A DNA stretch of 64,000 nt, from NCBI GenBank assembly GCA_014728035.1, contig WJMJ01000059.1, positions 160,001-224,000 of the forward strand, in the 5' to 3' direction. The stretch comes from Promethearchaeota archaeon (GTDB taxonomy: Archaea > Asgardarchaeota > Thorarchaeia > Thorarchaeales > Thorarchaeaceae). The position numbers and the translations under genes were made by a program. This document shows positions 1 to 64,000 of the stretch, in pieces; within the stretch, counting starts at the first letter, position 1; every line of letters starts with the position of its first letter. Under the pieces are notes generated by a model. The model did no database searches, had not been told where the DNA came from, and saw only the letters and a list, made by a program, of their open reading frames with translations.

Positions 1-864
1 CTATCTGGCTTGTTCTACCGTAGCCTTAATCTATTAGAAAAAGGCATTTTTCCCATTTATGTCTTTGATGGAACATCTCCTGAATTAAAAGAAGATGAAA
101 TTGAACGCAGACGAGAAATTCGCAAGACCGCAAAAGAGGAGTGGGAAACTGCAAAAGCAGAAGGCAGAATTGAGGATGCGCGGAAGGCGGCACAGGCCAG
201 TTCCAGCCTGACATCTGATATGGTTGATGAGAGTAAAGATTTGGTCCGTGCACTTGGCATTCCTGTCATCCAGGCACCTTCGGAAGGAGAGGCGTTAGCA
301 GCCCAGATGACACAGGCAGATATGGTGTGGGCAAGTGCAAGTCAAGATTATGATTCACTTCTCTATAAGTGTCCTCGTACTATTCGAAATCTTTCTATCT
401 CTGGCAGAAGAAGAATTTCCCGAACTAAGTCTTACAAGACAATAAGTCCTGAAGTAATTGATTTAGACTTGAATTTGCGCCTTCTAGAAATATCTCGTGA
501 ACAATTAATTGATATTGCTATTCTTGTTGGAACTGACTATAATGATGGGGTTCGCGGGGTTGGTCCAAAAACAGCACTCAGGCTCATAAAGAAACATGAC
601 TCGATTGATAAAATAGTTTCAGAGGGCATTAAAGAGATTGATTTTCCCTATGAGGAAATTAGAAATATCTTTCTGAACCCTCCTACAGCAGATATAAGTG
701 AACCAGAGTGGACCAATCCTAATTATGAGCGAATCAAAGAGTTATTGGTGGAGCAACATGATTTCAGTGAGAACAGAATCAATAGTTCATTGGAACGATT
801 AAGAGATGCACAACAAGAATTAGCTGATAAAGCTTCACAAAGTTCTCTGACCGATTTCTTCTAA
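1..864 (+). CDS. fen: Flap endonuclease 1 (5'-truncated by window edge)
   Basis: LSGLFYR from base 1; YVFDG, APSEGEA, ASQDYD and GTDYN..GVGPKTA motifs; C-terminal PIP box QSSLTDFF. Confidence 0.97.
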   Translation, partial: LSGLFYRSLNLLEKGIFPIYVFDGTSPELKEDEIERRREIRKTAKEEWETAKAEGRIEDARKAAQASSSLTSDMVDESKDLVRALGIPVIQAPSEGEALAAQMTQADMVWASASQDYDSLLYKCPRTIRNLSISGRRRISRTKSYKTISPEVIDLDLNLRLLEISREQLIDIAILVGTDYNDGVRGVGPKTALRLIKKHDSIDKIVSEGIKEIDFPYEEIRNIFLNPPTADISEPEWTNPNYERIKELLVEQHDFSENRINSSLERLRDAQQELADKASQSSLTDFF

Positions 865-923
865 TTAGCGAGAACTCTAAATAGCACTGTAAGAACGAAA
901 TATCACTTGAAAGGTGGTCTTGA

Positions 924-1580
924 ATGAAAGAACGTATGACCGCGATTAGAGCCTCTATGGCTGATGTTGTTAATGGTACCTATGATGATGATGGTGGTCC
1001 TCGTGTTGTATCACCAAAAGGCGTTGAGCTTAGACGTGTTTTGCTGGTAGGGCATGTTATTGATCAGTATATTGGTAAAGATAACTACTCAGTAGTTACA
1101 CTAGATGATGGTACTGCGACAGTACGAATAAAGGCATGGGGTTCTGAAGCTAGCTTATTAGAACCAGTTCGGTTAGGATCTCTCGTCATTGTTATGGGCA
1201 AAGTACGGGAGTACAACGAAGAAATTTATCTCACTCCAGAAATTATTCGTGAAGTATCTGATCCCAACTATATGACTCTCCATCTAATGGAACGCCATCG
1301 TACTGTATTGCTTAGTGGTGGATCTGCAACCATGATGCAATCCGTATCAGCATCCCCCTCTAAACCAAAACCCGTTTCATCAGAAACTGGCTCTCTGGGG
1401 GGTAAAATTCTGGAATATGTCAAATCCAATGCAGATGCCTCAGGGATTTCTAACCAAGACATCGTACACTTTTTTGAAGCAAGAGGATTTGAAAAATCTG
1501 AAATTCACCTACAACTCATTGAATTGCAGGAAAAAGAGCTTCTTACAGAAATCGCTGTGGGAAAATATATACTAACCTAA
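924..1580 (+). CDS. RPA32/RPA2-like OB-fold ssDNA-binding protein with probable C-terminal winged helix
   Basis: RVLLVG...TLDDGTA.VRIKAW...GKVREY.EEIYLTPE OB-fold pattern; low-complexity linker; wHTH-like C-terminus. Confidence 0.75.
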   Translation: MKERMTAIRASMADVVNGTYDDDGGPRVVSPKGVELRRVLLVGHVIDQYIGKDNYSVVTLDDGTATVRIKAWGSEASLLEPVRLGSLVIVMGKVREYNEEIYLTPEIIREVSDPNYMTLHLMERHRTVLLSGGSATMMQSVSASPSKPKPVSSETGSLGGKILEYVKSNADASGISNQDIVHFFEARGFEKSEIHLQLIELQEKELLTEIAVGKYILT

Positions 1581-1640
1581 CCATCTTCGTACTATGCGAA
1601 ATGACAAGCTTCAATAACACAAATGATGTGATTTCTAAAT

Positions 1641-2054
1641 ATGGACGACTATGATAGTTTACTCGACCGGGCTAGATCCAAGATTCCCGAAGATGCATTC
1701 AAAAGATCTGGAGAGCGCTTTCAAGTTCCTTCTGTCCAATTGATAGTTCAAGGAAATCGAAGTATTTGGCAGAACTTTCAGGAAATCATTACAGTTCTTA
1801 ACCGTCCTGGAAAGGAAGTTATGAAATTTGTTTCAGGACAACTTGCTACCGCTGGAAACTTTGAAGGAAGTACCGCCATATTCAATGGCAAATTCTCCGC
1901 TGAACAGGTTGAATCTGTTCTAGGCCAATATATTGAATCATATGTGCTTTGCCCAGTATGCACTCGTCCGGATACAAGTATTGAAAAAGAAGGCAATGCA
2001 TATTATTTGTCCTGTTCCGCTTGTGGTGCTCTTACCTCTATTCGCCCAGTCTAA
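1641..2054 (+). CDS. eif2b: Translation initiation factor aIF-2 beta
   Basis: DYDSLLDRA...ERF...NR P...LAT motifs; CPVC...CSACG zinc ribbon. Confidence 0.95.
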   Translation: MDDYDSLLDRARSKIPEDAFKRSGERFQVPSVQLIVQGNRSIWQNFQEIITVLNRPGKEVMKFVSGQLATAGNFEGSTAIFNGKFSAEQVESVLGQYIESYVLCPVCTRPDTSIEKEGNAYYLSCSACGALTSIRPV

Positions 2055-2068
2055 AAGGAGAATTCACA

Positions 2069-2368
2069 ATGGTCCAAGTCTATATGCGGATTCATGAGCG
2101 GGTTGATCATTATCTCGTAAGTATCTGTGATATGGAGCTACTTGGAAAGACTCTTACTGATGGTAAGATTAAATTCAAAGTCAGTGAAGAGTTCTATGGT
2201 GGGGATTTGGTAGATCTAGAAACGTGTATGACCCACCTCAAGAAAGCAACAATTGCAAACATGGTAGGAAAATCTACTGTGGATGCCGCGGTCAATGCAG
2301 GATTAGTTCATGAACAGGCTATCTTATACATTGAAGGACATCCACATGCTCAGTGGGTGAAACTTTAG
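2069..2368 (+). CDS. DUF424 family protein
   Basis: ICD.ELLGK...V.EEFYGG...ATIAN.VG...V..A motif; SD AAGGAG before ATG at 2069. Confidence 0.85.
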   Translation: MVQVYMRIHERVDHYLVSICDMELLGKTLTDGKIKFKVSEEFYGGDLVDLETCMTHLKKATIANMVGKSTVDAAVNAGLVHEQAILYIEGHPHAQWVKL

Positions 2369-2372
2369 AATA

Positions 2373-2747
2373 CTAGTGTTGTTTACCTCCACCACAGAGT
2401 GATTCATCACCGAACAGGGTACCATTTCCTTTCAAATAGTTATCAATAACTTCACGAACGGTTGAACCCACTGCTTTCATAACAGATATTCCTACTTGTT
2501 GACTTATCATATATGGTCTACCTCCCATTCCTGTGGCTAGAAGGACTTTCACTCCTCTATCGGCAAGCAACATCACTGGTTCCGCACAACTCCTGTGACT
2601 ACTATTTTCAATTGTTTCAACATCCACTATCTTGCCGTCTTCGATTGTTGAAACAACGAAGGCTGGGCAATGACCAAAATGGCTGCTGACTTGGCTATCA
2701 AGTCCCGTTAATTCACTTGCTGGTACTGCAACTTTTTCACTCTGCAT
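2373..2747 (-). CDS. NifB/NifX family (FeMo-cofactor-binding-like) protein
   Basis: KVAVP...VSSHFGHCP.F...GMG motif; directly downstream of DUF134, a usual pairing. Confidence 0.85.
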   Translation of the reverse strand: MQSEKVAVPASELTGLDSQVSSHFGHCPAFVVSTIEDGKIVDVETIENSSHRSCAEPVMLLADRGVKVLLATGMGGRPYMISQQVGISVMKAVGSTVREVIDNYLKGNGTLFGDESLCGGGKQH

Positions 2748-2752
2748 TATGT

Positions 2753-3172
2753 TCACCGTAATCGTAGTAGACTTGTTGAGCCACACTCAGGACAAGTCTT
2801 CCTTATGACATCTGTCATATTCAAAGATGTTTTACAATCCTCGCATTCAAGGATTAAATCCTGATCAGCTATGATGTAAACCCCTCCCTCTATTCTCAAT
2901 ACTAGACCTCGAACTAAAGCTTTTGCTACTTTTTCTCTAGCTGATGCTAAAATTCTGTTAAGGGTGGGCTGACTAACATCCATTTCAAGACTAGCTTCTC
3001 TCTGATTCAAGCCTAAGTAATCTGTTAGTTTTAACGCCTCAAATTCATCAACACTAATTCTAATCTCGTCTAGCTCTTTTGCTGGGATTCCTGCAGGTTT
3101 ATACACGGAAACTTTGGGTTCCCATGAGACCTTTCGTTGACGTTTTCTACGAGGCATGGTCATTTCATGCAT
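2753..3172 (-). CDS. DUF134 HTH protein with C-terminal Zn ribbon (start probably 3157)
   Basis: MPRRK..R...YKP.G...DEFEALKL.D..GL.Q.EA...M.VS..T..R.L.SAR.KVA.AL; CEDC/CPEC. Confidence 0.88.
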   Translation of the reverse strand: MHEMTMPRRKRQRKVSWEPKVSVYKPAGIPAKELDEIRISVDEFEALKLTDYLGLNQREASLEMDVSQPTLNRILASAREKVAKALVRGLVLRIEGGVYIIADQDLILECEDCKTSLNMTDVIRKTCPECGSTSLLRLR

Positions 3173-3245
3173 TATGATTCACAAAAGTCTTCTGATAGCT
3201 GCTGTCCATTCCATTACATTATTAGTGAATTCTACTTTTTTTTAG

Positions 3246-4331
3246 ATGATTAGAGTGACTCTACCATGCTATCAATGTGGCGAAGAAGCTATCCTGGAAG
3301 GACTTTGTCCAACCTGCTACCGCAAAAAATACCCTCTTGTGGAAGTTCGAACCCCCATCAAAATCACTGCTTGTAAGCGATGTGGGTCAATAAAGATTCC
3401 AGGTGGCTGGAAGACAATTCCAGGAAACATTGATGATTCAGAAGAATTAATGAATACTCAAGCCTCGTATGCTATCGGTCTTGAGGTTGGACTTCTAAAC
3501 CCAGCTGTAGAGTTGACAATAGATATTGAAAATCGCCTTGATCGAGTTTTACATGTCGATTTGATTGCATATGGAATGTCGCATAAAAAACTTGAACCCC
3601 ATGAAGAACACTATCCTGTTGAATTGAGGTTTCATTATGCTACATGTGGTACTTGTGGAATGATGAGTGGAGGATATCATGAAGCTATATTGCAGATACG
3701 TGCTGATGAACGTGAAGTATCTCAAGAAGAAATAACTGAAATCTTACGTATTGTGACAGATAAAACTGTCAGCAAATATGGTCAAGATACTAAAGCATTT
3801 GTAACGGAAGTAACTGAAAATAAATTTGGGATGGATTTGCGAATCGGATCTGAGCATCTCGCTAAGAGAATTGCTGACCAGCTTGAATCTCAATACCTTG
3901 CGGAGCGAAAAGACAATTACAAACTAATTGGTCAAGAAAAGGGTGGAAAGGAAAAATACCGTATCACTATTCTTATTCGACTACCTCGATTTCAGATAGG
4001 TGACTTTGTTAAAGTGAATAACTCTCCGTGTCAAGTGATTTCTTTGGGTAAAGGGGGACTCGGATGTTTTGATTTGCAAACTAGAGAGTCCTTCACTATT
4101 AATCCTAAGAGTGCAAAATGGAGAACTCTTGAGTTTCTGGACAAAGAAACCGTAACTCGTGAATACATGGTTACAATGAGGGCGTTTGACCAACCAATTC
4201 AGATAATGGATTCGAAAACCTTCGAAATATTAGAAATAGACCCCTCTCGTTTTGACAGTCCAGCTGAAACAGGAGGTACGGTACATGGTGTATTCCTTGA
4301 AGGAACCTTCTATCTCCTACCTATGAATTGA
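3246..4331 (+). CDS. nmd3: Nmd3 large-subunit biogenesis factor
   Basis: Four CxxC pairs and GGYHEAILQIR signature; next to aIF1A/Rio1. Confidence 0.9.
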   Translation: MIRVTLPCYQCGEEAILEGLCPTCYRKKYPLVEVRTPIKITACKRCGSIKIPGGWKTIPGNIDDSEELMNTQASYAIGLEVGLLNPAVELTIDIENRLDRVLHVDLIAYGMSHKKLEPHEEHYPVELRFHYATCGTCGMMSGGYHEAILQIRADEREVSQEEITEILRIVTDKTVSKYGQDTKAFVTEVTENKFGMDLRIGSEHLAKRIADQLESQYLAERKDNYKLIGQEKGGKEKYRITILIRLPRFQIGDFVKVNNSPCQVISLGKGGLGCFDLQTRESFTINPKSAKWRTLEFLDKETVTREYMVTMRAFDQPIQIMDSKTFEILEIDPSRFDSPAETGGTVHGVFLEGTFYLLPMN

Positions 4332-4419
4332 TGGTAAATCTCTTCCGAGTTCGGTACTCTTAAATGGCTTATTATCACTTTTTAAAAAGACTAACAAGGT
4401 CCTTTATTGGAGGTATATT

Positions 4420-4734
4420 TTGTCACCCAGAAAAGATTCATCCGAAACCGAAACCTTTCGAGTACGAACACCAAGACGCCAAGATGGTGAAATATTTGGT
4501 ATAATAATTCAGATGCTTGGCCATGATAGAGTTCGTGTAAGGTGTGAAGATGAAGAAATCAGAGTAGGTAGAATTCCCGGAAGAATGAAGAAAAGAGTTT
4601 GGATGAGAGTCGGGGATACTGTACTAGTTGTACCTTGGGATTTTCAAAGCGATGAAAAATGCGATGTAGTTTGGCGTTACCGAAATAATGAGATTGATTG
4701 GTTAAAGAATCGCGGAATCCTTAAGATGTTCTAA
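4420..4734 (+). CDS. eif1a: Translation initiation factor aIF-1A
   Basis: MLG..RVRVRCED...RIPGRMKKRVW...GD.VLV.PWDFQ..K.D..WRY. Confidence 0.97.
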   Translation: MSPRKDSSETETFRVRTPRRQDGEIFGIIIQMLGHDRVRVRCEDEEIRVGRIPGRMKKRVWMRVGDTVLVVPWDFQSDEKCDVVWRYRNNEIDWLKNRGILKMF

Positions 4735-4796
4735 TCTCAATATTTTCATTATGCAATGTTTAGTTAAAGGGAACTCTTCTCTTTTTTTCTTTTTAG

Positions 4797-5597
4797 ATGG
4801 TGTATAGTATGAAAAAGGCAGACTCTGAGTATGATCGTATTATTTCAGAGCTGGATCGCCGAAAAATGAAAAGGCGAAAAGATGTTGACGAATTCAAGGT
4901 AGTTGAGGGTGTTATTGATATCCCCACACTGAAGGCTCTTTATAGATTGTTCAATCGTAGCACTCTGAATGCTCTTCATGGAGTAGTAAGTACAGGAAAG
5001 GAGGCAAATGTTTATCGTGGTGAAGATGCAGATGGAAAGGCGGTTGCTGTAAAGATTTATCGTGTCAGCACTGCAGAAACTGACTTCATGCTGGAATATA
5101 TCATGGGTGACCCGCGATTTAAGAGGGTTAAGAAAAGGAGTCGTTCTTTGATACCTATTTGGGCTCTTAAAGAATTCAAAAATCTCACTCGATTTGATGA
5201 AGCTGGAATCCGTGTTCCCAAACCAATTGATATCGAAAGAAATGTTTTAGTAATGGAGTTTATTGGTGATGATGAAAAGTTTATCCCTGCTCCCTTATTA
5301 AAAGACGTAGTGTTGGATTCTCCAATTGATGTATTTGATGAAATAATATCAATGATTGAAATTGCATATACTGATGCAGATCTTGTTCATGCCGATTTGA
5401 GTGAGTTTAATATCCTTTGGTGGAACGGTCCTGTTATCATTGATGTTTCACAGGCGGTATTGTATAAACATGACTACGCAAAAAAATACCTTCGTCGGGA
5501 CATTGATAATATCTCAAAGTATTTCGGCCGATTAGGTGTCGAATCTGCAGACTCTGAAGAGATAGCTAGATACATTATATCTTCTGGTGAAAAATAA
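4797..5597 (+). CDS. rio1: RIO1 family Ser/Thr kinase
   Basis: STGKEANVY, AVKIY, LVHADLSEFN, IIDVSQAV. Confidence 0.96.
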   Translation: MVYSMKKADSEYDRIISELDRRKMKRRKDVDEFKVVEGVIDIPTLKALYRLFNRSTLNALHGVVSTGKEANVYRGEDADGKAVAVKIYRVSTAETDFMLEYIMGDPRFKRVKKRSRSLIPIWALKEFKNLTRFDEAGIRVPKPIDIERNVLVMEFIGDDEKFIPAPLLKDVVLDSPIDVFDEIISMIEIAYTDADLVHADLSEFNILWWNGPVIIDVSQAVLYKHDYAKKYLRRDIDNISKYFGRLGVESADSEEIARYIISSGEK

Positions 5598-5599
5598 CG

Positions 5600-6166
5600 A
5601 TGTTATATCATGAAACTATTCGAATTCCGCAAGAACGTGTTGGCGTGTTAGTTGGCCGTGATGGTAGAGTAAAAAGAAGAATCGAAAAACTAACAAACAC
5701 AGATTTGGAAATTGACTCTGAAGGTACTGTAACGATTACGAATCCTGAAAAATCAGAAAATCCTGTTTTAGCATGGAAGGCACGAAATATTGTTCGTGCC
5801 ATAGCTCGTGGATTTAGTCCTAAACGTGCACTCTCATTAATAGATGATGATGCTCAACTGGTCATAGTTTCTTTGAAAGATGCAGTTGGATCATCGCCAA
5901 GTCAAATTCAACGAGTTGCTGGAAGAATAATTGGAGAACGTGGAAGAACACGACGTGTTATTGAAGAGATAACTGAAACAAAAGTATCAGTCTATGGCAA
6001 GACCGTATCGATAATTGGTGTTCCCCCAGGATTAGATTTTGCTCGAAGAGCCATCGATATGCTGATTACAGGGGCTCCACACAGTGCGGTATACACTCGT
6101 CTTGAAAGTATGCGAAGAGAAATGAATCGCATGAGAGCTGAACTATGGGAAGAGCATCCAGAATAG
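5600..6166 (+). CDS. dim2: KH-domain rRNA processing protein (Dim2/Pno1/Krr1-like)
   Basis: Two KH GxxG loops; AIARGFSP, GRIIGE.GRTR, GAPH..VY. Confidence 0.93.
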   Translation: MLYHETIRIPQERVGVLVGRDGRVKRRIEKLTNTDLEIDSEGTVTITNPEKSENPVLAWKARNIVRAIARGFSPKRALSLIDDDAQLVIVSLKDAVGSSPSQIQRVAGRIIGERGRTRRVIEEITETKVSVYGKTVSIIGVPPGLDFARRAIDMLITGAPHSAVYTRLESMRREMNRMRAELWEEHPE

Positions 6167-6214
6167 TAATACGGAATTTGATAAGCGAATAATCAATAAT
6201 TTTGATGATATAGT

Positions 6215-7726
6215 ATGAAATCCGGTTCAGAAGACAATTTCAGCAGTATTTCACCTGCTGAGTTCTTCTATCGTAATAAGCAGATGGCTGGCTTTGGAAA
6301 TCCTACTCAAGCTGTTTATTCTACGGTGCGTGAACTAGTTGAAAATGCTCTTGATGCATGTGAAGAAAAAAAAGTATTTCCTGAAATTCAAGTTATCATC
6401 AAGTCTATTGATACCAACACGCTATCAATAACCGTTTCAGATAATGGAACTGGCCTACCTCACAATCAAATACCCCGTGCGTTCGGTCGAATCTTATATG
6501 GTAGTAAATATGATGCAAGACAGCGTAGAGGGACTTTTGGACTTGGAGTTACTATGGCTGTTCTCTATGGTCAGATTACAACTGATACTCCAGTAATAAT
6601 TCACACACAACAAGAGAATTCCCCTGGAGTTTTCATAACTTTGACAATTGACATAGAAAAAAATCAACCGGTTGTTATCTCTGAAGATACCAGAAAGCGT
6701 AAACCGCCAGGAACTACTGTTACTATTCATCTTCAAGGAGATTTGACACGTTCAAGGGATAGGATTATCGAATACCTTACCCTTTCTACCATCGGCTCTC
6801 CTCACGCAAAAATAAAGCTAGAAATTGATGATTCTACATCTATGGCATGGGGTGCTTTCAGTGATGAGTATCCTGCATCAACAATATCTTGCAAACCCCA
6901 TCCTAGGTCTGCAGATTTCGAAATTTTACGTCGCCTTCTTAGAGCCAACCCAAATCTGAGCATTCACCAGTTTCTTGTTGAAAGCTTCCAACAGGTTGGA
7001 GATCGTACAGCTTCAAAGTTCCTCACGTTTATGGGGTTCGATTCTGAAATGAAGGTGACCGATTTGTCAAGAAAATTAATAGTTCGATTAAGTAATGCAT
7101 TGCAAAAATATGATGAATTTAATCGTCCTGATGCACGTTGTCTGAGTGCAATTGGTAAAGCCCCCATGATAGACTCCATTGAATCACTTTTCAGTCCCGA
7201 TTTCGTTGCATACGAATTCCAGAACCCTTCCGAGTGGAATGGACATCCCTTCATCCTTGAGGGTATTTTAGCTATCGGACCGGATTTTCGCCCAGTATCT
7301 ATACCCACTCTCTACCGTTTTGCAAATCGCGTTCCTCTCCTATATGATGCAAGTGAAGATATTCTTACAAAGGTTCTCCGGCAACTTCGATGGAGTCGCT
7401 ATGGATTAAAGTCTCCTCGCCCAGTAGCGATTTTCATAAATTTATGTTCTACTAGGGTTCCTTACAAGGCTGCTGGAAAGCAGTCAATTGCTGCTATTCC
7501 ACAGCTTGAATCGGCAGCGGACCTATTGTTTAAAGCACTTGGACGAAAACTAAACTCTGCAGTAAGAATGTCTGAACGATCTAGTCGTTACAAGCAACAG
7601 ATTAGAAAATTCACGAAATATTTCAAGCATATCGTCCAATTCAGTGCCGAGCTAGCTGACAGTAGCTCAATTCCCCCTGTTGATTCAATGATTCAAGATT
7701 TGTTTGAGGTGGATGTAGATGAATAA
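6215..7726 (+). CDS. top6B: DNA topoisomerase VI subunit B
   Basis: SPAEFF, ELVENALDA, DNGTG, RGTFGLG GHKL motifs; RFANRVPLLYD transducer. Confidence 0.96.
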   Translation: MKSGSEDNFSSISPAEFFYRNKQMAGFGNPTQAVYSTVRELVENALDACEEKKVFPEIQVIIKSIDTNTLSITVSDNGTGLPHNQIPRAFGRILYGSKYDARQRRGTFGLGVTMAVLYGQITTDTPVIIHTQQENSPGVFITLTIDIEKNQPVVISEDTRKRKPPGTTVTIHLQGDLTRSRDRIIEYLTLSTIGSPHAKIKLEIDDSTSMAWGAFSDEYPASTISCKPHPRSADFEILRRLLRANPNLSIHQFLVESFQQVGDRTASKFLTFMGFDSEMKVTDLSRKLIVRLSNALQKYDEFNRPDARCLSAIGKAPMIDSIESLFSPDFVAYEFQNPSEWNGHPFILEGILAIGPDFRPVSIPTLYRFANRVPLLYDASEDILTKVLRQLRWSRYGLKSPRPVAIFINLCSTRVPYKAAGKQSIAAIPQLESAADLLFKALGRKLNSAVRMSERSSRYKQQIRKFTKYFKHIVQFSAELADSSSIPPVDSMIQDLFEVDVDE

Positions 7727-8780
7727 GAAAAAAGAGGATTCCCCTCTTGATGTGCTGAAAGACTTCGGTTCTAGACTTATGGTTGAAATCCAACGGGGTG
7801 TTTTCCCATCTATTTCCTTTCCAGATCGTGGTACTGATAATATTAGATTTGATTCGGATCTTGGGCGATTTACTCTTGGAAATGCCACTATTACCCGCGA
7901 CTCTAGTAATTTAAAACACATCAGAAGTTTTGCTCAACTTGTTTGGGTTGCCTCTTTTGTAAAGCAACTCCTTGAATCTGGTAGAACAAGCTCACTTAGG
8001 GACTTGTATTATTCTGCAGAAGCCTACGATGTAGAGTTTAAGAATCAAGCGGAATCGGACCGTATTATTACTGACTTAGAATGTGTGACAGGACTTGCAC
8101 GTGAAGACTTCGCTATCTATTCGGAAGAGCATTCCTCTATCTTTGGTCAACTTGTGATGAGATATACCGTGCCTGGATATGAGGACAAAACAGTAAATCT
8201 CACAATGAGTCCCGATGGTCTTCCTATTGGACCTGCACTTATGACTGCAGAACCTGTATCATCAGATGCAAGATGTATTCTTGCTGTTGAGTCGGGAGGT
8301 ATTTTTTCAAGATTGATTGAAACTCGTGCATGGGATCGCTTTGGCTGTATACTTGTTCATCTAGGTGGACAACCTCCACGCTCAACACGTCGGCTTATGC
8401 GAAAATTATGTGTACATTTGGACTTACCACTTTTTATCTTCACAGATGGTGACCCATGGGGTATGCATATTGCTCAAGTAATTATCAGTGGAAGTGCAAA
8501 TGCTGCTCACATCTCTGAACTGACAGTTCCTTCAGCAAAGTGGATTGGTATCACTCCCGAGGATATAACTCATTATAGTTTACCCTCTGAAGATATGAAA
8601 AACGTAGACCTAAAACGACTTGATGAGCTAACTCGTGATATTCGTTACGCTGATGAAACTTGGCAGAAACATATCCATCGTTTCAGGGAACTCAGAAAGA
8701 AAGCTGAACAGCAATCTTTCAGTAAATATGGTGTTGACTTTGTAGTGGATACATACCTGCCTGATAAACTGAATATTTGA
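7719..8780 (+). CDS. top6A: DNA topoisomerase VI subunit A (Spo11-like)
   Basis: LRDLYY catalytic Tyr; TOPRIM AVE...G.P...TR, FTDGDPWG; KAEQQ. Confidence 0.96.
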   Translation: MNKKKEDSPLDVLKDFGSRLMVEIQRGVFPSISFPDRGTDNIRFDSDLGRFTLGNATITRDSSNLKHIRSFAQLVWVASFVKQLLESGRTSSLRDLYYSAEAYDVEFKNQAESDRIITDLECVTGLAREDFAIYSEEHSSIFGQLVMRYTVPGYEDKTVNLTMSPDGLPIGPALMTAEPVSSDARCILAVESGGIFSRLIETRAWDRFGCILVHLGGQPPRSTRRLMRKLCVHLDLPLFIFTDGDPWGMHIAQVIISGSANAAHISELTVPSAKWIGITPEDITHYSLPSEDMKNVDLKRLDELTRDIRYADETWQKHIHRFRELRKKAEQQSFSKYGVDFVVDTYLPDKLNI

Positions 8781-8786
8781 CCTCTC

Positions 8787-9815
8787 TCAAAGATACGTAA
8801 GAAGAAGAAATACTACGGTTCCATATGCAAGTACTGCTTGAATAAGCATAAGCAGCCGAACGTTCTTCTTTTCTGTTATCTTATTTGATAAGTGTGGAAA
8901 CAACCAATACATTGTGAATGGTCCAGTTACTTCAAGTGTGCCATCATTTCTCACATTTGCAAATTTTGCATATTCAATTCCTGTCTTTTTAACATATAAT
9001 CTATAAAACAGATACATTACAAAATTTAGTAGAAATGGCATGTAGAGCATTATAGCGAGTCTATCCATGTTTCCTATTATCAGTGCCGCTGCTAGCGTTG
9101 CACCAATAGGCAAACGACCAACATCACCCGGAAGTATTTTCGCGGGAAACCGATTGAAAACAAAAAAAGCGCTAACAGCTCCAAAGAGAGCAGCTGCAAC
9201 TATTCCCGAGTCCATTAGTATACTTGTTGACTCATCAGTAAGCACTTGTGTCATTATACTATAAATGATGACTGCAGAAGAGTTGATAGCAGCTAATCCC
9301 GATTCGAGTCCATTCATTCCTCCATACATATTTGTTGAATCAATGATGAAAGTCATCATTAATGGCACAACTGCTAAAGGATATAGTATACCCAAATCTA
9401 TTGTACCGATTAACGGTATATTCATAGTTCTCGTACCAACTTGTAGTGCTATCATTGGGATTGAAGCCACGAGTGGAAGAACTACTTTTGTTCTATTTCG
9501 AAAATCTAAGTTATCATCGAGTATTCCAATCATGCTTGCCATTAAAATTGAAACAAGTGCTGCAAGCAGAGCTGGATTGACAGTTTCAGATTGCTCCAGA
9601 AACGAGGTCATCCCGATCACAATAAGGAGTCCCGTAACAATTGCAAAAAGAATCACAAATCCTCCACCCTTTGGGACTTTTGGACGGTCAATTTTATGAA
9701 CGTCTTCTCCGTAAATTCCTTTTTCTTCCAGCATCTGAATTGTTCCGGGTGTGAATATGATTACAATCAGAAAAGATGTGATTGCAGCTACAAGAATCGA
9801 TAACACGGTTGACAC
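8787..9815 (-). CDS. aglH: UDP-GlcNAc:dolichyl-phosphate GlcNAc-1-P transferase (AglH/Alg7/DPAGT1, MraY/GT4 family)
   Basis: Multi-TM; G.DVHK..P.VP..GG, GILDD, N..GGMNGLE, FNRFPAK..PGD motifs. Confidence 0.85.
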   Translation of the reverse strand: MSTVLSILVAAITSFLIVIIFTPGTIQMLEEKGIYGEDVHKIDRPKVPKGGGFVILFAIVTGLLIVIGMTSFLEQSETVNPALLAALVSILMASMIGILDDNLDFRNRTKVVLPLVASIPMIALQVGTRTMNIPLIGTIDLGILYPLAVVPLMMTFIIDSTNMYGGMNGLESGLAAINSSAVIIYSIMTQVLTDESTSILMDSGIVAAALFGAVSAFFVFNRFPAKILPGDVGRLPIGATLAAALIIGNMDRLAIMLYMPFLLNFVMYLFYRLYVKKTGIEYAKFANVRNDGTLEVTGPFTMYWLFPHLSNKITEKKNVRLLMLIQAVLAYGTVVFLLLTYL

Positions 9816-10042
9816 TCCTTAATATTTTGGTTTACTAACCTTTTTTCAATCTTTGGTAGTCGTGAAAGTTGTACAAATTCCTCATTAGATATGAAAAGAA
9901 TCATTCAGACTATACCAAAATTTTGTTACAATCACTATTCTAACGCAAACTATTTTAACTAACTATCAGCTCGACGCCATTGCACATGGTCGGTTGAATG
10001 AGACCATAGACTATCGACCAAACAGATAACCGGTGATTCATA

Positions 10043-13003
10043 TTGAGCCTGTTGCATAGAAGACTATTCACAATCGTGCTGCTAACACTTTTCGTTTCAA
10101 GTAGTGTTATGACCATGGTTCCTCTTTCGAGTACCCAAAAGATGAATACCGTGACTCACAACACGGGACAGCAAGAAGTTGCGACTATCACTCCGCAAAA
10201 TCTGTCTATCCCCTATGTTGACGAGCATTACGGTCATGCTGATGGAATAATCGATCCAATGGAATATTCATTTCAATATACTGACCCAGTTACAGGAATC
10301 TCCGTTTATCTTGAACATGATTCTGATAATCTATATGTTGGTCTTCTTGCGCCAACAGAAAATTGGGTTGCATTTGGCTGGAAGAACTACAATGAATCCT
10401 TTGAATCTGGTGGGCTTAACGGGAGTGACTTGATTTACGGATATGCTCCTGGCAACCCTCATACTTCGATTCCACGAGTAGTACCCACTGATATAGTGAC
10501 TGTTCACTACGAACTACGTGTCCGAAATGGCACACTTCTTCAAGAAGGGGATGTTCCAGGTATTGATTCTGATACCCCTCTTCAAAACGAGTCCCTCTTA
10601 CAAGGATACAAAGATATGATTGTAGGAATGCGAATTGGTGAGGTTCGCCACTTTATTCTTCCTGCAGAAGAAGCATACAATCGTCCTGGACATCCACTTT
10701 ATGGTAATGATTTGGAATATGTTATTACTCTCTCCCGGATTGGTAGCAATGTAGATAATCCTGCTGATGCTGGAGATATCTATTATCGTGATGCATACGG
10801 TACAGGTACATTCCAATATGCATTCGACTCTAATCAATCTAGGATACTTGAAGCTGGTGGGTCTGATAATGCATCATATACACAATTGGAATACTTCATT
10901 AAAATGAACAGTACTGATTCAAATGATATTCCACTTCTGAATGGGACGGATTTCTCGTATCCATTTGTATTGATGTCCGGACCATCCGAGGATTTGTCCG
11001 ACCTGCCTGATATTCACAGTGATTGGTCAAGCGGAATAAGAATGCAATTTGTTTCTAACACAGCTCCAATGATTGATCCACAAGAGATATCCAACGATGA
11101 TGTGTTAGGGTTTGTGAAGACTATCAAGCTAAATGTGACTGATAATAGCTATGTGCGTCAAGCTTTCTTCAGAGTTGATGATGAAAACTGGACTTCAATG
11201 ACATATAATTTCAAATCTGATTTCTTTGAATATGAAGTAGACCTTTCAACATATGATCTTGGGGAACATACTATGAGTTTCAAAGCTGTTGACCCCTCAA
11301 ACACCAGCAGTTATCTCAGCTATAATGTCACGTTTGATTGGCCTTTCATTCCTTTGTTGGGAATGAAATTGTCTGTTGTACGTACACTGGTCGCTGATGC
11401 ACACCAGCTTATGCGAACTGAAGATGTATTTACTATTCTAAATAATGGATCCGCCCCCATAAATGCAATTGAAATTCTCTTACCCAAAAAGTGGGAATCC
11501 AAGTTACTATCAGTAATGGCTATTGATGGTTCAGGCAGAGAATTGGTTGTTACAAGGCTTGATGATGTTAACAACATGTTCCATTGGCGAGTAGCATTCT
11601 TTGAACCAATAGGGTTTGAAGAAAGCAAATCGTTCACATTCAAGACATATTTGCATTCAATTCATGAGCTTGTAAACTTCGATGAGCGAATCTATGATTT
11701 GCGCTATCTTGGCATTCCTGTCGTACCTTACATTCTAACAGAGGCAAAATTCGACATCCAATTACACGATAGTGATGAACTACAAGATGCCAGTCCTAAG
11801 TTTACAATGCGTGCAGTTGAGCCAATGTATATCAGAGAGGTTGAATTCTCCTTCTATTCTATTATACCCCTTCTCAAAGCTGATCGCAAAACAACTGTTT
11901 CTGTAGGTGCTTGGGGCTGGATGCATTACGCAGAGGAGATTACCATTGTCAACATCGGCTCATCCAAAGAAAACTCGTTGAATTTCCAAGTTCCTGCCTA
12001 TGCTGATGGAATAAAGATATACGACCAAGTAGGAATTCTTAGAGCATCTCAGTGGTCATTCTCTGAAACTTATGAGTTTAACAGGTCAACATCTATTAAC
12101 ATCAATCTAAACTCTGACCGATTTGGTTCTAATGGATTGATGCCTGGATACAGATATACCTTTTATCTCGATTATGCGGTCCAGACAATGAATTATGAAG
12201 ACATTATTCCCACTGGATCACAATTAGAAATCCCAATGGGAACCCTTGGAAATGTACTTGTTCATAAACATGTTGTTGATGTGAAATTGCCCATTGGCAT
12301 CAATATTCTGCAAGCTACTGATGGTTATCGTTTGTTATTTGGTGTATTTGATTTCACCTTAAGATACTCCACATACAATACAACCCGTTACAATCCAGCT
12401 ACAATTTGGGTACTGCAGCAATCTGGTGTCAGTATTCTGGCTCGTCCAATCCTCTTCGCATTAATTTTTGGAATGGTTGCTGCAATATATGTTGCAGGTA
12501 GACGGTATCAGCTAGCTAATAGAGACCTATCTGACCTAGATGAGGAAGAAGCATCCACTGTTGGATATACCGGTCCACCAACCAGTCTGATTCGTGATTA
12601 TGCAAATCTATTTTCACGAAAAACAGCACTAGATATGGATCTTGAAAAACTTGAATCATCTCGGCGTCGTGGAAAAGTCACGAAGAAGGAATATCTTCTA
12701 AGAGAGAAGGATATCAAAAGCCAATTGCGAGACATTGCTTCCGAATTGCCTGAGCTTCGAGACAAACTGGTTTCCTACGGTGGACGCTATCGCGAGATGG
12801 TTTCTACGTTAGAACTGGAGGAAGAAAAGATTCAGGGCGCAAAAGCTGGGCTTAGACAGCTTCTCATTCGCCGTAAGAAACAGAGAGTAAGTCGAGTCGC
12901 TTTTGAAAGATCGCGTCAAGATTATCTGAAGACTATTTCAAAGTCTACTACCACAATTGACCGGATACTCTTGAATCTCCAAGAAGAAGCTGGGGAGGAC
13001 TAA
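10043..13003 (+). CDS. Secreted, membrane-anchored DOMON(+FKBP insert)-Ig-ribophorin I-like fusion protein
   Basis: Signal peptide; DOMON motifs (LYVGL.A...WVAFGW, GSDLIYGY, DAYG.G, TQLEY...STD.ND); FKBP segment; two ribophorin-I-like beta domains (DRKTTVSVGAWGW...EEITIVN); single TM; cytosolic coiled coil. Confidence 0.72.
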   Translation: MSLLHRRLFTIVLLTLFVSSSVMTMVPLSSTQKMNTVTHNTGQQEVATITPQNLSIPYVDEHYGHADGIIDPMEYSFQYTDPVTGISVYLEHDSDNLYVGLLAPTENWVAFGWKNYNESFESGGLNGSDLIYGYAPGNPHTSIPRVVPTDIVTVHYELRVRNGTLLQEGDVPGIDSDTPLQNESLLQGYKDMIVGMRIGEVRHFILPAEEAYNRPGHPLYGNDLEYVITLSRIGSNVDNPADAGDIYYRDAYGTGTFQYAFDSNQSRILEAGGSDNASYTQLEYFIKMNSTDSNDIPLLNGTDFSYPFVLMSGPSEDLSDLPDIHSDWSSGIRMQFVSNTAPMIDPQEISNDDVLGFVKTIKLNVTDNSYVRQAFFRVDDENWTSMTYNFKSDFFEYEVDLSTYDLGEHTMSFKAVDPSNTSSYLSYNVTFDWPFIPLLGMKLSVVRTLVADAHQLMRTEDVFTILNNGSAPINAIEILLPKKWESKLLSVMAIDGSGRELVVTRLDDVNNMFHWRVAFFEPIGFEESKSFTFKTYLHSIHELVNFDERIYDLRYLGIPVVPYILTEAKFDIQLHDSDELQDASPKFTMRAVEPMYIREVEFSFYSIIPLLKADRKTTVSVGAWGWMHYAEEITIVNIGSSKENSLNFQVPAYADGIKIYDQVGILRASQWSFSETYEFNRSTSININLNSDRFGSNGLMPGYRYTFYLDYAVQTMNYEDIIPTGSQLEIPMGTLGNVLVHKHVVDVKLPIGINILQATDGYRLLFGVFDFTLRYSTYNTTRYNPATIWVLQQSGVSILARPILFALIFGMVAAIYVAGRRYQLANRDLSDLDEEEASTVGYTGPPTSLIRDYANLFSRKTALDMDLEKLESSRRRGKVTKKEYLLREKDIKSQLRDIASELPELRDKLVSYGGRYREMVSTLELEEEKIQGAKAGLRQLLIRRKKQRVSRVAFERSRQDYLKTISKSTTTIDRILLNLQEEAGED

Positions 13004-13080
13004 AACCTCCTCAATTTCCTCCTTAGGAATCCTTATCAAATCTTAAGTCATGATGTCTGTCCCCTTTGGGGGGCATTATC

Positions 13081-13950
13081 ATGACTACAATCCCTTCTTT
13101 GAAGCGTAACCAAATCAGTGCGCGCGAAATGTTAGAGCCTGATACTAAAGCTCTTGAGCTGTATCAATACCTTACTGCTTCTCCTAAAGTACAATCCTAT
13201 TTGCGAACTGCAAATAGAATGGCTGTTTCACGATTGGGTTATACTGACCATGGACCAGTACATGCCCAAGTTGCAACTTGGAATGCATTGAAGGTATTTG
13301 AAATCTTGGAGAAGACATTCAAACCAAATATTGTTGCTGAGGGGATTGGAGATATAGATGATGCCAAACTGATCATCCTCGCATCTACCTATCTGCATGA
13401 TATAGGCATGGTAATTCACAGAACTGAACATAATCAAGCCGCTGTTTACCTTGCATCACAAATTCTTGAGCCTAAACTTGTAGAAATTTATGATGATCCA
13501 GGTATGGCCACTGATATTTTGTCATTTATTCTCCATGGTATCTATTCTCATGATGATGATACTCAATGCCTTACTTTTGAAGCTGGAATAACCAAACTTG
13601 GTGATGGAGCTGATTTAACAAAAGGGCGTACCATCGTACCATATCAAAAAGGAAAAGTGGATATCCATTCGGTAAGTGCACTAGCAATCAATAATGTTTT
13701 GTTCGATCATGGTAAAAATCATCCGTTACAGATTACTGTTGCAATGGACAATCCTGCAGGTGTTTTCCAAGTACAAGCTGTACTAGAGAAAAAAATTTCC
13801 ACATCTGGTTTAGGCGATCATATTTCTATTGATGTGCTTGTTAATGGGGATCGATTAATTCTTTCACAGGTTAAGAGACTCTTTCGTGTTCAATTAGAAG
13901 ATTCTGTTGAATCAATTGGCATGAAAAGAGGAAACAAGACTGAAGAATAG
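13081..13950 (+). CDS. HD-domain phosphohydrolase
   Basis: RLGYTDHGPVHA, YLHDIG..IHR..H, DGADLTKGR, IHSVSA. Confidence 0.88.
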   Translation: MTTIPSLKRNQISAREMLEPDTKALELYQYLTASPKVQSYLRTANRMAVSRLGYTDHGPVHAQVATWNALKVFEILEKTFKPNIVAEGIGDIDDAKLIILASTYLHDIGMVIHRTEHNQAAVYLASQILEPKLVEIYDDPGMATDILSFILHGIYSHDDDTQCLTFEAGITKLGDGADLTKGRTIVPYQKGKVDIHSVSALAINNVLFDHGKNHPLQITVAMDNPAGVFQVQAVLEKKISTSGLGDHISIDVLVNGDRLILSQVKRLFRVQLEDSVESIGMKRGNKTEE

Positions 13951-13970
13951 AACGAATCCATTGTGAATGA

Positions 13971-14078
13971 TGGTAGCCCCGCCAGGACTCGAACCTGGGT
14001 CGTCGGGAGCTTTCATCGGGCAGTACGGAACTAGCCGATACCAAAACCCGATATGATGGACCGCTACACCACGGGGCT
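13971..14078 (-). tRNA. tRNA-Gln(TTG) with 32-nt canonical 37/38 intron (14009-14040); CCA encoded
   Basis: Cloverleaf AGCCCCG/CGGGGCT; anticodon stem TCGGG/CCCGA; BHB TTTT-GGT / GAAA-GCT with intron stem ATCGG/CCGAT. Confidence 0.93.
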
Positions 14079-14394
14079 ATTCTTCTTGGATTCCGAAAGG
14101 CTTTCCACCCTTAAGAATTTCTGTTGGAATTCTTCCTTTCCATTTCTCAAGGAATTTAGTCTCTTCAATGCGTTGCTTTCCTTCCAGCCTTTGTTCATCA
14201 GGAAGCATACAGACAATCCCATCTATTACAGGATACCATCTGCCGCATTTTGGACAGGTTACCAATGCCTCATCAATTTCTGTGACTGAGTCATTGTCTA
14301 TTTTAATCTCGTGCTGTGTATATATTTCAAGATTAAGTTTACTTCGACAATCTTCAGCAGGACATGCTAATATATCCATCAGCCACATTTTCAA
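14077..14394 (-). CDS. trm112: Trm112-like methyltransferase activator (Zn ribbon)
   Basis: K.WLMDILACP...L.L...EIDEA...CPKCGRWYPVIDGI..ML; TTG start at 14394 with GGTGA SD. Confidence 0.88.
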   Translation of the reverse strand: MKMWLMDILACPAEDCRSKLNLEIYTQHEIKIDNDSVTEIDEALVTCPKCGRWYPVIDGIVCMLPDEQRLEGKQRIEETKFLEKWKGRIPTEILKGGKPFGIQEE

Positions 14395-14534
14395 CTTGGT
14401 CACCTGTGATTCGTATAGCGTCACGTAGGGATTTAAAAACTATTCTGGCGGTTACGAACTCAGTAACAAAATCAAAGGAGTTAGCTAAGAACTCTTCAAT
14501 CTTATCAACTCAAAATGATTTGGTGGTTTTCGAT

Positions 14535-15935
14535 ATGGAATGGACGCATCCTTGGTTACCTATCACATATGAAACACAGAATCAAATGCTAGAGGCAATC
14601 TCAAAGGAAAAGTTAGACGATTTGTTCTGTAATATTCCTGATAAATTCAGACTAAAGCGCGACTTGAAATTACCCACTTCCCATTCTGAATATGAAGTAG
14701 CAAAACGATTGCAGGAACTTGCATCAAAAAACCATCCTGCTGATAATGGTCGAGTGTTCATAGGTTCTGGTGTTTATCCTCATTATATCCCTCACGTTGT
14801 TCCAGCTCTTGCAGGCCGCTCTGAATTCGTCACGTCCTATACGAGTTACCAACCTGAAATTAGCCAAGGCATGCTTCAAACTCTGTTCGAGTATCAAAGC
14901 ATGTTAGCGGAGATACTCCAAATAGAAGTAGTGAATTCTTCAATGTATGATATGGCCACGGCACTTGGTGAAGCGGCAAGAATGACTGCACGAGTGAATA
15001 AAAAACGTGATCGATTCTTGATTCCCAGTAGTATGAATCCAGAGTTCTGCAAGGTTCTTCAAACATATACTGAACCAGCAGATATTGAGGTTGAACAGAT
15101 TGACTACGACAAAAATACTGGTCTTATGGATCTCTCTGATTTGGAATCACGTCTAAATGAAGACGTTGCTGGAGTATACTTAGAAAACCCAAGCTATCTT
15201 GGCTTTATTGAAACTCAAGTTGATGCTATCAGCAAAATGGCTCATGATGCAGGTGCTCTATTGGTAGCTGGAGTCGATATTCTCTCACTGGGTCTCTTAC
15301 GACCTCCTGGTGAGTATGGTGCCGATATAGTAATTGCCGAAGGTCAACCCCTCGGTTCTCCCATGTCTTATGGTGGGCCCCTTCTTGGTATATTTGGATG
15401 TAAAATGGAAAGAAAACTGGTATACCAAATGCCTGGCCGATTGGTTGGACTGACTAGAACTGAAGAGGAACCCTATGAACGTGGATATGTGCTAACTCTT
15501 AGTCCCCGAGAGCAACATATTCGTCGTGAGAAAGCAACAAGCAATATTTGTTCCAATCAAGCTTTGGCAGCGGTAACTGCTGCAGTTTATTTATCCACTA
15601 TTGGCCCAACTGGCTTATATGAACTAAGTAAAAGTATAGCATACAAGTCTAATTATGTTGCTAAGAAATTGAATGAAATTTCTGGTGTAGTTTCACCTGC
15701 CATTGGTGATTCAATATGGCGGGAATTTGTTGTACAATTCAATGATGGAGTATCTGCTGAAGACGTGCATGATGCCCTACTCGCTAATAATTTACATGGT
15801 GGTAAGATTCTATCTACCGTATTTCCAGAACTAGGTGAGTCTATGCTCCTTTGTGTAACAGAATTGCACGATTTACAGACGATTGAAGAATTAATAGAAA
15901 CAATATCTGGTATATTTCAAAATGGAGGTGCTTAG
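14535..15935 (+). CDS. gcvPA: Glycine decarboxylase P protein subunit 1
   Basis: F.GSGVY.HYIP, EFVTSYTSYQPEISQG.LQ.LFEYQ, REQHIRREKATSNICSNQ. Confidence 0.96.
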   Translation: MEWTHPWLPITYETQNQMLEAISKEKLDDLFCNIPDKFRLKRDLKLPTSHSEYEVAKRLQELASKNHPADNGRVFIGSGVYPHYIPHVVPALAGRSEFVTSYTSYQPEISQGMLQTLFEYQSMLAEILQIEVVNSSMYDMATALGEAARMTARVNKKRDRFLIPSSMNPEFCKVLQTYTEPADIEVEQIDYDKNTGLMDLSDLESRLNEDVAGVYLENPSYLGFIETQVDAISKMAHDAGALLVAGVDILSLGLLRPPGEYGADIVIAEGQPLGSPMSYGGPLLGIFGCKMERKLVYQMPGRLVGLTRTEEEPYERGYVLTLSPREQHIRREKATSNICSNQALAAVTAAVYLSTIGPTGLYELSKSIAYKSNYVAKKLNEISGVVSPAIGDSIWREFVVQFNDGVSAEDVHDALLANNLHGGKILSTVFPELGESMLLCVTELHDLQTIEELIETISGIFQNGGA

Positions 15936-15937
15936 AA

Positions 15938-17494
15938 TTGAAGAACGAATATCTACTGGACAGAAAGGTTCGTCAAGCAAGATGGGATGAACCACTATTA
16001 TTTGAACGTTCAAATCCTGGCGTGTTAGCTCATCAAGTTCCGAAACTTGAACAAGAGATTCAGGATGCCTTTGGATCCTTGGACTCGATTATTCCAAAAT
16101 CAATGAAACGAGAGTCAGCTCCCAATCTTCCCGAGGTTTCTGAGTTACAGGTTGTCCGTCATTTCACTCGTTTATCACAAATGAATTTCTCAGTTAGTCT
16201 TGGCACTTATCCTTTGGGAAGTTGTACAATGAAATACAACCCTTTAATCAATGAATCCGCAGCATCCCTATCTGGATTCGCTTGGTTACATCCACATCAA
16301 GATTTACGTCAATGTCAAGGTGCTTTAGAATTAATGTGGGAGCTGGAGCAATGGCTAGCTGAAATTACTGGTATGGATGCAGTAACGCTCCAACCAGCAG
16401 CCGGTGCACAAGGTGAGTTTACTGGTGTTATGATAATGCGAGAATACCATCGTTGCATTACTAAAGAGTGTGAACAAAGACATGAGATGCTTATTCCAGA
16501 CGCTGCTCATGGAACAAACCCAGCTTCTGCTGCAATGGCTGGATATAACGTAGTAGTTGTTCCTTCAAGTGATGAAGGACTTGTTGATTTAGACGCACTC
16601 AAGGAATCTGCAGGCCCTAACACAGCTGGGCTCATGCTTACAAATCCCAACACTATCGGTGTATTTGAGAAAGACATTGCTGAGATTGCAGGAATCGTAC
16701 ACGATGCTGGAGGTTTACTATATTATGATGGAGCTAATTTCAATGCAATAATGGGTGTTGTCAGGCCTGGTGATATGGGCTTTGATGTCGTACATCTCAA
16801 TCTTCACAAGACAATGTCGACACCTCATGGCGGGGGTGGGCCTGGGTCTGGACCTGTAGGAGTAAACGAAGAACTTGCCGAGTTTCTCCCAGTCCCTCGT
16901 ATCATTAAAGAGGAGGATGGAACCTTTGGTCTTGACTATGACCTTCCTCGCTCCATTGGAAAAGTTAAGGGATTCTTTGGTAATTTTGGAATGCTGGTCC
17001 GTGCGTATTCCTACATCTATTCACTAGGTTATCAGGGTCTCCATCGTGCATCTGAGGTAGCTGTACTTAATGCAAATTATGTGGCCTATCATATCCGTAA
17101 GATTCGTGGATTCTCTCTCCCTTATTCTCAAGATGATCCTCGAATGCACGAGTGTGTCATTTCAGCGGAAAAGTTGAAAGATGATACTGGAATTACTGCA
17201 ATGGATGTTGCCAAACGTCTACTAGATTTTGGAATCCATTCCCCCACCGTGTATTTTCCACTCATCGTTCCTGAAGCTTTGATGATAGAGCCCACAGAAA
17301 CTGAATCAAAACAGGATTTAGATAGGTTAATTTCAGCTTTCCAAACCATATCTGACGAGGCATATTCTACCCCTGATATTGTGAAAAATGCACCCACATC
17401 AACTGCTCTTCGTAAGCTTGATGAATATCGTGCAGCTCACCCAAAAACTCTTACATTATCTTGGAAGATGCATTTGGAGAAAAATGAGGAGTAA
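15938..17494 (+). CDS. gcvPB: Glycine decarboxylase P protein subunit 2
   Basis: YPLGSCTMKYNP, QPAAGAQGE, HGTNPASA, HLNLHKT (PLP Lys), PHGGGGPG, IEPTETES. Confidence 0.97.
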   Translation: MKNEYLLDRKVRQARWDEPLLFERSNPGVLAHQVPKLEQEIQDAFGSLDSIIPKSMKRESAPNLPEVSELQVVRHFTRLSQMNFSVSLGTYPLGSCTMKYNPLINESAASLSGFAWLHPHQDLRQCQGALELMWELEQWLAEITGMDAVTLQPAAGAQGEFTGVMIMREYHRCITKECEQRHEMLIPDAAHGTNPASAAMAGYNVVVVPSSDEGLVDLDALKESAGPNTAGLMLTNPNTIGVFEKDIAEIAGIVHDAGGLLYYDGANFNAIMGVVRPGDMGFDVVHLNLHKTMSTPHGGGGPGSGPVGVNEELAEFLPVPRIIKEEDGTFGLDYDLPRSIGKVKGFFGNFGMLVRAYSYIYSLGYQGLHRASEVAVLNANYVAYHIRKIRGFSLPYSQDDPRMHECVISAEKLKDDTGITAMDVAKRLLDFGIHSPTVYFPLIVPEALMIEPTETESKQDLDRLISAFQTISDEAYSTPDIVKNAPTSTALRKLDEYRAAHPKTLTLSWKMHLEKNEE

Positions 17495-17548
17495 CTTTTC
17501 TTCTCCAAACCGAAAAAAATACGAATATCTGTTGGTACGGTTATCAAT

Positions 17549-17920
17549 ATGAAATTAGAAAGAATAGTGGATACTCACAAACTCATACTGGATTTTGATT
17601 ATATTGGAAATGACATTCGCGTTTTGATTTATGGAGGCGACCAACATCATATTGGTGGTATTGCGGTTGCTTATTCCACACCAAGTCATTATCGTGATGC
17701 ACTTACAACAAGTGTGAACACTTTAACATTACCTGGGCACAAAGACTACGTCGTTGCTAACTCGGCAGCGGAAAAAATAGCGAGTGCCCTAGAGCAAACC
17801 GTTGTAGTATTGGTTGGAATACATGTTGACAACGCGACCTCTGACCAAATCACTTCAATTGTTTCTGCAGTTGACGATATGGTAGATGAAGTAATTAACC
17901 ACAATCAAAATGCTGAATAA
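17549..17920 (+). CDS. LpdD-like / proteasome-assembly-chaperone-4-like small protein
   Basis: G.D..V.I.GG...HIG, PGHKD, V..GIH.DNAT...I pattern. Confidence 0.7.
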   Translation: MKLERIVDTHKLILDFDYIGNDIRVLIYGGDQHHIGGIAVAYSTPSHYRDALTTSVNTLTLPGHKDYVVANSAAEKIASALEQTVVVLVGIHVDNATSDQITSIVSAVDDMVDEVINHNQNAE

Positions 17921-17928
17921 TCTACAAG

Positions 17929-18234
17929 ATGTCACAAAGCTTGGTTTTCAATTTGCGAGTACGTTTCAAATCATTTGGCCCCCTAAAACGATTACTTCCT
18001 TCTTCTGAAATGTATCTAGATATCCCTCTCGATTCAACAGTCAATGACGTAATTGATAGAGTTCTTGAAATTGGGGGAAAAGAATTTGAACGGCTTATTA
18101 TGAATAATGGAAAGCTGAGTGGAAATTTGATTGTGCTTGTTAACAAAACCGATATTGACCGACTTGATGGATTAGACACCCGATTATCTTCAGGTGATTT
18201 GGTGACAATTCTACCTCATGTACAAGGAGGTTAG
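17929..18234 (+). CDS. MoaD/ThiS/SAMP ubiquitin-like protein
   Basis: VLVN..DI..L.GL.T.L..GD.V.ILP.V.GG with C-terminal diglycine. Confidence 0.92.
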   Translation: MSQSLVFNLRVRFKSFGPLKRLLPSSEMYLDIPLDSTVNDVIDRVLEIGGKEFERLIMNNGKLSGNLIVLVNKTDIDRLDGLDTRLSSGDLVTILPHVQGG

Positions 18235-19525
18235 AGAATTGGCACAATTTTATCTTGAAACTTATGGGTGTGCTTTAAACAAATCCGACTCGGATATAAT
18301 TGTCGGTCGTCTTGGTAAGCTTGGAGTTTCCAGAACCTTCGATTTACAAAAGGCTGATGTGGTAATTATTAACTCGTGTGGGGTGAAAGAACCTACCGAG
18401 GATCGTATTATCCATAGAATCCGAGAACTTCGAAAAATTGGACAACCTATGATTATCACAGGATGTCTCTCGAAAATTGCATTTGATAGAGTACGTCGTG
18501 CTTTAGATTCCGGTGGTGCCATACTCGGCCCACAAACAATTGATTCTCTTGGCCCCATCTTTTTTCGCGTTCTTGAAGGAGAAAAAAACATCGTCAATCT
18601 TGAATCTGATTCAAGCTCCAAGCTGCGATTCTTTTTGGGCCCGCCTAACTCAGTAATATGTACCATTCCCATCTGTGAGGGATGTTTAGGTAATTGTGCA
18701 TATTGTGCTGTCAAATTTGCTCGCAGTGACGTATGCAGCTATTCTATCGCTGAACTATACGCTATTACAAAACAGTGTGTACATCAAGGATATCAGGAAA
18801 TAAGGCTTACTTCACAAGATGCAGGTGCATTTGGATACGACACTGGGGAAAGTCTTGTTGACCTTTTGAGGAGATTGGATTCGATTTCTGGACAACATCG
18901 TTTTCGTATTGGAATGTTCAATCCTAATCTTGTAATTGACAATTTACTCGATATTCTTAATGTGATGAAATCCAATCATTTCTTCAAATTTTTCCATGTG
19001 CCTTTACAATCGGGAAGTAATCATATTTTGGAATTAATGAATCGTAGATATTGTGTTGAGGATTGGGGAAAAGTAATCCGCACAATTCGCGAACATTTTC
19101 CTTCCGCCACAATTGCAACCGACATAATAGTTGGCTTTCCGGGAGAATCTGATGATGACTTTGAAAATACCCTGCGAATCTTGAAAGAATTTTCCCCCAC
19201 ATTAGTAAATATCTCAAAGTATGGAGACCGTCCTGGGACTATTGCATCTCAGTCACAAGAGAAGGTTGATACGCTTTTGAAGAAGAATCGGAGTAGACAA
19301 CTCTCTCGATTTGTCTCATCACTTACTCGGGCTGAAAATAAGAGCTGGATTGGATGGTCGGGTCCAGCTATAGTTACTGAATGTGCTCCTAAAGGAGGAT
19401 ATGTTTGTAGGAACTCTTCATACAAGTACATTGTCGTGAATAAGTCGCTTTCCCTTGGTGATGTGATAAAAGTCCGTATAGTTGACTCTCATAAGACGTA
19501 TCTTTCTGCAATCACAATTCCCTAG
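18218..19525 (+). CDS. mtaB: tRNA t6A37 methylthiotransferase (archaeal MtaB/CDKAL1 type); start possibly TTG at 18239
   Basis: ETYGC..N, INSC.VK..TE, TGC (UPF0004); C.GNC.YC radical SAM; GMFNP; TRAM-like end. Confidence 0.9.
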   Translation: MYKEVRELAQFYLETYGCALNKSDSDIIVGRLGKLGVSRTFDLQKADVVIINSCGVKEPTEDRIIHRIRELRKIGQPMIITGCLSKIAFDRVRRALDSGGAILGPQTIDSLGPIFFRVLEGEKNIVNLESDSSSKLRFFLGPPNSVICTIPICEGCLGNCAYCAVKFARSDVCSYSIAELYAITKQCVHQGYQEIRLTSQDAGAFGYDTGESLVDLLRRLDSISGQHRFRIGMFNPNLVIDNLLDILNVMKSNHFFKFFHVPLQSGSNHILELMNRRYCVEDWGKVIRTIREHFPSATIATDIIVGFPGESDDDFENTLRILKEFSPTLVNISKYGDRPGTIASQSQEKVDTLLKKNRSRQLSRFVSSLTRAENKSWIGWSGPAIVTECAPKGGYVCRNSSYKYIVVNKSLSLGDVIKVRIVDSHKTYLSAITIP

Positions 19526-20516
19526 ACCTGATTGAAATATCAACAGCTTTTCCGACCTGAGCACTTCGCCTAGCTGCTTCTACAACTTGAAGCGCTGCAA
19601 TTCCATCATCAAGTGTTACTTTTGGATTTTTACCAGTACGTAGACAATCTATGAAGTCTGTTAGGGCTTCTCTGACTGGTTCACCATATACCTTAATTGT
19701 AGCTCCTCTCTCGGGAAGGTTGATTGCTCTGCTATCAGCAGAAGGCTCTTGATCTAAGTCTTGCACTTTGATTATTTGCCCAAATAAATCCAGTACGAGT
19801 GTTCCCTTCGTACCTGAAACATCCATGTTTCGTTTTCTGCCTGCGTATTGTCTTGAGAGATGGAAAAAGTGCTCGGTCCCATTGGCAAACTTAACCATTA
19901 CCGCTCCTGCATTCAGGATACCTTCATTCATTTGACATTGTGCATAAAGTTTTGCAGCCCCAGTACTGATTCTAGTCATAATATCGAAGTCATGCACTCC
20001 AATATCTTCAAAGACATCTCCAAGTGATGGAATTCGTTTTGGTTGAACAAATCCTCTTCTATCATGAATTACTGCAGTAGGTTTTCCTATTACTCCTTTT
20101 TTAATTAGATGAATAGCTCTTTCCACAATCGGATTGTAGATCTCAGTATGCGAAACAAGTCCAATTTTATTTTCTTTCTTTAGAGTTTTGACTACCTCTT
20201 TGGCATCCGAAAGATTACTGGACAATGGTTTCTCGATCATAATCCCTTTAATACCCGCAAATCTTTTTGCAACATCTTTTGCTATATCTGCGTGGGTAGG
20301 AGTTGGGGTTGCAATAATAACTGCGTCTAGATTACATGTTTCAATCATCTTTTCATAGTCATCAAAAGCTTTTACTCCATAATTTTCAGCTTCTTTCTTA
20401 GCTAATGATATATCAAGGTCTGAAACCGCACTTAGAGCATGCATACTTGCAAGAATTCTTGCATGGATTCTTCCCATATTTCCAGTTCCGATAATACCTA
20501 TTTTTGGTATCTTCAT
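19512..20516 (-). CDS. Gfo/Idh/MocA family oxidoreductase
   Basis: GIIGTGNMG, ATPT.TH, IEKP, D.GVHD.D. Confidence 0.9.
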   Translation of the reverse strand: MKIPKIGIIGTGNMGRIHARILASMHALSAVSDLDISLAKKEAENYGVKAFDDYEKMIETCNLDAVIIATPTPTHADIAKDVAKRFAGIKGIMIEKPLSSNLSDAKEVVKTLKKENKIGLVSHTEIYNPIVERAIHLIKKGVIGKPTAVIHDRRGFVQPKRIPSLGDVFEDIGVHDFDIMTRISTGAAKLYAQCQMNEGILNAGAVMVKFANGTEHFFHLSRQYAGRKRNMDVSGTKGTLVLDLFGQIIKVQDLDQEPSADSRAINLPERGATIKVYGEPVREALTDFIDCLRTGKNPKVTLDDGIAALQVVEAARRSAQVGKAVDISIRSREL

Positions 20517-20884
20517 AAAATATCATCTCTCAAGATATCCAAAAGGCCGACTGTTTGACCTTTATACCTTCCCACATAGTTCAAAATTATAGCTTCATGC
20601 ACTTCTGCATCAGTGTATTTCACTGTTCTTTGATGATGCCCTTAAATTGCTTAATCTCTATCTATTAACAGAAATGTTGTGATATGGGCTGAATCGAATT
20701 GGCCTAAGCATAAGATAATCATCGCTCATTAGACCTCCTTACTCTTATGCTTCAATTGCTCCACGCCCACTATCAAGGCCTAATCAGCTCCCAGTCACAT
20801 ATTATTCCCCGTGGCTCGTCTGTTCTGGATGAGCCACTCACAATCATGACATTTTCTGGACAATTCGTTCTGTTATAATGAAAA

Positions 20885-20972
20885 TGGTGCGGAGGGCGTG
20901 ATTTGAACACGCGAACCCCTACGGGACTAGGCCCTCAACCTAGCGCCTTTGGCCTGGCTTGGCAACCTCCGC
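20885..20972 (-). tRNA. tRNA-Leu(GAG), CCA encoded
   Basis: CTAGG-TTGAGGG-CCTAG anticodon arm; long variable arm; TTCAAAT T-loop. Confidence 0.96.
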
Positions 20973-21111
20973 AAAATGATGCGAGGCCAAGTAAGGGGTT
21001 GATTACTGTTCGTTGATAATTCAGTGATAAGGATTTCTATCAATCGATAGAATTTCATAATCTGAGGATGAGAGTTCTGGTATTTCCAGATCTCATTAAA
21101 AATCAGCTGTA

Positions 21112-21204
21112 TTATCTGGTTGCAGCTGCAAACCACTCAAAAGGAGGGAGTGATCTCTTATTATCTCGTTTCTTCTTTTCTTTTTCTGTATCATCTTTTT
21201 TCAT
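21112..21204 (-). CDS. Putative 30-aa small protein MKKDDTEKEKKKRDNKRSLPPFEWFAAATR
   Basis: AAGGTGA SD 5 nt before ATG; lies between tRNA-Thr and tRNA-Leu; below the ORF-track cutoff. Confidence 0.35.
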   Translation of the reverse strand: MKKDDTEKEKKKRDNKRSLPPFEWFAAATR

Positions 21205-21303
21205 TTTTTCACCTTCTGCCTATAAACTTCCTTTTTGAACACGAATAAATCTAATGGCTTCTGCACAATTAAACTGCTTGAAAACCATCTCTTTAAAGAA
21301 AAA

Positions 21304-21378
21304 GGAGCCCCGGGCGGGATTTGAACCCGCGACATTCTGCTTACGAAGCAGACGCTATAGCCACTAAGCCACCGAGGC
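21304..21378 (-). tRNA. tRNA-Thr(CGT)
   Basis: TCTGC-TTCGTAA-GCAGA anticodon arm; GCCTCGG/CCGGGGC acceptor; only CC of CCA encoded. Confidence 0.96.
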
Positions 21379-21452
21379 AATATATCCGCGAGTTTCAGTA
21401 TTCCAGTTATAAAACTTTATCATGGAACTACAAGGATACTTCTTGAGGCTTT

Positions 21453-22448
21453 TTGATGAAATTAAAAGAGCTTGGTGAGCGATCTTTCCTGAAAGACATA
21501 AGTCATTTGGTCAGAAAAATGTCTGGGGCAAGATTAGGATTTGATGATGATGCATCTGATATTCCCCTTTCCGATGATAAAAATTTGGTAATAAATGTGG
21601 ATACTTTTGTTGCAAAGACAGATTGGTTGCCTGGAATGACCGAGGCTCAAGTTGGTCGGAAAGTTGCAGTAATGGCTCTTAGTGATATTGTAGTAAAGGG
21701 GGCAAAGCCAGTCGCGACATTACTTTCGTTATGTGTACCAGATGATTATGATGTTTCAAAAGCTAAAGAACTAGTCCGTGGTTACTCTCAATACTGCTTG
21801 AAGAATAGCTTACTTCTAGTTGGTGGTGATTTGGGGACTAGTGATGATATCATTCTAACAGGTATTGCTTTAGGAATTGCCCCTCCACTTGGTATTGTGC
21901 CTAGAACTGGTGCAAAACCTGGTGATATCGTTGCCGTCACAGGACGTTTCGGTCTGACATCAGTAGCTTATGAAATTCTACTCAACAAGCTTGAAGCTAA
22001 AGAAACCTTACGAAAACGAGCTTTGACAGCAGCATTCAAACCTGAACTTGATTTTCAATTTGTACGCAAACTTGCAGAAATTGGTGCGATTACATCTTCT
22101 ATGGATAGTAGTGATGGACTTGCCATCACTCTTCACACGTTAGCACAACAAAGTGGATGTGGATTAATTATTGATGATATTCCAGATGCAGTTGGCGTCC
22201 TGGAATTTTCTCGCCAACATAATCTTGATACGAATAAGATGATTTTCGGTGGTGGAGAAGAATTTATTCATGTATTGACCATCCCTTCTGATTGTTGGGA
22301 AGACTCTCTGAATCTAGCGAGATTGAGTAATATACCCTTACAGCCGATTGGAAAAGTTGTTGCTAATGAAGGAATAATTCTCGAAACCGCAAAAGCATCT
22401 ATTAAATTACCTGTTTATGGTTATGACACCTTCTTGGAGTGGACCTAA
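21453..22448 (+). CDS. thiL: Thiamine-monophosphate kinase
   Basis: L.ELGE, GFDDDA, ALSD...GA.P, VGGD, MDSSDGL, GGEEF. Confidence 0.92.
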   Translation: MMKLKELGERSFLKDISHLVRKMSGARLGFDDDASDIPLSDDKNLVINVDTFVAKTDWLPGMTEAQVGRKVAVMALSDIVVKGAKPVATLLSLCVPDDYDVSKAKELVRGYSQYCLKNSLLLVGGDLGTSDDIILTGIALGIAPPLGIVPRTGAKPGDIVAVTGRFGLTSVAYEILLNKLEAKETLRKRALTAAFKPELDFQFVRKLAEIGAITSSMDSSDGLAITLHTLAQQSGCGLIIDDIPDAVGVLEFSRQHNLDTNKMIFGGGEEFIHVLTIPSDCWEDSLNLARLSNIPLQPIGKVVANEGIILETAKASIKLPVYGYDTFLEWT

Positions 22449-24165
22449 TCTGGAGCGGATAATCCTTGTTGATGGATACGTAGATGAACCTACATGTTTG
22501 GGTGTACCTCCCTATCTTAGCATCTACCCCAGATATATTGCTGGTGCTATTTGGACCCATTCACCTACCACCGAGATACACTATGTGACAATAGATCAGG
22601 TGCGAAAAAGTTTCGAAAAAGCTCACACGTCATGGACTTCCGCAGATCTGATTATTCTTATCGCGGGCATGATTGTTCCTGGAAAATATCTTGGAGGTAC
22701 TCCTATTTCTCTAAGAGAAGCAAAAGAGATATTCTCTGCAGAATCCTTATCGACTATTCCCAAAATACTAGCTGGCCCATGGGGCCGATTCGGCTGCGGT
22801 CTTCAAGGTGGTCAGCTAGCAAAAAGTGCTGATCTTCTTAGTCCTCCTTTTGATATCATCATTGATGGGGATTCAGAGGTTGTAATTGGCAATCTGGCTC
22901 GTGACTGGAAGTTAAATAACCTTGACCCATCTATCACTAGAACGAGTGCAGATGAAATTGAAGAATATATTCGCCGAGGAAGTAGCATTGTTACACAATA
23001 TTTTGGACATTCTATTGGCTATCTTATCTGTGAAATTGAAACCTATCGTGGTTGCCCACGATTTGTAAGTGGTGGATGCTCCTTCTGTATCGAACCTCTA
23101 TATGGAGTTCCACAACAACGTTCGGCCAAAAACATCATTAAGGAGGTTGAATGCCTGTATCAGCAAGGAGTTAGGGCTTTTAGAATTGGTCGTCAAGCTG
23201 ATCTTTTCACCTATGGGTCTCCAGAAATAGGTGTTGAGGAGTTTCCAACTCCTAATCCTCAATTAATAGAGGAGTTATTTTCAGGGATACGTAGAGTAGC
23301 TCCTGAACTTAGTGTATTGCATATAGATAACGTAAACCCCGGAACTGTTGCTCGACATCCTTTTGAGAGTAAACAAGTAGCTAAAATAATTATCAAGTAT
23401 CATACAGCTGGTGACGTTGCAGCTTTTGGTGTTGAGTCATTTGATTCTGAAGTAATCAAACGAAATAATCTAAAAGCCACTCCAGAGGAATCACTTAGAG
23501 CTATCCGTTTACTTAATGAGGTTGGTGGCATGAGGCCAAGTTGGGGTCTACCTCATCTTTTGCCTGGAATTAATCTACTCTATGGACTACCAGGTGAGAG
23601 TAAAAAAACCCTTTCTCACAACATCGAATTCCTCAAAAAACTGCTTGAAGAAGAGCTTGTTATTCGAAGAATAAATGTTCGTCAGATAATTGGTTTCTCT
23701 GGTACAAGTGTCGGTGAACAGAAAGGGAAACGTATCAAACCAAATAGATTCCATCATCATAAAAAACAGATTCGTGATAGCATTGATAGAGTTATGATTA
23801 AGCGAGTTGCACCTGCTGGAACAATCATCACGTCTGCTTTTCTTGAACGTGTTGATGGGAAAATGGGTGTATTTCGCTCGCTTGGAACTTATCCTCTTCA
23901 GTGCCATTCTCCTATTGATGTGTCATCAAAAAGTCCTGTGGACCTTTTTGTAGTTGATCATGGACCTCGGTCTTTGACAACATTACCATATCCTCTAAAT
24001 GTGTCAGAGGCATCACTGGCTCACTGGAAGAAGATACCTGGTTTTGGTGCAAAACGTGCAGCTCGAATAAAAAGCTCTCAGAACATCCAATCTTTAGAAG
24101 ATCTTCAGTCACAATTGGATGTGGACATACCTAGTTGGCTACAGCATGCCTTAACTTTTGACTAG
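22417..24165 (+). CDS. Archaeal radical SAM protein with C-terminal helix-hairpin-helix (COG1031-like)
   Basis: DGYVDEP..LGVPPY, VPGKYLGG.P, ETYRGC(x7)CSFC, LHIDNVNP, RRINVRQ, IPGFG.KRA. Confidence 0.85.
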   Translation: MVMTPSWSGPNLERIILVDGYVDEPTCLGVPPYLSIYPRYIAGAIWTHSPTTEIHYVTIDQVRKSFEKAHTSWTSADLIILIAGMIVPGKYLGGTPISLREAKEIFSAESLSTIPKILAGPWGRFGCGLQGGQLAKSADLLSPPFDIIIDGDSEVVIGNLARDWKLNNLDPSITRTSADEIEEYIRRGSSIVTQYFGHSIGYLICEIETYRGCPRFVSGGCSFCIEPLYGVPQQRSAKNIIKEVECLYQQGVRAFRIGRQADLFTYGSPEIGVEEFPTPNPQLIEELFSGIRRVAPELSVLHIDNVNPGTVARHPFESKQVAKIIIKYHTAGDVAAFGVESFDSEVIKRNNLKATPEESLRAIRLLNEVGGMRPSWGLPHLLPGINLLYGLPGESKKTLSHNIEFLKKLLEEELVIRRINVRQIIGFSGTSVGEQKGKRIKPNRFHHHKKQIRDSIDRVMIKRVAPAGTIITSAFLERVDGKMGVFRSLGTYPLQCHSPIDVSSKSPVDLFVVDHGPRSLTTLPYPLNVSEASLAHWKKIPGFGAKRAARIKSSQNIQSLEDLQSQLDVDIPSWLQHALTFD

Positions 24166-24171
24166 AATTAA

Positions 24172-24249
24172 TGGCGGGCCCGGCCGGATTCGAACCGGCG
24201 ACCTCTAACTTAGAAGGCTAGCGCCCTATCCAGACTAGGCAACGGGCCC
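24172..24249 (-). tRNA. tRNA-Arg(TCT), CCA encoded
   Basis: CTAGC-CTTCTAA-GTTAG anticodon arm; GGGCCCG/CGGGCCC acceptor. Confidence 0.96.
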
Positions 24250-24365
24250 TGTCTGTTGCACAGAAATGTTTAGTCATAAAGCTTTCCGATTGGTGCCTTT
24301 TTTGGATACTGTTTTCTGAAAATGTTAGTTTTAGTTTTGTTCAAGAAACTCTATAGAGTTTATCT

Positions 24366-24617
24366 TCACGATATGATGAAATCGGGTGGAAACAGCACGA
24401 AGTACTCTACAACAATGCAAAGAAGAATACCGCTAAAAACAAGACTCCGGCCCCAAGACACATTGGCTGATGTAAACCAGAGTATGCCTCCTGCTAAGAC
24501 TATCATTACTCCTCCAACAGCTCCTATGAATATCAGAAAGTCCCAAATCTCAATGAAATATCCTGTAATCAAGCTCAGAAAATCGGATATAGGGCTCAAT
24601 AATTCTACATGAAACAT
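24366..24617 (-). CDS. Small two-TM membrane protein (weakly TrbC/VirB2 pilin-like)
   Basis: Hydrophobic helices around GILWF...G+..+..G.; AGGTG SD. Confidence 0.55.
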   Translation of the reverse strand: MFHVELLSPISDFLSLITGYFIEIWDFLIFIGAVGGVMIVLAGGILWFTSANVSWGRSLVFSGILLCIVVEYFVLFPPDFIIS

Positions 24618-24673
24618 TTAGACACCTGCAGTAGTGTCCAGCTGATCCAATATAAACTCGTGAAGAAAGACAA

Positions 24674-25516
24674 TCACATGTTGCCTGCTAGCCCCTCACA
24701 AAAGGCTAGTACATTCTTTCCTAAATCTTCATGATTGTACCCGCCCTCTAGAATTCCATACCTTTTTCCATCACAGTTGTCTTCTGCAAATTCGTACATC
24801 AAGAAGCCGATTTTCTGAAATGTTTCTGTGGCTAGATTTGATCCCCAACATTTGATATATTGGTCAAAACCTGCAGATGCTGCAATTATATCAACATCAG
24901 GGCTAGATGAAAGAGCATCTTTTATTTCTCTCAGATATGCTGCATCACCATTGCTGCGCGGATTGCAGATTACAAAGCATGAATCCTGTTCAAGGATATT
25001 GATATTTCCATCTCCCGTATGAAGATCAAAATCAAGAATGAATGCGCTAGAAATCAGATTTTTTCTTTTTAATTCTAGAACGCTAATCGCCATATTGTTA
25101 AAATAACAGAATCCCCAGTAACTATTACGAGATGCATGATGTCCTGGTGGTCGAATAAGCCCAAAAGAACTACCCTCTTTCATTGCAATTTCGGCAGTAA
25201 GTATAGCTCCCCCCGCTGCTAATAGTGCAGTTTCATATAGGTTAGCACGAGTCGTTGATTCGCTCTCACGCTTAACACTTCTTATGATTTTCTCATCATG
25301 TGCCAATAGAATCTGATTTTCTGTAGCAGGATCTGGAATGACAAAGTCATAATTTGGATTTTCTTTTAGGATTTCAATTGCACTATCAAGTCTTCCAGGA
25401 GCTCCCGCAGGAGTATGGTCGTATGATTCTTTCATGAGTGGATGGTAGACGATTTTCACACCTACTAGATTATCATTATCACTTTTCTTTTTGTTGATTC
25501 TATTGAAAAAAGTCAA
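24674..25516 (-). CDS. Histone deacetylase / acetylpolyamine amidohydrolase family
   Basis: RPPGHHA, GFCYFNN, DFDLH.GDG, SAGFD, LEGGY. Confidence 0.92.
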   Translation of the reverse strand: MTFFNRINKKKSDNDNLVGVKIVYHPLMKESYDHTPAGAPGRLDSAIEILKENPNYDFVIPDPATENQILLAHDEKIIRSVKRESESTTRANLYETALLAAGGAILTAEIAMKEGSSFGLIRPPGHHASRNSYWGFCYFNNMAISVLELKRKNLISSAFILDFDLHTGDGNINILEQDSCFVICNPRSNGDAAYLREIKDALSSSPDVDIIAASAGFDQYIKCWGSNLATETFQKIGFLMYEFAEDNCDGKRYGILEGGYNHEDLGKNVLAFCEGLAGNM

Positions 25517-25642
25517 TCCTGCAAGGAGAGATTAATTGATTCCTAATTAAATTGAGAATAACTAAAAATAATGAGAATGGGAGACAGGATGCTTCCTGCA
25601 CTCCCTTAATAAACTAGAGAGTATTTCTGAAGTAGAGTTCAA

Positions 25643-25948
25643 CTAACCGAATAAGCTACCCATTCCGGCTGTAAATTCCTCTTCTTCTTCGTCCTCGTCT
25701 TCTTCCTTCTTCTCCTCGGCTTCAGCTTCAGTACCGCCGCTTGCAGCTGGTGCTGCGGCTGCGACTGGCATGGCTGCAGCGCTCTTCAAGGCATCATCAA
25801 TATCGACACCATCAAGTGCTGCGAGCAGAGCTTTAATTCTACCTTTATCTGGTTTAAGACCAGCAGCTGTAAGAACCGCGTCCATGCTTTTATCGTCAAC
25901 TGATTGACCTGCTTTGTGGAGCAGAAGTGCTGCGTATACGTACTCCAT
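25643..25948 (-). CDS. rpl12: Ribosomal stalk protein aP1 (L12p)
   Basis: [11 protein letters not shown], Ala-rich hinge, acidic tail, GMGSLFG. Confidence 0.97.
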
Positions 25949-25966
25949 TTCTATTACCTCTTTTTC

Positions 25967-26983
25967 TTAGCCGAATAGGCTACCCATTCCGGCTGTTGCT
26001 TCTTCTTCTTCCTCTTCTTCCTCCTCCTCTGGTTCATCTGTTGGCTCATCAGAGACGGCCGGTGTGGGTGCTGCGGCTGCAGCACTTTGAACCTGGCTGA
26101 GGACTTCAGCGGGGATTGCATCTGGGTCTTTTTCAGCAAGAGCACTTGCCAGAGCAAATGCTTGTGAATTTGCCTTTGATAAGAACTCACCAAGCATATC
26201 GGGTTCGAAGAAACCAACCTCTAGGGCTAGTACTTTTGCGTCCGAATTGGCTTTTGCGAGTATCAGTGGAATTGTGTCTGTGGTTGGATAACCACTATTT
26301 ACTGACAGATTTACAGCATACTGGTGTCCCAGTAAGACTTGTTCAAATAGACTTTCTAGGTCGATTTCAAAGTCTTCTGCAGTTAGAACTGCACCATCTG
26401 TATAGGCTGCCACGAGCTTCAGCTGAAGCTCCATTGGTTCTATTCCAAGTCTTCCAAGCATCTGAGCCATTGCGTTAGACACCACTTCACCTGCTTCTAC
26501 TGCAACAGTATCTTCAGTGATGTGAATAACACCACCTTTAACCCGGGAGGGTATATCAAGACCTGCAAGTTCTGTAATGAACGGTCCTGGTGCAACACCA
26601 GTGTTCATTGCAGGGACAATGATGTCTTTTGGGGTTGTTTGCCCTCCTTTTGCAGGAGCAGCTGCTTTATTCTCAGCAAGAAACTTACTTAGAATGAAAG
26701 GATCTTGGTCACTGAACACAAAGGCTACTGGGCCTTTTACAAAGTCAGATAATCCTTTGATACCCTTGGCTTTTGCATCCTCGATTGCTCTTCGCATGAG
26801 GGTGTTACGAGCCATTTTGATTTTTGCAGAGCCTCTGAGGCTTTCTCTGATACCCTGCAACTGTTTTGCCCCAACACCTTCAACATTGACAAGACCAACC
26901 ATTTTGCTCTCTTGGATTGCAGACGTGAGTTCTTTGACAGCATCCCGCTTCCATTGAGGTATTACACGTTCTTCTAATGCCAT
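25967..26983 (-). CDS. rpl10: Ribosomal protein uL10 (P0)
   Basis: IPQWK, KMARNTL, TG..PGP, acidic tail with GMGSLFG. Confidence 0.97.
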   Translation of the reverse strand: MALEERVIPQWKRDAVKELTSAIQESKMVGLVNVEGVGAKQLQGIRESLRGSAKIKMARNTLMRRAIEDAKAKGIKGLSDFVKGPVAFVFSDQDPFILSKFLAENKAAAPAKGGQTTPKDIIVPAMNTGVAPGPFITELAGLDIPSRVKGGVIHITEDTVAVEAGEVVSNAMAQMLGRLGIEPMELQLKLVAAYTDGAVLTAEDFEIDLESLFEQVLLGHQYAVNLSVNSGYPTTDTIPLILAKANSDAKVLALEVGFFEPDMLGEFLSKANSQAFALASALAEKDPDAIPAEVLSQVQSAAAAAPTPAVSDEPTDEPEEEEEEEEEEATAGMGSLFG

Positions 26984-26996
26984 TCATGTACACCTC

Positions 26997-27650
26997 TCAT
27001 TGTATTTCGATTGCAGGACCCATGGTGGTCTTAACATATACCGAATCAACACGTTCGGACAGTCCCTTGTTCTCAACAAAATTGAGAACGGCCTGTATGT
27101 TTTCTGCAATCTCTTCATCACTCATCTTAACATGGCCTACCTTAACATGAAATGTGGGAGTATTTCTCATTACTATTCGAACAGTTTTGTGGTACTGTTC
27201 AACCACACCTGTCAATTCGGCCTGGGGTGGGAATGGTTTGGGCATTTTTCCTCGGGAACCCAAGACCTGTCCAAGATATCTGCCAACAAGTGGCATTGCA
27301 TCTGTAACAGCTATGAAGAAATCATAGCTTTTAGCTAGGCTCTTACGTGTCTTCTTGTCTTCACCTATCTTGGATATCTCATCTTTTGATACCACTCTTG
27401 ATACTCCAGCTGCTTCTGCATTAGTGGCAAACTCACCGTCTCCAAACGCGCATATTTGAGCTGGAGGATATAATGCTTGAGGCAATACAAGTTCATCTTT
27501 GAATCGGTTCTCATTTTTTGAGAGGTCCATTTCTTTTCGTCTGAAATTGACTGCAATGTCGATACTCTGGTCGAAATTGATTCCTCTTTCAAGACCTTTC
27601 TCCCGTGCTTGTGCTACGGCAGTTTTTATCTCGTCAGTACTATATGACAT
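26997..27650 (-). CDS. rpl1: Ribosomal protein uL1
   Basis: F.QS.DI..N, LG.RGKMP.P, Y.KTTMGP. Confidence 0.96.
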   Translation of the reverse strand: MSYSTDEIKTAVAQAREKGLERGINFDQSIDIAVNFRRKEMDLSKNENRFKDELVLPQALYPPAQICAFGDGEFATNAEAAGVSRVVSKDEISKIGEDKKTRKSLAKSYDFFIAVTDAMPLVGRYLGQVLGSRGKMPKPFPPQAELTGVVEQYHKTVRIVMRNTPTFHVKVGHVKMSDEEIAENIQAVLNFVENKGLSERVDSVYVKTTMGPAIEIQ

Positions 27651-27654
27651 GTAT

Positions 27655-28167
27655 TCATGCCTCCCTAAGTGGCTCGTCTAGTTGTTCATCCCATTTACCA
27701 TCTCGGACCTCTTGTTGAAACTCTTTTGCCATTTTGCCTTCAATTGTAACACCCATTGAAACACAGGTGCCTGAAACAATCATAACAGCAGTTTTCATAG
27801 TCAGAGCTGATATATCCGAAGCTTTTCCCTTTGCTACATTTTTCAGTTGGTCAATGGTAAGGTCTCCAATTATTACCTCGTTTGGTTCGCCTGATCCACC
27901 TGATTGCCCGATCTCTTTCAAAATCAGTGCACTGGTTGGTGGTGTTCCGACATCTACCTCAAAGCTTTTAGTGGCTGGGTCTACAGTGATTGTTACTGGT
28001 ACTTTCAACCCCACAAAGGGTTGAGTTACCTCATTTATCTTTGTAACCACTTGGAAAATGTTAACACCTGTAGGACCTAAAGCCGGACCAATTGGTGGTC
28101 CTCCGGAGGCTTTGCCTCCTTCTACCATTGCCTCTACTACTATTGGTTTTTCACTCACAATAATCAC
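27655..28167 (-). CDS. rpl11: Ribosomal protein uL11
   Basis: GGKA..GPPIGPALGP.G, VG.PPTS.LI, GTC.SMG. Confidence 0.97.
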   Translation of the reverse strand: MIIVSEKPIVVEAMVEGGKASGGPPIGPALGPTGVNIFQVVTKINEVTQPFVGLKVPVTITVDPATKSFEVDVGTPPTSALILKEIGQSGGSGEPNEVIIGDLTIDQLKNVAKGKASDISALTMKTAVMIVSGTCVSMGVTIEGKMAKEFQQEVRDGKWDEQLDEPLREA

Positions 28168-28458
28168 GACTCCTGCTGCAGTATCTTAGGTGATTTTGAA
28201 GCTCACCATATAGGTCGACCTTCCATGTAAAACAAGTGTTGAATTCATTCAGGTCTACTGCATACATTGTCACTTTTCTTCACCCCGGACATGATTTCTA
28301 ATTCATGTCGAATTAAGGAGTTAATGAAAGCGAGAGAACTCTCGTTTTAAGAGTTACGGACTGTCCATCATTCTGCGTATATTCTATTTTAAAAAATAAG
28401 AAAAAGAAGGAGTTTTTTACTCCTGTCTTTTAGTTGAAGTTTATAGTATATTTATTAT

Positions 28459-29130
28459 CTAGTCTCGTGCCCAGAATGAATCATCATCGAGAGAGTCATC
28501 TTCTACTTTGTCATCATCACTCTCTTCTGTATCTTCATCCTTTGGTTCCGATTTTGCTTTTTCAACAAGTTTTGCAAAATCTGCATGAACACGAACTGGA
28601 ATTGTATACGGGCTATCTAATAGCTCTAGGATTAGCTCCTCTTTAGCACTATCTACACGAGATACTTTGGCACGTTCTCCATTGAATGGTCCTGAAATGA
28701 TTTCCACAACATCATCAATGGAAATGCCTTCTGCAGCTGGCTTTGGAACAAGAAACTTATCGATTTCTTCAAGCGTTACCTTTCCGCCAACTCTTCCTCG
28801 TACATGAGGAACTCCAGATATTGCAATCTCTACATCTCTAAACTCTTGTGTTTCGATGAATACATACCCTCTGAGAGTTTCGGGGACTAAGATAGCTTTC
28901 ACTCTTCCCAGAAGCTGATTCTGAGAAACTAAATTTGGTTCTCCATCTTTTCCCTTTTTACATTTCTTCATGTGGGTTTTAGTATCTTTTTTAGTGGAGA
29001 ATTGTTCTTTACAGAAGGGGCACTCCCATACATCGGTTTCACCAATAACTGCTGTTGTGATGAGATCAGTTACTCCTTTCTCTTGACCGATTGTTGTTCG
29101 TACAGCGTAGATACTTGTTCTCGGTGGCAA
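28459..29130 (-). CDS. spt5: Transcription elongation factor Spt5/NusG with inserted zinc finger
   Basis: YAVRTT.GQE, LRGYVF.E (NGN); VEIISGPF.GE.A (KOW); CPFC-x12-H-x3-C insert. Confidence 0.95.
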   Translation of the reverse strand: MPPRTSIYAVRTTIGQEKGVTDLITTAVIGETDVWECPFCKEQFSTKKDTKTHMKKCKKGKDGEPNLVSQNQLLGRVKAILVPETLRGYVFIETQEFRDVEIAISGVPHVRGRVGGKVTLEEIDKFLVPKPAAEGISIDDVVEIISGPFNGERAKVSRVDSAKEELILELLDSPYTIPVRVHADFAKLVEKAKSEPKDEDTEESDDDKVEDDSLDDDSFWARD

Positions 29131-29181
29131 TTCTTTGCCTCCTATTTTATTATATAGTTGTTAGACTCACTTCGAGTCCTA

Positions 29182-29370
29182 TTATCCTGGAAGCTGACCC
29201 CATTCTGATGTTAGTAGGGTCATTAAGATTTGTATAATGAAGCTGAGCATTCCTACCAGGACCATTGCAAGAAGACTAATCTTAGTGCTTGTCCAAATCT
29301 CTTCTCTGGATGGTTTCTGAGCTAGTTTCAGAATACGTCTGCTGTCATTTATGAAATCGCCAATTCCCAA
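29182..29370 (-). CDS. secE: Protein translocase SecE/Sec61 gamma
   Basis: RILKLA.KP..EE...K....G...F; conserved position between ftsZ and spt5. Confidence 0.92.
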   Translation of the reverse strand: MGIGDFINDSRRILKLAQKPSREEIWTSTKISLLAMVLVGMLSFIIQILMTLLTSEWGQLPG

Positions 29371-29459
29371 TATGGTTTCACATCCTAGGTACTACCGACT
29401 CAGTAGTGCCGGAATCATCTTCCATCTTTTCTAGTATGCTTTTAATACTTGCTGAGTGT

Positions 29460-30608
29460 CTATGTCAGTCTTGATAGGCCAAAGTCTGACTCCAAATCCT
29501 CAGCTAATGGGGGGACGGGTTCTGTGCCAGAGTCGAAAACATAGGGAGAATTGACTCCAGAGGCAATTATTGTGACTCGGAGACGGTCTTCTAGTTCTGG
29601 TACTATCAGTGCCCCATATATCACTTCAGCTCCTGGATTTGCCTGCTCTGTAACCAACTCCACCACGCGTTTAGCTTCCATCAGCTGAAGATCAGTACTA
29701 CCACTAACATTCACGAGAATATTTCTTGCATTTTCAATAGATACATCGATGAGAGGATTGCGTAATGCATTGTAGACTGCTTCTTCAGCACGTTCTGGAC
29801 CTTGTCCTTCACCAAGAGCAATAATCGAAACACCTCCGTTCTTCATAGTGGTTCGCACATCTGCAAAATCTAGATTGACCAACCCAGGTTTTGAAATCAA
29901 TTCTGCAATACCCTTCACAGCTCTAACTAAGACTTCATCTGCTACCATGAATGCTTCTGGCATAGAGAGATCTGGAGCAATTTCAAGCAGTTTCTCATTG
30001 GGAATAGCTATTAATGTGTCTACATAGTCCATTAATGAGTTTAGTCCTTTTGTGGCATTTCTTTTTCGAGTCGAACCTTCCACCTCAAAAGGCAAACAAA
30101 CTATAGCTACTGTTAAGGCACCGTTCTCTTTCGCTGCTTTTGCAATTTGTGGTGCAGCTCCTGTTCCGGTTCCTCCTCCCATACCTGCAGCAATGAATAC
30201 AAGGTCCCCTCTAACAATATCTTTGATTACTTCGTAAGTTTCAATTGCTGCTGCTTCGCCAATTTCTGGATTATTTCCTGCACCAAGTCCTCCACACTTT
30301 TCTTTACCTAAGAGCAACTTGTGATGAGCATGACAGAAGTAGAGGTCTTGTGCATCAGTGTTTACTGCAAGAGTTTCAGCACCCTCTACACCTACTTCCA
30401 TCAATCTTGTTATTGCATTATTGCCAGCTCCTCCAACACCAACCACAAGAATTCTCGCACTTACATTTTCTAGCAAGTCAGCAAGTTCTTCATCTGTTGT
30501 CTGTTGACGTGATGTCCTTCTAGTTGGGGTTGATCTAGAAGGGATAGTATCACGTCTGGCACTTGATCCGTTGAGTACTTCTTCGAGTAATGGATGCATT
30601 TGTGTCAC
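29460..30608 (-). CDS. ftsZ: Cell division protein FtsZ (FtsZ1-type gene context)
   Basis: GVGGAGNNA, NTDAQ, GMGGGTGTG, NLDFADV. Confidence 0.98.
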   Translation of the reverse strand: MTQMHPLLEEVLNGSSARRDTIPSRSTPTRRTSRQQTTDEELADLLENVSARILVVGVGGAGNNAITRLMEVGVEGAETLAVNTDAQDLYFCHAHHKLLLGKEKCGGLGAGNNPEIGEAAAIETYEVIKDIVRGDLVFIAAGMGGGTGTGAAPQIAKAAKENGALTVAIVCLPFEVEGSTRKRNATKGLNSLMDYVDTLIAIPNEKLLEIAPDLSMPEAFMVADEVLVRAVKGIAELISKPGLVNLDFADVRTTMKNGGVSIIALGEGQGPERAEEAVYNALRNPLIDVSIENARNILVNVSGSTDLQLMEAKRVVELVTEQANPGAEVIYGALIVPELEDRLRVTIIASGVNSPYVFDSGTEPVPPLAEDLESDFGLSRLT

Positions 30609-30697
30609 TCACACCTAAACGTCTGATTTGTTGATGTATTATGCTAACAAAAAGTAGTGTAGTCTTCTGGTTAGTATGTGGGTAATACATGGTCAAA

Positions 30698-31648
30698 TTA
30701 TCGTCTTTTTGAGCCAAAGGTTCTAAGAATTGCTCCAATATCCACATCGAATTTTTTGAGAAGACTAGCGGTTTGATTTAAGGAAGGCTGCCCTCTTTGT
30801 GCACCTGACTCCGTAATAGTAAGAGCAGCCACAGCATTTGCCATATGAAGGGCTTTTTCGATATTCTCTGCACGTGTCCAGGCCGTCACGAACCCAGCTG
30901 CAAATGCATCTCCCGCTCCTAATGTGTCTTTTACGGGCACTTCGAACACTGGCGAAGTATAATATTCAAAACCATCTGTTGCTATAGCACCTTCAGCACC
31001 CAACTTGATAATCACAATACCTGGAAATGATCTAGCTAGAGATATCAAATCAGATTGCTTTGGTTCTAATTTGAAATGCTGTTTGAGTTCACTTCTATTG
31101 AGGAATAAAAGGTCTGTATGTGGTAAGACCTTTGAAAAATCAATTCGGTCCCCTGTTCTGCCGGGGTCAAGCGAAAACACAATACCATTAGTGGTTGCTA
31201 TTTTCATTGCTTGATTTGCCATTTGTTGAAATCCTCCAGCAACATGGATTACTCGAGCTCGAATAATTGAGTCCATGTCAAGAATACTTTGATTCAGAAA
31301 TCTGTTAGCACCCGGTTGACTGATTACAAAAGACTCGTTCTGTTTGGACCGAACCAACATAAAGACTCCTGTTGGTTGGTTTTCTAATACTAGAATTGAT
31401 TTGGTTTCAATACCCATCTTGGCTATTTCTTTGAGTGCTATTTGTCCGTAGACATCATCACCAATACAACTTACCAAACCTGACTTTATTCCAAGTTTTG
31501 CTAACTGCATTACAAAATTTGCGGCTGATCCTCCAAATGAGATTTGGCCATCATGTCCTATTATGTGGTCGGATTTTTTGGGTAGTTTTTCAATATCTAT
31601 TGTTATATCAATATTGATTCTGCCTATCCCAATTACTTCTACGGACAA
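30698..31648 (-). CDS. PfkB family carbohydrate/nucleoside kinase
   Basis: GGSAAN..., DTLGAGDAF. Confidence 0.92.
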   Translation of the reverse strand: MSVEVIGIGRINIDITIDIEKLPKKSDHIIGHDGQISFGGSAANFVMQLAKLGIKSGLVSCIGDDVYGQIALKEIAKMGIETKSILVLENQPTGVFMLVRSKQNESFVISQPGANRFLNQSILDMDSIIRARVIHVAGGFQQMANQAMKIATTNGIVFSLDPGRTGDRIDFSKVLPHTDLLFLNRSELKQHFKLEPKQSDLISLARSFPGIVIIKLGAEGAIATDGFEYYTSPVFEVPVKDTLGAGDAFAAGFVTAWTRAENIEKALHMANAVAALTITESGAQRGQPSLNQTASLLKKFDVDIGAILRTFGSKRR

Positions 31649-31660
31649 ACTATGCGCCTC

Positions 31661-32584
31661 TTAGATTGTAAGAACCATTATCGCTTTTTGAGCATGGAGC
31701 CGGTTCTCAGCCTCATCAAATACCACACTATGTTTGCCATCCATCACACTATCTGTTATCTCTTCATTTCTGTGAGCAGGTAAGCAATGCATCACAATCA
31801 CATCTTGTTTTGCCGATGCAACTAATTGGTCATTTACTTGAAATGGCATCAATGCATCTTCTTTTTTCTCATCTCTTTCTTGACCCATACTGAAGAAGGT
31901 ATCCGTATAGATTACATCCGCATCCGCAACAGCAGCATGTGGGTCGTTCTCAATAGCAATTGTGGTGTTATACCTTTCACTGAGCTCGTTGGCCTTTTTC
32001 ACGATTTCTTTTGATGGAGTATATCCTTTTGGAGACCCGATTACAACATCCATCCCCATGATGGTACATCCTTGCATAATTGAGTTGCTAACATTGTTAG
32101 AATCTCCAACATATGTTATCTTCAGTCCCTGCAATCTTCCTTTGTGTTCTTCAATAGTAAGCATATCTGCCATTATTTGACATGGGTGTAATAGGTCTGA
32201 TAATCCATTAATTACAGGGACCGTGGCATGTTTAGCTAGGTTGACTACTTCATCATGTCCATAAACCCGTGCCATAATACCATCACAATATCTGCTCAAT
32301 ACTTGTGCAGTATCTCCAATTGTTTCGCCTCTTCCAAGCTGAGTGCCACTCGGGCTGAGGTATAGGGCATGTCCTCCTAATTGGGTCAGTCCCACCTCAA
32401 AAGATACTCTCGTTCTCGTCGAGGACTTCATGAAAATCATAGCTAATGATTTCCCCTTGAGTAGCTCGTGGGGCTCTCCGCGTTTTTGTTTTCGCTTTAG
32501 ATCATGGGCTGTATCTAAAATTCGCCGCAGTTCATATCTTTCGAAATCTGCGAGATCAATAAAGTGTCTACCTTTTAGGCTCAA
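31661..32584 (-). CDS. argF: Ornithine carbamoyltransferase
   Basis: STRT, HPCQ, SMG, HCLP, EAENR. Confidence 0.96.
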   Translation of the reverse strand: MSLKGRHFIDLADFERYELRRILDTAHDLKRKQKRGEPHELLKGKSLAMIFMKSSTRTRVSFEVGLTQLGGHALYLSPSGTQLGRGETIGDTAQVLSRYCDGIMARVYGHDEVVNLAKHATVPVINGLSDLLHPCQIMADMLTIEEHKGRLQGLKITYVGDSNNVSNSIMQGCTIMGMDVVIGSPKGYTPSKEIVKKANELSERYNTTIAIENDPHAAVADADVIYTDTFFSMGQERDEKKEDALMPFQVNDQLVASAKQDVIVMHCLPAHRNEEITDSVMDGKHSVVFDEAENRLHAQKAIMVLTI

Positions 32585-32650
32585 GATTATTACCTCTGAC
32601 CAGTTACTATGTTTCGGTCATAGCAACTCAGTAATAAAATTGTCCCATTA

Positions 32651-33562
32651 TCACTTTTCACCAACTAGCCTCTTTGCAAACCACTCGGGATCAAAATCTC
32701 GCAAGTCATCATAAGTCTGCCCCACACCTACATAAACTACGGGTTTGCCAGTCACATATGCAATCGACAATGCAGCTCCCCCTGATGGATCTGCATCCAC
32801 TTTTGTTAAAATAGCTCCGTCGATACCGATTGCCTGATTGAACTCATTTGCTTGAGACAGTGCATCATTTCCTGCAAGAGCATCACCTACAAACATTTTG
32901 ATATCGGGATTTGCTACTCTTGCGATTTTCTGCATCTCAGCTATGAGATTCTTATTTCCCTGCATTCTCCCTGCTGTATCAATCAAAACGATATCTATTT
33001 TTTTAGCTGTGGCATGTGCAACAGCATCATATGCAATAGATGCCGAGTCCGAACCATAACCTTGTTTGATAACTCTGATTCCCAAATTTTGAGCATGTTT
33101 CTCTAATTGTTCGATACTTCCTGCACGAAATGTATCTCCTGCAGCAATAACTATAGAGAAACCATGATCTTTGTACATCTTTGCCATCTTTGCAAGTGTA
33201 GTTGTTTTTCCTGTTCCATTAACCCCTACAAACAATATGACTGTAGGTTCACCTTTCATTTTTTTATCTCTGGCGAAAATTAGTGGATCAAGCGGATATT
33301 CGGGAGTGAGTACTTCTAAAATCGAATCATATATGGCTTTTTTGAAAATCTTTGTGAGATTTTCTAATCTTCCCGTCCGTTTTCCAAGCAATTTTTCTTT
33401 GGTCAATTCACAAATATGTTCAGCTACTTGAACCGCAACATCATTCTGTAATAGGACCATTTGGATTTCCCAAACAGCATCACTCAGATTCTGTTCATTA
33501 AGCTCCTTTGTAGTTGCTTTTGTGACAGCACCATCAATGGCACCACGGAGCTTGTCGAACAA
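32651..33562 (-). CDS. ftsY: SRP receptor FtsY
   Basis: GVNGTGKTT, DTFRAG, DTAGR, TKVD, GVGQ.YDDL. Confidence 0.97.
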   Translation of the reverse strand: MFDKLRGAIDGAVTKATTKELNEQNLSDAVWEIQMVLLQNDVAVQVAEHICELTKEKLLGKRTGRLENLTKIFKKAIYDSILEVLTPEYPLDPLIFARDKKMKGEPTVILFVGVNGTGKTTTLAKMAKMYKDHGFSIVIAAGDTFRAGSIEQLEKHAQNLGIRVIKQGYGSDSASIAYDAVAHATAKKIDIVLIDTAGRMQGNKNLIAEMQKIARVANPDIKMFVGDALAGNDALSQANEFNQAIGIDGAILTKVDADPSGGAALSIAYVTGKPVVYVGVGQTYDDLRDFDPEWFAKRLVGEK

Positions 33563-33569
33563 TCAATCA

Positions 33570-34001
33570 TTACTCTCCTTGTTGTAACATTGCAGCAATC
33601 TGCTGTAGTTGATTCTCTAGCTGTGCCTGATATCCCAAATACTTTTGATACTCTTCTCTGATTTTTCTCTCTTGGTTTCTTAGGTTTTTGATGGAAGATT
33701 CTATAGAGTCATGAGCAGCTTGAGTCTTCTGTTCAATACTAATTTCGCTTCCAATAGCCCGTGTTACTTTTTGGGGATTGACTATTTTGACCTCAATGAA
33801 TATATTTCCTCCAACATTCATCAAGACCTGTTCATCTTTCTCCTTTTTCATAACTTCTTTGAGAAAACTTAATCCAGAATCGTAATCATTCAAAAGCACT
33901 TGTATCCTCTCAATCTGCTGCTGAAGCACTTGTAGATTGTTTTCGACCAAGTCTTTTTGCATAGCAAGCTGCTGAAAGACAGCTCTGGGATCTTGACCCA
34001 T
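33570..34001 (-). CDS. pfdA: Prefoldin alpha subunit
   Basis: Coiled coils flanking a VGG..F...IG hairpin; conserved LX-pfdA-ftsY order. Confidence 0.88.
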   Translation of the reverse strand: MGQDPRAVFQQLAMQKDLVENNLQVLQQQIERIQVLLNDYDSGLSFLKEVMKKEKDEQVLMNVGGNIFIEVKIVNPQKVTRAIGSEISIEQKTQAAHDSIESSIKNLRNQERKIREEYQKYLGYQAQLENQLQQIAAMLQQGE

Positions 34002-34252
34002 TATACTTCGCTCTCCACACCAAGTAGTTTGCGAAGTTCAAGATTGGTAAGCTCTTCAGGTTCAATCTCCTTAATTGTTTTAATATCAATCTCTCTTCGC
34101 TTTACTCTGTGTCGACTACCGAGTTCCGACAGAACTCTTTCTTGAACATGTGATTCTTTATCAGCTAACATTTCGATATTGAATCTGTATGTTCGTCGTT
34201 TCTTCTTGTATTCTCCTATGGCTCGCCAGACCTTTCTACTCATTATAATCAC
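34001..34252 (-). CDS. rpl18a: Ribosomal protein eL20 (LX/L18ae)
   Basis: E...S.LGSRHRVKR..I.I..I.EI. Confidence 0.93.
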   Translation of the reverse strand: MIIMSRKVWRAIGEYKKKRRTYRFNIEMLADKESHVQERVLSELGSRHRVKRREIDIKTIKEIEPEELTNLELRKLLGVESEV

Positions 34253-34918
34253 CTATACAAATCCGAGTATTTGGCTAATATGTGCAAGTTCAACACCGGT
34301 CGTGTCTGTTCCTGCAATCATTCCATCAATATTTGCGAGGACTCCAAGTTTTGTGTATGGGGATCCTCTATTGACTGTGCCCACCTCGACATGGACTTTT
34401 AATAACTCCGATATCCTATTCATCTCTTCATCGGTTGCCATTGGATGCACTACTGCTCCACGATTTGTTATAATGGTATTCGCGCCTACAATAGGCAATT
34501 TTGCAACGGTCCCTGGATGAACTTCTACATCAAGGATATCTGAAATCTTTTTTCTTGATTTGGAATCAAATTCCGGATGGCATATTGCTCCATGATCATT
34601 TGCCAGAATTATATTTCCCATAGCTGTCATCTTACTATCAATCCAATCGACATTGATATCTGTATTTTCTTTAAGATAAGCAAATTCTTCATCAGTTGTG
34701 GTGTACGGTAGTAGCATTCCATGTGAATTGGCTACTGCTACCAAACCTATAGCATCAAGACTTGCTATTGTTGATTGAATTATTGGAAGATTGAATGCTC
34801 GTTCAAATACTTCAAGAGCCTTTTCAGACATATTTGGACTGATACATATCATTTGGTCTGTAACGACTCCAAAGGCTCCTACGTTAACATCGCCCTCGAA
34901 GTCTGTACGGGCGATCAT
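34253..34918 (-). CDS. eif6: Translation initiation factor aIF-6
   Basis: GN.ILAND.G, GTVNRGS, G.DTTG.EL. Confidence 0.96.
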   Translation of the reverse strand: MIARTDFEGDVNVGAFGVVTDQMICISPNMSEKALEVFERAFNLPIIQSTIASLDAIGLVAVANSHGMLLPYTTTDEEFAYLKENTDINVDWIDSKMTAMGNIILANDHGAICHPEFDSKSRKKISDILDVEVHPGTVAKLPIVGANTIITNRGAVVHPMATDEEMNRISELLKVHVEVGTVNRGSPYTKLGVLANIDGMIAGTDTTGVELAHISQILGFV

Positions 34919-34925
34919 ATATCAG

Positions 34926-35300
34926 TTACCCCTCCGCTAAATAAACTCTGACAAGATTATCAGAATTCTTTGTGACTCTGATTCTGATTCTTCGGGGTGG
35001 TTTTTCTATTCCTCTGCTCCAAAGCCTTCTATTCACTTCGGGTTGAATCTCGAGTTCTTCTGGTTTCATATGTCTTTCAACGAATTTACGTAGAATCTTT
35101 ACTGCACGGTTTGTCCTGCGAAGTCTTGTTCCTGTCCAGTATGCCTTTCTTAATGGCACGGTGTAAATCCTCTCATCTATGATTTCTTCTTCAGGCAGAA
35201 ACTCATCTGCAACAACCTCTTCTTCTTCTACCTCGTCTGGAGTAGTAATCTCCATGTCTGGTAAATCTTCTTCAATATCAATTTCCATTTCTTCTGCCAT
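34926..35300 (-). CDS. rpl31e: Ribosomal protein eL31 with acidic N-terminal extension
   Basis: ERIYTVPLR, R..RA...F..RH.K, W.RG.EKPP.RIR. Confidence 0.96.
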   Translation of the reverse strand: MAEEMEIDIEEDLPDMEITTPDEVEEEEVVADEFLPEEEIIDERIYTVPLRKAYWTGTRLRRTNRAVKILRKFVERHMKPEELEIQPEVNRRLWSRGIEKPPRRIRIRVTKNSDNLVRVYLAEG

Positions 35301-35312
35301 TGCAAACACCTT

Positions 35313-35468
35313 TTACGGCTTCAATTTCGTGCTACGCCAGTGGCGTTGTTTTGGGTTTCTTCTTATTTTCCCACTAGTTTTCATGATGACCCAGGTTGGT
35401 ACACTACTGTTGGACTTGAGAGCTTTAGCCATCCTGAGTTTCTTTGGGAGTGATTTGTTTCGTGCCAT
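35313..35468 (-). CDS. rpl39e: Ribosomal protein eL39 (absent from ORF track)
   Basis: Manual translation [51 protein letters not shown]. Confidence 0.96.
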
Positions 35469-35484
35469 TCTATTCACCTTTGTT

Positions 35485-35814
35485 CTACCGGAATTTTATC
35501 TTTCGTTCGCGTTCTCGTCCTTGCAATTGTTTAAGGAGTTTCTTAAGCTGATCATCAGTTACTTTTCCTCTGAGACGTCCAGAAGAAGCCAGCTGAATAA
35601 GCTGGTATTCAATCTGCTCTGCGAATTGAGGTTTGACCATTCTGATGTTGGTAAGCCTTGAACGGGCATCAGGAGTGAGAATCTGCCTAAGAATTGCTTC
35701 TTTTTGAGCTTCTGCTTCTGCCTGCTTTTGTTCCTGCAATTGCTCTTGGGTAGCCTGCTCTTTAAGTGCAGCAAGCTTCCGTTCACGAATTGCATCAAGC
35801 TCATCATCACTCAT
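35485..35814 (-). CDS. PDCD5-like dsDNA-binding protein
   Basis: DDEL..IR, LRQILTP.AR.RL.NI..VKP..A...E..LIQL. Confidence 0.93.
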
Positions 35815-35828
35815 CTATGTCACTATTC

Positions 35829-36287
35829 CTAATACTTCTCTAATGCTGGAATCGCCTTTGAAAGTTCAGCTTTCAACCCAGATGAAAGCTTGTCCATATA
35901 TGACCTTCCAATGTCAGTAAGTACTCTGCCTTTGTTACCTTGTTTCTTTATGAAACCGGCTCTTTCAAGCTGTTGAAGTGCTGTACGTACTATTGCTCCA
36001 CTGCCGCGATGAAATCTACTTGGTTTTGATCCCCTTCGTTTTCTACCTCCATAGCTGATACGAAGTCTTTCTGTACCAATTGGACCTCTTAGGTAGACCT
36101 TTCTCAAAATACTGGCACATCTTACATGCCACCAGTCATCTGATTCTGGGGCTCTTTCCTTATGGACTCCTGTTTTAACAAAATCCGCCCATTCGGGAGG
36201 TTTGATTTCTTTTCGGGATTTCAGCTCTTGTGCAAGACGCCGAATGTATATATTTGCTGGGATATCGTAGACAGTGGGCATTGTCAA
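35829..36287 (-). CDS. rps19e: Ribosomal protein eS19
   Basis: PPEWA.FVKTG..KE..P, R.ASILRK.Y, YGG, GSG.I.R..LQQLE.AG. Confidence 0.97.
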   Translation of the reverse strand: MTMPTVYDIPANIYIRRLAQELKSRKEIKPPEWADFVKTGVHKERAPESDDWWHVRCASILRKVYLRGPIGTERLRISYGGRKRRGSKPSRFHRGSGAIVRTALQQLERAGFIKKQGNKGRVLTDIGRSYMDKLSSGLKAELSKAIPALEKY

Positions 36288-36408
36288 TCACCATTTCTGC
36301 TATGAGCAGGTCACAGCACTCTATCTAGGCTGATGGCCTAACTCAGAAGGCTGGAAACGCAACTTATGAGTTAACATAAAAGACTATCGTTGTAATCGGA
36401 ATTTGAGT

Positions 36409-36678
36409 TTATCTTTTCCTTGGTCTGAATATTACAGCCGTATTTCCTCGAATTCCAATCAACTGTGCTTTGGTTTTGGAGCAGAGATTCACGAATATCT
36501 CCTTTTTTGGACCCATGTCTAGTGCACTTCTGAGCAAGCGCACTTTGATGTATTCGTGTCTTTTTAAGAGGCGTTTCGCCTCAGCTATCACTCTCTCGTT
36601 TAACCCTGCCTTTCCAATCTGCAGCATGGTCGGGTCTTGCCATGCCATGCCAACTCTTGTTGCATCGGGTTTAGTCAT
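36409..36678 (-). CDS. YhbY/CRM-domain RNA-binding protein
   Basis: P...IGK.GL...VI.E...L..HE.IKV...G.T. Confidence 0.88.
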   Translation of the reverse strand: MTKPDATRVGMAWQDPTMLQIGKAGLNERVIAEAKRLLKRHEYIKVRLLRSALDMGPKKEIFVNLCSKTKAQLIGIRGNTAVIFRPRKR

Positions 36679-36711
36679 TCCAGTTCAATTCAATTTTCTA
36701 AACATGCTTCT

Positions 36712-37035
36712 TTAAGCTTGTCTTGTGACTAATATTCTCTTAATTGCTCCACAATTCTTGCATGTAATAGTCATATGCTTTGTTCGATTGTGACGAATAC
36801 GCACTTGACAATTTCGACCATAAACATATACTGATCCACAATTCTTGCATATTCTTTGTCCTATTTCCTGAGGAAGTTTTATCCTGGCCTTTGCAGCAAT
36901 TTTCCTTGCAGTGTTAACCCATTCTCTTGCAAGTTCTGGCCTAGATATTGCATATTTCTTTGCCTCTTTCCAAAGAACGTGAATCCGCTCTGTTGCAATT
37001 TCTATCCTTTTCTTTTTGGCTCTTCTTTTTACCAT
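36712..37035 (-). CDS. rnp4: RNase P protein component 4 (Rpp21)
   Basis: IA.ERI..L, A..I, CK.C...RIR...ITC..CG...R. Confidence 0.93.
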   Translation of the reverse strand: MVKRRAKKKRIEIATERIHVLWKEAKKYAISRPELAREWVNTARKIAAKARIKLPQEIGQRICKNCGSVYVYGRNCQVRIRHNRTKHMTITCKNCGAIKRILVTRQA

Positions 37036-37092
37036 GTTATCTGTAATTGATTCATACTCCTTAAAACATTCTCAACTTATTGTGATGTAGGT

Positions 37093-37815
37093 GTGCTGAT
37101 GCTACATATTATCCTCTTGGAATGTGGAATCGAACTGGTTCCCTCTGAACTTACCGCTCTAAAACCAGTTCAGAAACACGCGGGAAGGCGAAAGAAAAGA
37201 CCTAACGACCTTCTTCTTGATCAATCATATCATGGAATGGTAATGCCCCGTCTTGAAGACCATGAAAGAAGAGGCCGACCAGACATCGTATATCTTTCAC
37301 TTCACTCCTTACTTGAGACCCCGCTTTGTAAGCATGATGGTTTACGAGTCTATCTCCATCTACGCGATGGTCGTATTATACGGGTAAATCCCAAGGTGCG
37401 GATTCCACGAAATCAGGAACGTTTTAACGGATTAATAGAACAATTGCTTTCTATCGGAAAAGTTCCTCCTACTGGGGACATATTGTTAGAAGTCACAGAC
37501 CATACACTTTCATCTCTACTTTCAGAAATCAAGAAATCTAGCACTTCTGTTGAGTGTTTTTTGGCTGATGAATCTGGCAGTGATACAACATTTAGTCAAC
37601 TTGTCGAAATCTTTCCTGTTGAATTAGACCAATCTGTAGTTTTTGGTATTGGTGCTTTTCCTCACGGAGAATTCTCTTCTTCTGTCCGTAGCCTCTTTGA
37701 AACTCCCCTCTGTTTTGACAATGGTGTGATGATGGCTTGGCATGTCTGTGCAGAAATTTTGTGGGCATATTCAAAGAAATTTGAGATTATTCGTAAGCGA
37801 TATGATACAGACTAA
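37093..37815 (+). CDS. nep1: rRNA pseudouridine N1-methyltransferase Nep1/Emg1
   Basis: LLD.SYH, RGRPDI, RIPRN..RF.GL.EQL, IGAFPHG.F. Confidence 0.93.
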   Translation: MLMLHIILLECGIELVPSELTALKPVQKHAGRRKKRPNDLLLDQSYHGMVMPRLEDHERRGRPDIVYLSLHSLLETPLCKHDGLRVYLHLRDGRIIRVNPKVRIPRNQERFNGLIEQLLSIGKVPPTGDILLEVTDHTLSSLLSEIKKSSTSVECFLADESGSDTTFSQLVEIFPVELDQSVVFGIGAFPHGEFSSSVRSLFETPLCFDNGVMMAWHVCAEILWAYSKKFEIIRKRYDTD

Positions 37816-37985
37816 TCTTTTCTTTCCCTGACACCACCCGCAACACATTGCATCACTTCATTGACCGTCAAGAACAATATCCTTAAATCTCTACAAAGTG
37901 GTCCGATTATCAGTCGTGTACAATCCTTACATGGCTTATCCGAACACCTCTCTCTGAGGTTTGTTCAAATATCTGTCTAAACATC

Positions 37986-38090
37986 GCGGTTGTTGTCTAG
38001 CCGTGTCAAACTTCTTGGCGCGGGGCGATGGGGCTAGGATTCCAGCCTTCCAAGCTGGTGGCCCGGGTTCAATTCCCGGCGACCGCACCA
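37986..38090 (+). tRNA. tRNA-Gly(TCC) with ~30-nt D-loop intron (best fit 38000-38029, position 14/15)
   Basis: GCGGTTG/CGACCGC acceptor; CCAGC-CTTCCAA-GCTGG; removing 30 nt gives a 75-nt tRNA with D-loop AGGGGCTA. Confidence 0.88.
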
Positions 38091-38102
38091 TCTTCATCTC
38101 TT

Positions 38103-38825
38103 TTAATTTCCGTCAGCTTTGTCAATGAGTGATTTTGCAGTGCGCATGTGATTCTCTAGTGCTGCTTTATCATATGATTGACTCATGAGAGCAAGTACTT
38201 GGATTACTCCTGTAAGATTGAAGCTTCTTTTCTTGAGCATCTCAATTAGTCTTCTATCTGCGGAAGGACAAAGGACAGTATAATGGATTATTTTATCGAA
38301 ACAGAGAACGAAACGTTTCCATAGGGGACTTCCTCTCTCTATGATATCTATTGCTTGGTTTCGATACTTCTGCCAATTTTTCTCAATTGCATTTAGCAAC
38401 TGGTCGAAAAACGGCTCAAATTCGTTATCATTCAGTGTTGTTCTCAGAGATGTGAACAGACACATTGGATAGTATGGCACCTCTCCACTGGGATTATAGA
38501 ACTCGTCTAAGCTAGCCACTCCCCAAGAAAAAGGAAAGAGCAAATAATAGCCTTGTGCCAAACCAACAATCTTCTTCTCTGACTGATTTTCTGCCCAGAT
38601 TGAGAATATGCGAGTGCTCCGTTTATCGATATCTGGTATTTCTTTTCCCCATGGATGAATATTAGAGAAATCTATGACATATGGCCCTGTTTCTTCAGTG
38701 ACATGAACCGTCCCTCTCTCAGTGGATTCATAAAGTAATTCAATTACACTTTCCGAGTCAAATTTTGCCATCTGATCAGATGTGGCTTGCTTCACTCTCC
38801 CATCATGAAAAATAATCTGCATCAT
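38103..38825 (-). CDS. Hypothetical protein (weak GNAT-like fold resemblance)
   Basis: 240-aa ORF with GAGGT SD; no firm motif. Confidence 0.55.
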   Translation of the reverse strand: MMQIIFHDGRVKQATSDQMAKFDSESVIELLYESTERGTVHVTEETGPYVIDFSNIHPWGKEIPDIDKRSTRIFSIWAENQSEKKIVGLAQGYYLLFPFSWGVASLDEFYNPSGEVPYYPMCLFTSLRTTLNDNEFEPFFDQLLNAIEKNWQKYRNQAIDIIERGSPLWKRFVLCFDKIIHYTVLCPSADRRLIEMLKKRSFNLTGVIQVLALMSQSYDKAALENHMRTAKSLIDKADGN

Positions 38826-38977
38826 TTAACCTCTAGCTATGTTGTTTCATTCTTTTTGAATGTATAAATTCACTGTGATTCATATCAGTATCACAACCTT
38901 TTTTTCCAATCTACTTAGAACTTTTCTCTGATTCACTCAGTACCAATAATCTTAGACTCACTCTCAGAGGCTTATTC

Positions 38978-40987
38978 ATGGACTCCTTGAAACACAATGG
39001 CATTCTTGTACTTCGACCACCAGAACCACATGGTTTTGTAATAACAGTAAAAGGCAAAGAGATCACACTAGATAATCTACAGGAAGAGATGGCTATTGCT
39101 TGGGTTAAGAAGTTAGGAACTCCTTATGTTGAGGATCCCGTTTTCATTGAGAATTTCATGAGCGATTTTTCAAAGATGCTTGAACTTGATGATCCTCCCT
39201 CTACTGATGAAGTTGATTTCTCACAAGTAATCAAATATGTAGAATCCGAACGGGCTCGAAAAGAAGGGATGACCAAGGAAGAAAAGAAACAGGCAAGAGA
39301 AGAACGAAAAGTCATTCGTGAAGAGCTCAAAGAAAAATATGGCTATGTCTATGTTGATGGAGAACGAATGGAGCTTGCGAACTATCAGACTGAACCCTCT
39401 GGCATCTTCATGGGTAGAGGCGAACATCCTCTTCGTGGAAGATGGAAAGTTGGGGCTACTGAACAAGATATTACCCTCAATCTTAGTCCTGATGCAGAGA
39501 TTCCTCCTGGTGATTGGGGAGAAATCGTCTGGAAACCCGATTGTCTCTGGATTGCGAAATGGAAAGATGAACTGACTGGAAAAAACAAGTACATCTGGTT
39601 TCATGATAGCACCCCTATAAAGCAAGAGCGTGAAGAAGCAAAGTTTGACAAAGCTGTTAAATTTGAAAAAAGGCTGGATGAGGTCCGTGCACATATCTCA
39701 AAAGGACTTCTTTCCGATGATTCAAAAGTCCGTATGATTGCTGCGGCATGTTATCTTATTGACCGGCTCAGTCTTCGAGTTGGTGACGAAAAAGATCCAG
39801 ATGAAGCTGATACCGTTGGTGCAACTACTTTGCGAGTTGAACACTTAACATTCTTGGATGGTGTTGTAAAGTTCGATTTTTTGGGAAAAGATAGCGTTCC
39901 TTGGCATAAAGAGTTGGACATGCCTCCTGATGTTTATAGAGTATTCAGGGAGCTTTACGATCGTGCTCAAGAAAGGTTGCAGGATTTCAAAGCGAAGAAA
40001 CGCAAAAAGACCAAAGCTGATCCAAAAAAGATTGCACAAATATTTCCTCGTGTACGAAGCAGCCACGTAAACCAGTTTTTGAGTGAAGTAGACCCTGAAT
40101 TTTCTGCTAAAGTCTTTCGCACGAGTCGTGCTACTGCTATAATGCGTGAAGAACTAGCTTCTAGTGGTGTCAAGAAGACAGACCCTGACTTTGTAAAGAA
40201 ATCTGCAGCAAAACGAGCTAATCTTGAAGTAGCTCGGGTCATGAACCACACTAAGCAGGCTCCTAAAGGTTGGAAAAAAAGGGCAAAACGGTATGAAGAA
40301 CGATTGAAAAAAGCAGATACACGGATTGAAAAGGCCAAACTAAAGGTGAAAGAAGCCAAGAAGAAGTATAGAGCACGTAAGCGTAAGGAAGCCTCTACAC
40401 TAAAGAAACGAAAGGCTACCATAAAGAAAAAGGAAGAACTAGTTGAAAAATACAAAGGATACTATGATTCTTGGGTTGAAAAACGAAAGGGTGCTAAGGA
40501 AACTTGGGATCGAGCTCGCGAGCGAAAGCGAACTATTCGTAGTAGCACACGAAAATCAAATCGTACTAAACAAGAACGTCTCGAAGAGGCTCAAGAACGA
40601 ATCGATAGAACCCGTGGTACTCTAGACGAATATAGAACTAAGACCGACAAGGCGAGAAAACGTTACCAGAAGAGCAAGGAGTCTCTTGAGAAGAAAAAGG
40701 CGGCATTGGAGAAATGGAAAGAAAAATCAGCTGCTAGAATCGAGCGTGCAAAACAACGTGTCCAAAAAGAGAAAGAACGGGTCAAGAAAGCTGATTTGGC
40801 AAAGAAAAAAATAGAAATGGATTACGCACTTGCAAAAGAAGGTAAAACTCTCAACCTTGGAACATCTTTGAAATCCTATATTCATCCGCGTGTTGTGTAC
40901 AAATGGTGCCAGAAAGTAGATTATGATTGGAGAAAAATCTACTCTAAGGCGTTGGAACGGAAGTTCGATTGGGTCGAAAATTGCTGA
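38978..40987 (+). CDS. top1: DNA topoisomerase IB (eukaryote-type) with very long coiled-coil linker
   Basis: LKHNG, EP.G.F.GRGEHP.RG, LRVG.EK, DTVG..TLR.EH, F.FLGKD, AKVFRT, NH, LGTS.KSY.HPR catalytic Tyr. Confidence 0.96.
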   Translation: MDSLKHNGILVLRPPEPHGFVITVKGKEITLDNLQEEMAIAWVKKLGTPYVEDPVFIENFMSDFSKMLELDDPPSTDEVDFSQVIKYVESERARKEGMTKEEKKQAREERKVIREELKEKYGYVYVDGERMELANYQTEPSGIFMGRGEHPLRGRWKVGATEQDITLNLSPDAEIPPGDWGEIVWKPDCLWIAKWKDELTGKNKYIWFHDSTPIKQEREEAKFDKAVKFEKRLDEVRAHISKGLLSDDSKVRMIAAACYLIDRLSLRVGDEKDPDEADTVGATTLRVEHLTFLDGVVKFDFLGKDSVPWHKELDMPPDVYRVFRELYDRAQERLQDFKAKKRKKTKADPKKIAQIFPRVRSSHVNQFLSEVDPEFSAKVFRTSRATAIMREELASSGVKKTDPDFVKKSAAKRANLEVARVMNHTKQAPKGWKKRAKRYEERLKKADTRIEKAKLKVKEAKKKYRARKRKEASTLKKRKATIKKKEELVEKYKGYYDSWVEKRKGAKETWDRARERKRTIRSSTRKSNRTKQERLEEAQERIDRTRGTLDEYRTKTDKARKRYQKSKESLEKKKAALEKWKEKSAARIERAKQRVQKEKERVKKADLAKKKIEMDYALAKEGKTLNLGTSLKSYIHPRVVYKWCQKVDYDWRKIYSKALERKFDWVENC

Positions 40988-41000
40988 TTGGTTGTATCTA

Positions 41001-41450
41001 CTATAGTTTTAGTGAGCTCATAGGATCGTTCATGGTCTTTCCCTGAAGAAGAAACTCCTTGATTCGTCGTTCGATCTCATCTCGAGTTTCTCTGAATACG
41101 GTAAGAATCTCCATATGGGAGCCTTGGAATGCAGCAGGGTCTTCTAATGACCAATGGTCTATTTTCTTTGCTCCTGGAAATGTCGGACATTCTTGTTTTG
41201 CATGGTCACAGACAGTTATCACTATATCAAATGTCTGACCTTCAAACTCACTCAATAATTTCGGTCGTAGTCCTGTAGTATCAATTTCTTTTTCTTTCAG
41301 CACTTCGATTGCGAATGGATTAACTTCTGATGCGGGATTGGTTCCTGCACTAAAGACCTCGTATTTTCCTTCTCCAAGCTTTCGGAGAAGAGCCTCAGAC
41401 ATCTGACTTCTTGCAGAATTTCCGGTACAAAGAAAGAGTACTCGTTTCAG
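41001..41450 (-). CDS. arsC: Arsenate reductase ArsC / LMW-PTP family (extended to a CTG codon to recover the P-loop)
   Basis: In-frame upstream LKRVLFLCTGNSARSQM; SAGT, TVCD.A...CP, HW..EDP. Confidence 0.88.
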   Translation of the reverse strand: MKRVLFLCTGNSARSQMSEALLRKLGEGKYEVFSAGTNPASEVNPFAIEVLKEKEIDTTGLRPKLLSEFEGQTFDIVITVCDHAKQECPTFPGAKKIDHWSLEDPAAFQGSHMEILTVFRETRDEIERRIKEFLLQGKTMNDPMSSLKL

Positions 41451-41529
41451 TCATATCATCTCCTTTACTTAAATTCATCGAAAAACATCGATATTTAACT
41501 TGCCTGCATACGATTCATACGAAAAACTT

Positions 41530-41763
41530 TCATTCCTCCGGAATGAATTCTGCTAACACTTCTCTAAGACGATCTCTGAAGCCATCCCCGTCCTCTTTCA
41601 GGCGTTTCCTCACCATTTTCCATGTTGCCGCACAATTTGGATAATCTACACTTAGCCAGTAGTGGAGTTTTTTATCGATGGCACTTTTATTGTCTTTTGT
41701 TACTTCTATACCAAGGTCACCAAGCAGTTTCTTCATCCGTGAATTACTGAAATAACAGGTCAT
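41530..41763 (-). CDS. Small hypothetical protein
   Basis: 77-aa ORF, M.CYF...C...WK.V pattern. Confidence 0.6.
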   Translation of the reverse strand: MTCYFSNSRMKKLLGDLGIEVTKDNKSAIDKKLHYWLSVDYPNCAATWKMVRKRLKEDGDGFRDRLREVLAEFIPEE

Positions 41764-42156
41764 CGAACATCAAGTTGTGGCAACCACACTGATTGATAAG
41801 TTTCTCTGCTATTTATGGTACTTTTAAATAATCAAAGCTAATCCCCGTCTATTATGCAGTATTTTTTTGCATATTATTGCTGTTGAGATACAATCTTGTC
41901 AGCTTTATCTTTTCTTATGTGTATCGGGCCCAATCGAGCTTTCGGTGAGTTGCGAATGGTTGAGGACGGTGAGAAGAATCATATCCTCTTGCTGGAGTAA
42001 TACTACCACTGTCTGTAGGACCTGGTTGGCTAGTTTTTAGCTATAATAGGCTCGTATTGCTGTTTGATTTGGCATCAATCCAATATGTATTGATTAATTC
42101 ATGGAGATTATTACGAATTTACCAAGCTAGTCTGGTTCATCACACAGGATTGTCTG

Positions 42157-42660
42157 CTAATCTCTCTTTTCAGAAAGAGCACGTAAAGATTCTAACACAT
42201 CCTCATCAACACAATGCAGTTTGATCATTTTCTCTGTATCAATATCATAGATTAGAATGTTATACCATGTTCCTGCATCTTCATGGTCTTCAGAGATTTT
42301 CAGAAATTCGTTAGTTTTCTTGTCAATAAAGACAGAGCGTGGAATTGCTTCAATAATCCCGGCCCCTCTAACCTCAATAATCCTCTGATTAGTGAGGTAA
42401 TATGAGGTTCTCCTGATATTGATGAATCTTGCAAGATAGTATATAATACCAGCTAGTAACAGGATTGAAATTCCAATCCCCCATCTCTCGCCCAATACAA
42501 TTGCAGAAATTGGAATCACAAACACGGATGCCAATGGTAAGCATCCTCCACAAAACATTGTTAGGAAAGGAGTTCCTGCCTTTTCGTGCCAAATTACTTG
42601 TTCATCCGTTTTTAATCCGTATTCTGGTGGATTAAAGCGTTCTCGCTCAACATATGTCAT
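42157..42660 (-). CDS. Two-TM membrane protein with bacterial-PH-like segment
   Basis: L..DE.VIW, two TMs, Y.LTNQRII motif. Confidence 0.6.
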   Translation of the reverse strand: MTYVERERFNPPEYGLKTDEQVIWHEKAGTPFLTMFCGGCLPLASVFVIPISAIVLGERWGIGISILLLAGIIYYLARFINIRRTSYYLTNQRIIEVRGAGIIEAIPRSVFIDKKTNEFLKISEDHEDAGTWYNILIYDIDTEKMIKLHCVDEDVLESLRALSEKRD

Positions 42661-42768
42661 GAGAAATCAAAAATTGATTGTTTCTCTTGGATTTGAATCT
42701 TCTTAGCTACCAGAAAATACACCAACTATATGGTTTCAAATCTCGTTGCCCTCTGGAATTAGAAGAAA

Positions 42769-42843
42769 TGGTGCGCTCGCCGGGACTTGAACCCGGGCCG
42801 GATCCGTGGCAGGGATCCATCATAGCCACTAGACAACGAGCGC
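42769..42843 (-). tRNA. tRNA-Gly(GCC), CCA encoded
   Basis: GATCC-CTGCCAC-GGATC anticodon arm; GCGCTCG/CGAGCGC acceptor. Confidence 0.96.
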
Positions 42844-42963
42844 GATAAAACCCACGTTTTATTGTGCGGGTTTCAGAGAGAGTCCACGCTGATAAACTTC
42901 AACTGTGAATCCTTTCTGACCTATTCCGCATAGCATGCGTTAAAAAGCTTATCGAAGTAGTAA

Positions 42964-44148
42964 ATGTCAAGAAGGAATAATTCAATCCAGAACATGGGAG
43001 CAAACAGAATGCAGCGTTCGGGACCACGAAGAATGCAATGGCTGGATATAGCAAAAGGGTTTGGAATAATAATTGTAATGATTATCCATTCCATCATGCC
43101 CGTGGTAAATGCCATCTCGACGCATCTGAGTAGTTTTGTGATTCCACTATTTTTCTTTATGGCTGGAATAACCTATAATAATGAAAAGCATCGGGGCCGA
43201 TTGACAAGATTTGCAAAGACTCGGGGAAAACGTTTCTTGATTCCTTACTTTATTATCTACATTTTTGTTCTTCTGGTTCTTGTTCCTGCTAGTATCTTTG
43301 TCGAGCTTCCTATTACAGCAAATGAGCTATTTTTCTGGTTCATTTATGGTGCTGGTCCTCCATACATGGCCCTTCACATCTGGTTTTTACCAGTACTGTT
43401 CTTTGGGCTTCTTCTCTTTGCTGTTGGAGATCGTATTGCAAATGGGAATGAGTTTGCGCTTTTTGGAATTTTCGTTCTCTTAATGCCCCTTGCAGCATAT
43501 TTTCTTTGGATTATGTTTCAGCCCGTGCTTATACCCTGGCACCTCAGTAGTATTATGTTGGCATCGATCTTCGTATATGTTGGAAATACATTCCGATATA
43601 AGCGGGGTTTGACCCCCCTCACCAAGGACAATACTATCCTTGATATTCTTGCAGTTGTTATCTTATCTGCTATTACCCTTTTAGTATCCCAATTGAACGG
43701 ATATGTGGATATGGCAATGGATAACTATGGGGTATCACCTTTCTTGTATCTCATAACCGGAATCACGGGCTCGATTCTGATTCTTGTCCTATCTCATCTT
43801 ATGACAAAAAGCTCTCACGCTAGCCGATTCATGCTTGCATATGGTAGTCAGTCTCAAGAGATTTATGAGAGTCATCCTGCAGGGTTTCCTCTTACTGCCG
43901 GGCTGTTTATACTTCTTGGATTTTCCATTGCTGATTTAGCTAATTTGCATCTAGTACTATGGCCAGCAAGGTTTATTGCTGCTATGCTTGTTGGTTACTA
44001 CTTTGTAAAATATGGTGTCAACAGAAGCAGAGTACTATCCTTCATCTTCAGAGGTGTTGCAAAGACTGAGGCCGGAAGAAAGACTAGTAAACTACCTGGT
44101 TCTGAGAAGCCCACTGAGCTGCCGTATTCGAAGCATTCGGAAAGTTGA
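42964..44148 (+). CDS. Acyltransferase family 3 membrane protein
   Basis: R..WLD.AKG.GI..V...H, PLFF..AG, LIPY, WFL. Confidence 0.88.
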   Translation: MSRRNNSIQNMGANRMQRSGPRRMQWLDIAKGFGIIIVMIIHSIMPVVNAISTHLSSFVIPLFFFMAGITYNNEKHRGRLTRFAKTRGKRFLIPYFIIYIFVLLVLVPASIFVELPITANELFFWFIYGAGPPYMALHIWFLPVLFFGLLLFAVGDRIANGNEFALFGIFVLLMPLAAYFLWIMFQPVLIPWHLSSIMLASIFVYVGNTFRYKRGLTPLTKDNTILDILAVVILSAITLLVSQLNGYVDMAMDNYGVSPFLYLITGITGSILILVLSHLMTKSSHASRFMLAYGSQSQEIYESHPAGFPLTAGLFILLGFSIADLANLHLVLWPARFIAAMLVGYYFVKYGVNRSRVLSFIFRGVAKTEAGRKTSKLPGSEKPTELPYSKHSES

Positions 44149-45003
44149 TTCGCATTCGATTTCTGCCTTAGTACGTTCATGAAGATCCATTGCCATAAAA
44201 TCTCCATTAATCCAAAATCCTTCCTCTTTGTGACTTAACATACATTCGGGAAACAGATATGTTCCCTTTGGGGTTCTATATGATTCTAAATCTCCGAGTG
44301 CTTTTCTAAACCATTTACTCTCTTGAATAATCCATAGTGGTGCTAGCAATTCCAAAATGAGTAGTAAGTTGTTTTGTCGTTTTTCCACTTTTGAAATGAT
44401 GCTTGACAAGAGATAGTCACATCTTTCAGCTTGACTCATCTCATTCTTTTTCACTTCTTTACACACTTGAAAAACAATTTCCTCTATTTGATTTCGAGTG
44501 AATTCGTTTTTCATGAGGGTCTGCATATGGCTAAGACCAATGACATCATAAATTGAAATGTTCTGAGGATTTTTGTTCAAGTCCCCAAGTCTGTCGTGAT
44601 ACATGTTTTGGACTGGACGTATGGAACCATATCCTGTTAGAGAAAGAAATGCGCTTACGATTTGACAATCCTGGGATTTCGGATCATTGTTTCGCTTCAA
44701 CCAAACTCGATACGGCAAGGTCTTTAGATCAAAGAGCTGCATTCCAGCCCGTATTCCCATTTGGAATAGTATGCCCATTATATTTTCGAATGCGTAGAGA
44801 GATGCTGAGTGGATTGATTCTGAATTGATTTCATTTGGTATTGCTTCGACCAGCTCCACTATGGCTGGGTCCATTTCCAACACGGAGAATGTTCTTCCAA
44901 CTTCTCCAATATCTGGTCTGTCTAGAATGTCAATCAAAGTACGAAATTTCACAGTGGTACCTGCGTTATTGACCAGCCAGTTAGTCAGCTCGAAATCCTG
45001 TAT
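44092..45003 (-). CDS. Hypothetical helical protein (start uncertain; best SD precedes an ATA codon)
   Basis: Long ORF with WL..NAG...KFRT N-terminus and ESTF.ML C-terminus; AGGAGGT SD. Confidence 0.6.
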   Translation of the reverse strand: MQDFELTNWLVNNAGTTVKFRTLIDILDRPDIGEVGRTFSVLEMDPAIVELVEAIPNEINSESIHSASLYAFENIMGILFQMGIRAGMQLFDLKTLPYRVWLKRNNDPKSQDCQIVSAFLSLTGYGSIRPVQNMYHDRLGDLNKNPQNISIYDVIGLSHMQTLMKNEFTRNQIEEIVFQVCKEVKKNEMSQAERCDYLLSSIISKVEKRQNNLLLILELLAPLWIIQESKWFRKALGDLESYRTPKGTYLFPECMLSHKEEGFWINGDFMAMDLHERTKAEIECESTFRMLRIRQLSGLLRTR

Positions 45004-45089
45004 TGTAGAAACCTCCTGTTTTCGTGGATAACATAGAGCAAAGCGCAGAGTTAATAGAAGTTGTTTTCTGTCGTGTTTATGAAAATGCA

Positions 45090-45806
45090 ATGAATACTTC
45101 AGTTGATTTAGCTCACTTAAAAAAAGAGATTATGCAGGATATATACAACAATCGTATGCTCCTTACTTCAAAACGTGACCGTCCTGAGGGCTGGACTTTG
45201 CATTCCGGTCTCTGGAGTCCATTCTATATACAACTGCGAATTCTTAGCTCATTTCCTTCCACTCTGAAGAAAGTCGGTGTAGCAATGACTCGATTGATTC
45301 ATGAAAAAGTTCCTCATGTTGATAGGATTGTTGGCATTGCTTTTGCTGGGGTTCCCATTGCTACAGCTATTTCGTTGGAATCGCGGATTCCTTCATGCCA
45401 TACCAGAAAACTATCCGGTGTTCGCAGCTCCGATGAACTATCAGAAGCTCTCTCATCTTATGGTCAACACTCACTACTGGAAGGAGAAATAAATGATGGT
45501 GATGTTTTGTGTTTAGTTGACGACCTTGTTACTGGGATGACGAGCAAGTTGGTCGCACGCGACCAGATTCAAGCAGAAATTAAAAGACGCAACTTGACCG
45601 ATGTCATATGTGAGGATATTGTAGTAATCGTAGATCGTCAACAGGGCGCTGTAGAAAAAGCAAAAGCAGCTGGATTAAACCTCTATTCCTTAATTGATTT
45701 TGTTGATGAAGGTTTACCCTTTTTGAAAGATCTCATGGTAAAAGAGGAATACGAACTTGTGTCGGGCTACTTGACAAATCCTCAAGATTTTCAACCAGGT
45801 GATTGA
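45090..45806 (+). CDS. pyrE: Orotate phosphoribosyltransferase-like protein
   Basis: L.SG..SP.YI.LR, G...AG.P.A, RK, CLVDDLVT.G PRPP loop, IVDRQQG. Confidence 0.85.
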   Translation: MNTSVDLAHLKKEIMQDIYNNRMLLTSKRDRPEGWTLHSGLWSPFYIQLRILSSFPSTLKKVGVAMTRLIHEKVPHVDRIVGIAFAGVPIATAISLESRIPSCHTRKLSGVRSSDELSEALSSYGQHSLLEGEINDGDVLCLVDDLVTGMTSKLVARDQIQAEIKRRNLTDVICEDIVVIVDRQQGAVEKAKAAGLNLYSLIDFVDEGLPFLKDLMVKEEYELVSGYLTNPQDFQPGD

Positions 45807-45849
45807 TATCCATTATCCTTATCTCACATGTAGTATATGTAGTTGAAAT

Positions 45850-46299
45850 ATGAGTCGTCGTGAGAATCCAGTATACAATATGTTGAATTTGGCTCTTGCC
45901 AATTCATTGAATCATATTCAGTTCTATATGGACGCTGCTAATGTGGTTGAAACTCCTAAGATTAAAGCTCTATTATTGGTTCTTGCAGAAGCTGAGGAGG
46001 AGCTGGCTGAGAAAATTGAGGATATGATGCTAACCGGAATTGTAGACGAAGTGGTTGAAGCTGCTGATATGGACTTGCAGGATCCCGATGAAACCCCTTT
46101 CGATTTAACACGTGAAGATTCAGACCCGCGGATATTCATATGCAACAAAGCTCTACGACAAGAAGTAAACGGATTTTCATTCTATCGTTCAATTGCATTT
46201 CGCGCCAAATCTCCAGTTGTGAAACGACTTTTCACATTCTTTGCAAATTTCAAAATGGAACAGATTAAGAAAATTCGGAAAATTTGCAAAACCTTCTGA
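45850..46299 (+). CDS. Ferritin-like / rubrerythrin-like protein (degenerate metal ligands)
   Basis: Duplicated L..A...E..FY...A......K.LF..LA..E pattern. Confidence 0.6.
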   Translation: MSRRENPVYNMLNLALANSLNHIQFYMDAANVVETPKIKALLLVLAEAEEELAEKIEDMMLTGIVDEVVEAADMDLQDPDETPFDLTREDSDPRIFICNKALRQEVNGFSFYRSIAFRAKSPVVKRLFTFFANFKMEQIKKIRKICKTF

Positions 46300-46367
46300 T
46301 TTTCTCTTTTCATCTAATGTATGCATTCAATGGACGTTTCAGACGTTTCTAGGATTCTAACCTGTTT

Positions 46368-46387
46368 ATTAGAACACGTGTTCTAAT
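46368..46387. promoter_or_regulatory. Perfect 20-bp palindrome ATTAGAACACGTGTTCTAAT, candidate operator
   Basis: Direct observation in an AT-rich intergenic region upstream of TATA-like TTTATATA. Confidence 0.5.
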
Positions 46388-46554
46388 TATTCTACATTAT
46401 TTAGAAGAACATCTATTCGAATAAAAACATAGATATATTTATATATAATTGATTATATACTATTCTTGTGACGGCCGGGAGGTCGAACAAAGACAACTCT
46501 CTCTACCACTTCCACTGGAAGTGAAGGGGTAGGGGGGATTGGAGCAGTAAACTG

Positions 46555-46944
46555 GTGAACGACGTGATCGATGATAAATCCGTATTTATTCCGCCCATTG
46601 TTCTGGCGGAGTTTGAAGAGTTCAGACATTTCGCACGGCAGGCAGCAATAGTAGCCTATAAGCCCGAGTATTTCCACAGCCCATTTCTCGATGACACAAA
46701 GAGACTAAGACGAATTACACTCAATGCGATTGGTGTTAGAGTGAAGGGTGTAGCATTGACGTTCAAGTATGTCTTGGATTACAACACTCTTTGTGACCCA
46801 TCAAAGACATGGGACGAACAAGTTGCAGAAGTGGATGATCTCATGAGCAGTGTGGTCAACTGTCTCAGAGAAGAAAGCACACTTGTACGTGGTAGTTTGG
46901 ATACTGAAACCGCTTTAGGCGAAACTTTGGTAATGCGCCCGTGA
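46555..46944 (+). CDS. Hypothetical protein
   Basis: 129-aa ORF, GTG start, GGAG SD after a GC-rich leader. Confidence 0.6.
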   Translation: MNDVIDDKSVFIPPIVLAEFEEFRHFARQAAIVAYKPEYFHSPFLDDTKRLRRITLNAIGVRVKGVALTFKYVLDYNTLCDPSKTWDEQVAEVDDLMSSVVNCLREESTLVRGSLDTETALGETLVMRP

Positions 46945-47078
46945 ACTGTGCATGCTTCACAAACCGCATTTGTCTGGAAGAATAGCTGCTTCCCCCTACC
47001 CATATTTAGAAAGGGCCTGCTCCAGTCCCTACACCAAAAATCATATGCGATGCTGTAATCGATAGAGTGTGAACCAAA

Positions 47079-47600
47079 GTGAATGAAGTCGAACCAGTCG
47101 AGGACCTATTTCCTCGAATATTAGAAAAGTTCAATGAACATCCTAGAGGGTGGAGGGTGCTAAGCACACCGCATGGAGAGATGCTATTTGTTGGAACTGA
47201 CACTTCTTTTCAGGTAAAAGCAATTCCTTTGGGCCCCAAAAAATTCACAGGCGCCGGAATGGAGATTTCTAGTCCGAGAAAAGTTATTGATACTTTGAGA
47301 AGAACACCTGAATATGGACTACGTCCCTTGAAACGAGTTGACCTTCAAAAACTTATGGCGTCTATGGAAAATCCTAGTCTTACTTCTGAACACCTCCAAG
47401 AGATTATTCAGCGGGCTCCTATAGCTCCCCATGAAATCAATCCCGAACTTGAGAATCCTTTTCTAACTGGTCCTGTGCTTACTAGGCCTGACTTGAGTTC
47501 TATAAGTACAGAAATTGGAACATCACAGAAACGTCTTGATGAATATGCTCGAGAGAATTTTCGGAAACGCTATCCTATGCGTGCGGGTATGTATTTTTGA
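47079..47600 (+). CDS. Hypothetical protein
   Basis: 173-aa ORF with conserved-looking P.GW.V, TG.G, YG.RP, R.YP.RAGMY. Confidence 0.65.
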   Translation: MNEVEPVEDLFPRILEKFNEHPRGWRVLSTPHGEMLFVGTDTSFQVKAIPLGPKKFTGAGMEISSPRKVIDTLRRTPEYGLRPLKRVDLQKLMASMENPSLTSEHLQEIIQRAPIAPHEINPELENPFLTGPVLTRPDLSSISTEIGTSQKRLDEYARENFRKRYPMRAGMYF

Positions 47601-47667
47601 TTCATACCCGAAAGACTATACCGATAATTGAATCATCCCGTCATGTTATATTGGAGCTTTAAATTTA

Positions 47668-48156
47668 ATGATTCGAAATATAATCATACTTGATGATGTT
47701 GGCAGACATCTTTTTGCTACAAACTTTGGAGCGTGTCACTCTTTAGGTGAGGACTCTGAAGCATTAACTGGTTTCATTAGTGCTCTCCATTCATTTGGTC
47801 ATGACCTCTCTGGCTCTGGAGTTGATGAGATTCAATTTGGTGACCTCTATATTCTTCTTTTACACAGACAGAATCTGATATTCGCATTAACTGCTGATGA
47901 TGATGCTGCTGAAAAAAACAAAGTGAAGCTTGGGATAATATCGGATATGTTTCTTAAACACTATCAAGCAGTTCTATCAAACCTAAGTGATTCGGATGTT
48001 CTTGATTCTTTTGCTGAATTTGAAGACTTATTGTTACAGAATGATTTAGTGATGAAAAATTGTGGAAAGCTTGATGACTGTAGTCAATGTCCTAATCGTA
48101 CGAAATCCCTTCCGCTTGATATGATTTCAGGACCTACTAATGATACTGAAACATGA
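47668..48156 (+). CDS. Longin-like domain protein with Cys-rich tail
   Basis: MI..IIILD..G..LF..NF, L.GFISAL..F, I...F...Y, F..F longin pattern; C-x5-C-x2-C tail. Confidence 0.7.
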   Translation: MIRNIIILDDVGRHLFATNFGACHSLGEDSEALTGFISALHSFGHDLSGSGVDEIQFGDLYILLLHRQNLIFALTADDDAAEKNKVKLGIISDMFLKHYQAVLSNLSDSDVLDSFAEFEDLLLQNDLVMKNCGKLDDCSQCPNRTKSLPLDMISGPTNDTET

Positions 48157-48228
48157 CCAATCTTGTGTATAGTCTGCGTTGAAACTCTATCTAATATATT
48201 GAAAATACACAAGCTAATTCGATTTGTA

Positions 48229-49305
48229 ATGAACATCCGATTGCTAATCTTGGCTATTCTCTTAGTTTCACTCACATATACTCCTACCACTCGTGGTATA
48301 GCAGCAGAAGACCAGGTATCTGATATTAACGCACTTGTTCTTATTGGTGACTATTTTGGTTGGAATTATTTTGATGTCCGGGATATTCTATTATCTTGGG
48401 GCGTATCCGTAACAACGGTGGCATATTCACTTGATCATGAGATTCCCTCATGTTCCAATAGAGAACCACGACCAATAACTGCAGATCTATTGTTTTCTGA
48501 ATGCAGTAATGATATGTTACTTGATTATGACTGCCTAATCATCCCTTCTGGAGGTCAGTGGCATACACTATCATCAAGTGCTCGTGTTGTTGAATTCATC
48601 ACTGCTGCATATGAACGCGGACTTGTGGTTTCTTCAATATGTATTGGAAACCAAGTACTTGGCCAGGCTGATGATGTTGTTAATGGGTCTCGTGTAGCTT
48701 CATATACTGGTTCGAATGAACGAATGCATAGTGCAGGTGCAATACCAGTTTCTGGAACCGAAGTGGTAGCTGATGGTAGAATAATCACAGGCGGTGGTGG
48801 AGGTAGCATATCTGGAGGTGGCTATACGGTCGCACCGACCTATCAAACTTGTGCTTCAATAGTGTCTGAGATTCTAAAGGTATCTTATCTAGACTCTCTT
48901 CTCATTGAATCTGTCCCATCAGAATCTGCTGGTTTTTCCTATTTAGCACAGGTTGAAATCAACAATCCGTCTCTTGAATATTCGTTTCTCAATTCAACTG
49001 AAATCGAGTCGGTCAGTCTGGAGATTGTGTCTGTTACTGGAGAGATTATTGATGAGATAGACCTTACCGGCGATTCAGGAGTGTACTTTGGTTCTTTCAG
49101 TGTTGAGTCTGGCACATATCAGACTAACATCAAGGTCACTACTGTGGACAAAGTGTTGGACATATCGCACGATGTTGAACCAATCAATACAGGTATAGCA
49201 ATTAATCCATTGATAATTGGAGCTCTATCTGTATCTATAACAATTGCAGTTGTAATGATAGTAATTATCGCTCGCAGGCGTCAGAATATGCAATCAATCA
49301 ATTAA
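48229..49305 (+). CDS. Secreted, C-terminally anchored DJ-1/PfpI family protein
   Basis: Signal peptide; YD.LIIP.G, SICIG nucleophile, VV.DG.IITG; beta-rich domain; TM followed by RRR. Confidence 0.8.
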   Translation: MNIRLLILAILLVSLTYTPTTRGIAAEDQVSDINALVLIGDYFGWNYFDVRDILLSWGVSVTTVAYSLDHEIPSCSNREPRPITADLLFSECSNDMLLDYDCLIIPSGGQWHTLSSSARVVEFITAAYERGLVVSSICIGNQVLGQADDVVNGSRVASYTGSNERMHSAGAIPVSGTEVVADGRIITGGGGGSISGGGYTVAPTYQTCASIVSEILKVSYLDSLLIESVPSESAGFSYLAQVEINNPSLEYSFLNSTEIESVSLEIVSVTGEIIDEIDLTGDSGVYFGSFSVESGTYQTNIKVTTVDKVLDISHDVEPINTGIAINPLIIGALSVSITIAVVMIVIIARRRQNMQSIN

Positions 49306-49366
49306 TACCGTTGAAGAAAGTGAAAATTTGGTCTATGAACTGATTGAAGTATGATTGTATAGAAAA

Positions 49367-49444
49367 TGGTGGGCCGAGCCGGATTCGAACCAGCGATCAC
49401 CGCACTGTCAATGCGGTATCATAGCCGAGCTAGACCATCGGCCC
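49367..49444 (-). tRNA. tRNA-Val(GAC), CCA encoded
   Basis: CCGCA-TTGACAG-TGCGG anticodon arm; GGGCCGA/TCGGCCC acceptor. Confidence 0.96.
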
Positions 49445-49535
49445 ATTAATTCTTTGCACCACGTTAGGAGATTAAAAAGATTGTGTCTTTGCCAAAAGTG
49501 TAGGCGATTATTAGGGCCAGTCATAACTAGTCTTC

Positions 49536-49772
49536 ATGACAATACGAAAATGGCGGGTCATTGATGGTCATGTGTATCGCCTATCTGGCAAATATGATGA
49601 TATGCGACAGGCATTAGCTAAGGTGCAAAGTCTGCGTGAAGAATCATCAACCGCTGTAATCGAAACAGCTGAAGGTTTATGGTTGGTATATTGGAAACCA
49701 AGATTGGATATTGAACGGTGTTCTAGTCTTTATGCAATACACAACCAGTCGAAGTGCAATTCATTGGATTAA
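49536..49772 (+). CDS. Small hypothetical protein
   Basis: 78-aa ORF, no recognised motif. Confidence 0.45.
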   Translation: MTIRKWRVIDGHVYRLSGKYDDMRQALAKVQSLREESSTAVIETAEGLWLVYWKPRLDIERCSSLYAIHNQSKCNSLD

Positions 49773-49802
49773 ATTAAATATCATTATTGTTGAGATGAAA
49801 GT

Positions 49803-50056
49803 ATGACATTGGATAGGATTCGTAATGATGACTCTACGGATGAACACATCAAAACGATTGAAGAAATGGGGTGTGTCGTTTCCTTAGAGAACCTTGGCGT
49901 ATTTGAAAAGATGATTCGAAACCATCTCCCCACTACTACTATCAATATTTCCCAGTGGACATTCTATGCTATCAGATCTCTCCTTTTGATTTGCAGAGAG
50001 CATAATCTTCGCATCCAAATGATATATGATGGCACTCATATCACCGTTGATTGTTA
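49803..50056 (+). pseudogene. 5' part of a hypothetical host gene interrupted by the IS607-type element (3' part at 52634-52715)
   Basis: Joining at the shared TA gives in-frame ...HITVDC-YQPATPVALPRGPMLDMFVQAILDGSF*. Confidence 0.6.
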
Positions 50057-50057
50057 C

Positions 50058-50075
50058 TTGGACAAACTTGGACAT
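50058..50075 (+). repeat. Right-end subterminal repeat (two TTGGACA units 10 bp apart)
   Basis: 17/18 match to the reverse complement of 52606-52623. Confidence 0.8.
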
Positions 50076-52216
50076 CAAGCAGTCCGTCCAGCAACGGTAC
50101 TGGACTGATACACATCAATAATATTTCTTGCGGCATTGACATCCGCGTGTAACTCTGACCCACAGTGAGGACAATAGAAGTATTCCCCGCCGGGACGTTT
50201 GGTTCGAGCTCCCTGTTTCTCCACCCGCATCCCACGCTCTCCACAGGCATGACAATCCTGAGAGGTGTAGGCAGGATTTACAGTCCAGACCCCACCGTAC
50301 TTGTGACCGAGGGCTTGCCGCATGTAGGTAGTGGTGTCAAGGACCTTGGCCCAGAGATTGGTACTCAACTTCCAAGACAGCGTACCTGCACCCCATCCCT
50401 TGGGAGGCTTGTAGGACTTGAGGTTCTCAAAGTACAGGGTCTTGACCCCGTGCTCCTCACAGAACCACGTTGTACGATAGGCCACCAATCGAGCAATCTC
50501 GCGGTCTATCATCCGAACCTTCCGCCAGTGAGCATCCAACAGGCTTTCCTTCTTTTTCAGATGGCCGGGATGTTCCATATCAGGATGTTTTTGTTCCCAG
50601 TTGTTCCGCATCTTCCGGACCAGCGAGCTCAGCTTTCGAGTCTGGTCTCTGAGAAGTTCCCGTTTGTCTATCAGGTGGTCGAATCCCACCAGCTCGTCAA
50701 CATAACCACTTCCATTCTTTGTTGAAAGGACTATGGCGACACGGATTCCTCGGTCAGCACCAGCTCTCCTGCTGTAGGTGCGGTCACCGAGAATCGAGTC
50801 GATGAGCTCGGGATGGGGGGGTTGGAAAGGGATCTGCAAAGTCAACCTCTTCCTTCGTTTGACCAGTCTGGGAGGACCACATCGACGGGAATCGCGCAAT
50901 CGCTGTATCTTCTCTTGCAATTCAGCTATTGTTTCCTCGTCACGGTCACTCCGGTTCTTGAGTCTTGCTAGTTGGTAGGTTGCATGTTGTAGGTCGATGG
51001 TGTTTCTGAGTTGATGGTGCTGGTCTGCGTACTTTGCAGCTCGAAACCTGAGTTGCATGGCTCGGAGATGTTTTCCCTGTTTTTCAGCCCTCTCTGCTTT
51101 CTCCAAATCACGCTTGACAGCTCGGGGGAACCAGTCAAAGAAGCGAAGGGTCAGGTTTTTGGTCCTATAGGGATTATCTGGATGGGGCTTTCCCTCTACC
51201 GGAGCTGGGAGTTTGATGGAGAAGAATATCTCGTTCTCACGCTCTGTGTCCCACGAGTACCAATATCCCTGGCCTGGCATATTCTCTGTGGAACCAGAAA
51301 AGTCCGTTGCAAAGCTCTTCATCAGTGGAGTCTCGAAGGGATAGCCGTTGGTCAACCAGCCTTCGACCAGACTCTTGGCTCTCAGCATAACCCGACCATT
51401 CTCTTTGAGATACTTCTTTACTCTGTATCTCTGGGAACCTCGTGTCCGTAATGGTTCTCCTCGGTCAGTGAGGATGGTCTCGTCAAGAGTTCTACGAAGC
51501 TGTCGCAGAACAGAAAGGGCATAGTAGTAAACAGACCCCTTCTTCTCCACCGCTTCACACGCTTCCCGAATCTCTTTTATCAATCCAGGGGGCACTCGTT
51601 TTCTAGCTAGTAGCAGCTCTAACTTGTTTGAGTCTTCATGGACAATTTCCAAGGCTGTGGTGAGCAGTTGCCGTCTCATCCAATCTGAGAGGAGGATTCG
51701 TGCTGCTTGTTCTAAGGCATTGCGATACAATCGTTCGAAGGTATCTGCCTTTATCTCAGGATTATGCTGGTAAGAAAGGGTTGGTTCCTTTCGTAACAAG
51801 ACATATCCCTGCCCTCTATATCCTGCCAAGTCTGAACAAATCCGGTTAAACTCATACGAGTCTGCATAGACTCGATTCAGGACTTCATTCACCATCTCAA
51901 TAAATTTCTCAAAATACTTAGACACAATAGAGAGGTCAAGTTTGTTGATCTTCTGCCCAGTAGTTTCATGCAATCGTTGTTGGAACTGTTTTACTGCATC
52001 TCTCCTAAAGGAGGGGTCAGGCCTATACCCTTTCCCCTTCTTCTGGATGACTCGTTCAACAGAATTCAGTCGGAATTCAGATACAAGATATTTCAGTCCC
52101 GTATATTTCGCAGTGGTCGATGACTCCAATATAAGTTTGTCATCCATTGTCTGTTGCCTTGAAGAGTCCTTCTTTGGCTCCCGGAGATGACACCGGGCTT
52201 GTTTTTCAATCATCAA
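50075..52216 (-). CDS. tnpB: Large TnpB-family RNA-guided nuclease (713 aa)
   Basis: RuvC-I GADRGI, RuvC-II YFENL, VNPAYTSQDCHAC...CPHC Zn finger, RuvC-III HADVNAARNI. Confidence 0.9.
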   Translation of the reverse strand: MMIEKQARCHLREPKKDSSRQQTMDDKLILESSTTAKYTGLKYLVSEFRLNSVERVIQKKGKGYRPDPSFRRDAVKQFQQRLHETTGQKINKLDLSIVSKYFEKFIEMVNEVLNRVYADSYEFNRICSDLAGYRGQGYVLLRKEPTLSYQHNPEIKADTFERLYRNALEQAARILLSDWMRRQLLTTALEIVHEDSNKLELLLARKRVPPGLIKEIREACEAVEKKGSVYYYALSVLRQLRRTLDETILTDRGEPLRTRGSQRYRVKKYLKENGRVMLRAKSLVEGWLTNGYPFETPLMKSFATDFSGSTENMPGQGYWYSWDTERENEIFFSIKLPAPVEGKPHPDNPYRTKNLTLRFFDWFPRAVKRDLEKAERAEKQGKHLRAMQLRFRAAKYADQHHQLRNTIDLQHATYQLARLKNRSDRDEETIAELQEKIQRLRDSRRCGPPRLVKRRKRLTLQIPFQPPHPELIDSILGDRTYSRRAGADRGIRVAIVLSTKNGSGYVDELVGFDHLIDKRELLRDQTRKLSSLVRKMRNNWEQKHPDMEHPGHLKKKESLLDAHWRKVRMIDREIARLVAYRTTWFCEEHGVKTLYFENLKSYKPPKGWGAGTLSWKLSTNLWAKVLDTTTYMRQALGHKYGGVWTVNPAYTSQDCHACGERGMRVEKQGARTKRPGGEYFYCPHCGSELHADVNAARNIIDVYQSSTVAGRTA

Positions 52217-52577
52217 CCTTGCACCTCTCTATCATTATATCCAATCCATATATTCTCCTAGAAGTGCAATAGAACCCAGACCAACTTCCTTGATTCTTTG
52301 GAAACTTTCGACTGTGCTGGCAGAGTTCCTCCACCTTCCGAGCCAGGTCTCCCGCCGCCTTCTGTCGGTGACTAGACACTCTTGCGTAGACTGCGGGATG
52401 AGCTGGAAGTAACTTCTCTTGGGCGGTTCCATGTTTGATCCGAGCTATCTCTCTGAGGGGGATACGACGATGATTACCAAGAGTTCGATAACATTCTATC
52501 AAGCCCTGTTTATCCCACCTTCTGATGGTCTTGGTGCACACTCCCAATCGAGCTGCTGCAATCGATACCGAAAACAT
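52206..52577 (-). pseudogene. tnpA: IS607 TnpA serine recombinase, internally deleted or frameshifted
   Basis: MerR-like HTH (AA..LGVC.KTIRRWD..G...RT.GNHRR), YARVSS..QK..GDL; DVGSG-like IKEVGLG out of frame; central RL.R region missing. Confidence 0.85.
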
Positions 52578-52605
52578 GGGGACGTATTGACCTATTACTT
52601 AATCA

Positions 52606-52623
52606 ATGTCCAACTTTGTCCAA
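52606..52623 (-). repeat. Left-end subterminal repeat ATGTCCAACTTTGTCCAA
   Basis: Inverted counterpart of 50058-50075, about 30 bp upstream of the tnpA start. Confidence 0.8.
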
Positions 52624-52706
52624 AGTTCTGGTATCAGCCCGCAACCCCTGTTGCTCTTCCAAGAGGGCCTATGCTTGATATGTTTGTTCAGGCTATACTT
52701 GATGGT

Positions 52707-53153
52707 TCATTCTAAGCCTGTGCTTCCAAACCCACCTTCTCCACGCTCAGATTTTCCAAGATCTTCCACTTGCTCGAAAATCACATCTGGTACTCTTCTG
52801 ATAGCAAGTTGTGCTATCCGCATTCCTTCCTCTATCATGAAGCTTTCCGTTCCATGATTTATCATGATGGATTTTATTTCTCCTCTATATCCACTATCTA
52901 TTGTTCCTGGACTATTGAGCACAGTTACACCATGTTTGATTGCAAGTCCACTTCTTGGTCTAACAACCCCTTCGTACCCAAATGGAATCTCTAGTGCAAT
53001 ACCCGTTGCTATTGCGTATCGTTCACCTGGTTTCAATTCATATTTCTCTGTTGAGAAAAGGTCGAATGCAACATCTCCTTTTCTGGCAGCCTTTGGTATT
53101 TTCCCTTGTGGCGATAGAAGCTTGACTCTAATCCTAATCTTTCCATCCAGCAC
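52707..53153 (-). CDS. dut: dUTPase (trimeric)
   Basis: AFDL, RPRSGLA, GTIDSGYRGE, RIAQL, RG.GGFGSTG. Confidence 0.96.
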   Translation of the reverse strand: MLDGKIRIRVKLLSPQGKIPKAARKGDVAFDLFSTEKYELKPGERYAIATGIALEIPFGYEGVVRPRSGLAIKHGVTVLNSPGTIDSGYRGEIKSIMINHGTESFMIEEGMRIAQLAIRRVPDVIFEQVEDLGKSERGEGGFGSTGLE

Positions 53154-53241
53154 CTGTTTCTCTCCCAGTATTGATTTCTAGTTGTCTTCCAGAACCCCAT
53201 TTATCATTTTGCACACCTAACAACACTTATATGTAAATAAA

Positions 53242-53297
53242 ATATAGTACTATATAACACACAGTGTATAATTACACACAGCGTTGTGTTATACACT
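53242..53297. promoter_or_regulatory. Candidate PadR operators: palindrome ATATAGTACTATAT and inverted repeat AGTGTATAA/TTATACACT
   Basis: Dyads immediately upstream of the padR-like ATG at 53315. Confidence 0.55.
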
Positions 53298-53314
53298 ATT
53301 TGGGTGTGGTACTA

Positions 53315-53674
53315 ATGACAAGTAAAGCAGACAAGGAATACGACCGATGGTCCAAAGAGGTAAAACGTGGTGCAGTTACACTCGCCATTCTCGCATTATT
53401 AGAGCGTGAAACCGCTTATGGCTATGAAGTAGTTAAACGGCTGGAGGATATGACAACTTTTCTAGCTCTCGAACAGGGAACTGTGTATCCTCTTCTTCGT
53501 CGACTTGAGAAACGTGACCTATTGGTTTCCGAATGGAATTATGAAGACAAGACGAAACCAAAGAAGTATTACCGAATTACTGCCGAGGGTAAGACATCTC
53601 TTAACATGATGAAAAAGACATGGGCTGACCTCTCGCAGGAAATGAATACAATTTTGTTTGGAGTTGAAAAATAA
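53315..53674 (+). CDS. PadR family transcriptional regulator
   Basis: IL.LL....YGYE, GTVYPLLRRLE, KYY.IT..G. Confidence 0.93.
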   Translation: MTSKADKEYDRWSKEVKRGAVTLAILALLERETAYGYEVVKRLEDMTTFLALEQGTVYPLLRRLEKRDLLVSEWNYEDKTKPKKYYRITAEGKTSLNMMKKTWADLSQEMNTILFGVEK

Positions 53675-54771
53675 TGACTAAAGACCCAATGAAGATGATT
53701 GATGAATATCTGGAACGTGTGAAAATCTACCTCCCGCTCAATAGTGAAGAGTCACTCATTGAGATACGAACCCATTTGATAGAGGAGGCAGAACGGATTG
53801 GAGATGGGAAGATATCCCCTGGCTCAGTTATGATGGCTATTGAACGGTTTGGTGATCCGAAAACAGCTGCGACTGAATATGCTGGCACCAAGAAGAAGGT
53901 CCGATTTATTCCTGCTGAATATGTTCATCCCTTATTTCGAATTTTTGTTACTTTTATTGCAGTAGGAATTGCGTTTGTGGCGGGAGCTTTCATTACAGGA
54001 CTATATATCCCTGGCTTGGTTTTTTCCGAAATTATGATTTTCTTGATTCCGTTGATGATAATTGTCAATCTTATTTTTGCAATTGTAATAATTGCTGGAA
54101 TATCTAAGATTGATCAAGATAGACTGGCAACTGAAAAAACCATTGTCGAATCTGTTCTTGGAATTGGTTCTGAGGCGTTCAAACCAAAGAGCAAGCTAGA
54201 TTCAATAGGAGAGGTTATCATGAGCGTGATATTTTCGATTATTCTGTTACATCCTGCAATGATTGCTATTTACTCTCCTGTACTTATACCATTCATTATT
54301 CCCCTTGCTACCATGGCATTAGCTGGTGCTTTCAAAGGATTCCTTTTTGTTGTGGGTGGTGAAAATAATCTAACTCTTATCTTTGAGCTAATTTTGAGTG
54401 GAATATGGATCATATTTGCAATGATTATTGTAAATATTGGCTGGCCTTTCACAGGGGTCTATGTATTTTCAGACGGAGTTTGGCACCTCGTAGATTTGGC
54501 AACAATATTTTCAGAGAATGCAATTCCCTTCTGGCCATTTGATGGCATCTGGGCTTTCATTATCTTTGTGTCCGTAGTTGTTGCCACATGGCATGTTATT
54601 GTTTCAGCAACGAAGATATCCATGTATCTACAGGAAGGAAAAGGTATATGGTGGAAAGGCAAGTGGGGTGAACGAGACCCGATTTCCGCTACTAGTAAAC
54701 ACATCACTGAGGGAACACCTCTCGATTCTCTTAGATCCGATAGTGCTGATTGTGAAGACGAATCGAATTAG
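53674..54771 (+). CDS. PadR-associated membrane protein with N-terminal HAAS-like domain
   Basis: IDEYL..V...LP....EIRTH......AIERFGDP...A.EY followed by several TMs. Confidence 0.75.
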   Translation: MTKDPMKMIDEYLERVKIYLPLNSEESLIEIRTHLIEEAERIGDGKISPGSVMMAIERFGDPKTAATEYAGTKKKVRFIPAEYVHPLFRIFVTFIAVGIAFVAGAFITGLYIPGLVFSEIMIFLIPLMIIVNLIFAIVIIAGISKIDQDRLATEKTIVESVLGIGSEAFKPKSKLDSIGEVIMSVIFSIILLHPAMIAIYSPVLIPFIIPLATMALAGAFKGFLFVVGGENNLTLIFELILSGIWIIFAMIIVNIGWPFTGVYVFSDGVWHLVDLATIFSENAIPFWPFDGIWAFIIFVSVVVATWHVIVSATKISMYLQEGKGIWWKGKWGERDPISATSKHITEGTPLDSLRSDSADCEDESN

Positions 54772-54847
54772 ACTGGTTGACATAACAGTTGGGAGGTTTT
54801 TTCCTCCCCTCCACTTTTTAGAATATTGAATAGTAATGAGATAACGA

Positions 54848-54954
54848 TGGTGCCGAGGGCCGGAGATTCAGACCCAGTGGAAGTCACCAAGTCATTTGAA
54901 CCAGCGACAACACGGTCTTCAGCCGTGCGATCTCCCTGGCTGATCTACCTCGGC
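54848..54954 (-). tRNA. tRNA-Phe(GAA) with 30-nt T-loop intron at 59/60 (54865-54894)
   Basis: CACGG-CTGAAGA-CCGTG; strict BHB TTCA-AAT / TGAA-TCT with 9-bp intron stem. Confidence 0.93.
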
Positions 54955-55040
54955 AAGAAATAATCCCCATGACCAGGGCTCACGGGGAATTTCTGTAATT
55001 TGATGTGGTCAAGTTTTCTGATATAAATATAGCGGACTAT

Positions 55041-55535
55041 CTATTTGGAAAGTTCCTCTACTGCTTTTTTGACCTTATCAAATGGTGGTAGTTTTCCTGG
55101 ATTATCACTAACCCATGCATATTTTATTACTTCGTCCTGTCCAATAACAAAGACCGAGCGTTTTGCTACTTCCTTCATTCCAGCTAAGTCTGGAAGTACG
55201 ATGTCATAATCGTGAATTGTTTTCTTTTCCCAATCTGATAGAAGTGGAAATTGTAGATTATTCTTCTTCTTGAACTCGGCATGACTGAAGATTCCATCAA
55301 CAGAGATTCCAAATACATTTGCTCCAAGTTTGTTATATGTTGCAATGGCATCTCTAAAAGTGCACAATTCTTCTTGGCATGTTGAAGAGAAATCCGCAGG
55401 ATAGAATACTAATACGACTGGTCCTTTTTCCAGCTCTTTACTAAGAGTAATTGATTTTCCAGGTGCTTCAAGCAACGTGAAGTCGGGTGCTTTACTTCCT
55501 GTTTGTAGTCCTCCAGACATAGTGATATACCTCAC
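55041..55535 (-). CDS. Peroxiredoxin (BCP/AhpE-like)
   Basis: APDF.L, FYPADFSSTC..ELC, GIS.D, FPLLSD, R.VFVI. Confidence 0.92.
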   Translation of the reverse strand: MRYITMSGGLQTGSKAPDFTLLEAPGKSITLSKELEKGPVVLVFYPADFSSTCQEELCTFRDAIATYNKLGANVFGISVDGIFSHAEFKKKNNLQFPLLSDWEKKTIHDYDIVLPDLAGMKEVAKRSVFVIGQDEVIKYAWVSDNPGKLPPFDKVKKAVEELSK

Positions 55536-55598
55536 TATAGTTAAGAGATTAACCCTCTTAAGATTTCAGGTGAGTAACACGAATTGATCTTACCATGT

Positions 55599-56129
55599 TC
55601 ATTTGATCTTAACGTTCATATAGCTTGCAATAACTGCACAAGCGATTGCAGATATGTTGACAGCCAGTGGGTACTGGAATATGGGGTCAAGAAATGAGAG
55701 GGTTGCTAGCCATGAAGGCAAATTGGATGCAGCTGAGATACCAAATGGTACGAAATAGAACATAAGAAACACACTGGTAAGAAGAGCCACTCCAACAAAT
55801 GCTGGCATGTCCGAAAATGATCTGGCAAATTCAGAAAGCTTGGTAAGCCAATCGGCTTGGGATCTTTGACGCCTTCTAACTTTTCGTTTTGACACAATAT
55901 GAGCCCATCGGTACATAGCCTCTGCCATGAGCACATAGGAACCAGCTAAGACTACCATTGCTCCCAAAGCCACAATAAGTTGTAGCTCTGCACTGAGCAC
56001 TTGGATATATGCCTGTGCGTGCCAAAGAATGGGTATCTGCACGAATCCTGCAATACCAAGAAACATTATCATTAGACCGGGCTTGCTGCCACGTTTCCAC
56101 CAAACTGCTAGGCTCATTTTTGTTAACAA
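55599..56129 (-). CDS. Four-TM hypothetical membrane protein
   Basis: Hydrophobic segments around a basic loop. Confidence 0.55.
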   Translation of the reverse strand: MLTKMSLAVWWKRGSKPGLMIMFLGIAGFVQIPILWHAQAYIQVLSAELQLIVALGAMVVLAGSYVLMAEAMYRWAHIVSKRKVRRRQRSQADWLTKLSEFARSFSDMPAFVGVALLTSVFLMFYFVPFGISAASNLPSWLATLSFLDPIFQYPLAVNISAIACAVIASYMNVKIK

Positions 56130-56244
56130 CCTGTTCGTGTGTTATCGAGGTCAGAAAAAGGTTCCCACTTTAAGCTTTTGGAACGATTGAATCAGTACTA
56201 TCTTTGACAAAATTATGTTCTAATGAATAACATACATGTCAGTT

Positions 56245-56805
56245 CTATTTTGTGGCAATAATTGAAAAATAGTGATACCTATCGTCTAATTTGATGATAT
56301 CAAACCCCGTTCTTGTGATCATTGAACTGATACTATCTATGGTCTGATTCTGTCTACCTCTTACTAGATATCTCATTATTGAGATGGTGTGGTCAGGAAA
56401 CTTGTATTTCACCCGGAAATGAAATTTTGGTTCTTGACAGTCTATTTTTGCAGAGAGTACAGAGACTCTTCCGCTATCTTTGAGCACTCTATGAATCTCC
56501 TCAAATACACGCACCTTAGCGTCTGTATTTGCAATATATCCTAACGAAAACCAAAGACAAGCTTTTGTAAACTGTGCATTTTGTATGCCTAGTTGTATTG
56601 CATTTCCGAGTATCCAATCTGCTCCTGATTGGTATATCTGAGCCTCTCTAATCTTACTTATACTGATATCTACTGCACAGACTTTAGCTTGAGTTATTCT
56701 GGAAACTAAAGCTTCACTACCTGCACCAATATCAATAACAATCTCGTCATTGTGTATTTCAGGTAATGTGATTTCTTGTGTTGGGACCTCATGGGTGGAT
56801 TTCAT
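56245..56805 (-). CDS. Class I SAM-dependent methyltransferase
   Basis: VIDIGAG, AVDIS, EIHRVLK..G. Confidence 0.82.
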   Translation of the reverse strand: MKSTHEVPTQEITLPEIHNDEIVIDIGAGSEALVSRITQAKVCAVDISISKIREAQIYQSGADWILGNAIQLGIQNAQFTKACLWFSLGYIANTDAKVRVFEEIHRVLKDSGRVSVLSAKIDCQEPKFHFRVKYKFPDHTISIMRYLVRGRQNQTIDSISSMITRTGFDIIKLDDRYHYFSIIATK

Positions 56806-56934
56806 AGTTTCAAAATCACTTTGCTTGATAGAAGAAATCTGTTGAAAAATTTAACGTGATAGCTGTCATGGAAAAGGATAATTTTGAGTGTTTATCGTCG
56901 TTTGTGATGTAGGTCCTGTTGTGAAGGTGAATTC

Positions 56935-57495
56935 ATGGAAAAAGCTTGGATTTTCAGAAAGGCATCATTGGACGATGCATCTTTCATCGCAAAGATTAAT
57001 GCAATGCACGTAGGAAATAAAGGTCCTGGTGGGTTTCTCATTATTGCTTTGGATGAATCGGAGATTCGTCATCTTATTGAAAGCGCCGATATTGATTTTT
57101 ATGCTGCAAAAAGATCAAACGGTGAATTGCTTGGATATGCAGAAATCACTTCACAATTCGACAGGACACTTCTGAATAACATGACTTGGGTAAATGGTAT
57201 ATTTGAACAATCGATAAAGCAAATACTTTCTGGTGACTTTATCTATATCAAACAACTGGCAATTCATCCTTCTTATCAACGTCAAGGTGTAGCTACATTT
57301 CTATACAAGAATCTGGAAGCCGCGATCAAGAAGGACATTATTGTCTTTGCAGCACATCGTCCATTTCATAATGAACCCTCTATTGCCTTTCACAAGAAGA
57401 TGGGCTTCACTATGGTTGCAAAATTACATAGGTCCGATTTTGGTGGACACTCGGAATATGAGAGTTTCTTTTTCATGAAGAAGCTGTCTAATTAG
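56935..57495 (+). CDS. GNAT family acetyltransferase
   Basis: YIKQLAIHPSYQRQGVA..LY, N..S..FH.K.GF. Confidence 0.88.
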   Translation: MEKAWIFRKASLDDASFIAKINAMHVGNKGPGGFLIIALDESEIRHLIESADIDFYAAKRSNGELLGYAEITSQFDRTLLNNMTWVNGIFEQSIKQILSGDFIYIKQLAIHPSYQRQGVATFLYKNLEAAIKKDIIVFAAHRPFHNEPSIAFHKKMGFTMVAKLHRSDFGGHSEYESFFFMKKLSN

Positions 57496-58921
57496 ACCTG
57501 AGTTTACTAGAGATAGCTGTAGATGCTCGAATGACACCGAATACTATAATTGCTATCATTAGTGATGCAATAAACAAAATGGATCCCCAATCTAGATGCG
57601 TGGAGGTTGGATCGTAGAAAAACAACGCAATAACTTCAGCTGCGAGACTTATGATGAATACGATTTGGAGGTTCTTCAACAATGTATTTTCTTTCTCATG
57701 TTGCAGTGTTTCAAGCATCTCACGCTCCCGCGCGACCGTTTCTTTCATTTGTACAAGGAATGAATTCATAGCTTCTCGATACTCGTTTCCGTGCAATCTC
57801 TCAATCATAATCCTGAATAAAGTTAATTTGAGAATTGATGTAAACATAAGGCGTGGCACTCTTGTTATCATAAGGTCATCACCAATCTCAAGAGATATTC
57901 TATTCAATTCGATTTCTAATGCTCTAACTTTATCTGCAATCTCATTGAGGTCTGGCTCTTCTTGAGCTCTCATCTCCTCGACTTTCTTTTGTAGTTCCTT
58001 CATTTTATCAACGATTGATGTTACATGAACTAATGCTAAAAATCGTTGAACATTTCCCATTTCGGTTGCAAATATAACATCAACAAGTTTGTTTTTCATA
58101 GAATCGGTATCGGTTAACTCCTTATTTGGCACAATCACATTTCCAGCATTTGTTATATACACTGCTGAATTTTCATATGGACTGAGATTTTGAATTTCTC
58201 TCTCAAAGAACTCTGTTCGCATTGCATACCAATCATCTGCACGCTGCGTAAGGCCCAGGGCGTGTTTGAAGTATTTCCCACCAACTTCGAAATCTTTCTG
58301 CCATTGATCATCTTGATAGCTTTTTTCGTCTGTAACCTCAGTTCCCTTGATTATCCATGTATGATGCCAAGGACACACATCTGTTTCAATTTTTATTGCA
58401 TCTTTTTTGCTTGTATCCAGGTTTGTCTTGCAGTATATCTCAACAATCTGTTTAATTTCATTCAACTTAGTTTCAAAATAATCCCAAAGTGTCATATTTT
58501 GGTTAAGTAGTAAAATTTCAGTTGGAACAGAGTTTACAACATATTCCTGAATAGTATACATTGATGCAAAATCAAATTTACAATCAAATAAAACACAACC
58601 ACCGTAATGAAGATGTGTTTCAACAATTATAGAACCTCTTATTCCCTTGTGCGTTTCAAATTGGTCTTCGACTAGTCTAAATGTGAGTGGCAGATATCTG
58701 TCTGAAGACTTTGCAAGCCATCCCAGTTCATGCGACTGTCCTTCTTCATCAAAATATCTGTATTTTTTTGTATTTTTAGAAGGCACTTCTAGAAGTCCAT
58801 TTTTTTGAAATAGATCAAGTAGTTCTGGACTGTGAAAGTCATCAACATCATAACCAATGTGAAATAATTGCCAAAAAACCAATCTTGTTTTAATCTTTAG
58901 AGATTTTTCAGGTACTGACAT
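57488..58921 (-). CDS. Hypothetical protein: soluble domain, long helices, two C-terminal TMs (CorA/DUF155-like architecture)
   Basis: 477-aa ORF; architecture only, no GMN motif. Confidence 0.55.
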   Translation of the reverse strand: MSVPEKSLKIKTRLVFWQLFHIGYDVDDFHSPELLDLFQKNGLLEVPSKNTKKYRYFDEEGQSHELGWLAKSSDRYLPLTFRLVEDQFETHKGIRGSIIVETHLHYGGCVLFDCKFDFASMYTIQEYVVNSVPTEILLLNQNMTLWDYFETKLNEIKQIVEIYCKTNLDTSKKDAIKIETDVCPWHHTWIIKGTEVTDEKSYQDDQWQKDFEVGGKYFKHALGLTQRADDWYAMRTEFFEREIQNLSPYENSAVYITNAGNVIVPNKELTDTDSMKNKLVDVIFATEMGNVQRFLALVHVTSIVDKMKELQKKVEEMRAQEEPDLNEIADKVRALEIELNRISLEIGDDLMITRVPRLMFTSILKLTLFRIMIERLHGNEYREAMNSFLVQMKETVAREREMLETLQHEKENTLLKNLQIVFIISLAAEVIALFFYDPTSTHLDWGSILFIASLMIAIIVFGVIRASTAISSKLRSN

Positions 58922-59048
58922 TTCCCAAGCTCCAGATAGTCAATCTTTTGAAAAATTGAGATATAACTATTCCACTTCTAATTTCCTATAATCTAAAAAA
59001 CTGAAGTGATATTGCAGGCAAAGATAGTAAATGCAAGCAGTTGATATT

Positions 59049-59942
59049 TCATGTTCGTATTAGCTTGAATTTGCAGCTCTTATCTCCAGTTGCTCTACAT
59101 GATATTTCTTTGACAGAAATACTGGGGTTGTCTAAGGCTCCTTCGATAAAACCACTGAAGAAGTGGCACATTGGGTTTTCTGCACTTCGATTTCGACATA
59201 TTGGGCAAAGAGTCACATCAAATACTTCTTCTTTTTTGTCATACTTGACTATGGAAATCTCACTAAGAAGATCATATACATCTCGCTGGTCAATTACTAT
59301 TTCGCCTTTGAATGTCTGTTTTGCTATTATGTGTCCTGAATACCTTCCTAGTGTTTTGATTATTGCAATTTGTTGGTTATCGTTTTCTTTGAAATGTTTG
59401 TCTATTTGCCTGACTAATTTTATGGTTTCATCCGGATATCCCTTGATTAGGTCTAGACCAAGATTGAGAATCTCATATAACTGTGACAGATGGACGAATG
59501 ATGGTATGAATTCTAATAGTTCTGGATACTGTTTGTTGAGCGTATTGAGCTGTGTGTAGATGTCCCTGATGTTTTTTTCAAAAGGCACAAATCGGTCTCT
59601 GTGAACAAAAAATTCTTCCTCGCTGAAAAACTGTTCATAGGATTCTATAAATTCATGCTCTATTTGTTTTATTAGTAATTTCGCAAAGGTCTCATCATCA
59701 TCCTTTGTGGTATGTATTATGAACAAAATCGGACCATTCGAGCTGTATACCAAAGAACCCTCCTCGACTGATACGGCACGAAGCTCTTTGTGTCCTAACT
59801 CTTTGATTAAAGTATTTATTGCACTTGAAACTCCCCCAAAGAGTTCAAGAAATTCTTCCAGCTCATCTTCTCTTTTTGCATCTATACTTACTCGTAATAA
59901 TGGTACTCCATCTCGATGAACAACAAAAATCGTCTTAATCAT
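59049..59942 (-). CDS. Longin-V4R fusion protein
   Basis: MI..IF.....G..L and LFGG..SA longin N-terminus; CP.C...C.F..G.I.G......E..C.A.GD..C.F V4R C-terminus. Confidence 0.82.
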   Translation of the reverse strand: MIKTIFVVHRDGVPLLRVSIDAKREDELEEFLELFGGVSSAINTLIKELGHKELRAVSVEEGSLVYSSNGPILFIIHTTKDDDETFAKLLIKQIEHEFIESYEQFFSEEEFFVHRDRFVPFEKNIRDIYTQLNTLNKQYPELLEFIPSFVHLSQLYEILNLGLDLIKGYPDETIKLVRQIDKHFKENDNQQIAIIKTLGRYSGHIIAKQTFKGEIVIDQRDVYDLLSEISIVKYDKKEEVFDVTLCPICRNRSAENPMCHFFSGFIEGALDNPSISVKEISCRATGDKSCKFKLIRT

Positions 59943-60340
59943 GTTTCCTCAGCTGTTTCTTGTTCTGTTCCCATTAGTCTTTTTGAAAACGCATAAAATT
60001 GTCTAAATGCGAATATCAACATGAAGATTCCAATCAATAATAGGGATAGGCGTGTTGGCTTCCATATGAAATCATAGAACGCTTTTGGTGTAAACCAAAA
60101 CCACTCGTCAAAGGCATCCATTGAAGTGCTAACTATCCCAAAAATACTGAATCCAATTAGTGGCAAGAATGTGATATTACGGTCTATCATTGGATATCTC
60201 CGTCTAGCTTGAAGGATAACTAACAATACAACTACAAATGCAATGACTGCACCTAAGTCCAGAAATGCTTTGGTGATACTCAATATGTCATCCGGTGGAT
60301 GAAATTCAATCAATATATCCTGCATTCTTATAGCCCCCAT
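59939..60340 (-). CDS. Three-TM membrane protein
   Basis: Three hydrophobic helices; RRYP.. and D.FD motifs shared with the adjacent gene. Confidence 0.7.
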   Translation of the reverse strand: MGAIRMQDILIEFHPPDDILSITKAFLDLGAVIAFVVVLLVILQARRRYPMIDRNITFLPLIGFSIFGIVSTSMDAFDEWFWFTPKAFYDFIWKPTRLSLLLIGIFMLIFAFRQFYAFSKRLMGTEQETAEET

Positions 60341-60669
60341 TGTTCTGCACCGTATTCTGTAATCATATAGATTCCAATAGCAAATAGAATCAATCCGATT
60401 ACGAACGTACTGCCATCTAAGATGTTCAAAATATCCACAATAATATCATCAAATTGAAGGGTGTCAAAGACATCAAAGACCGAATGCAGCAGTATGAATA
60501 TCAGTCCTATAATGATGATAGCCCATCCTCTTGATGTGAGAGTTGGATAGCGCAAATAGACCAAGATAGCTATTACTATGGCTATTGCAACTCCAATTGC
60601 AATCAATGACTCAACACCAAATAAGAACAGATCGTCTGGTGACAATAATTCAGCTTGGATGGTAACCAC
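60328..60669 (-). CDS. Three-TM membrane protein, probable paralog of 59939-60340
   Basis: PDD, RYP.L...GW..., FD.FD; overlaps the next gene. Confidence 0.7.
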   Translation of the reverse strand: MVTIQAELLSPDDLFLFGVESLIAIGVAIAIVIAILVYLRYPTLTSRGWAIIIIGLIFILLHSVFDVFDTLQFDDIIVDILNILDGSTFVIGLILFAIGIYMITEYGAEQWGL

Positions 60670-60806
60670 CTGATTTCCTGAATGAAATCTAGGAGTTAAA
60701 TCTTCCTAAGTATTCAGTGCTAGTCGATTCACCATTTTCTAAGATATTACAAATACTCATCTGGTCTGAATTTTTAAAACAAGACCTGATGAATACTTGT
60801 CCTATA

Positions 60807-61742
60807 CTATACTATGATTGATTCTTCTGGGACTCTTGGAAACAATGTGGTTTCTCGGATGTGTTTTCTTTTTGTCAAGAATCGAATTAGACGTTCAATT
60901 CCAAGACCTCCTCCTGAGCTAGGACAAAGCTGTTTTGCTCTTGCCAATTCTAAATATGGTGTGAAGTCTTTAGGGTCTTGTCCTCTCTCAAGTATTTTTC
61001 TCACCAGTACCGAGTATTCATAATCTCTCTCGCCACCGGAGAGAGCTTCACCATATCCATTGGGATAACACAAATCGTAGTTTATGTATGTCCCTTTATC
61101 CTCTGGGTCTTCTCGGTCATAGAATTCTCTATCAAAATCTGTTATCCAGAATAGATCTTTCTCTAGCTGTGATATCTTTGATTCAAAGTCAGCTCCATAC
61201 TTTTCAAGCAGTTTCTTACTTGAATACACTCTGAAAGGTGCCTGAGGCACAATGATATCGATTCCAAGTTTCAAACACTCCTCTTCGCAATATTCCTTGA
61301 CTCTTGAGAAAATATGAACCATTAATCCTTCAACTAATCTTCTGAAGTCTTCTTCAGGCATATCTCGTATCTCTATATCTAACTGGGAGAATTCGAGCAG
61401 GTGTCTATCGCTCTTCACTCCTTTTTCCAATCTGACGTTTGGTGAAATAATGTAGATGCCACGTACATCCAATCTGGCAATAGCAATCTGTTTATGGAGG
61501 ATCATACTCTTTGTAAGCTGCAACTTTTGTCCCAAGTAGTCTATAGACGCATCGTAGACCTCGTGGTTCAAAGGATCAGTGACTGGAGAAAGCATTACTG
61601 GCATCATTTGCACAATGCCTTCTCTATGTAAAAATTCATGAGCTGCAAGTAGTACTTGACTCTGGATTTTGTAGATTTCCCCTAAGGCTCTATCTGTTTG
61701 CATATCGGTCTGTCTTGTTGTGGAAGCTGTCTGAAAGGTCAT
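60807..61742 (-). CDS. asnA: Archaeal-type asparagine synthetase A (AsnRS catalytic-core paralog)
   Basis: SP.TDPL, LT.SMILHKQ, SPNVRLE, RHL.EF.QLD.E, E.LSGGER, G.G.GIERL; no anticodon-binding domain. Confidence 0.9.
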   Translation of the reverse strand: MTFQTASTTRQTDMQTDRALGEIYKIQSQVLLAAHEFLHREGIVQMMPVMLSPVTDPLNHEVYDASIDYLGQKLQLTKSMILHKQIAIARLDVRGIYIISPNVRLEKGVKSDRHLLEFSQLDIEIRDMPEEDFRRLVEGLMVHIFSRVKEYCEEECLKLGIDIIVPQAPFRVYSSKKLLEKYGADFESKISQLEKDLFWITDFDREFYDREDPEDKGTYINYDLCYPNGYGEALSGGERDYEYSVLVRKILERGQDPKDFTPYLELARAKQLCPSSGGGLGIERLIRFLTKRKHIRETTLFPRVPEESIIV

Positions 61743-61797
61743 TATACACCACTCTGGTTTTGGGATATATCCGACTAGAACCATTTGAAAACAAAAG

Positions 61798-61868
61798 ATT
61801 TTGCTGTAAAATTTGGATTATTTTGCTAAAATGGTATTATTTTTAATGAATAGTGGAATATTTTTCCA
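61798..61868. promoter_or_regulatory. Candidate Lrp/AsnC binding dyads in the divergent promoter
   Basis: ATTTTGCTGTAAAAT, ATTTTGCTAAAAT and TGGAATATTTTTCCA dyads. Confidence 0.4.
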
Positions 61869-61870
61869 TT

Positions 61871-62320
61871 ATGACGTTTCTCGATGAAAAAGACTTACAG
61901 ATTATAGCTCTTTTACAGGAAAATGCGCGGTATTCCACCAAAGAGATGTATCAGAAGTCTGGCATTCCTCAGACTACCATCTATAATCGGATTAAACGAT
62001 TACGCGAAAGGGGAGTTATCACACGGTTTACCATTGAACTTGATAGAAAGAAGATGGGAAGAGGACTTCTTGCCTATATTATGTGTACCGTATCTTATCG
62101 TACTTCTAAAGGCAAAAAGATTGACCAGTATCAGGTTGCTGAACTAATTCGCCAGTTTTCAGAGGTGGAAGAGGTTTCGATCGTCACTGGTGAGACCGAC
62201 CTCATCGTACGTGTTGCTCTGAAGGATGTTGAGGCACTCAATGAGTTTGTGATATCCAAATTGCGGGATATCGATGGAATTGAGAAGACCAAGACTAGTG
62301 TGGTATTGTCACTGCTATGA
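61871..62320 (+). CDS. Lrp/AsnC family transcriptional regulator
   Basis: LDEKD..I...LQENAR, T...RI.RL...GVI, V.G..DL, I.GI..T.T. Confidence 0.93.
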   Translation: MTFLDEKDLQIIALLQENARYSTKEMYQKSGIPQTTIYNRIKRLRERGVITRFTIELDRKKMGRGLLAYIMCTVSYRTSKGKKIDQYQVAELIRQFSEVEEVSIVTGETDLIVRVALKDVEALNEFVISKLRDIDGIEKTKTSVVLSLL

Positions 62321-62424
62321 GTCTTTTCGATTCGAATTCTATCTATCTTGTTTGGAGTAAAGAACCACTTTTGTATGTCTTTATTAGCATCACTTGCTAC
62401 AATGAGGTGTTAGCTAAATGTTGA

Positions 62425-63714
62425 GTGTACATATTATTGAATGATGACTCTTTACAACAATCTTCTGCTTCTATAGATACAATTGTGCGTAGTGCCCCTG
62501 ATAGTCTTCTCTCTGTGTGGTTTGACCAATATTTCTATTTCAAACGGAATGATCTGAGAAAAATTTTGTATAATGTATGTGATACACTCAATATTGAAGG
62601 CACATCATCTGAAAGAATAGAACAACTGAATACCTGCATGAGTAAACAAATTCCTAACAAGCACTTTCACAAATTGTCACTGAATAATGGAACCGTTCGC
62701 CTTTCGGGAATGATGTTATCCTTTTTACTTTCGGTTCTTGGGATTTCTGTGCGTGAGGTTCAAAAATTCGTTGTACGCGTATGTGGACGGAACGGTCATG
62801 GTGGTATCAAAAAGCCAAACATGATGGAGGGTGAAGAACTCGAAGTGTTCAGAGCTCGTTTTGCTGCAATCGTGAACAGTGATTGCTGGCTTGGTGAAGA
62901 TGGTAGATTACAGTATACTGAAGCTGATAGAGGTCGAATCAAAGTGGTTTTCGATATACTACAGATGATTGGGGATATCCCAATTGAACTGGTTCCGAAT
63001 CCTGTTAATCGCAGCGTGAAGATATGGTTACCAAAACCTCTTGGCCCCGCCTTTATTCGATGGGGCTTTACAACAGGTGACAAGTCTATTCAAAATGAAC
63101 GTTTAGTAGAAATAGTTAGAAATGGGTCATTGATCTCGCATAGAGGATATCTTGAAGAATTGATTTCTGAAGATGGCTGCTTTGAACAATTTGCTGGTTT
63201 CAAATGGAGTAGAACTATTGTTCTCAATTTGGGGATTTATGATACCAAATATAATCTCGAACCAAAGCTTTCCAATCAAGACTGTGAGCTTCTTCTATCA
63301 TTTGATAAAGCTCGAAAAGACATGAAGAAAAAGTGTACTATTGTATCAATACACCAGCTTGAGAAGGCAATTGAACATGATTTTGCCCAGGATGTATTGG
63401 AAATAGTTTCAACATCTCGTAGTAGTCTTCTGGATGATGAGGTATCTCTTGCTGAGCAATTTGGTATTAGAATTCTATCATACCCCGAATACATTACACT
63501 GTATGAGAGTGGACGAGTATCCGTCAAGTGGGTTGCAAAGACAGCAACCAAATTAGATGCCATCCGATGGGCTCTATTATTCCCTCCAAATGATCCGAGA
63601 AAAAGAAACAAAGTTAACCAATGGTTAAAAACTCAAAGAGATGAAACTTCAATTATTCGAGATCATCTTGAACGAGAAGGAATCCTAACGTATGGTGGAC
63701 CGGGCGTGATTTGA
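62425..63714 (+). CDS. Free-standing LAGLIDADG (intein/DOD-type) endonuclease-like protein
   Basis: Two LAGLIDADG-like helices FAAIVNSDCWL and YLEELISEDGCF about 100 aa apart, with G...GDK linker; 3' end overlaps tRNA-Ala. Confidence 0.6.
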   Translation: MYILLNDDSLQQSSASIDTIVRSAPDSLLSVWFDQYFYFKRNDLRKILYNVCDTLNIEGTSSERIEQLNTCMSKQIPNKHFHKLSLNNGTVRLSGMMLSFLLSVLGISVREVQKFVVRVCGRNGHGGIKKPNMMEGEELEVFRARFAAIVNSDCWLGEDGRLQYTEADRGRIKVVFDILQMIGDIPIELVPNPVNRSVKIWLPKPLGPAFIRWGFTTGDKSIQNERLVEIVRNGSLISHRGYLEELISEDGCFEQFAGFKWSRTIVLNLGIYDTKYNLEPKLSNQDCELLLSFDKARKDMKKKCTIVSIHQLEKAIEHDFAQDVLEIVSTSRSSLLDDEVSLAEQFGIRILSYPEYITLYESGRVSVKWVAKTATKLDAIRWALLFPPNDPRKRNKVNQWLKTQRDETSIIRDHLEREGILTYGGPGVI

Positions 63715-63799
63715 ACACGCGACCTCCTCCATGCCAAGGAGGCGATCTTTCCCGACAGCCACATAATGCTGGACTGTTACCGAGCTGATCTACCGGCCC
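63693..63799 (-). tRNA. tRNA-Ala(GGC) with 30-nt D-loop intron at 20/21 (63749-63778)
   Basis: G3:U70; CCTCC-TTGGCAT-GGAGG; bulge-helix-bulge CTCG-GTA / CGGG-AAA with intron stem ACAGT/GCTGT. Confidence 0.92.
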
Positions 63800-64000
63800 G
63801 TGATATTGCACAGGGCATCCGAAGATAACCAGTGGTGTGCAATTTGTTCTGCACACATATCAGGTTAAAAGAGTTATGGCATGAAGATTCCAGATATATT
63901 TACTAGATGATTTTAATTGGGACAAGAAGAAACTGATTTTGAAAGTTGCTAATGTGCTTGTTCTATCCTATCTGATACTATCCAGTCACTAATAAAGTCC

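Follow-up and report, generated by a model that had tools for sequence, protein, structure and literature searches.

The ribophorin I/OST1 of a Thorarchaeia genome carries an N-terminal head of DOMON, FKBP and Ig-like domains

Ribophorin I/OST1 is a eukaryotic signature protein of Asgard archaea. To our knowledge, no eukaryotic RPN1 carries FKBP or DOMON domains, eukaryotic ribophorin I being plain; we take human RPN1 to be the corresponding chain in PDB entries 8B6L and 6S7O, and yeast Ost1 that in 6EZN. The closest kind of system described is the OST1 of ‘Ca. Prometheoarchaeum syntrophicum’ MK-D1 (607 aa), the cytosolic domain of which (PDB 8WHN) binds ribosomes (PMC11417166). Human FKBP11 is a transmembrane-anchored lumenal FKBP with a ribosome-binding tail that joins the ribosome-Sec61-OST-A translocon; its pocket is buried by a partner, it was proposed to recruit CCDC134, and the authors oppose a role as nascent-chain isomerase (PMC12804085). 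No published description of a DOMON-FKBP-ribophorin I fusion was found in the literature.

The sequence analyzed here is from Promethearchaeota archaeon (GCA_014728035.1, contig WJMJ01000059.1), the window being the whole stretch of 64,000 nt (positions 160,001-224,000, forward strand). The region under study holds two ORFs, of 342 aa and 986 aa. The 986-aa protein is a type-I membrane protein and the ribophorin I/OST1 of this Thorarchaeia genome, comprising, in order, a signal peptide, a DOMON domain interrupted by an FKBP, an Ig-like domain, a ribophorin I fold, a transmembrane helix and a four-helix bundle. The features are as follows, with the basis of each assignment in brackets.

8787-9815, minus strand: Alg7/AglH-type UDP-GlcNAc:dolichyl-phosphate GlcNAc-1-P transferase (GT4), 342 aa (PF00953, PDB relatives)
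9816-10042, no strand: divergent intergenic region common to the GT4 and OST1 genes, 227 bp, AT-rich (read directly)
10043-13003, plus strand: OST1/ribophorin I with a DOMON-FKBP-Ig head, 986 aa, TTG start
10043-10123, plus strand: signal peptide or N-terminal hydrophobic segment, residues 1-27 (basic HRR then a hydrophobic run, judged by eye)
After the signal peptide, plus strand: low-confidence linker, residues 28-50 (pLDDT)
10193-10462, plus strand: DOMON-like beta-sandwich, N-terminal half, residues 51-140 (VIA, phmmer)
10478-10741, plus strand: FKBP domain nested in the DOMON, residues 146-233, short type without IF insert (Pfam, structural matches)
10760-11062, plus strand: DOMON-like beta-sandwich, C-terminal half, residues 240-340 (VIA, alignment with an uninterrupted homologue)
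11066-11338, plus strand: Ig-like domain, residues 342-432 (Pfam Big_7 in orthologues, all-beta in the model)
11360-12424, plus strand: ribophorin-I/OST1 extracellular (lumenal-equivalent) beta-sandwich domains, residues 440-794 (Foldseek, phmmer, Pfam in orthologues)
12428-12508, plus strand: single transmembrane helix, residues 796-822 (unbroken helix 796-828 in the model)
12578-13000, plus strand: cytosolic four-helix bundle, residues 846-986 (homology to the OST1 ribosome-binding domain)

The stop-to-stop frame of the OST1 gene spans 988 codons, and orthologue alignments begin at residue 1. The full-length AF2 model had a mean pLDDT of 88.5, with a helix at residues 4-18 and pLDDT <50 over residues 1-50, and the head model (residues 51-340) reached a pLDDT of 93.5 and a pTM of 0.89. 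The extracellular head of about 390 aa is rigid, with the short-type FKBP lying between two DOMON strands and followed by the Ig spacer. The protein shows the type-I topology of the OST1 family, with a signal peptide (by eye), one transmembrane helix after the lumenal domains and a cytosolic helical C-terminus, and all 16 of its N-X-S/T sequons lie N-terminal to the transmembrane helix. The signal peptide, Ig-like domain, single transmembrane helix and long cytosolic coiled coil reported in a preliminary description of this sequence are all present, the last as a four-helix bundle.

The Pfam FKBP_C (PF00254) match extends over residues 146-230 (nt 10478-10732) with an E value of 5e-8, a score of 33.6 bits (cut-off 21.1) and coverage of profile positions 5-93 of 94, and FKBP_C matches were present in 22/22 orthologues. 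This agrees with the segment at 10478-10742 that had been described as splitting a DOMON-like domain, and structural matches to DOMON were obtained on both sides of the insert. FKBP matches in VIA cover head-model residues 91-187 (SlyD, Z 12.6 and rmsd 1.9 Å over 85 residues; FKBP2, Z 11.9 and rmsd 2.0 Å over 92 of 100 residues; human FKBP11, Z 11.0 with a Foldseek E value of 4.5e-5), and the best Foldseek match of the insert was FKBP13/FKBP2 (TMt 0.72-0.76). The pocket was mapped to FKBP12 numbering by a motif alignment of our own, aided by the 7dek alignment. Among 62 sequences, Y26 and Y82 were each retained in 62/62, with W59 replaced by Y in 60/62, F99 by Y in 59/62 and I56 by L in 61/62, and F36 was conservatively replaced by I or L. 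Two classical FKBP12 catalytic or pocket positions are altered in this family (D37 to Q/E and F46 to S), and R42 is replaced by P, so that isomerase activity may be weak or absent. The function we infer is binding of peptide or proline, possibly also its isomerisation, in chains emerging from the Sec/OST translocon.

DOMON-superfamily matches in VIA straddle the FKBP insert and span head-model residues 1-290 with 141-179 aligned residues, giving Z values of 15.7 for EbdC (2ivf_C), 14.8 for NxrC, 14.0 for the DOMON of dopamine beta-hydroxylase (DBH), 12.6 for the CDH cytochrome domain and 12.3 for CBM9. The uninterrupted DOMON protein P0221 matches both halves, with a gap of about 20 aa between them there as against about 135 aa here, and phmmer/BLASTP links to the Pfam-DOMON proteins P0213 and P0221 had E values of 1e-11 to 1e-13. 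The sandwich carries an N-terminal DG-x-x-D-x-x-E-Y motif, which presumably resembles that of CBM9/EB_dh-type members of the superfamily, and many acidic and aromatic residues of the DOMON part are invariant among orthologues. At a conservation threshold of ≥95% in the orthologue alignment, H92 is the one His that qualifies in the DOMON part, and neither half has a Met, Lys or Cys that does.

The top eight PDB matches in Foldseek for the ribophorin region (8b6l, 6s7o, 8pn9, 6ezn, 8agb, 7oci, 6s7t and 6c26) are all OST/translocon entries, with E values of 1e-26 to 4e-16, probability 1.00 and TMt 0.50-0.66; the entry titles name the complex alone, and we take the matched chains to be RPN1/Ost1. 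The insert folds as an FKBP and the C-terminal half as ribophorin I, both as the preliminary description had it. A phmmer comparison of the query with proteins of 560-620 aa gave E values of 1e-35 to 1e-20, three of the four scanned being Pfam Ribophorin_I; P0140, P0141 and P0142, matched by the query at 7e-35 to 2e-33, are Ribophorin_I at 1e-11 to 1e-17. Among orthologues, Ribophorin_I (PF04597) was found in 13/22 at E≤0.01 (best 1e-9), with four of the five individually scored exceeding the 25-bit cut-off and a pooled coverage of profile positions 14-367, and Pfam DOMON (PF03351) was found in 1/22 (E 3e-5). Of the three profiles named in the preliminary description, FKBP_C matched the 986-aa query itself, whereas Ribophorin_I (at E≤1) and DOMON gave no match in it. 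Pfam Big_7 was found at the position equivalent to the Ig-like region in 12/22 orthologues, and this region had no Pfam match in the query itself. In the cytosolic part, the AF2 model has four long helices at residues 847-983 and the family profile matches PDB 8whn_A (E 2e-8, positions 833-977); judged by this profile match, the bundle is a homologue of the domain through which Asgard and human OST1 bind ribosomes.

The divergent neighbor matched Pfam Glycos_transf_4 (PF00953) at E 1e-26, and its earlier assignment to the first step of dolichol-linked glycan synthesis held up, the closest solved relative being human DPAGT1/Alg7 (E 5e-19), far ahead of MraY (6e-9), with scores for the NCBIfam MraY and WecA models far under their cut-offs. 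All 12 genomes sampled in the class retain the divergent GT4-OST1 pairing, and of 20 loci from nine other Asgard families, 13 have the GT4 gene no more than 7 kb from OST1. An STT3/AglB and an OST3/6-like ORF are on the same contig as this OST1 gene. No second ribophorin-I-like gene was found in this 97.9%-complete genome, which also has a head-only paralogue, C125 (586 aa, 42% identity), with its own C-terminal transmembrane anchor; a second genome of the class likewise has a head-only paralogue. The existence of a stand-alone head in this genome suggests that the head need not be joined to OST1 to function.

The survey was carried out on 400 genomes. The full head-OST1 architecture was found in 84/87 genomes of the class (Thorarchaeia-type), covering both families, in 24/24 high-quality genomes and in 17/17 genera, and it was absent from the ~310 other genomes of the phylum. 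Outside the class, the OST1 ORFs of the sampled Asgard families are plain, with 576-634 aa. The head is therefore a derived, lineage-specific accretion, the whole class having replaced plain OST1 with a version bearing a strongly conserved FKBP-in-DOMON head. As the fusion is a lineage-specific gain, the ancestry implied by the term proto-ER quality control in the preliminary description is not supported; the relation of the head to FKBP11 or malectin at the eukaryotic translocon would be one of analogy and not of ancestry. Among 61 orthologues, identity was 61% for the N-terminal DOMON half and the FKBP as against 38-44% for the ribophorin core, and the cytosolic bundle was the most conserved part (64%). 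Public annotation names the orthologues ‘FKBP-type peptidyl-prolyl isomerase’, ‘Ig-like domain-containing’ or ‘hypothetical’, and since these names omit OST1, its identity is easily overlooked in surveys of eukaryotic signature proteins.

We consider it fairly probable that the protein is a class-specific, ribosome-docking OST1 whose head, with its FKBP pocket, handles nascent chains beside AglB at the Sec translocon. It would be a non-catalytic partner of the STT3/AglB oligosaccharyltransferase there, the cytosolic bundle docking the translating ribosome, as the MK-D1 and human domains do, and the ribophorin core sitting beside AglB. The head, probably a single gain in the class ancestor, would hold the FKBP peptide-binding pocket on the outer side of the membrane, at the point where secreted and membrane proteins appear as nascent chains and acquire their glycans. 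The FKBP may act as a holdase for unfolded segments that contain proline, and possibly also as a prolyl isomerase, with the DOMON part as a putative rigid platform or Ca2+/glycan-binding site. The altered pocket positions, the buried pocket of human FKBP11 and the stand-alone paralogue of the head count against this reading. Because OST1 carries this head, a chaperone is likely built into the exit site of secreted proteins, and the coupling of folding or ligand binding to N-glycosylation proposed in the preliminary description is plausible and agrees with how strongly the head and the FKBP pocket are conserved. The conserved head points to an OST1 that handles emerging polypeptides at the archaeal translocon and does not just scaffold AglB, and the soluble head offers a simple experimental handle for PPIase activity and for peptide, glycan or heme binding.

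A more tentative reading, which we think possible but somewhat unlikely, makes the head an active co-translocational foldase and lectin at a ribosome-Sec-AglB-OST1 supercomplex, the FKBP isomerising or holding nascent chains that contain proline and the DOMON reading glycans. If true, this would be the first case in a prokaryote of a folding aid wired directly into N-glycosylation, and the covalent equivalent of the FKBP11 and malectin-ribophorin I arrangements at the eukaryotic translocon. The FKBP could instead be a non-catalytic adaptor through which the head recruits an extracellular factor, such as an S-layer component or a translocon accessory, to OST1. The substitutions at D37, F46 and R42 and the rigidity of the DOMON-FKBP unit (from its pTM) are consistent with this, as is the human FKBP11 pocket, which serves protein-protein contact and not catalysis (PMC12804085); however, the nearly invariant aromatic pocket (Y26, Y59, Y82 and Y99) fits ligand binding or catalysis alike, and we regard the adaptor role as rather unlikely.

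That the head is a surface module for ligand or glycan binding or for adhesion, with OST1 as a mere anchor and unrelated to glycosylation or translocation, is suggested by the separately anchored paralogue C125 and its counterpart in another genome of the class, and DOMON and Ig domains are frequent in surface proteins. We judge it improbable: within the class the fusion is universal, keeps its synteny and occurs as a single copy, with no plain OST1 remaining alongside, and the head-only paralogues look secondary, as they nest within the fusion clade on long branches (in a quick tree with weak support). Known DOMON cytochromes have Met/His or Met/Lys axial pairs. The best structural matches are indeed heme-b DOMON proteins (EbdC, NxrC and CDH, Z 12.6-15.7), as expected of a b-type cytochrome domain with the head carrying out redox reactions outside the cell, for instance in connection with oxidative folding, but the lack of any Met, Lys or Cys conserved at that threshold, with H92 the sole such His, and the nearly equal matches to the heme-free DBH DOMON and the sugar-binding CBM9 make this highly improbable.

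In comparison with known systems, the ribosome-docking OST1 favored here resembles MK-D1-type OST1 in its signal peptide, ribophorin-I extracellular domains, single transmembrane helix and cytosolic four-helix bundle, and differs in the ~390 further residues at its N-terminus, which form the FKBP-bearing DOMON and the Ig-like domain. It shares with eukaryotic RPN1/Ost1 the lumenal-domain fold, the type-I topology and an RPN1-like cytosolic helical domain, although identity is just 12-15%. The beta-sandwich fold is that of the DOMON superfamily (2IVF_C, 7B04_C, 4ZEL, 1D7C and 1I82), from which it differs in being interrupted by a whole FKBP and in having no conserved Met/Lys heme ligand. As in human FKBP11 (PDB 9N9J/9YGY), a lumenal or extracellular FKBP would be placed at the glycosylating translocon by a transmembrane helix and a ribosome-contacting cytosolic element; however, human FKBP11 is a separate, substrate-recruited protein, whereas the FKBP described here belongs to the OST1 polypeptide itself and lies within a DOMON. 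Human FKBP11 would thus be a non-covalent analogue, with no common origin implied, and the attachment of an FKBP to the glycosylating translocon would have arisen independently in the two cases.

The 986-aa protein encoded at 10043-13003 is, with near certainty as to both identity and architecture, an OST1/ribophorin I carrying an N-terminal DOMON-FKBP-Ig head. Its gene and that of a 342-aa glycosyltransferase (GT4) are divergently transcribed and 227 bp apart.

Genes of the divergent pair
8787-9815, minus strand, GT4 gene, 342 aa
10043-13003, plus strand, OST1 gene, 986 aa, TTG start

The stop-to-stop frame of OST1 exceeds the 986-aa ORF by two codons only, and orthologue alignments begin at residue 1. 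The GT4 product matches Glycos_transf_4 (Pfam, E 1e-26), and its nearest solved structure is human DPAGT1/Alg7 (E 5e-19) with MraY far behind (6e-9), so the Alg7/AglH assignment made in the preliminary description stands.

Domain layout of the 986-aa protein (all parts encoded on the plus strand)
N-terminus, signal peptide (judged from sequence and model)
Residues 51-140, DOMON-N
Residues 146-233, FKBP
Residues 240-340, DOMON-C
Residues 342-432, Ig
Residues 440-794, ribophorin-I domains
Residues 796-822, TM helix (judged from sequence and model)
Residues 846-986, cytosolic 4-helix bundle

A Pfam and NCBIfam scan of the query alone recovered only FKBP_C (residues 146-230, 33.6 bits against a cut-off of 21.1), with no Ribophorin_I, DOMON or Ig match; these three assignments derive from orthologues and structure. 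Approximately 200 orthologues of 930-1000 aa were found, mostly from "Thorarchaeota" where named, and their public protein names miss the OST1 identity. Pfam matches among 22 of them comprised FKBP_C (22/22), Ribophorin_I (13/22; best E 1e-9, profile positions 14-367 corresponding to residues ~454-769), Big_7, an Ig-like family, at residues ~342-413 (12/22), and DOMON (1/22). In an exhaustive phmmer search, residues 443-985 matched many 560-620-aa proteins with E values as low as 7e-35, and three of the four such relatives scanned carry Pfam Ribophorin_I (E 1e-11 to 1e-17). The family profile searched against PDB sequences matched only 8WHN and FKBPs, leaving RPN1/Ost1 unreached at E<=1; its top match was 8whn_A (E 2e-8, positions 833-977), the crystallised cytosolic 4-helix bundle from the OST1 of "Ca. 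Prometheoarchaeum syntrophicum" MK-D1, a bundle that binds ribosomes (PMC11417166). All 16 N-X-S/T sequons lie N-terminal to the TM helix, several being kept in 54-61 of 61 orthologues, a placement that fits an N-out glycoprotein.

A full-length AF2 model built on a 94-sequence alignment reached a mean pLDDT of 88.5 and was poor at residues 1-50 and 826-842 only. Its first eight Foldseek matches in the PDB were all OST/translocon chains (8b6l_O at E 1e-26, 6s7o_E, 6ezn_A and others; TMt 0.50-0.66), which we take to be RPN1/Ost1 since the entry titles name the complex only. Together with the phmmer matches to Ribophorin_I proteins, this bears out the ribophorin-I fold proposed for the C-terminal half. 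A separate model of residues 51-340 (pLDDT 93.5, pTM 0.89) was compared with structure representatives and retrieved the DOMON superfamily first, with EbdC (Z 15.7) and NxrC (Z 14.8) followed by the DOMON of dopamine beta-hydroxylase (Z 14.0), the CDH cytochrome (Z 12.6) and CBM9 (Z 12.3). These alignments cross the insert, running from model residue 1-24 through 288-290, and FKBPs align with model residues ~91-187 (SlyD, Z 12.6, rmsd 1.9 A; FKBP2, Z 11.9). In BLASTP, P0221, a protein with an uninterrupted Pfam DOMON, likewise aligns with both halves, with a gap of ~20 residues in P0221 versus ~135 in the query. The nesting of FKBP within DOMON is therefore correct by both sequence and fold, as originally described. 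Roughly half of the structural alignments to FKBPs begin at model residue 7-14 and not at ~91, a hint that a segment near the DOMON N-terminus (model residues 8-14, protein ~58-64) may pack at the place of FKBP strand beta-1.

The source genome (4.33 Mb, 97.9% complete, 8.5% contamination) yielded this gene as its sole ribophorin-I-like gene in a protein-query search; the PF04597 HMM found nothing there, its own OST1 gene included, and was equally blank on control genomes, making that search uninformative. Within Thorarchaeia, the full-length architecture was present in 84 of the 87 species-representative genomes, including 24/24 of high quality, 17/17 genera and both families (the second family's version sharing 34% identity), and partial matches sit at contig ends. 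OST1 was found in 326 of 400 Asgard genomes, and among the best-scoring matches complete ORFs measured 576-634 aa outside the class versus 981-1034 aa inside. Searching the same number of Asgard genomes with the head alone gave a complete head in Thorarchaeia only, with single-domain fragments elsewhere. With plain OST1 outside the class, parsimony thus places a single gain of the head in the thorarchaeial ancestor. The "proto-ER" reading, with the protein as an ancestral form of ER quality control, was rejected on this distribution, which marks the head as a gain specific to one lineage.

A head-only paralogue of 586 aa with 42% identity to the head is encoded elsewhere in the source genome (contig C125:6129-7889; 1330-3090 of the extracted locus L004), and one other genome of the class has such a gene. 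It consists of a signal peptide, DOMON/FKBP, Ig, ~120 residues taken to be a putative further Ig-type domain, a Ser/Thr-rich linker and a C-terminal TM anchor, and the FKBP pocket residues are retained in these paralogues. A quick Maximum Likelihood tree (IQ-TREE) with the distant family as root places the head-only proteins within the fusion clade (SH-aLRT 82-92), on long branches that make the placement tentative; on this tree they seem to have arisen secondarily by partial duplication and not to have been the donor of the head. The paralogue is followed by a tandem pair of short ORFs, 126 and 162 aa, that are paralogous to each other and almost identical over their N-terminal halves.

The ten-gene block NMD3, RIO1 kinase, KH (Pno1-like), Top6B, Top6A, GT4, OST1, HD-domain protein, GcvP1 and GcvP2 (3246-17494) was collinear in 12/12 sampled thorarchaeial genomes, the distant second family included, and with it the GT4-OST1 pairing. 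Taken alone, the block might reflect nothing more than overall genome collinearity, but GT4 homologues also occur within 7 kb of plain OST1 in 13 of 20 loci from nine other Asgard families, which supports a real and ancient OST1-Alg7 linkage. Plain OST1 also adjoins GcvP1/GcvP2 (glycine-cleavage P-protein) in five of these 20 loci (L023, L024, L034, L037, L042), so that this adjacency is older than the class. The STT3/AglB gene (968-aa ORF, C25:57236-58477) is on the same contig as OST1, ~110 kb upstream (~105 kb before the window); ~4 kb upstream of it, a 141-aa ORF (C25:53030-53341) matches the TM part of OST3_OST6 above the cut-off (E 4e-7). As to composition, GC is 0.495 at 50001-52000 versus ~0.40 elsewhere, and AT and GC skew are both strongly negative at 26001-38000.

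Across 61 full-length orthologues, identity is 61% in both DOMON-N and FKBP, higher than in the ribophorin domains (38-44%) and close to that of the cytosolic bundle (64%). In FKBP12 numbering, using our own alignment, the pocket retains Y26 and Y82 (each 62/62), W59 as Y (60/62), F99 as Y (59/62), I56 as L (61/62) and H87 (51/62), and departs from FKBP12 at D37 (Q/E), F46 (S) and R42 (P). This near-invariance argues that the ligand-binding pocket is maintained, and the three departures make catalytic competence uncertain. At a threshold of at least 95% of orthologues, neither DOMON half has a conserved Met, Lys or Cys, and the only conserved His is H92; numerous Asp, Glu, Asn, Trp and Tyr positions pass. 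The lone His and the missing Met, Lys and Cys speak against a Met/His- or Met/Lys-ligated heme, leaving a heme cytochrome domain improbable, and the residue pattern would suit a CBM9-like site for Ca2+ or sugar.

The comparisons demonstrate what the parts are, their topology and their conservation across the class. We propose that thorarchaeial OST1 would dock the ribosome and AglB and that the head would place the FKBP pocket on the outer membrane face, where it could bind emerging proline-containing segments as a holdase and possibly an isomerase, with DOMON serving as a rigid platform or a glycan/Ca2+ site. We put a nascent-chain foldase or holdase role at slightly under an even chance; that the FKBP head is a pure adaptor seems unlikely.

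The protein belongs to the known OST1/ribophorin I family and uses the established FKBP and DOMON folds; the novelty lies in the domain combination and in the nesting of FKBP in DOMON. A full-text literature search aimed at the DOMON-FKBP-ribophorin I fusion turned up no description, subscription-only papers (e.g. the 2017 Asgard paper) lying outside that search. At the human ribosome-Sec61-OST-A translocon the pocket of FKBP11 holds CCDC134, and the authors of that work doubt an isomerase role (PMC12804085). The thorarchaeial head is analogous, not ancestral, to the eukaryotic FKBP11 and malectin-ribophorin I systems.

Follow-up and report, generated by a model that had tools for sequence, protein, structure and literature searches.

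An enlarged, apparently intact TnpB in a non-autonomous IS607-type insertion of a Thorarchaeota archaeon

Cas12 and Fanzor both descend from TnpB, on which miniature genome editors are based. The locus described here combines an unusually long tnpB gene with a broken transposase gene, and the question is whether such a gene still encodes an RNA-guided nuclease, to which clade it belongs, and by which enzymes this clade is moved. All positions refer to the window, i.e. the complete stretch of 64,000 nucleotides that was analysed. The original prediction had read an uninterrupted frame of 713 codons from this DNA, and the frame at 50075-52216 on the minus strand is indeed uninterrupted. Both the TTG at 52216 and the ATG at 52213 are conserved in the relatives with GAGAGGTG before them, and therefore the ATG is the likely start, which leaves 712 residues. 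Residue numbers are nevertheless counted from the TTG. According to the labels of its homologues the host is a Thorarchaeota archaeon, in agreement with the suspected Asgard origin: all TnpB homologues with names are labelled Thorarchaeota, and for the neighbouring dUTPase this is true of every named homologue but one. The gene and the parts of its product are as follows.

50075-52213, minus strand: tnpB, 712 residues with the ATG as start and 713 with the TTG (52216)
50753-50755, minus strand: RuvC-I, D488, in AGADRG
50426-50428, minus strand: RuvC-II, E597, in FENLK
50141-50143, minus strand: RuvC-III, D692, in HADVNAARN
50162-50254, minus strand: zinc ribbon (CxxC..CxxC) with C655, C658, C682 and C685
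51347-52003, minus strand: enlarged helical REC lobe, residues 72-290, from the helices of the AlphaFold2 model
50891-51130, minus strand: helical hairpin in the WED domain, residues 363-442 (80 residues), from the AlphaFold2 model

The RuvC D-E-D and zinc-finger motifs had been described as complete, and D488, E597 and D692 as well as the four cysteines are invariant in an alignment of 32 family sequences. The zinc ribbon matches PF07282 (TNB) with 57.6 bits compared to a cut-off of 26.3. Ahead of RuvC-I there are about 482 residues, where about 480 had been estimated. Mapping the domains with AlphaFold had been proposed, and the AlphaFold2 model (pLDDT 78, pTM 0.72) places them in a predicted WED-REC-WED-RuvC-TNB fold. 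In this model the REC lobe, with its helices at residues 72-290, is doubled, and three helices (363-379, 383-420, and 427-442) are situated within the WED domain between the strands 354-360 and 450-464, which corresponds to the long helical insert that had been noticed before the last WED-like strand. Together, the doubled REC lobe and the WED hairpin account for the extra approximately 300 residues, which are likely to provide further contacts with the guide-target duplex or with TAM-proximal DNA. Of the NCBIfam models, guided_TnpB (NF040570) matches only residues 445-699 with 69.5 bits, below the cut-off of 100, which is a curated score threshold and not a biological feature, and IS607_TnpB (NF038280) scores 23.7 bits, below its cut-off of 350. 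Judged by its residues the protein looks like an enlarged TnpB that is catalytically intact, and it would most likely be an RNA-guided endonuclease for double-stranded DNA of the TnpB/Cas12f type. For the locus as a whole we favour, with a probability of roughly 0.72, an IS607-type insertion with a broken tnpA whose enlarged TnpB belongs to a Thorarchaeota clade and would act as RNA-guided nuclease with a guide derived from the flanking DNA.

The gene resides in an element with defined borders, and the following features describe this element and the site of its insertion.

50044-52644, minus strand: whole IS607-type insertion, 2601 bp, non-autonomous
49803-50043, plus strand: 5' part of the interrupted host gene, encoding a small conserved protein of unassigned function
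52645-52715, plus strand: 3' part of the interrupted host gene
50058-50074: tandem motif of the right end (TGTCCAAGTTTGTCCAA, element strand), inverted counterpart of the motif at the left end
52607-52644: left end, consisting of the tandem motif TTGGACAAAGTTGGACA (element strand, 52607-52623) and the terminal segment GGTTGCGGGCTGATAC... up to the junction
52206-52577, minus strand: tnpA remnant (serine recombinase), upstream of tnpB

The stretch from 50044 to 52644 is a non-autonomous IS607-type insertion sequence, which has split a small Thorarchaeota host gene. In a genome of the same genus (G001) the site is empty and the host gene uninterrupted, with the same neighbours and full synteny, and deleting the 2601 bp in silico restores a host gene of identical length. 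Compared to this empty site there is no target-site duplication. Because GG (CC on the plus strand) is common to both junctions, the ends can be placed only to within 2 bp. The right end is the point where the likeness among 28 family loci stops (...ACAATCAACGG), and the GC content of the element is 0.495 compared to 0.40 in the rest of the window. The tandem motifs of the left and the right end form an inverted repeat in 16 of 17 bases. The right-end motif is kept in most family loci, Cas1-linked ones among them. A "TA crossover" at the ends, which had been considered, was dropped, since conservation across the family locates the right end at ...CAACGG, with GG at both junctions. The left-end layout is also present in a copy on contig C16 and in one further locus (L031). 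With the insertion being datable and the empty site known, the locus would offer a natural pair of guide and target.

The adjacent TnpA had been described as decayed, and comparison with the intact copy on contig C16 (204 residues, 167 bits for NF033518) specifies how. The remnant carries a 2-nt frameshift and a deletion of about 75 codons, through which the catalytic domain has lost its C-terminal portion. Both the MerR-type HTH and the serine motif YARVSS are still present, and the remnant reaches 57 bits for NF033518 (cut-off 110) at model positions 3-81 of 187. Transposition of the element would need TnpA in trans, for example from the C16 copy.

The window TnpB belongs to a tight clade of proteins of about 690-730 residues, Thorarchaeota-only among its named members, that comprises at least 214 clusters at 90% identity. 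In sequence searches no relative of the N-terminal approximately 440 residues, including the REC lobe, was found outside this clade, and no relative outside the Thorarchaeota covered more than the RuvC half. A gene for a giant protein of 1800 residues is located head to head with tnpB in 15 of the 18 relatives with enough upstream flank. According to a fold search, the N-terminus of this partner folds like the catalytic domain of Cas1, with a Cas4-like nuclease behind it. The Foldseek match alone is weak (E 0.22), and Cas1 was not found in the partner by Pfam, NCBIfam, profiles against PDB sequences, or ESM Atlas features. The Cas1-like partner gene is absent beside the window tnpB. The window copy is nested in a clade of ten loci, seven of which are linked to the Cas1-like partner (SH-aLRT 99), and thus the mobility enzyme varies within the clade. 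Given the pairing in 15 of 18 relatives, the IS607 context is an exception and does not define the clade. The IS607-type assignment of the original prediction therefore holds for the window copy, with its ends and its tnpA remnant, but not as the context of the clade. These loci are evidence of one nuclease clade being carried by two unrelated mobility enzymes, a serine recombinase and a Cas1-like protein, which bears on how Cas1 joined RNA-guided nucleases. To our knowledge the family is known from surveys, and we know of no member that has been tried at the bench.

Selection within the family also extends to the enlarged parts. The overall dN/dS is 0.11-0.23, with 0.06-0.18 in the REC lobe and 0.13-0.44 in the WED hairpin, and for the REC lobe and the helical insert it is below 1 wherever an estimate was possible. 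The enlarged parts of TnpB are under purifying selection in the family. These numbers describe pairs of relatives excluding the window copy, whose nearest relative is only 59% identical with saturated synonymous sites.

If the protein is guided by RNA, a structured RNA would be expected at the 3' end of tnpB, where the following pairings are found.

50044-50104, minus strand: 3' terminal RNA module with hairpin, third stem, and pseudoknot
50100-50104 with 50087-50091: hairpin
50092-50097 (loop, CCGTTG) with 50044-50049 (last six bases of the element, CAACGG): pseudoknot
50082-50085 (GGAC) with 50060-50063 (GTCC): third stem
50024-50043, minus strand: predicted template of the omegaRNA guide, host DNA adjoining the right end (element strand: TGATATGAGTGCCATCATAT)

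This module overlaps the tnpB 3' end and closes exactly at the last base of the element. Across 28 loci 96-98% of the cells are paired compared to at most 54% in slid controls, compensatory changes are present in 8 of 15 pairs, and the covariation score was reached by none of 500 shuffles. The module is, as expected for a TnpB, a candidate for the 3' end of an omegaRNA. Within the final 200 nt of tnpB, RNAalifold proposes upstream of the module just one small hairpin without compensatory changes, and Rfam has no match in 49800-52800. A transcript through the end of tnpB would fold into the hairpin, the short stem, and the pseudoknot closing at the last base of the element, and the next 16-20 nt or so, copied from the flanking host DNA, would be the guide. 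We infer the flank as template because the pseudoknot sits at the terminus of the element and because of the known layout of TnpB omegaRNAs. The RuvC D-E-D site would then cut matching DNA such as an element-free copy of the site. The left flanks of the three IS607-type copies end GG-rich without a CTTGNT-like motif, and a consistent TAM for the right-end guide could not be derived. Being compact and supported by covariation, the module could be used for guide design.

The same covarying pairings could be supposed to be DNA-level signals for TnpA or the Cas1-like partner instead of parts of a guide RNA. This would fit the right-end motif being the inverted left-end motif, as in recombinase binding sites, and a similar hairpin being present near each end of the gene. 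The second copy of the right-end tandem motif is at the same time the third stem of the RNA module. However, duplex DNA is the substrate of serine recombinases, for which intrastrand pairing is unnecessary, and pairs of the G-U type are tolerated in both modules, which is a signature of RNA pairing. In addition, the module is retained at loci linked to Cas1 for which the search gave no left-end partner motif: the surroundings of one of these (L049) contain neither a left-end-type tandem motif (TTGGACA) nor a terminal inverted repeat. Signals at the DNA level are thus a highly improbable explanation.

A second module of similar architecture lies inside the 5' end of the gene.

52124-52197, minus strand: second hairpin-pseudoknot module, within tnpB codons 7-31
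52193-52197 with 52180-52184: hairpin
52185-52191 (loop) with 52139-52145 (GGATGAC): pseudoknot
52124-52138, minus strand: guide-like segment, AAACTTATATTGGAG

Across 20 loci 92.7% of the cells of this module are paired, 8 of 13 pairs show compensatory changes, and none of 500 shuffles reached the score. The protein tails encoded by both modules are disordered in the AlphaFold2 model. For the N-terminal tail dN/dS could be estimated in four pairs, and in three of these it is close to 1 at low dS, suggesting that the constraint acts on the RNA. In 19 of 22 loci the 9-15 nt that follow the module are found again 121-149 nt upstream, behind a CTTGNT-like motif, as an exact copy of the locus' own promoter/TATA region. 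TnpB could accordingly be imagined as an RNA-guided DNA binder that mainly acts as regulator, for example as repressor of its own promoter like the TnpB-derived TldR. Short guide matches are known from TnpB and Cas12 to favour binding over cutting, which would suit such a role. Known repressor derivatives, however, do not share the catalytic triad that is invariant across this family, the 3' module with its flank-derived guide is conserved as well, and the window copy has no promoter target. A mainly regulatory protein is therefore improbable, although the roles of nuclease and regulator could coexist. It is conceivable, if still doubtful, that the clade uses two guide modules, a 3' one for homing and a 5' one for self-regulation, and is moved by either an IS607 recombinase or a Cas1/Cas4 fusion. 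If true, the clade would be a surviving intermediate stage between OMEGA transposons and CRISPR-like systems that are linked to Cas1.

The guide-like segment of the window copy itself has no second copy in its genome, and upstream of the window tnpB just the last approximately 45 nt of the intergenic region of the relatives are retained. With its transposase gone and no promoter target of its own left, the copy might be a dying relic encoding a dead protein, with the frame still open because the decay is recent. The broken tnpA and the missing promoter copy of the internal guide are consistent with this, and the window tnpB is also the sole full-length copy in its genome. Its terminal branch is the longest of the tree (0.64), and it departs at 11 of 167 near-invariant positions, including G127C, R569M, and S580Y, the third most among the 32 sequences. 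But 712 codons are open, every catalytic residue and zinc ligand is retained, the departures at near-invariant sites are mostly conservative, and both RNA modules pair perfectly in this copy. A dead relic is therefore rather unlikely, while some loss of function may have occurred in the window TnpB. The preferred reading remains that of a probable guided nuclease in an insertion with a broken transposase gene.

How does this nuclease compare to known systems? An expanded clade had been suspected to be undescribed. It is enlarged and distinct at about 700-730 residues, whereas typical TnpBs have 300-450 residues (PMC10691335), but it seems to be already catalogued, as the pairing with the partner gene matches the "aCas1-associated TnpB" association of Asgard archaea, groups Cas1H-Asgard-1 and -2, in the computational catalogue of Altae-Tran et al. 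2023 (PNAS, PMC10691335). The passages of that paper considered here contain nothing on the size of these TnpBs, their inserts, the pseudoknot, or the 5' module inside the gene. The paper describes for the aCas1-associated groups a hypervariable stretch 3' of tnpB that is closed by a conserved GTTCACTCA motif (PMC10691335); in our 28 loci a motif of this kind has no consistent site within 400 nt downstream. What sets the window copy apart from the aCas1-associated TnpBs is its remnant of an IS607 TnpA, its inverted ends of the IS607 type, and the lack of a Cas1-like partner. The aCas1 proteins themselves reportedly go back to work by Makarova et al. in 2020.

IS607-family insertion sequences combine a serine-recombinase TnpA and a TnpB with an omegaRNA at their right end. 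With this family the element shares the order tnpA to tnpB, the N-terminal MerR-type HTH and the YARVSS motif of TnpA, the missing target-site duplication, and a structured RNA-like module that overlaps the tnpB 3' end and ends at the terminus. It differs from this family in that the TnpB is about 300 residues above the typical size and tnpA is broken, while most members of the clade have no TnpA at all. Compared to Cas12f (AsCas12f, PDB 8dzj/8j12) and ISDra2 TnpB (PDB 8h1j/8exa), to which the identity is just 10-16%, the REC lobe has about double the size and the WED domain contains the 80-residue helical hairpin, at what we take to be the place that the PI domain occupies in the topology of larger Cas12s. 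Fanzors are found in eukaryotic or eukaryotic-virus hosts and have a rearranged RuvC-II glutamate. The window TnpB has, in contrast to Fanzor2 (mimivirus, PDB 9b0l), an archaeal host and with E597 a canonical RuvC-II glutamate, for which it had rightly been held not to be a Fanzor, and it is no nearer to Fanzor2 than to Cas12f or TnpB. Unlike Cas12 there is no CRISPR array within 40000-62000 of the window, and an Asgard clade at Cas12-like size without such an array represents one route of domain gain in these nucleases.

The tnpB frame remains open for 713 codons from TTG (window 50075-52216, minus strand). Because relatives keep GAGAGGTG and then TTGATG at the start of the gene, the ATG at 52213 is the likely start, which would give 712 residues; residue numbers here count from the TTG. 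PF07282, the TNB zinc ribbon, is the sole Pfam match (57.6 bits). The NCBIfam guided_TnpB model scores 69.5 bits over residues 445-699, which is under its cut-off of 100, and the IS607_TnpB model only 23.7 bits. Among 5.8 billion proteins at least 214 relatives of 690-730 residues were found; among the matches listed the top relative is 59% identical and all named relatives are from Thorarchaeota. D488 (AGADRG), E597 (FENLK), D692 (HADVNAARN), and the four zinc cysteines are invariant in a family alignment of 32 sequences. The original observation of an enlarged, uninterrupted tnpB with complete RuvC and zinc-finger motifs and a canonical RuvC-II glutamate is borne out. When 1.84 billion cluster representatives were scanned exhaustively with HMMER, only about 21 clusters reached E <= 1e-30, each representing this TnpB family or its fragments. 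Remoter matches are restricted to the RuvC half (about residues 445-705), so the N-terminal ~440 residues are clade-specific at the sequence level.

An AlphaFold2 model built with the family alignment (pLDDT 78, pTM 0.72) divides the protein as follows:

Residues 1-41, disordered basic tail
Residues 44-49, single WED strand
Residues 72-290, helical REC lobe
Residues 305-360, WED strands
Residues 363-442, three-helix hairpin
Residues 450-464, two further WED strands
From residue 483, RuvC, with two long helices at 513-588
Residues 643-690, zinc ribbon, followed by the RuvC-III helix
Residues 704-713, disordered C-terminal tail

The hairpin preceding the last WED strands is the long helical insert noticed originally. 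The two values in the fold comparison are 17.6 and 382 for AsCas12f, 14.3 and 366 for Fanzor2, 13.8 and 374 for ISFba1 TnpB, and 13.7 and 350 of 362 for ISDra2 TnpB. Based on this comparison, the modelled protein consists of a complete small-TnpB core and about 300 added residues. The added parts are under purifying selection within the family (dN/dS of 0.06-0.18 for REC and 0.13-0.44 for the helical insert, 0.11-0.23 overall).

The gene is carried by an IS607-type element with a GC content of 0.495 compared to 0.40 in its surroundings, and no CRISPR array was found in the 40000-62000 stretch around it. Its landmarks are:

52607-52623, left-end tandem motif TTGGACAAAGTTGGACA
52206-52577, minus strand, tnpA remnant upstream of tnpB
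50058-50074, right-end tandem motif TGTCCAAGTTTGTCCAA

The tandem motif is inverted between the two ends, with 16 of 17 bases matching. The likeness among 28 family loci breaks off sharply past ...ACAAT(C/G)AACGG, which places the right end at 50044. The interrupted gene is intact and flanked by the same genes (a small ORF upstream, a dUTPase, and a PadR-like gene) in a genome of the same genus, G001, and excising 50044-52644 (2601 bp) gives back a gene of exactly the G001 length. Both junctions carry GG and a duplication is absent, as is expected for insertion by a serine recombinase. The interrupted gene (49803-50043 and 52645-52715), adjoining the genes for the dUTPase and the PadR-like regulator, encodes a protein of ~103 residues that is conserved in the host's family (12 of the 24 same-family genomes searched).

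The tnpA remnant retains the MerR-type HTH and a YARVSS motif. Compared to the intact IS607 TnpA gene on contig C16 of the same genome (204 aa, 167 bits), it is ~89% identical across the first ~330 nt, beyond which it has a 2-nt gap and lacks ~75 codons; the decay of TnpA had been noticed originally. The left-end layout is common to the window element, the C16 copy, and locus L031; among the relatives, L031 alone also carries a tnpA remnant. The C16 copy (L040:2419-4890) is a second, rearranged copy, in which the intact TnpA is followed by an opposite-strand ORF of 539 aa matching residues 1043-1524 of the giant partner protein described below (29% identity), and then by part of a TnpB (66% identity over aa 258-325) extending past the contig end. 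The arrangement could result from chimeric assembly or be a genuine hybrid between both element types.

The IS607-type context, supported by the inverted ends, the tnpA remnant, and the empty site, does not extend to most of the family. In 15 of the 18 relatives with enough upstream DNA, tnpA is not adjacent, and tnpB instead lies head to head, at a distance of ~190 bp, with a gene 1800-1874 codons long, whose product is predicted to begin with a Cas1 catalytic domain followed by a Cas4-like nuclease. This pairing is the aCas1-TnpB association reported for Asgard archaea, with the two groups Cas1H-Asgard-1 and -2 (Altae-Tran et al. 2023, PMC10691335). Putative membership in these groups rests on the association and the host and not on accession-level identity, and the downstream GTTCACTCA motif it describes for aCas1-TnpB loci was not found in the 28 family loci. 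Contig C123 of the window's genome (L060:1517-8353) encodes a second, distant TnpB of 556 aa with a TNB domain, whose head-to-head partner is a giant-protein homologue of 1641 aa. This TnpB resembles the window protein in the zinc-ribbon region only, so the giant partner occurs with two TnpB lineages, in keeping with the pair of groups in the paper. One giant partner (P0123, L049:2182-7806) shows by eye a Walker A (SPTSSGKT) and a Walker B motif (IIIIDGWDE) outside the Cas1- and Cas4-like domains; its resemblances to AAA_22, Mrr_cat, and TPR in the ESM Atlas are weak (scores <= 0.82).

A maximum-likelihood tree of 23 full-length members places the window copy inside a clade of ten (SH-aLRT support 99), seven of them Cas1-linked, and the tnpA-linked L031 belongs to a different supported clade. 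Therefore, the mobility enzyme varies within the clade. Most Cas1-linked loci retain the right-end motif, the mirror of the TnpA-type left end. Four loci from different genomes (L010, L011, L012, L034) have ~20 nt in common just past the right end (GTGGCTYAGCAG...), followed by the 3' end of an opposite-strand tRNA gene, reflecting either a common tRNA-adjacent insertion site or an inherited one.

The last tnpB codons and 31 nt past the stop codon are predicted to form an RNA module with three pairings:

50100-50104 with 50087-50091, 5-bp hairpin
50082-50085 with 50060-50063, 4-bp stem
50092-50097 (hairpin loop) with 50044-50049 (the final six bases of the element), 6-bp pseudoknot

Across 28 loci 96-98% of the cells are paired, compared to <=54% if the partners are slid by 1-3 columns, and compensatory changes occur at 8 of 15 pairs (loop/terminus pairs are e.g. 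CCGTTG/CAACGG, CCGTTC/GAACGG, CCGCTA/TAGCGG, and CCATTT/AAATGG). None of 500 shuffles reached the covariation score. TnpB omegaRNAs have a scaffold that is closed by a pseudoknot immediately before the guide. By analogy, the predicted guide of the window copy would be the flank TGATATGAGTGCC....

A second predicted module of the same design lies within tnpB codons 7-31, its hairpin loop pairing with a GGATGAC downstream of an ACAAT that resembles the right-end terminus (92.7% of cells paired, 8 of 13 pairs compensatory, score matched by 0 of 500 shuffles). The 9-15 nt after it are exactly repeated 121-149 nt upstream in 19 of 22 loci, in a TATA-like promoter region immediately past a CTTGNT-like motif. 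The repeat is locus-specific among L003-L036 (e.g. L007:2950-3100), and the segment may be a built-in short guide against the element's own promoter. The window copy has retained the module and lost the promoter copy of the repeat. A consistent TAM could not be derived; the left flanks of the IS607-type copies end GG-rich and the promoter targets in relatives come after CTTGNT. The protein tails coded by both modules are disordered in the model. Of the four pairs yielding a dN/dS estimate for the N-terminal tail, three give ~1 and the fourth 0.3, with depressed dS, which points to constraint there on the nucleic acid and not on the protein.

No other tip of its clade is as divergent as the window copy, which departs from the family at 11 of 167 near-invariant positions, so that a partial loss of function is possible. 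Particular to the window is an IS607-type, transposase-broken version with a clean empty site, through which the ends, the predicted natural guide template, and the terminal RNA module could be defined. The original observation is confirmed, and its interpretation holds in part: the clade exists and is enlarged, distinct, and experimentally untouched, yet not undescribed, being already catalogued through its Cas1 association in the published aCas1-TnpB groups (PMC10691335).
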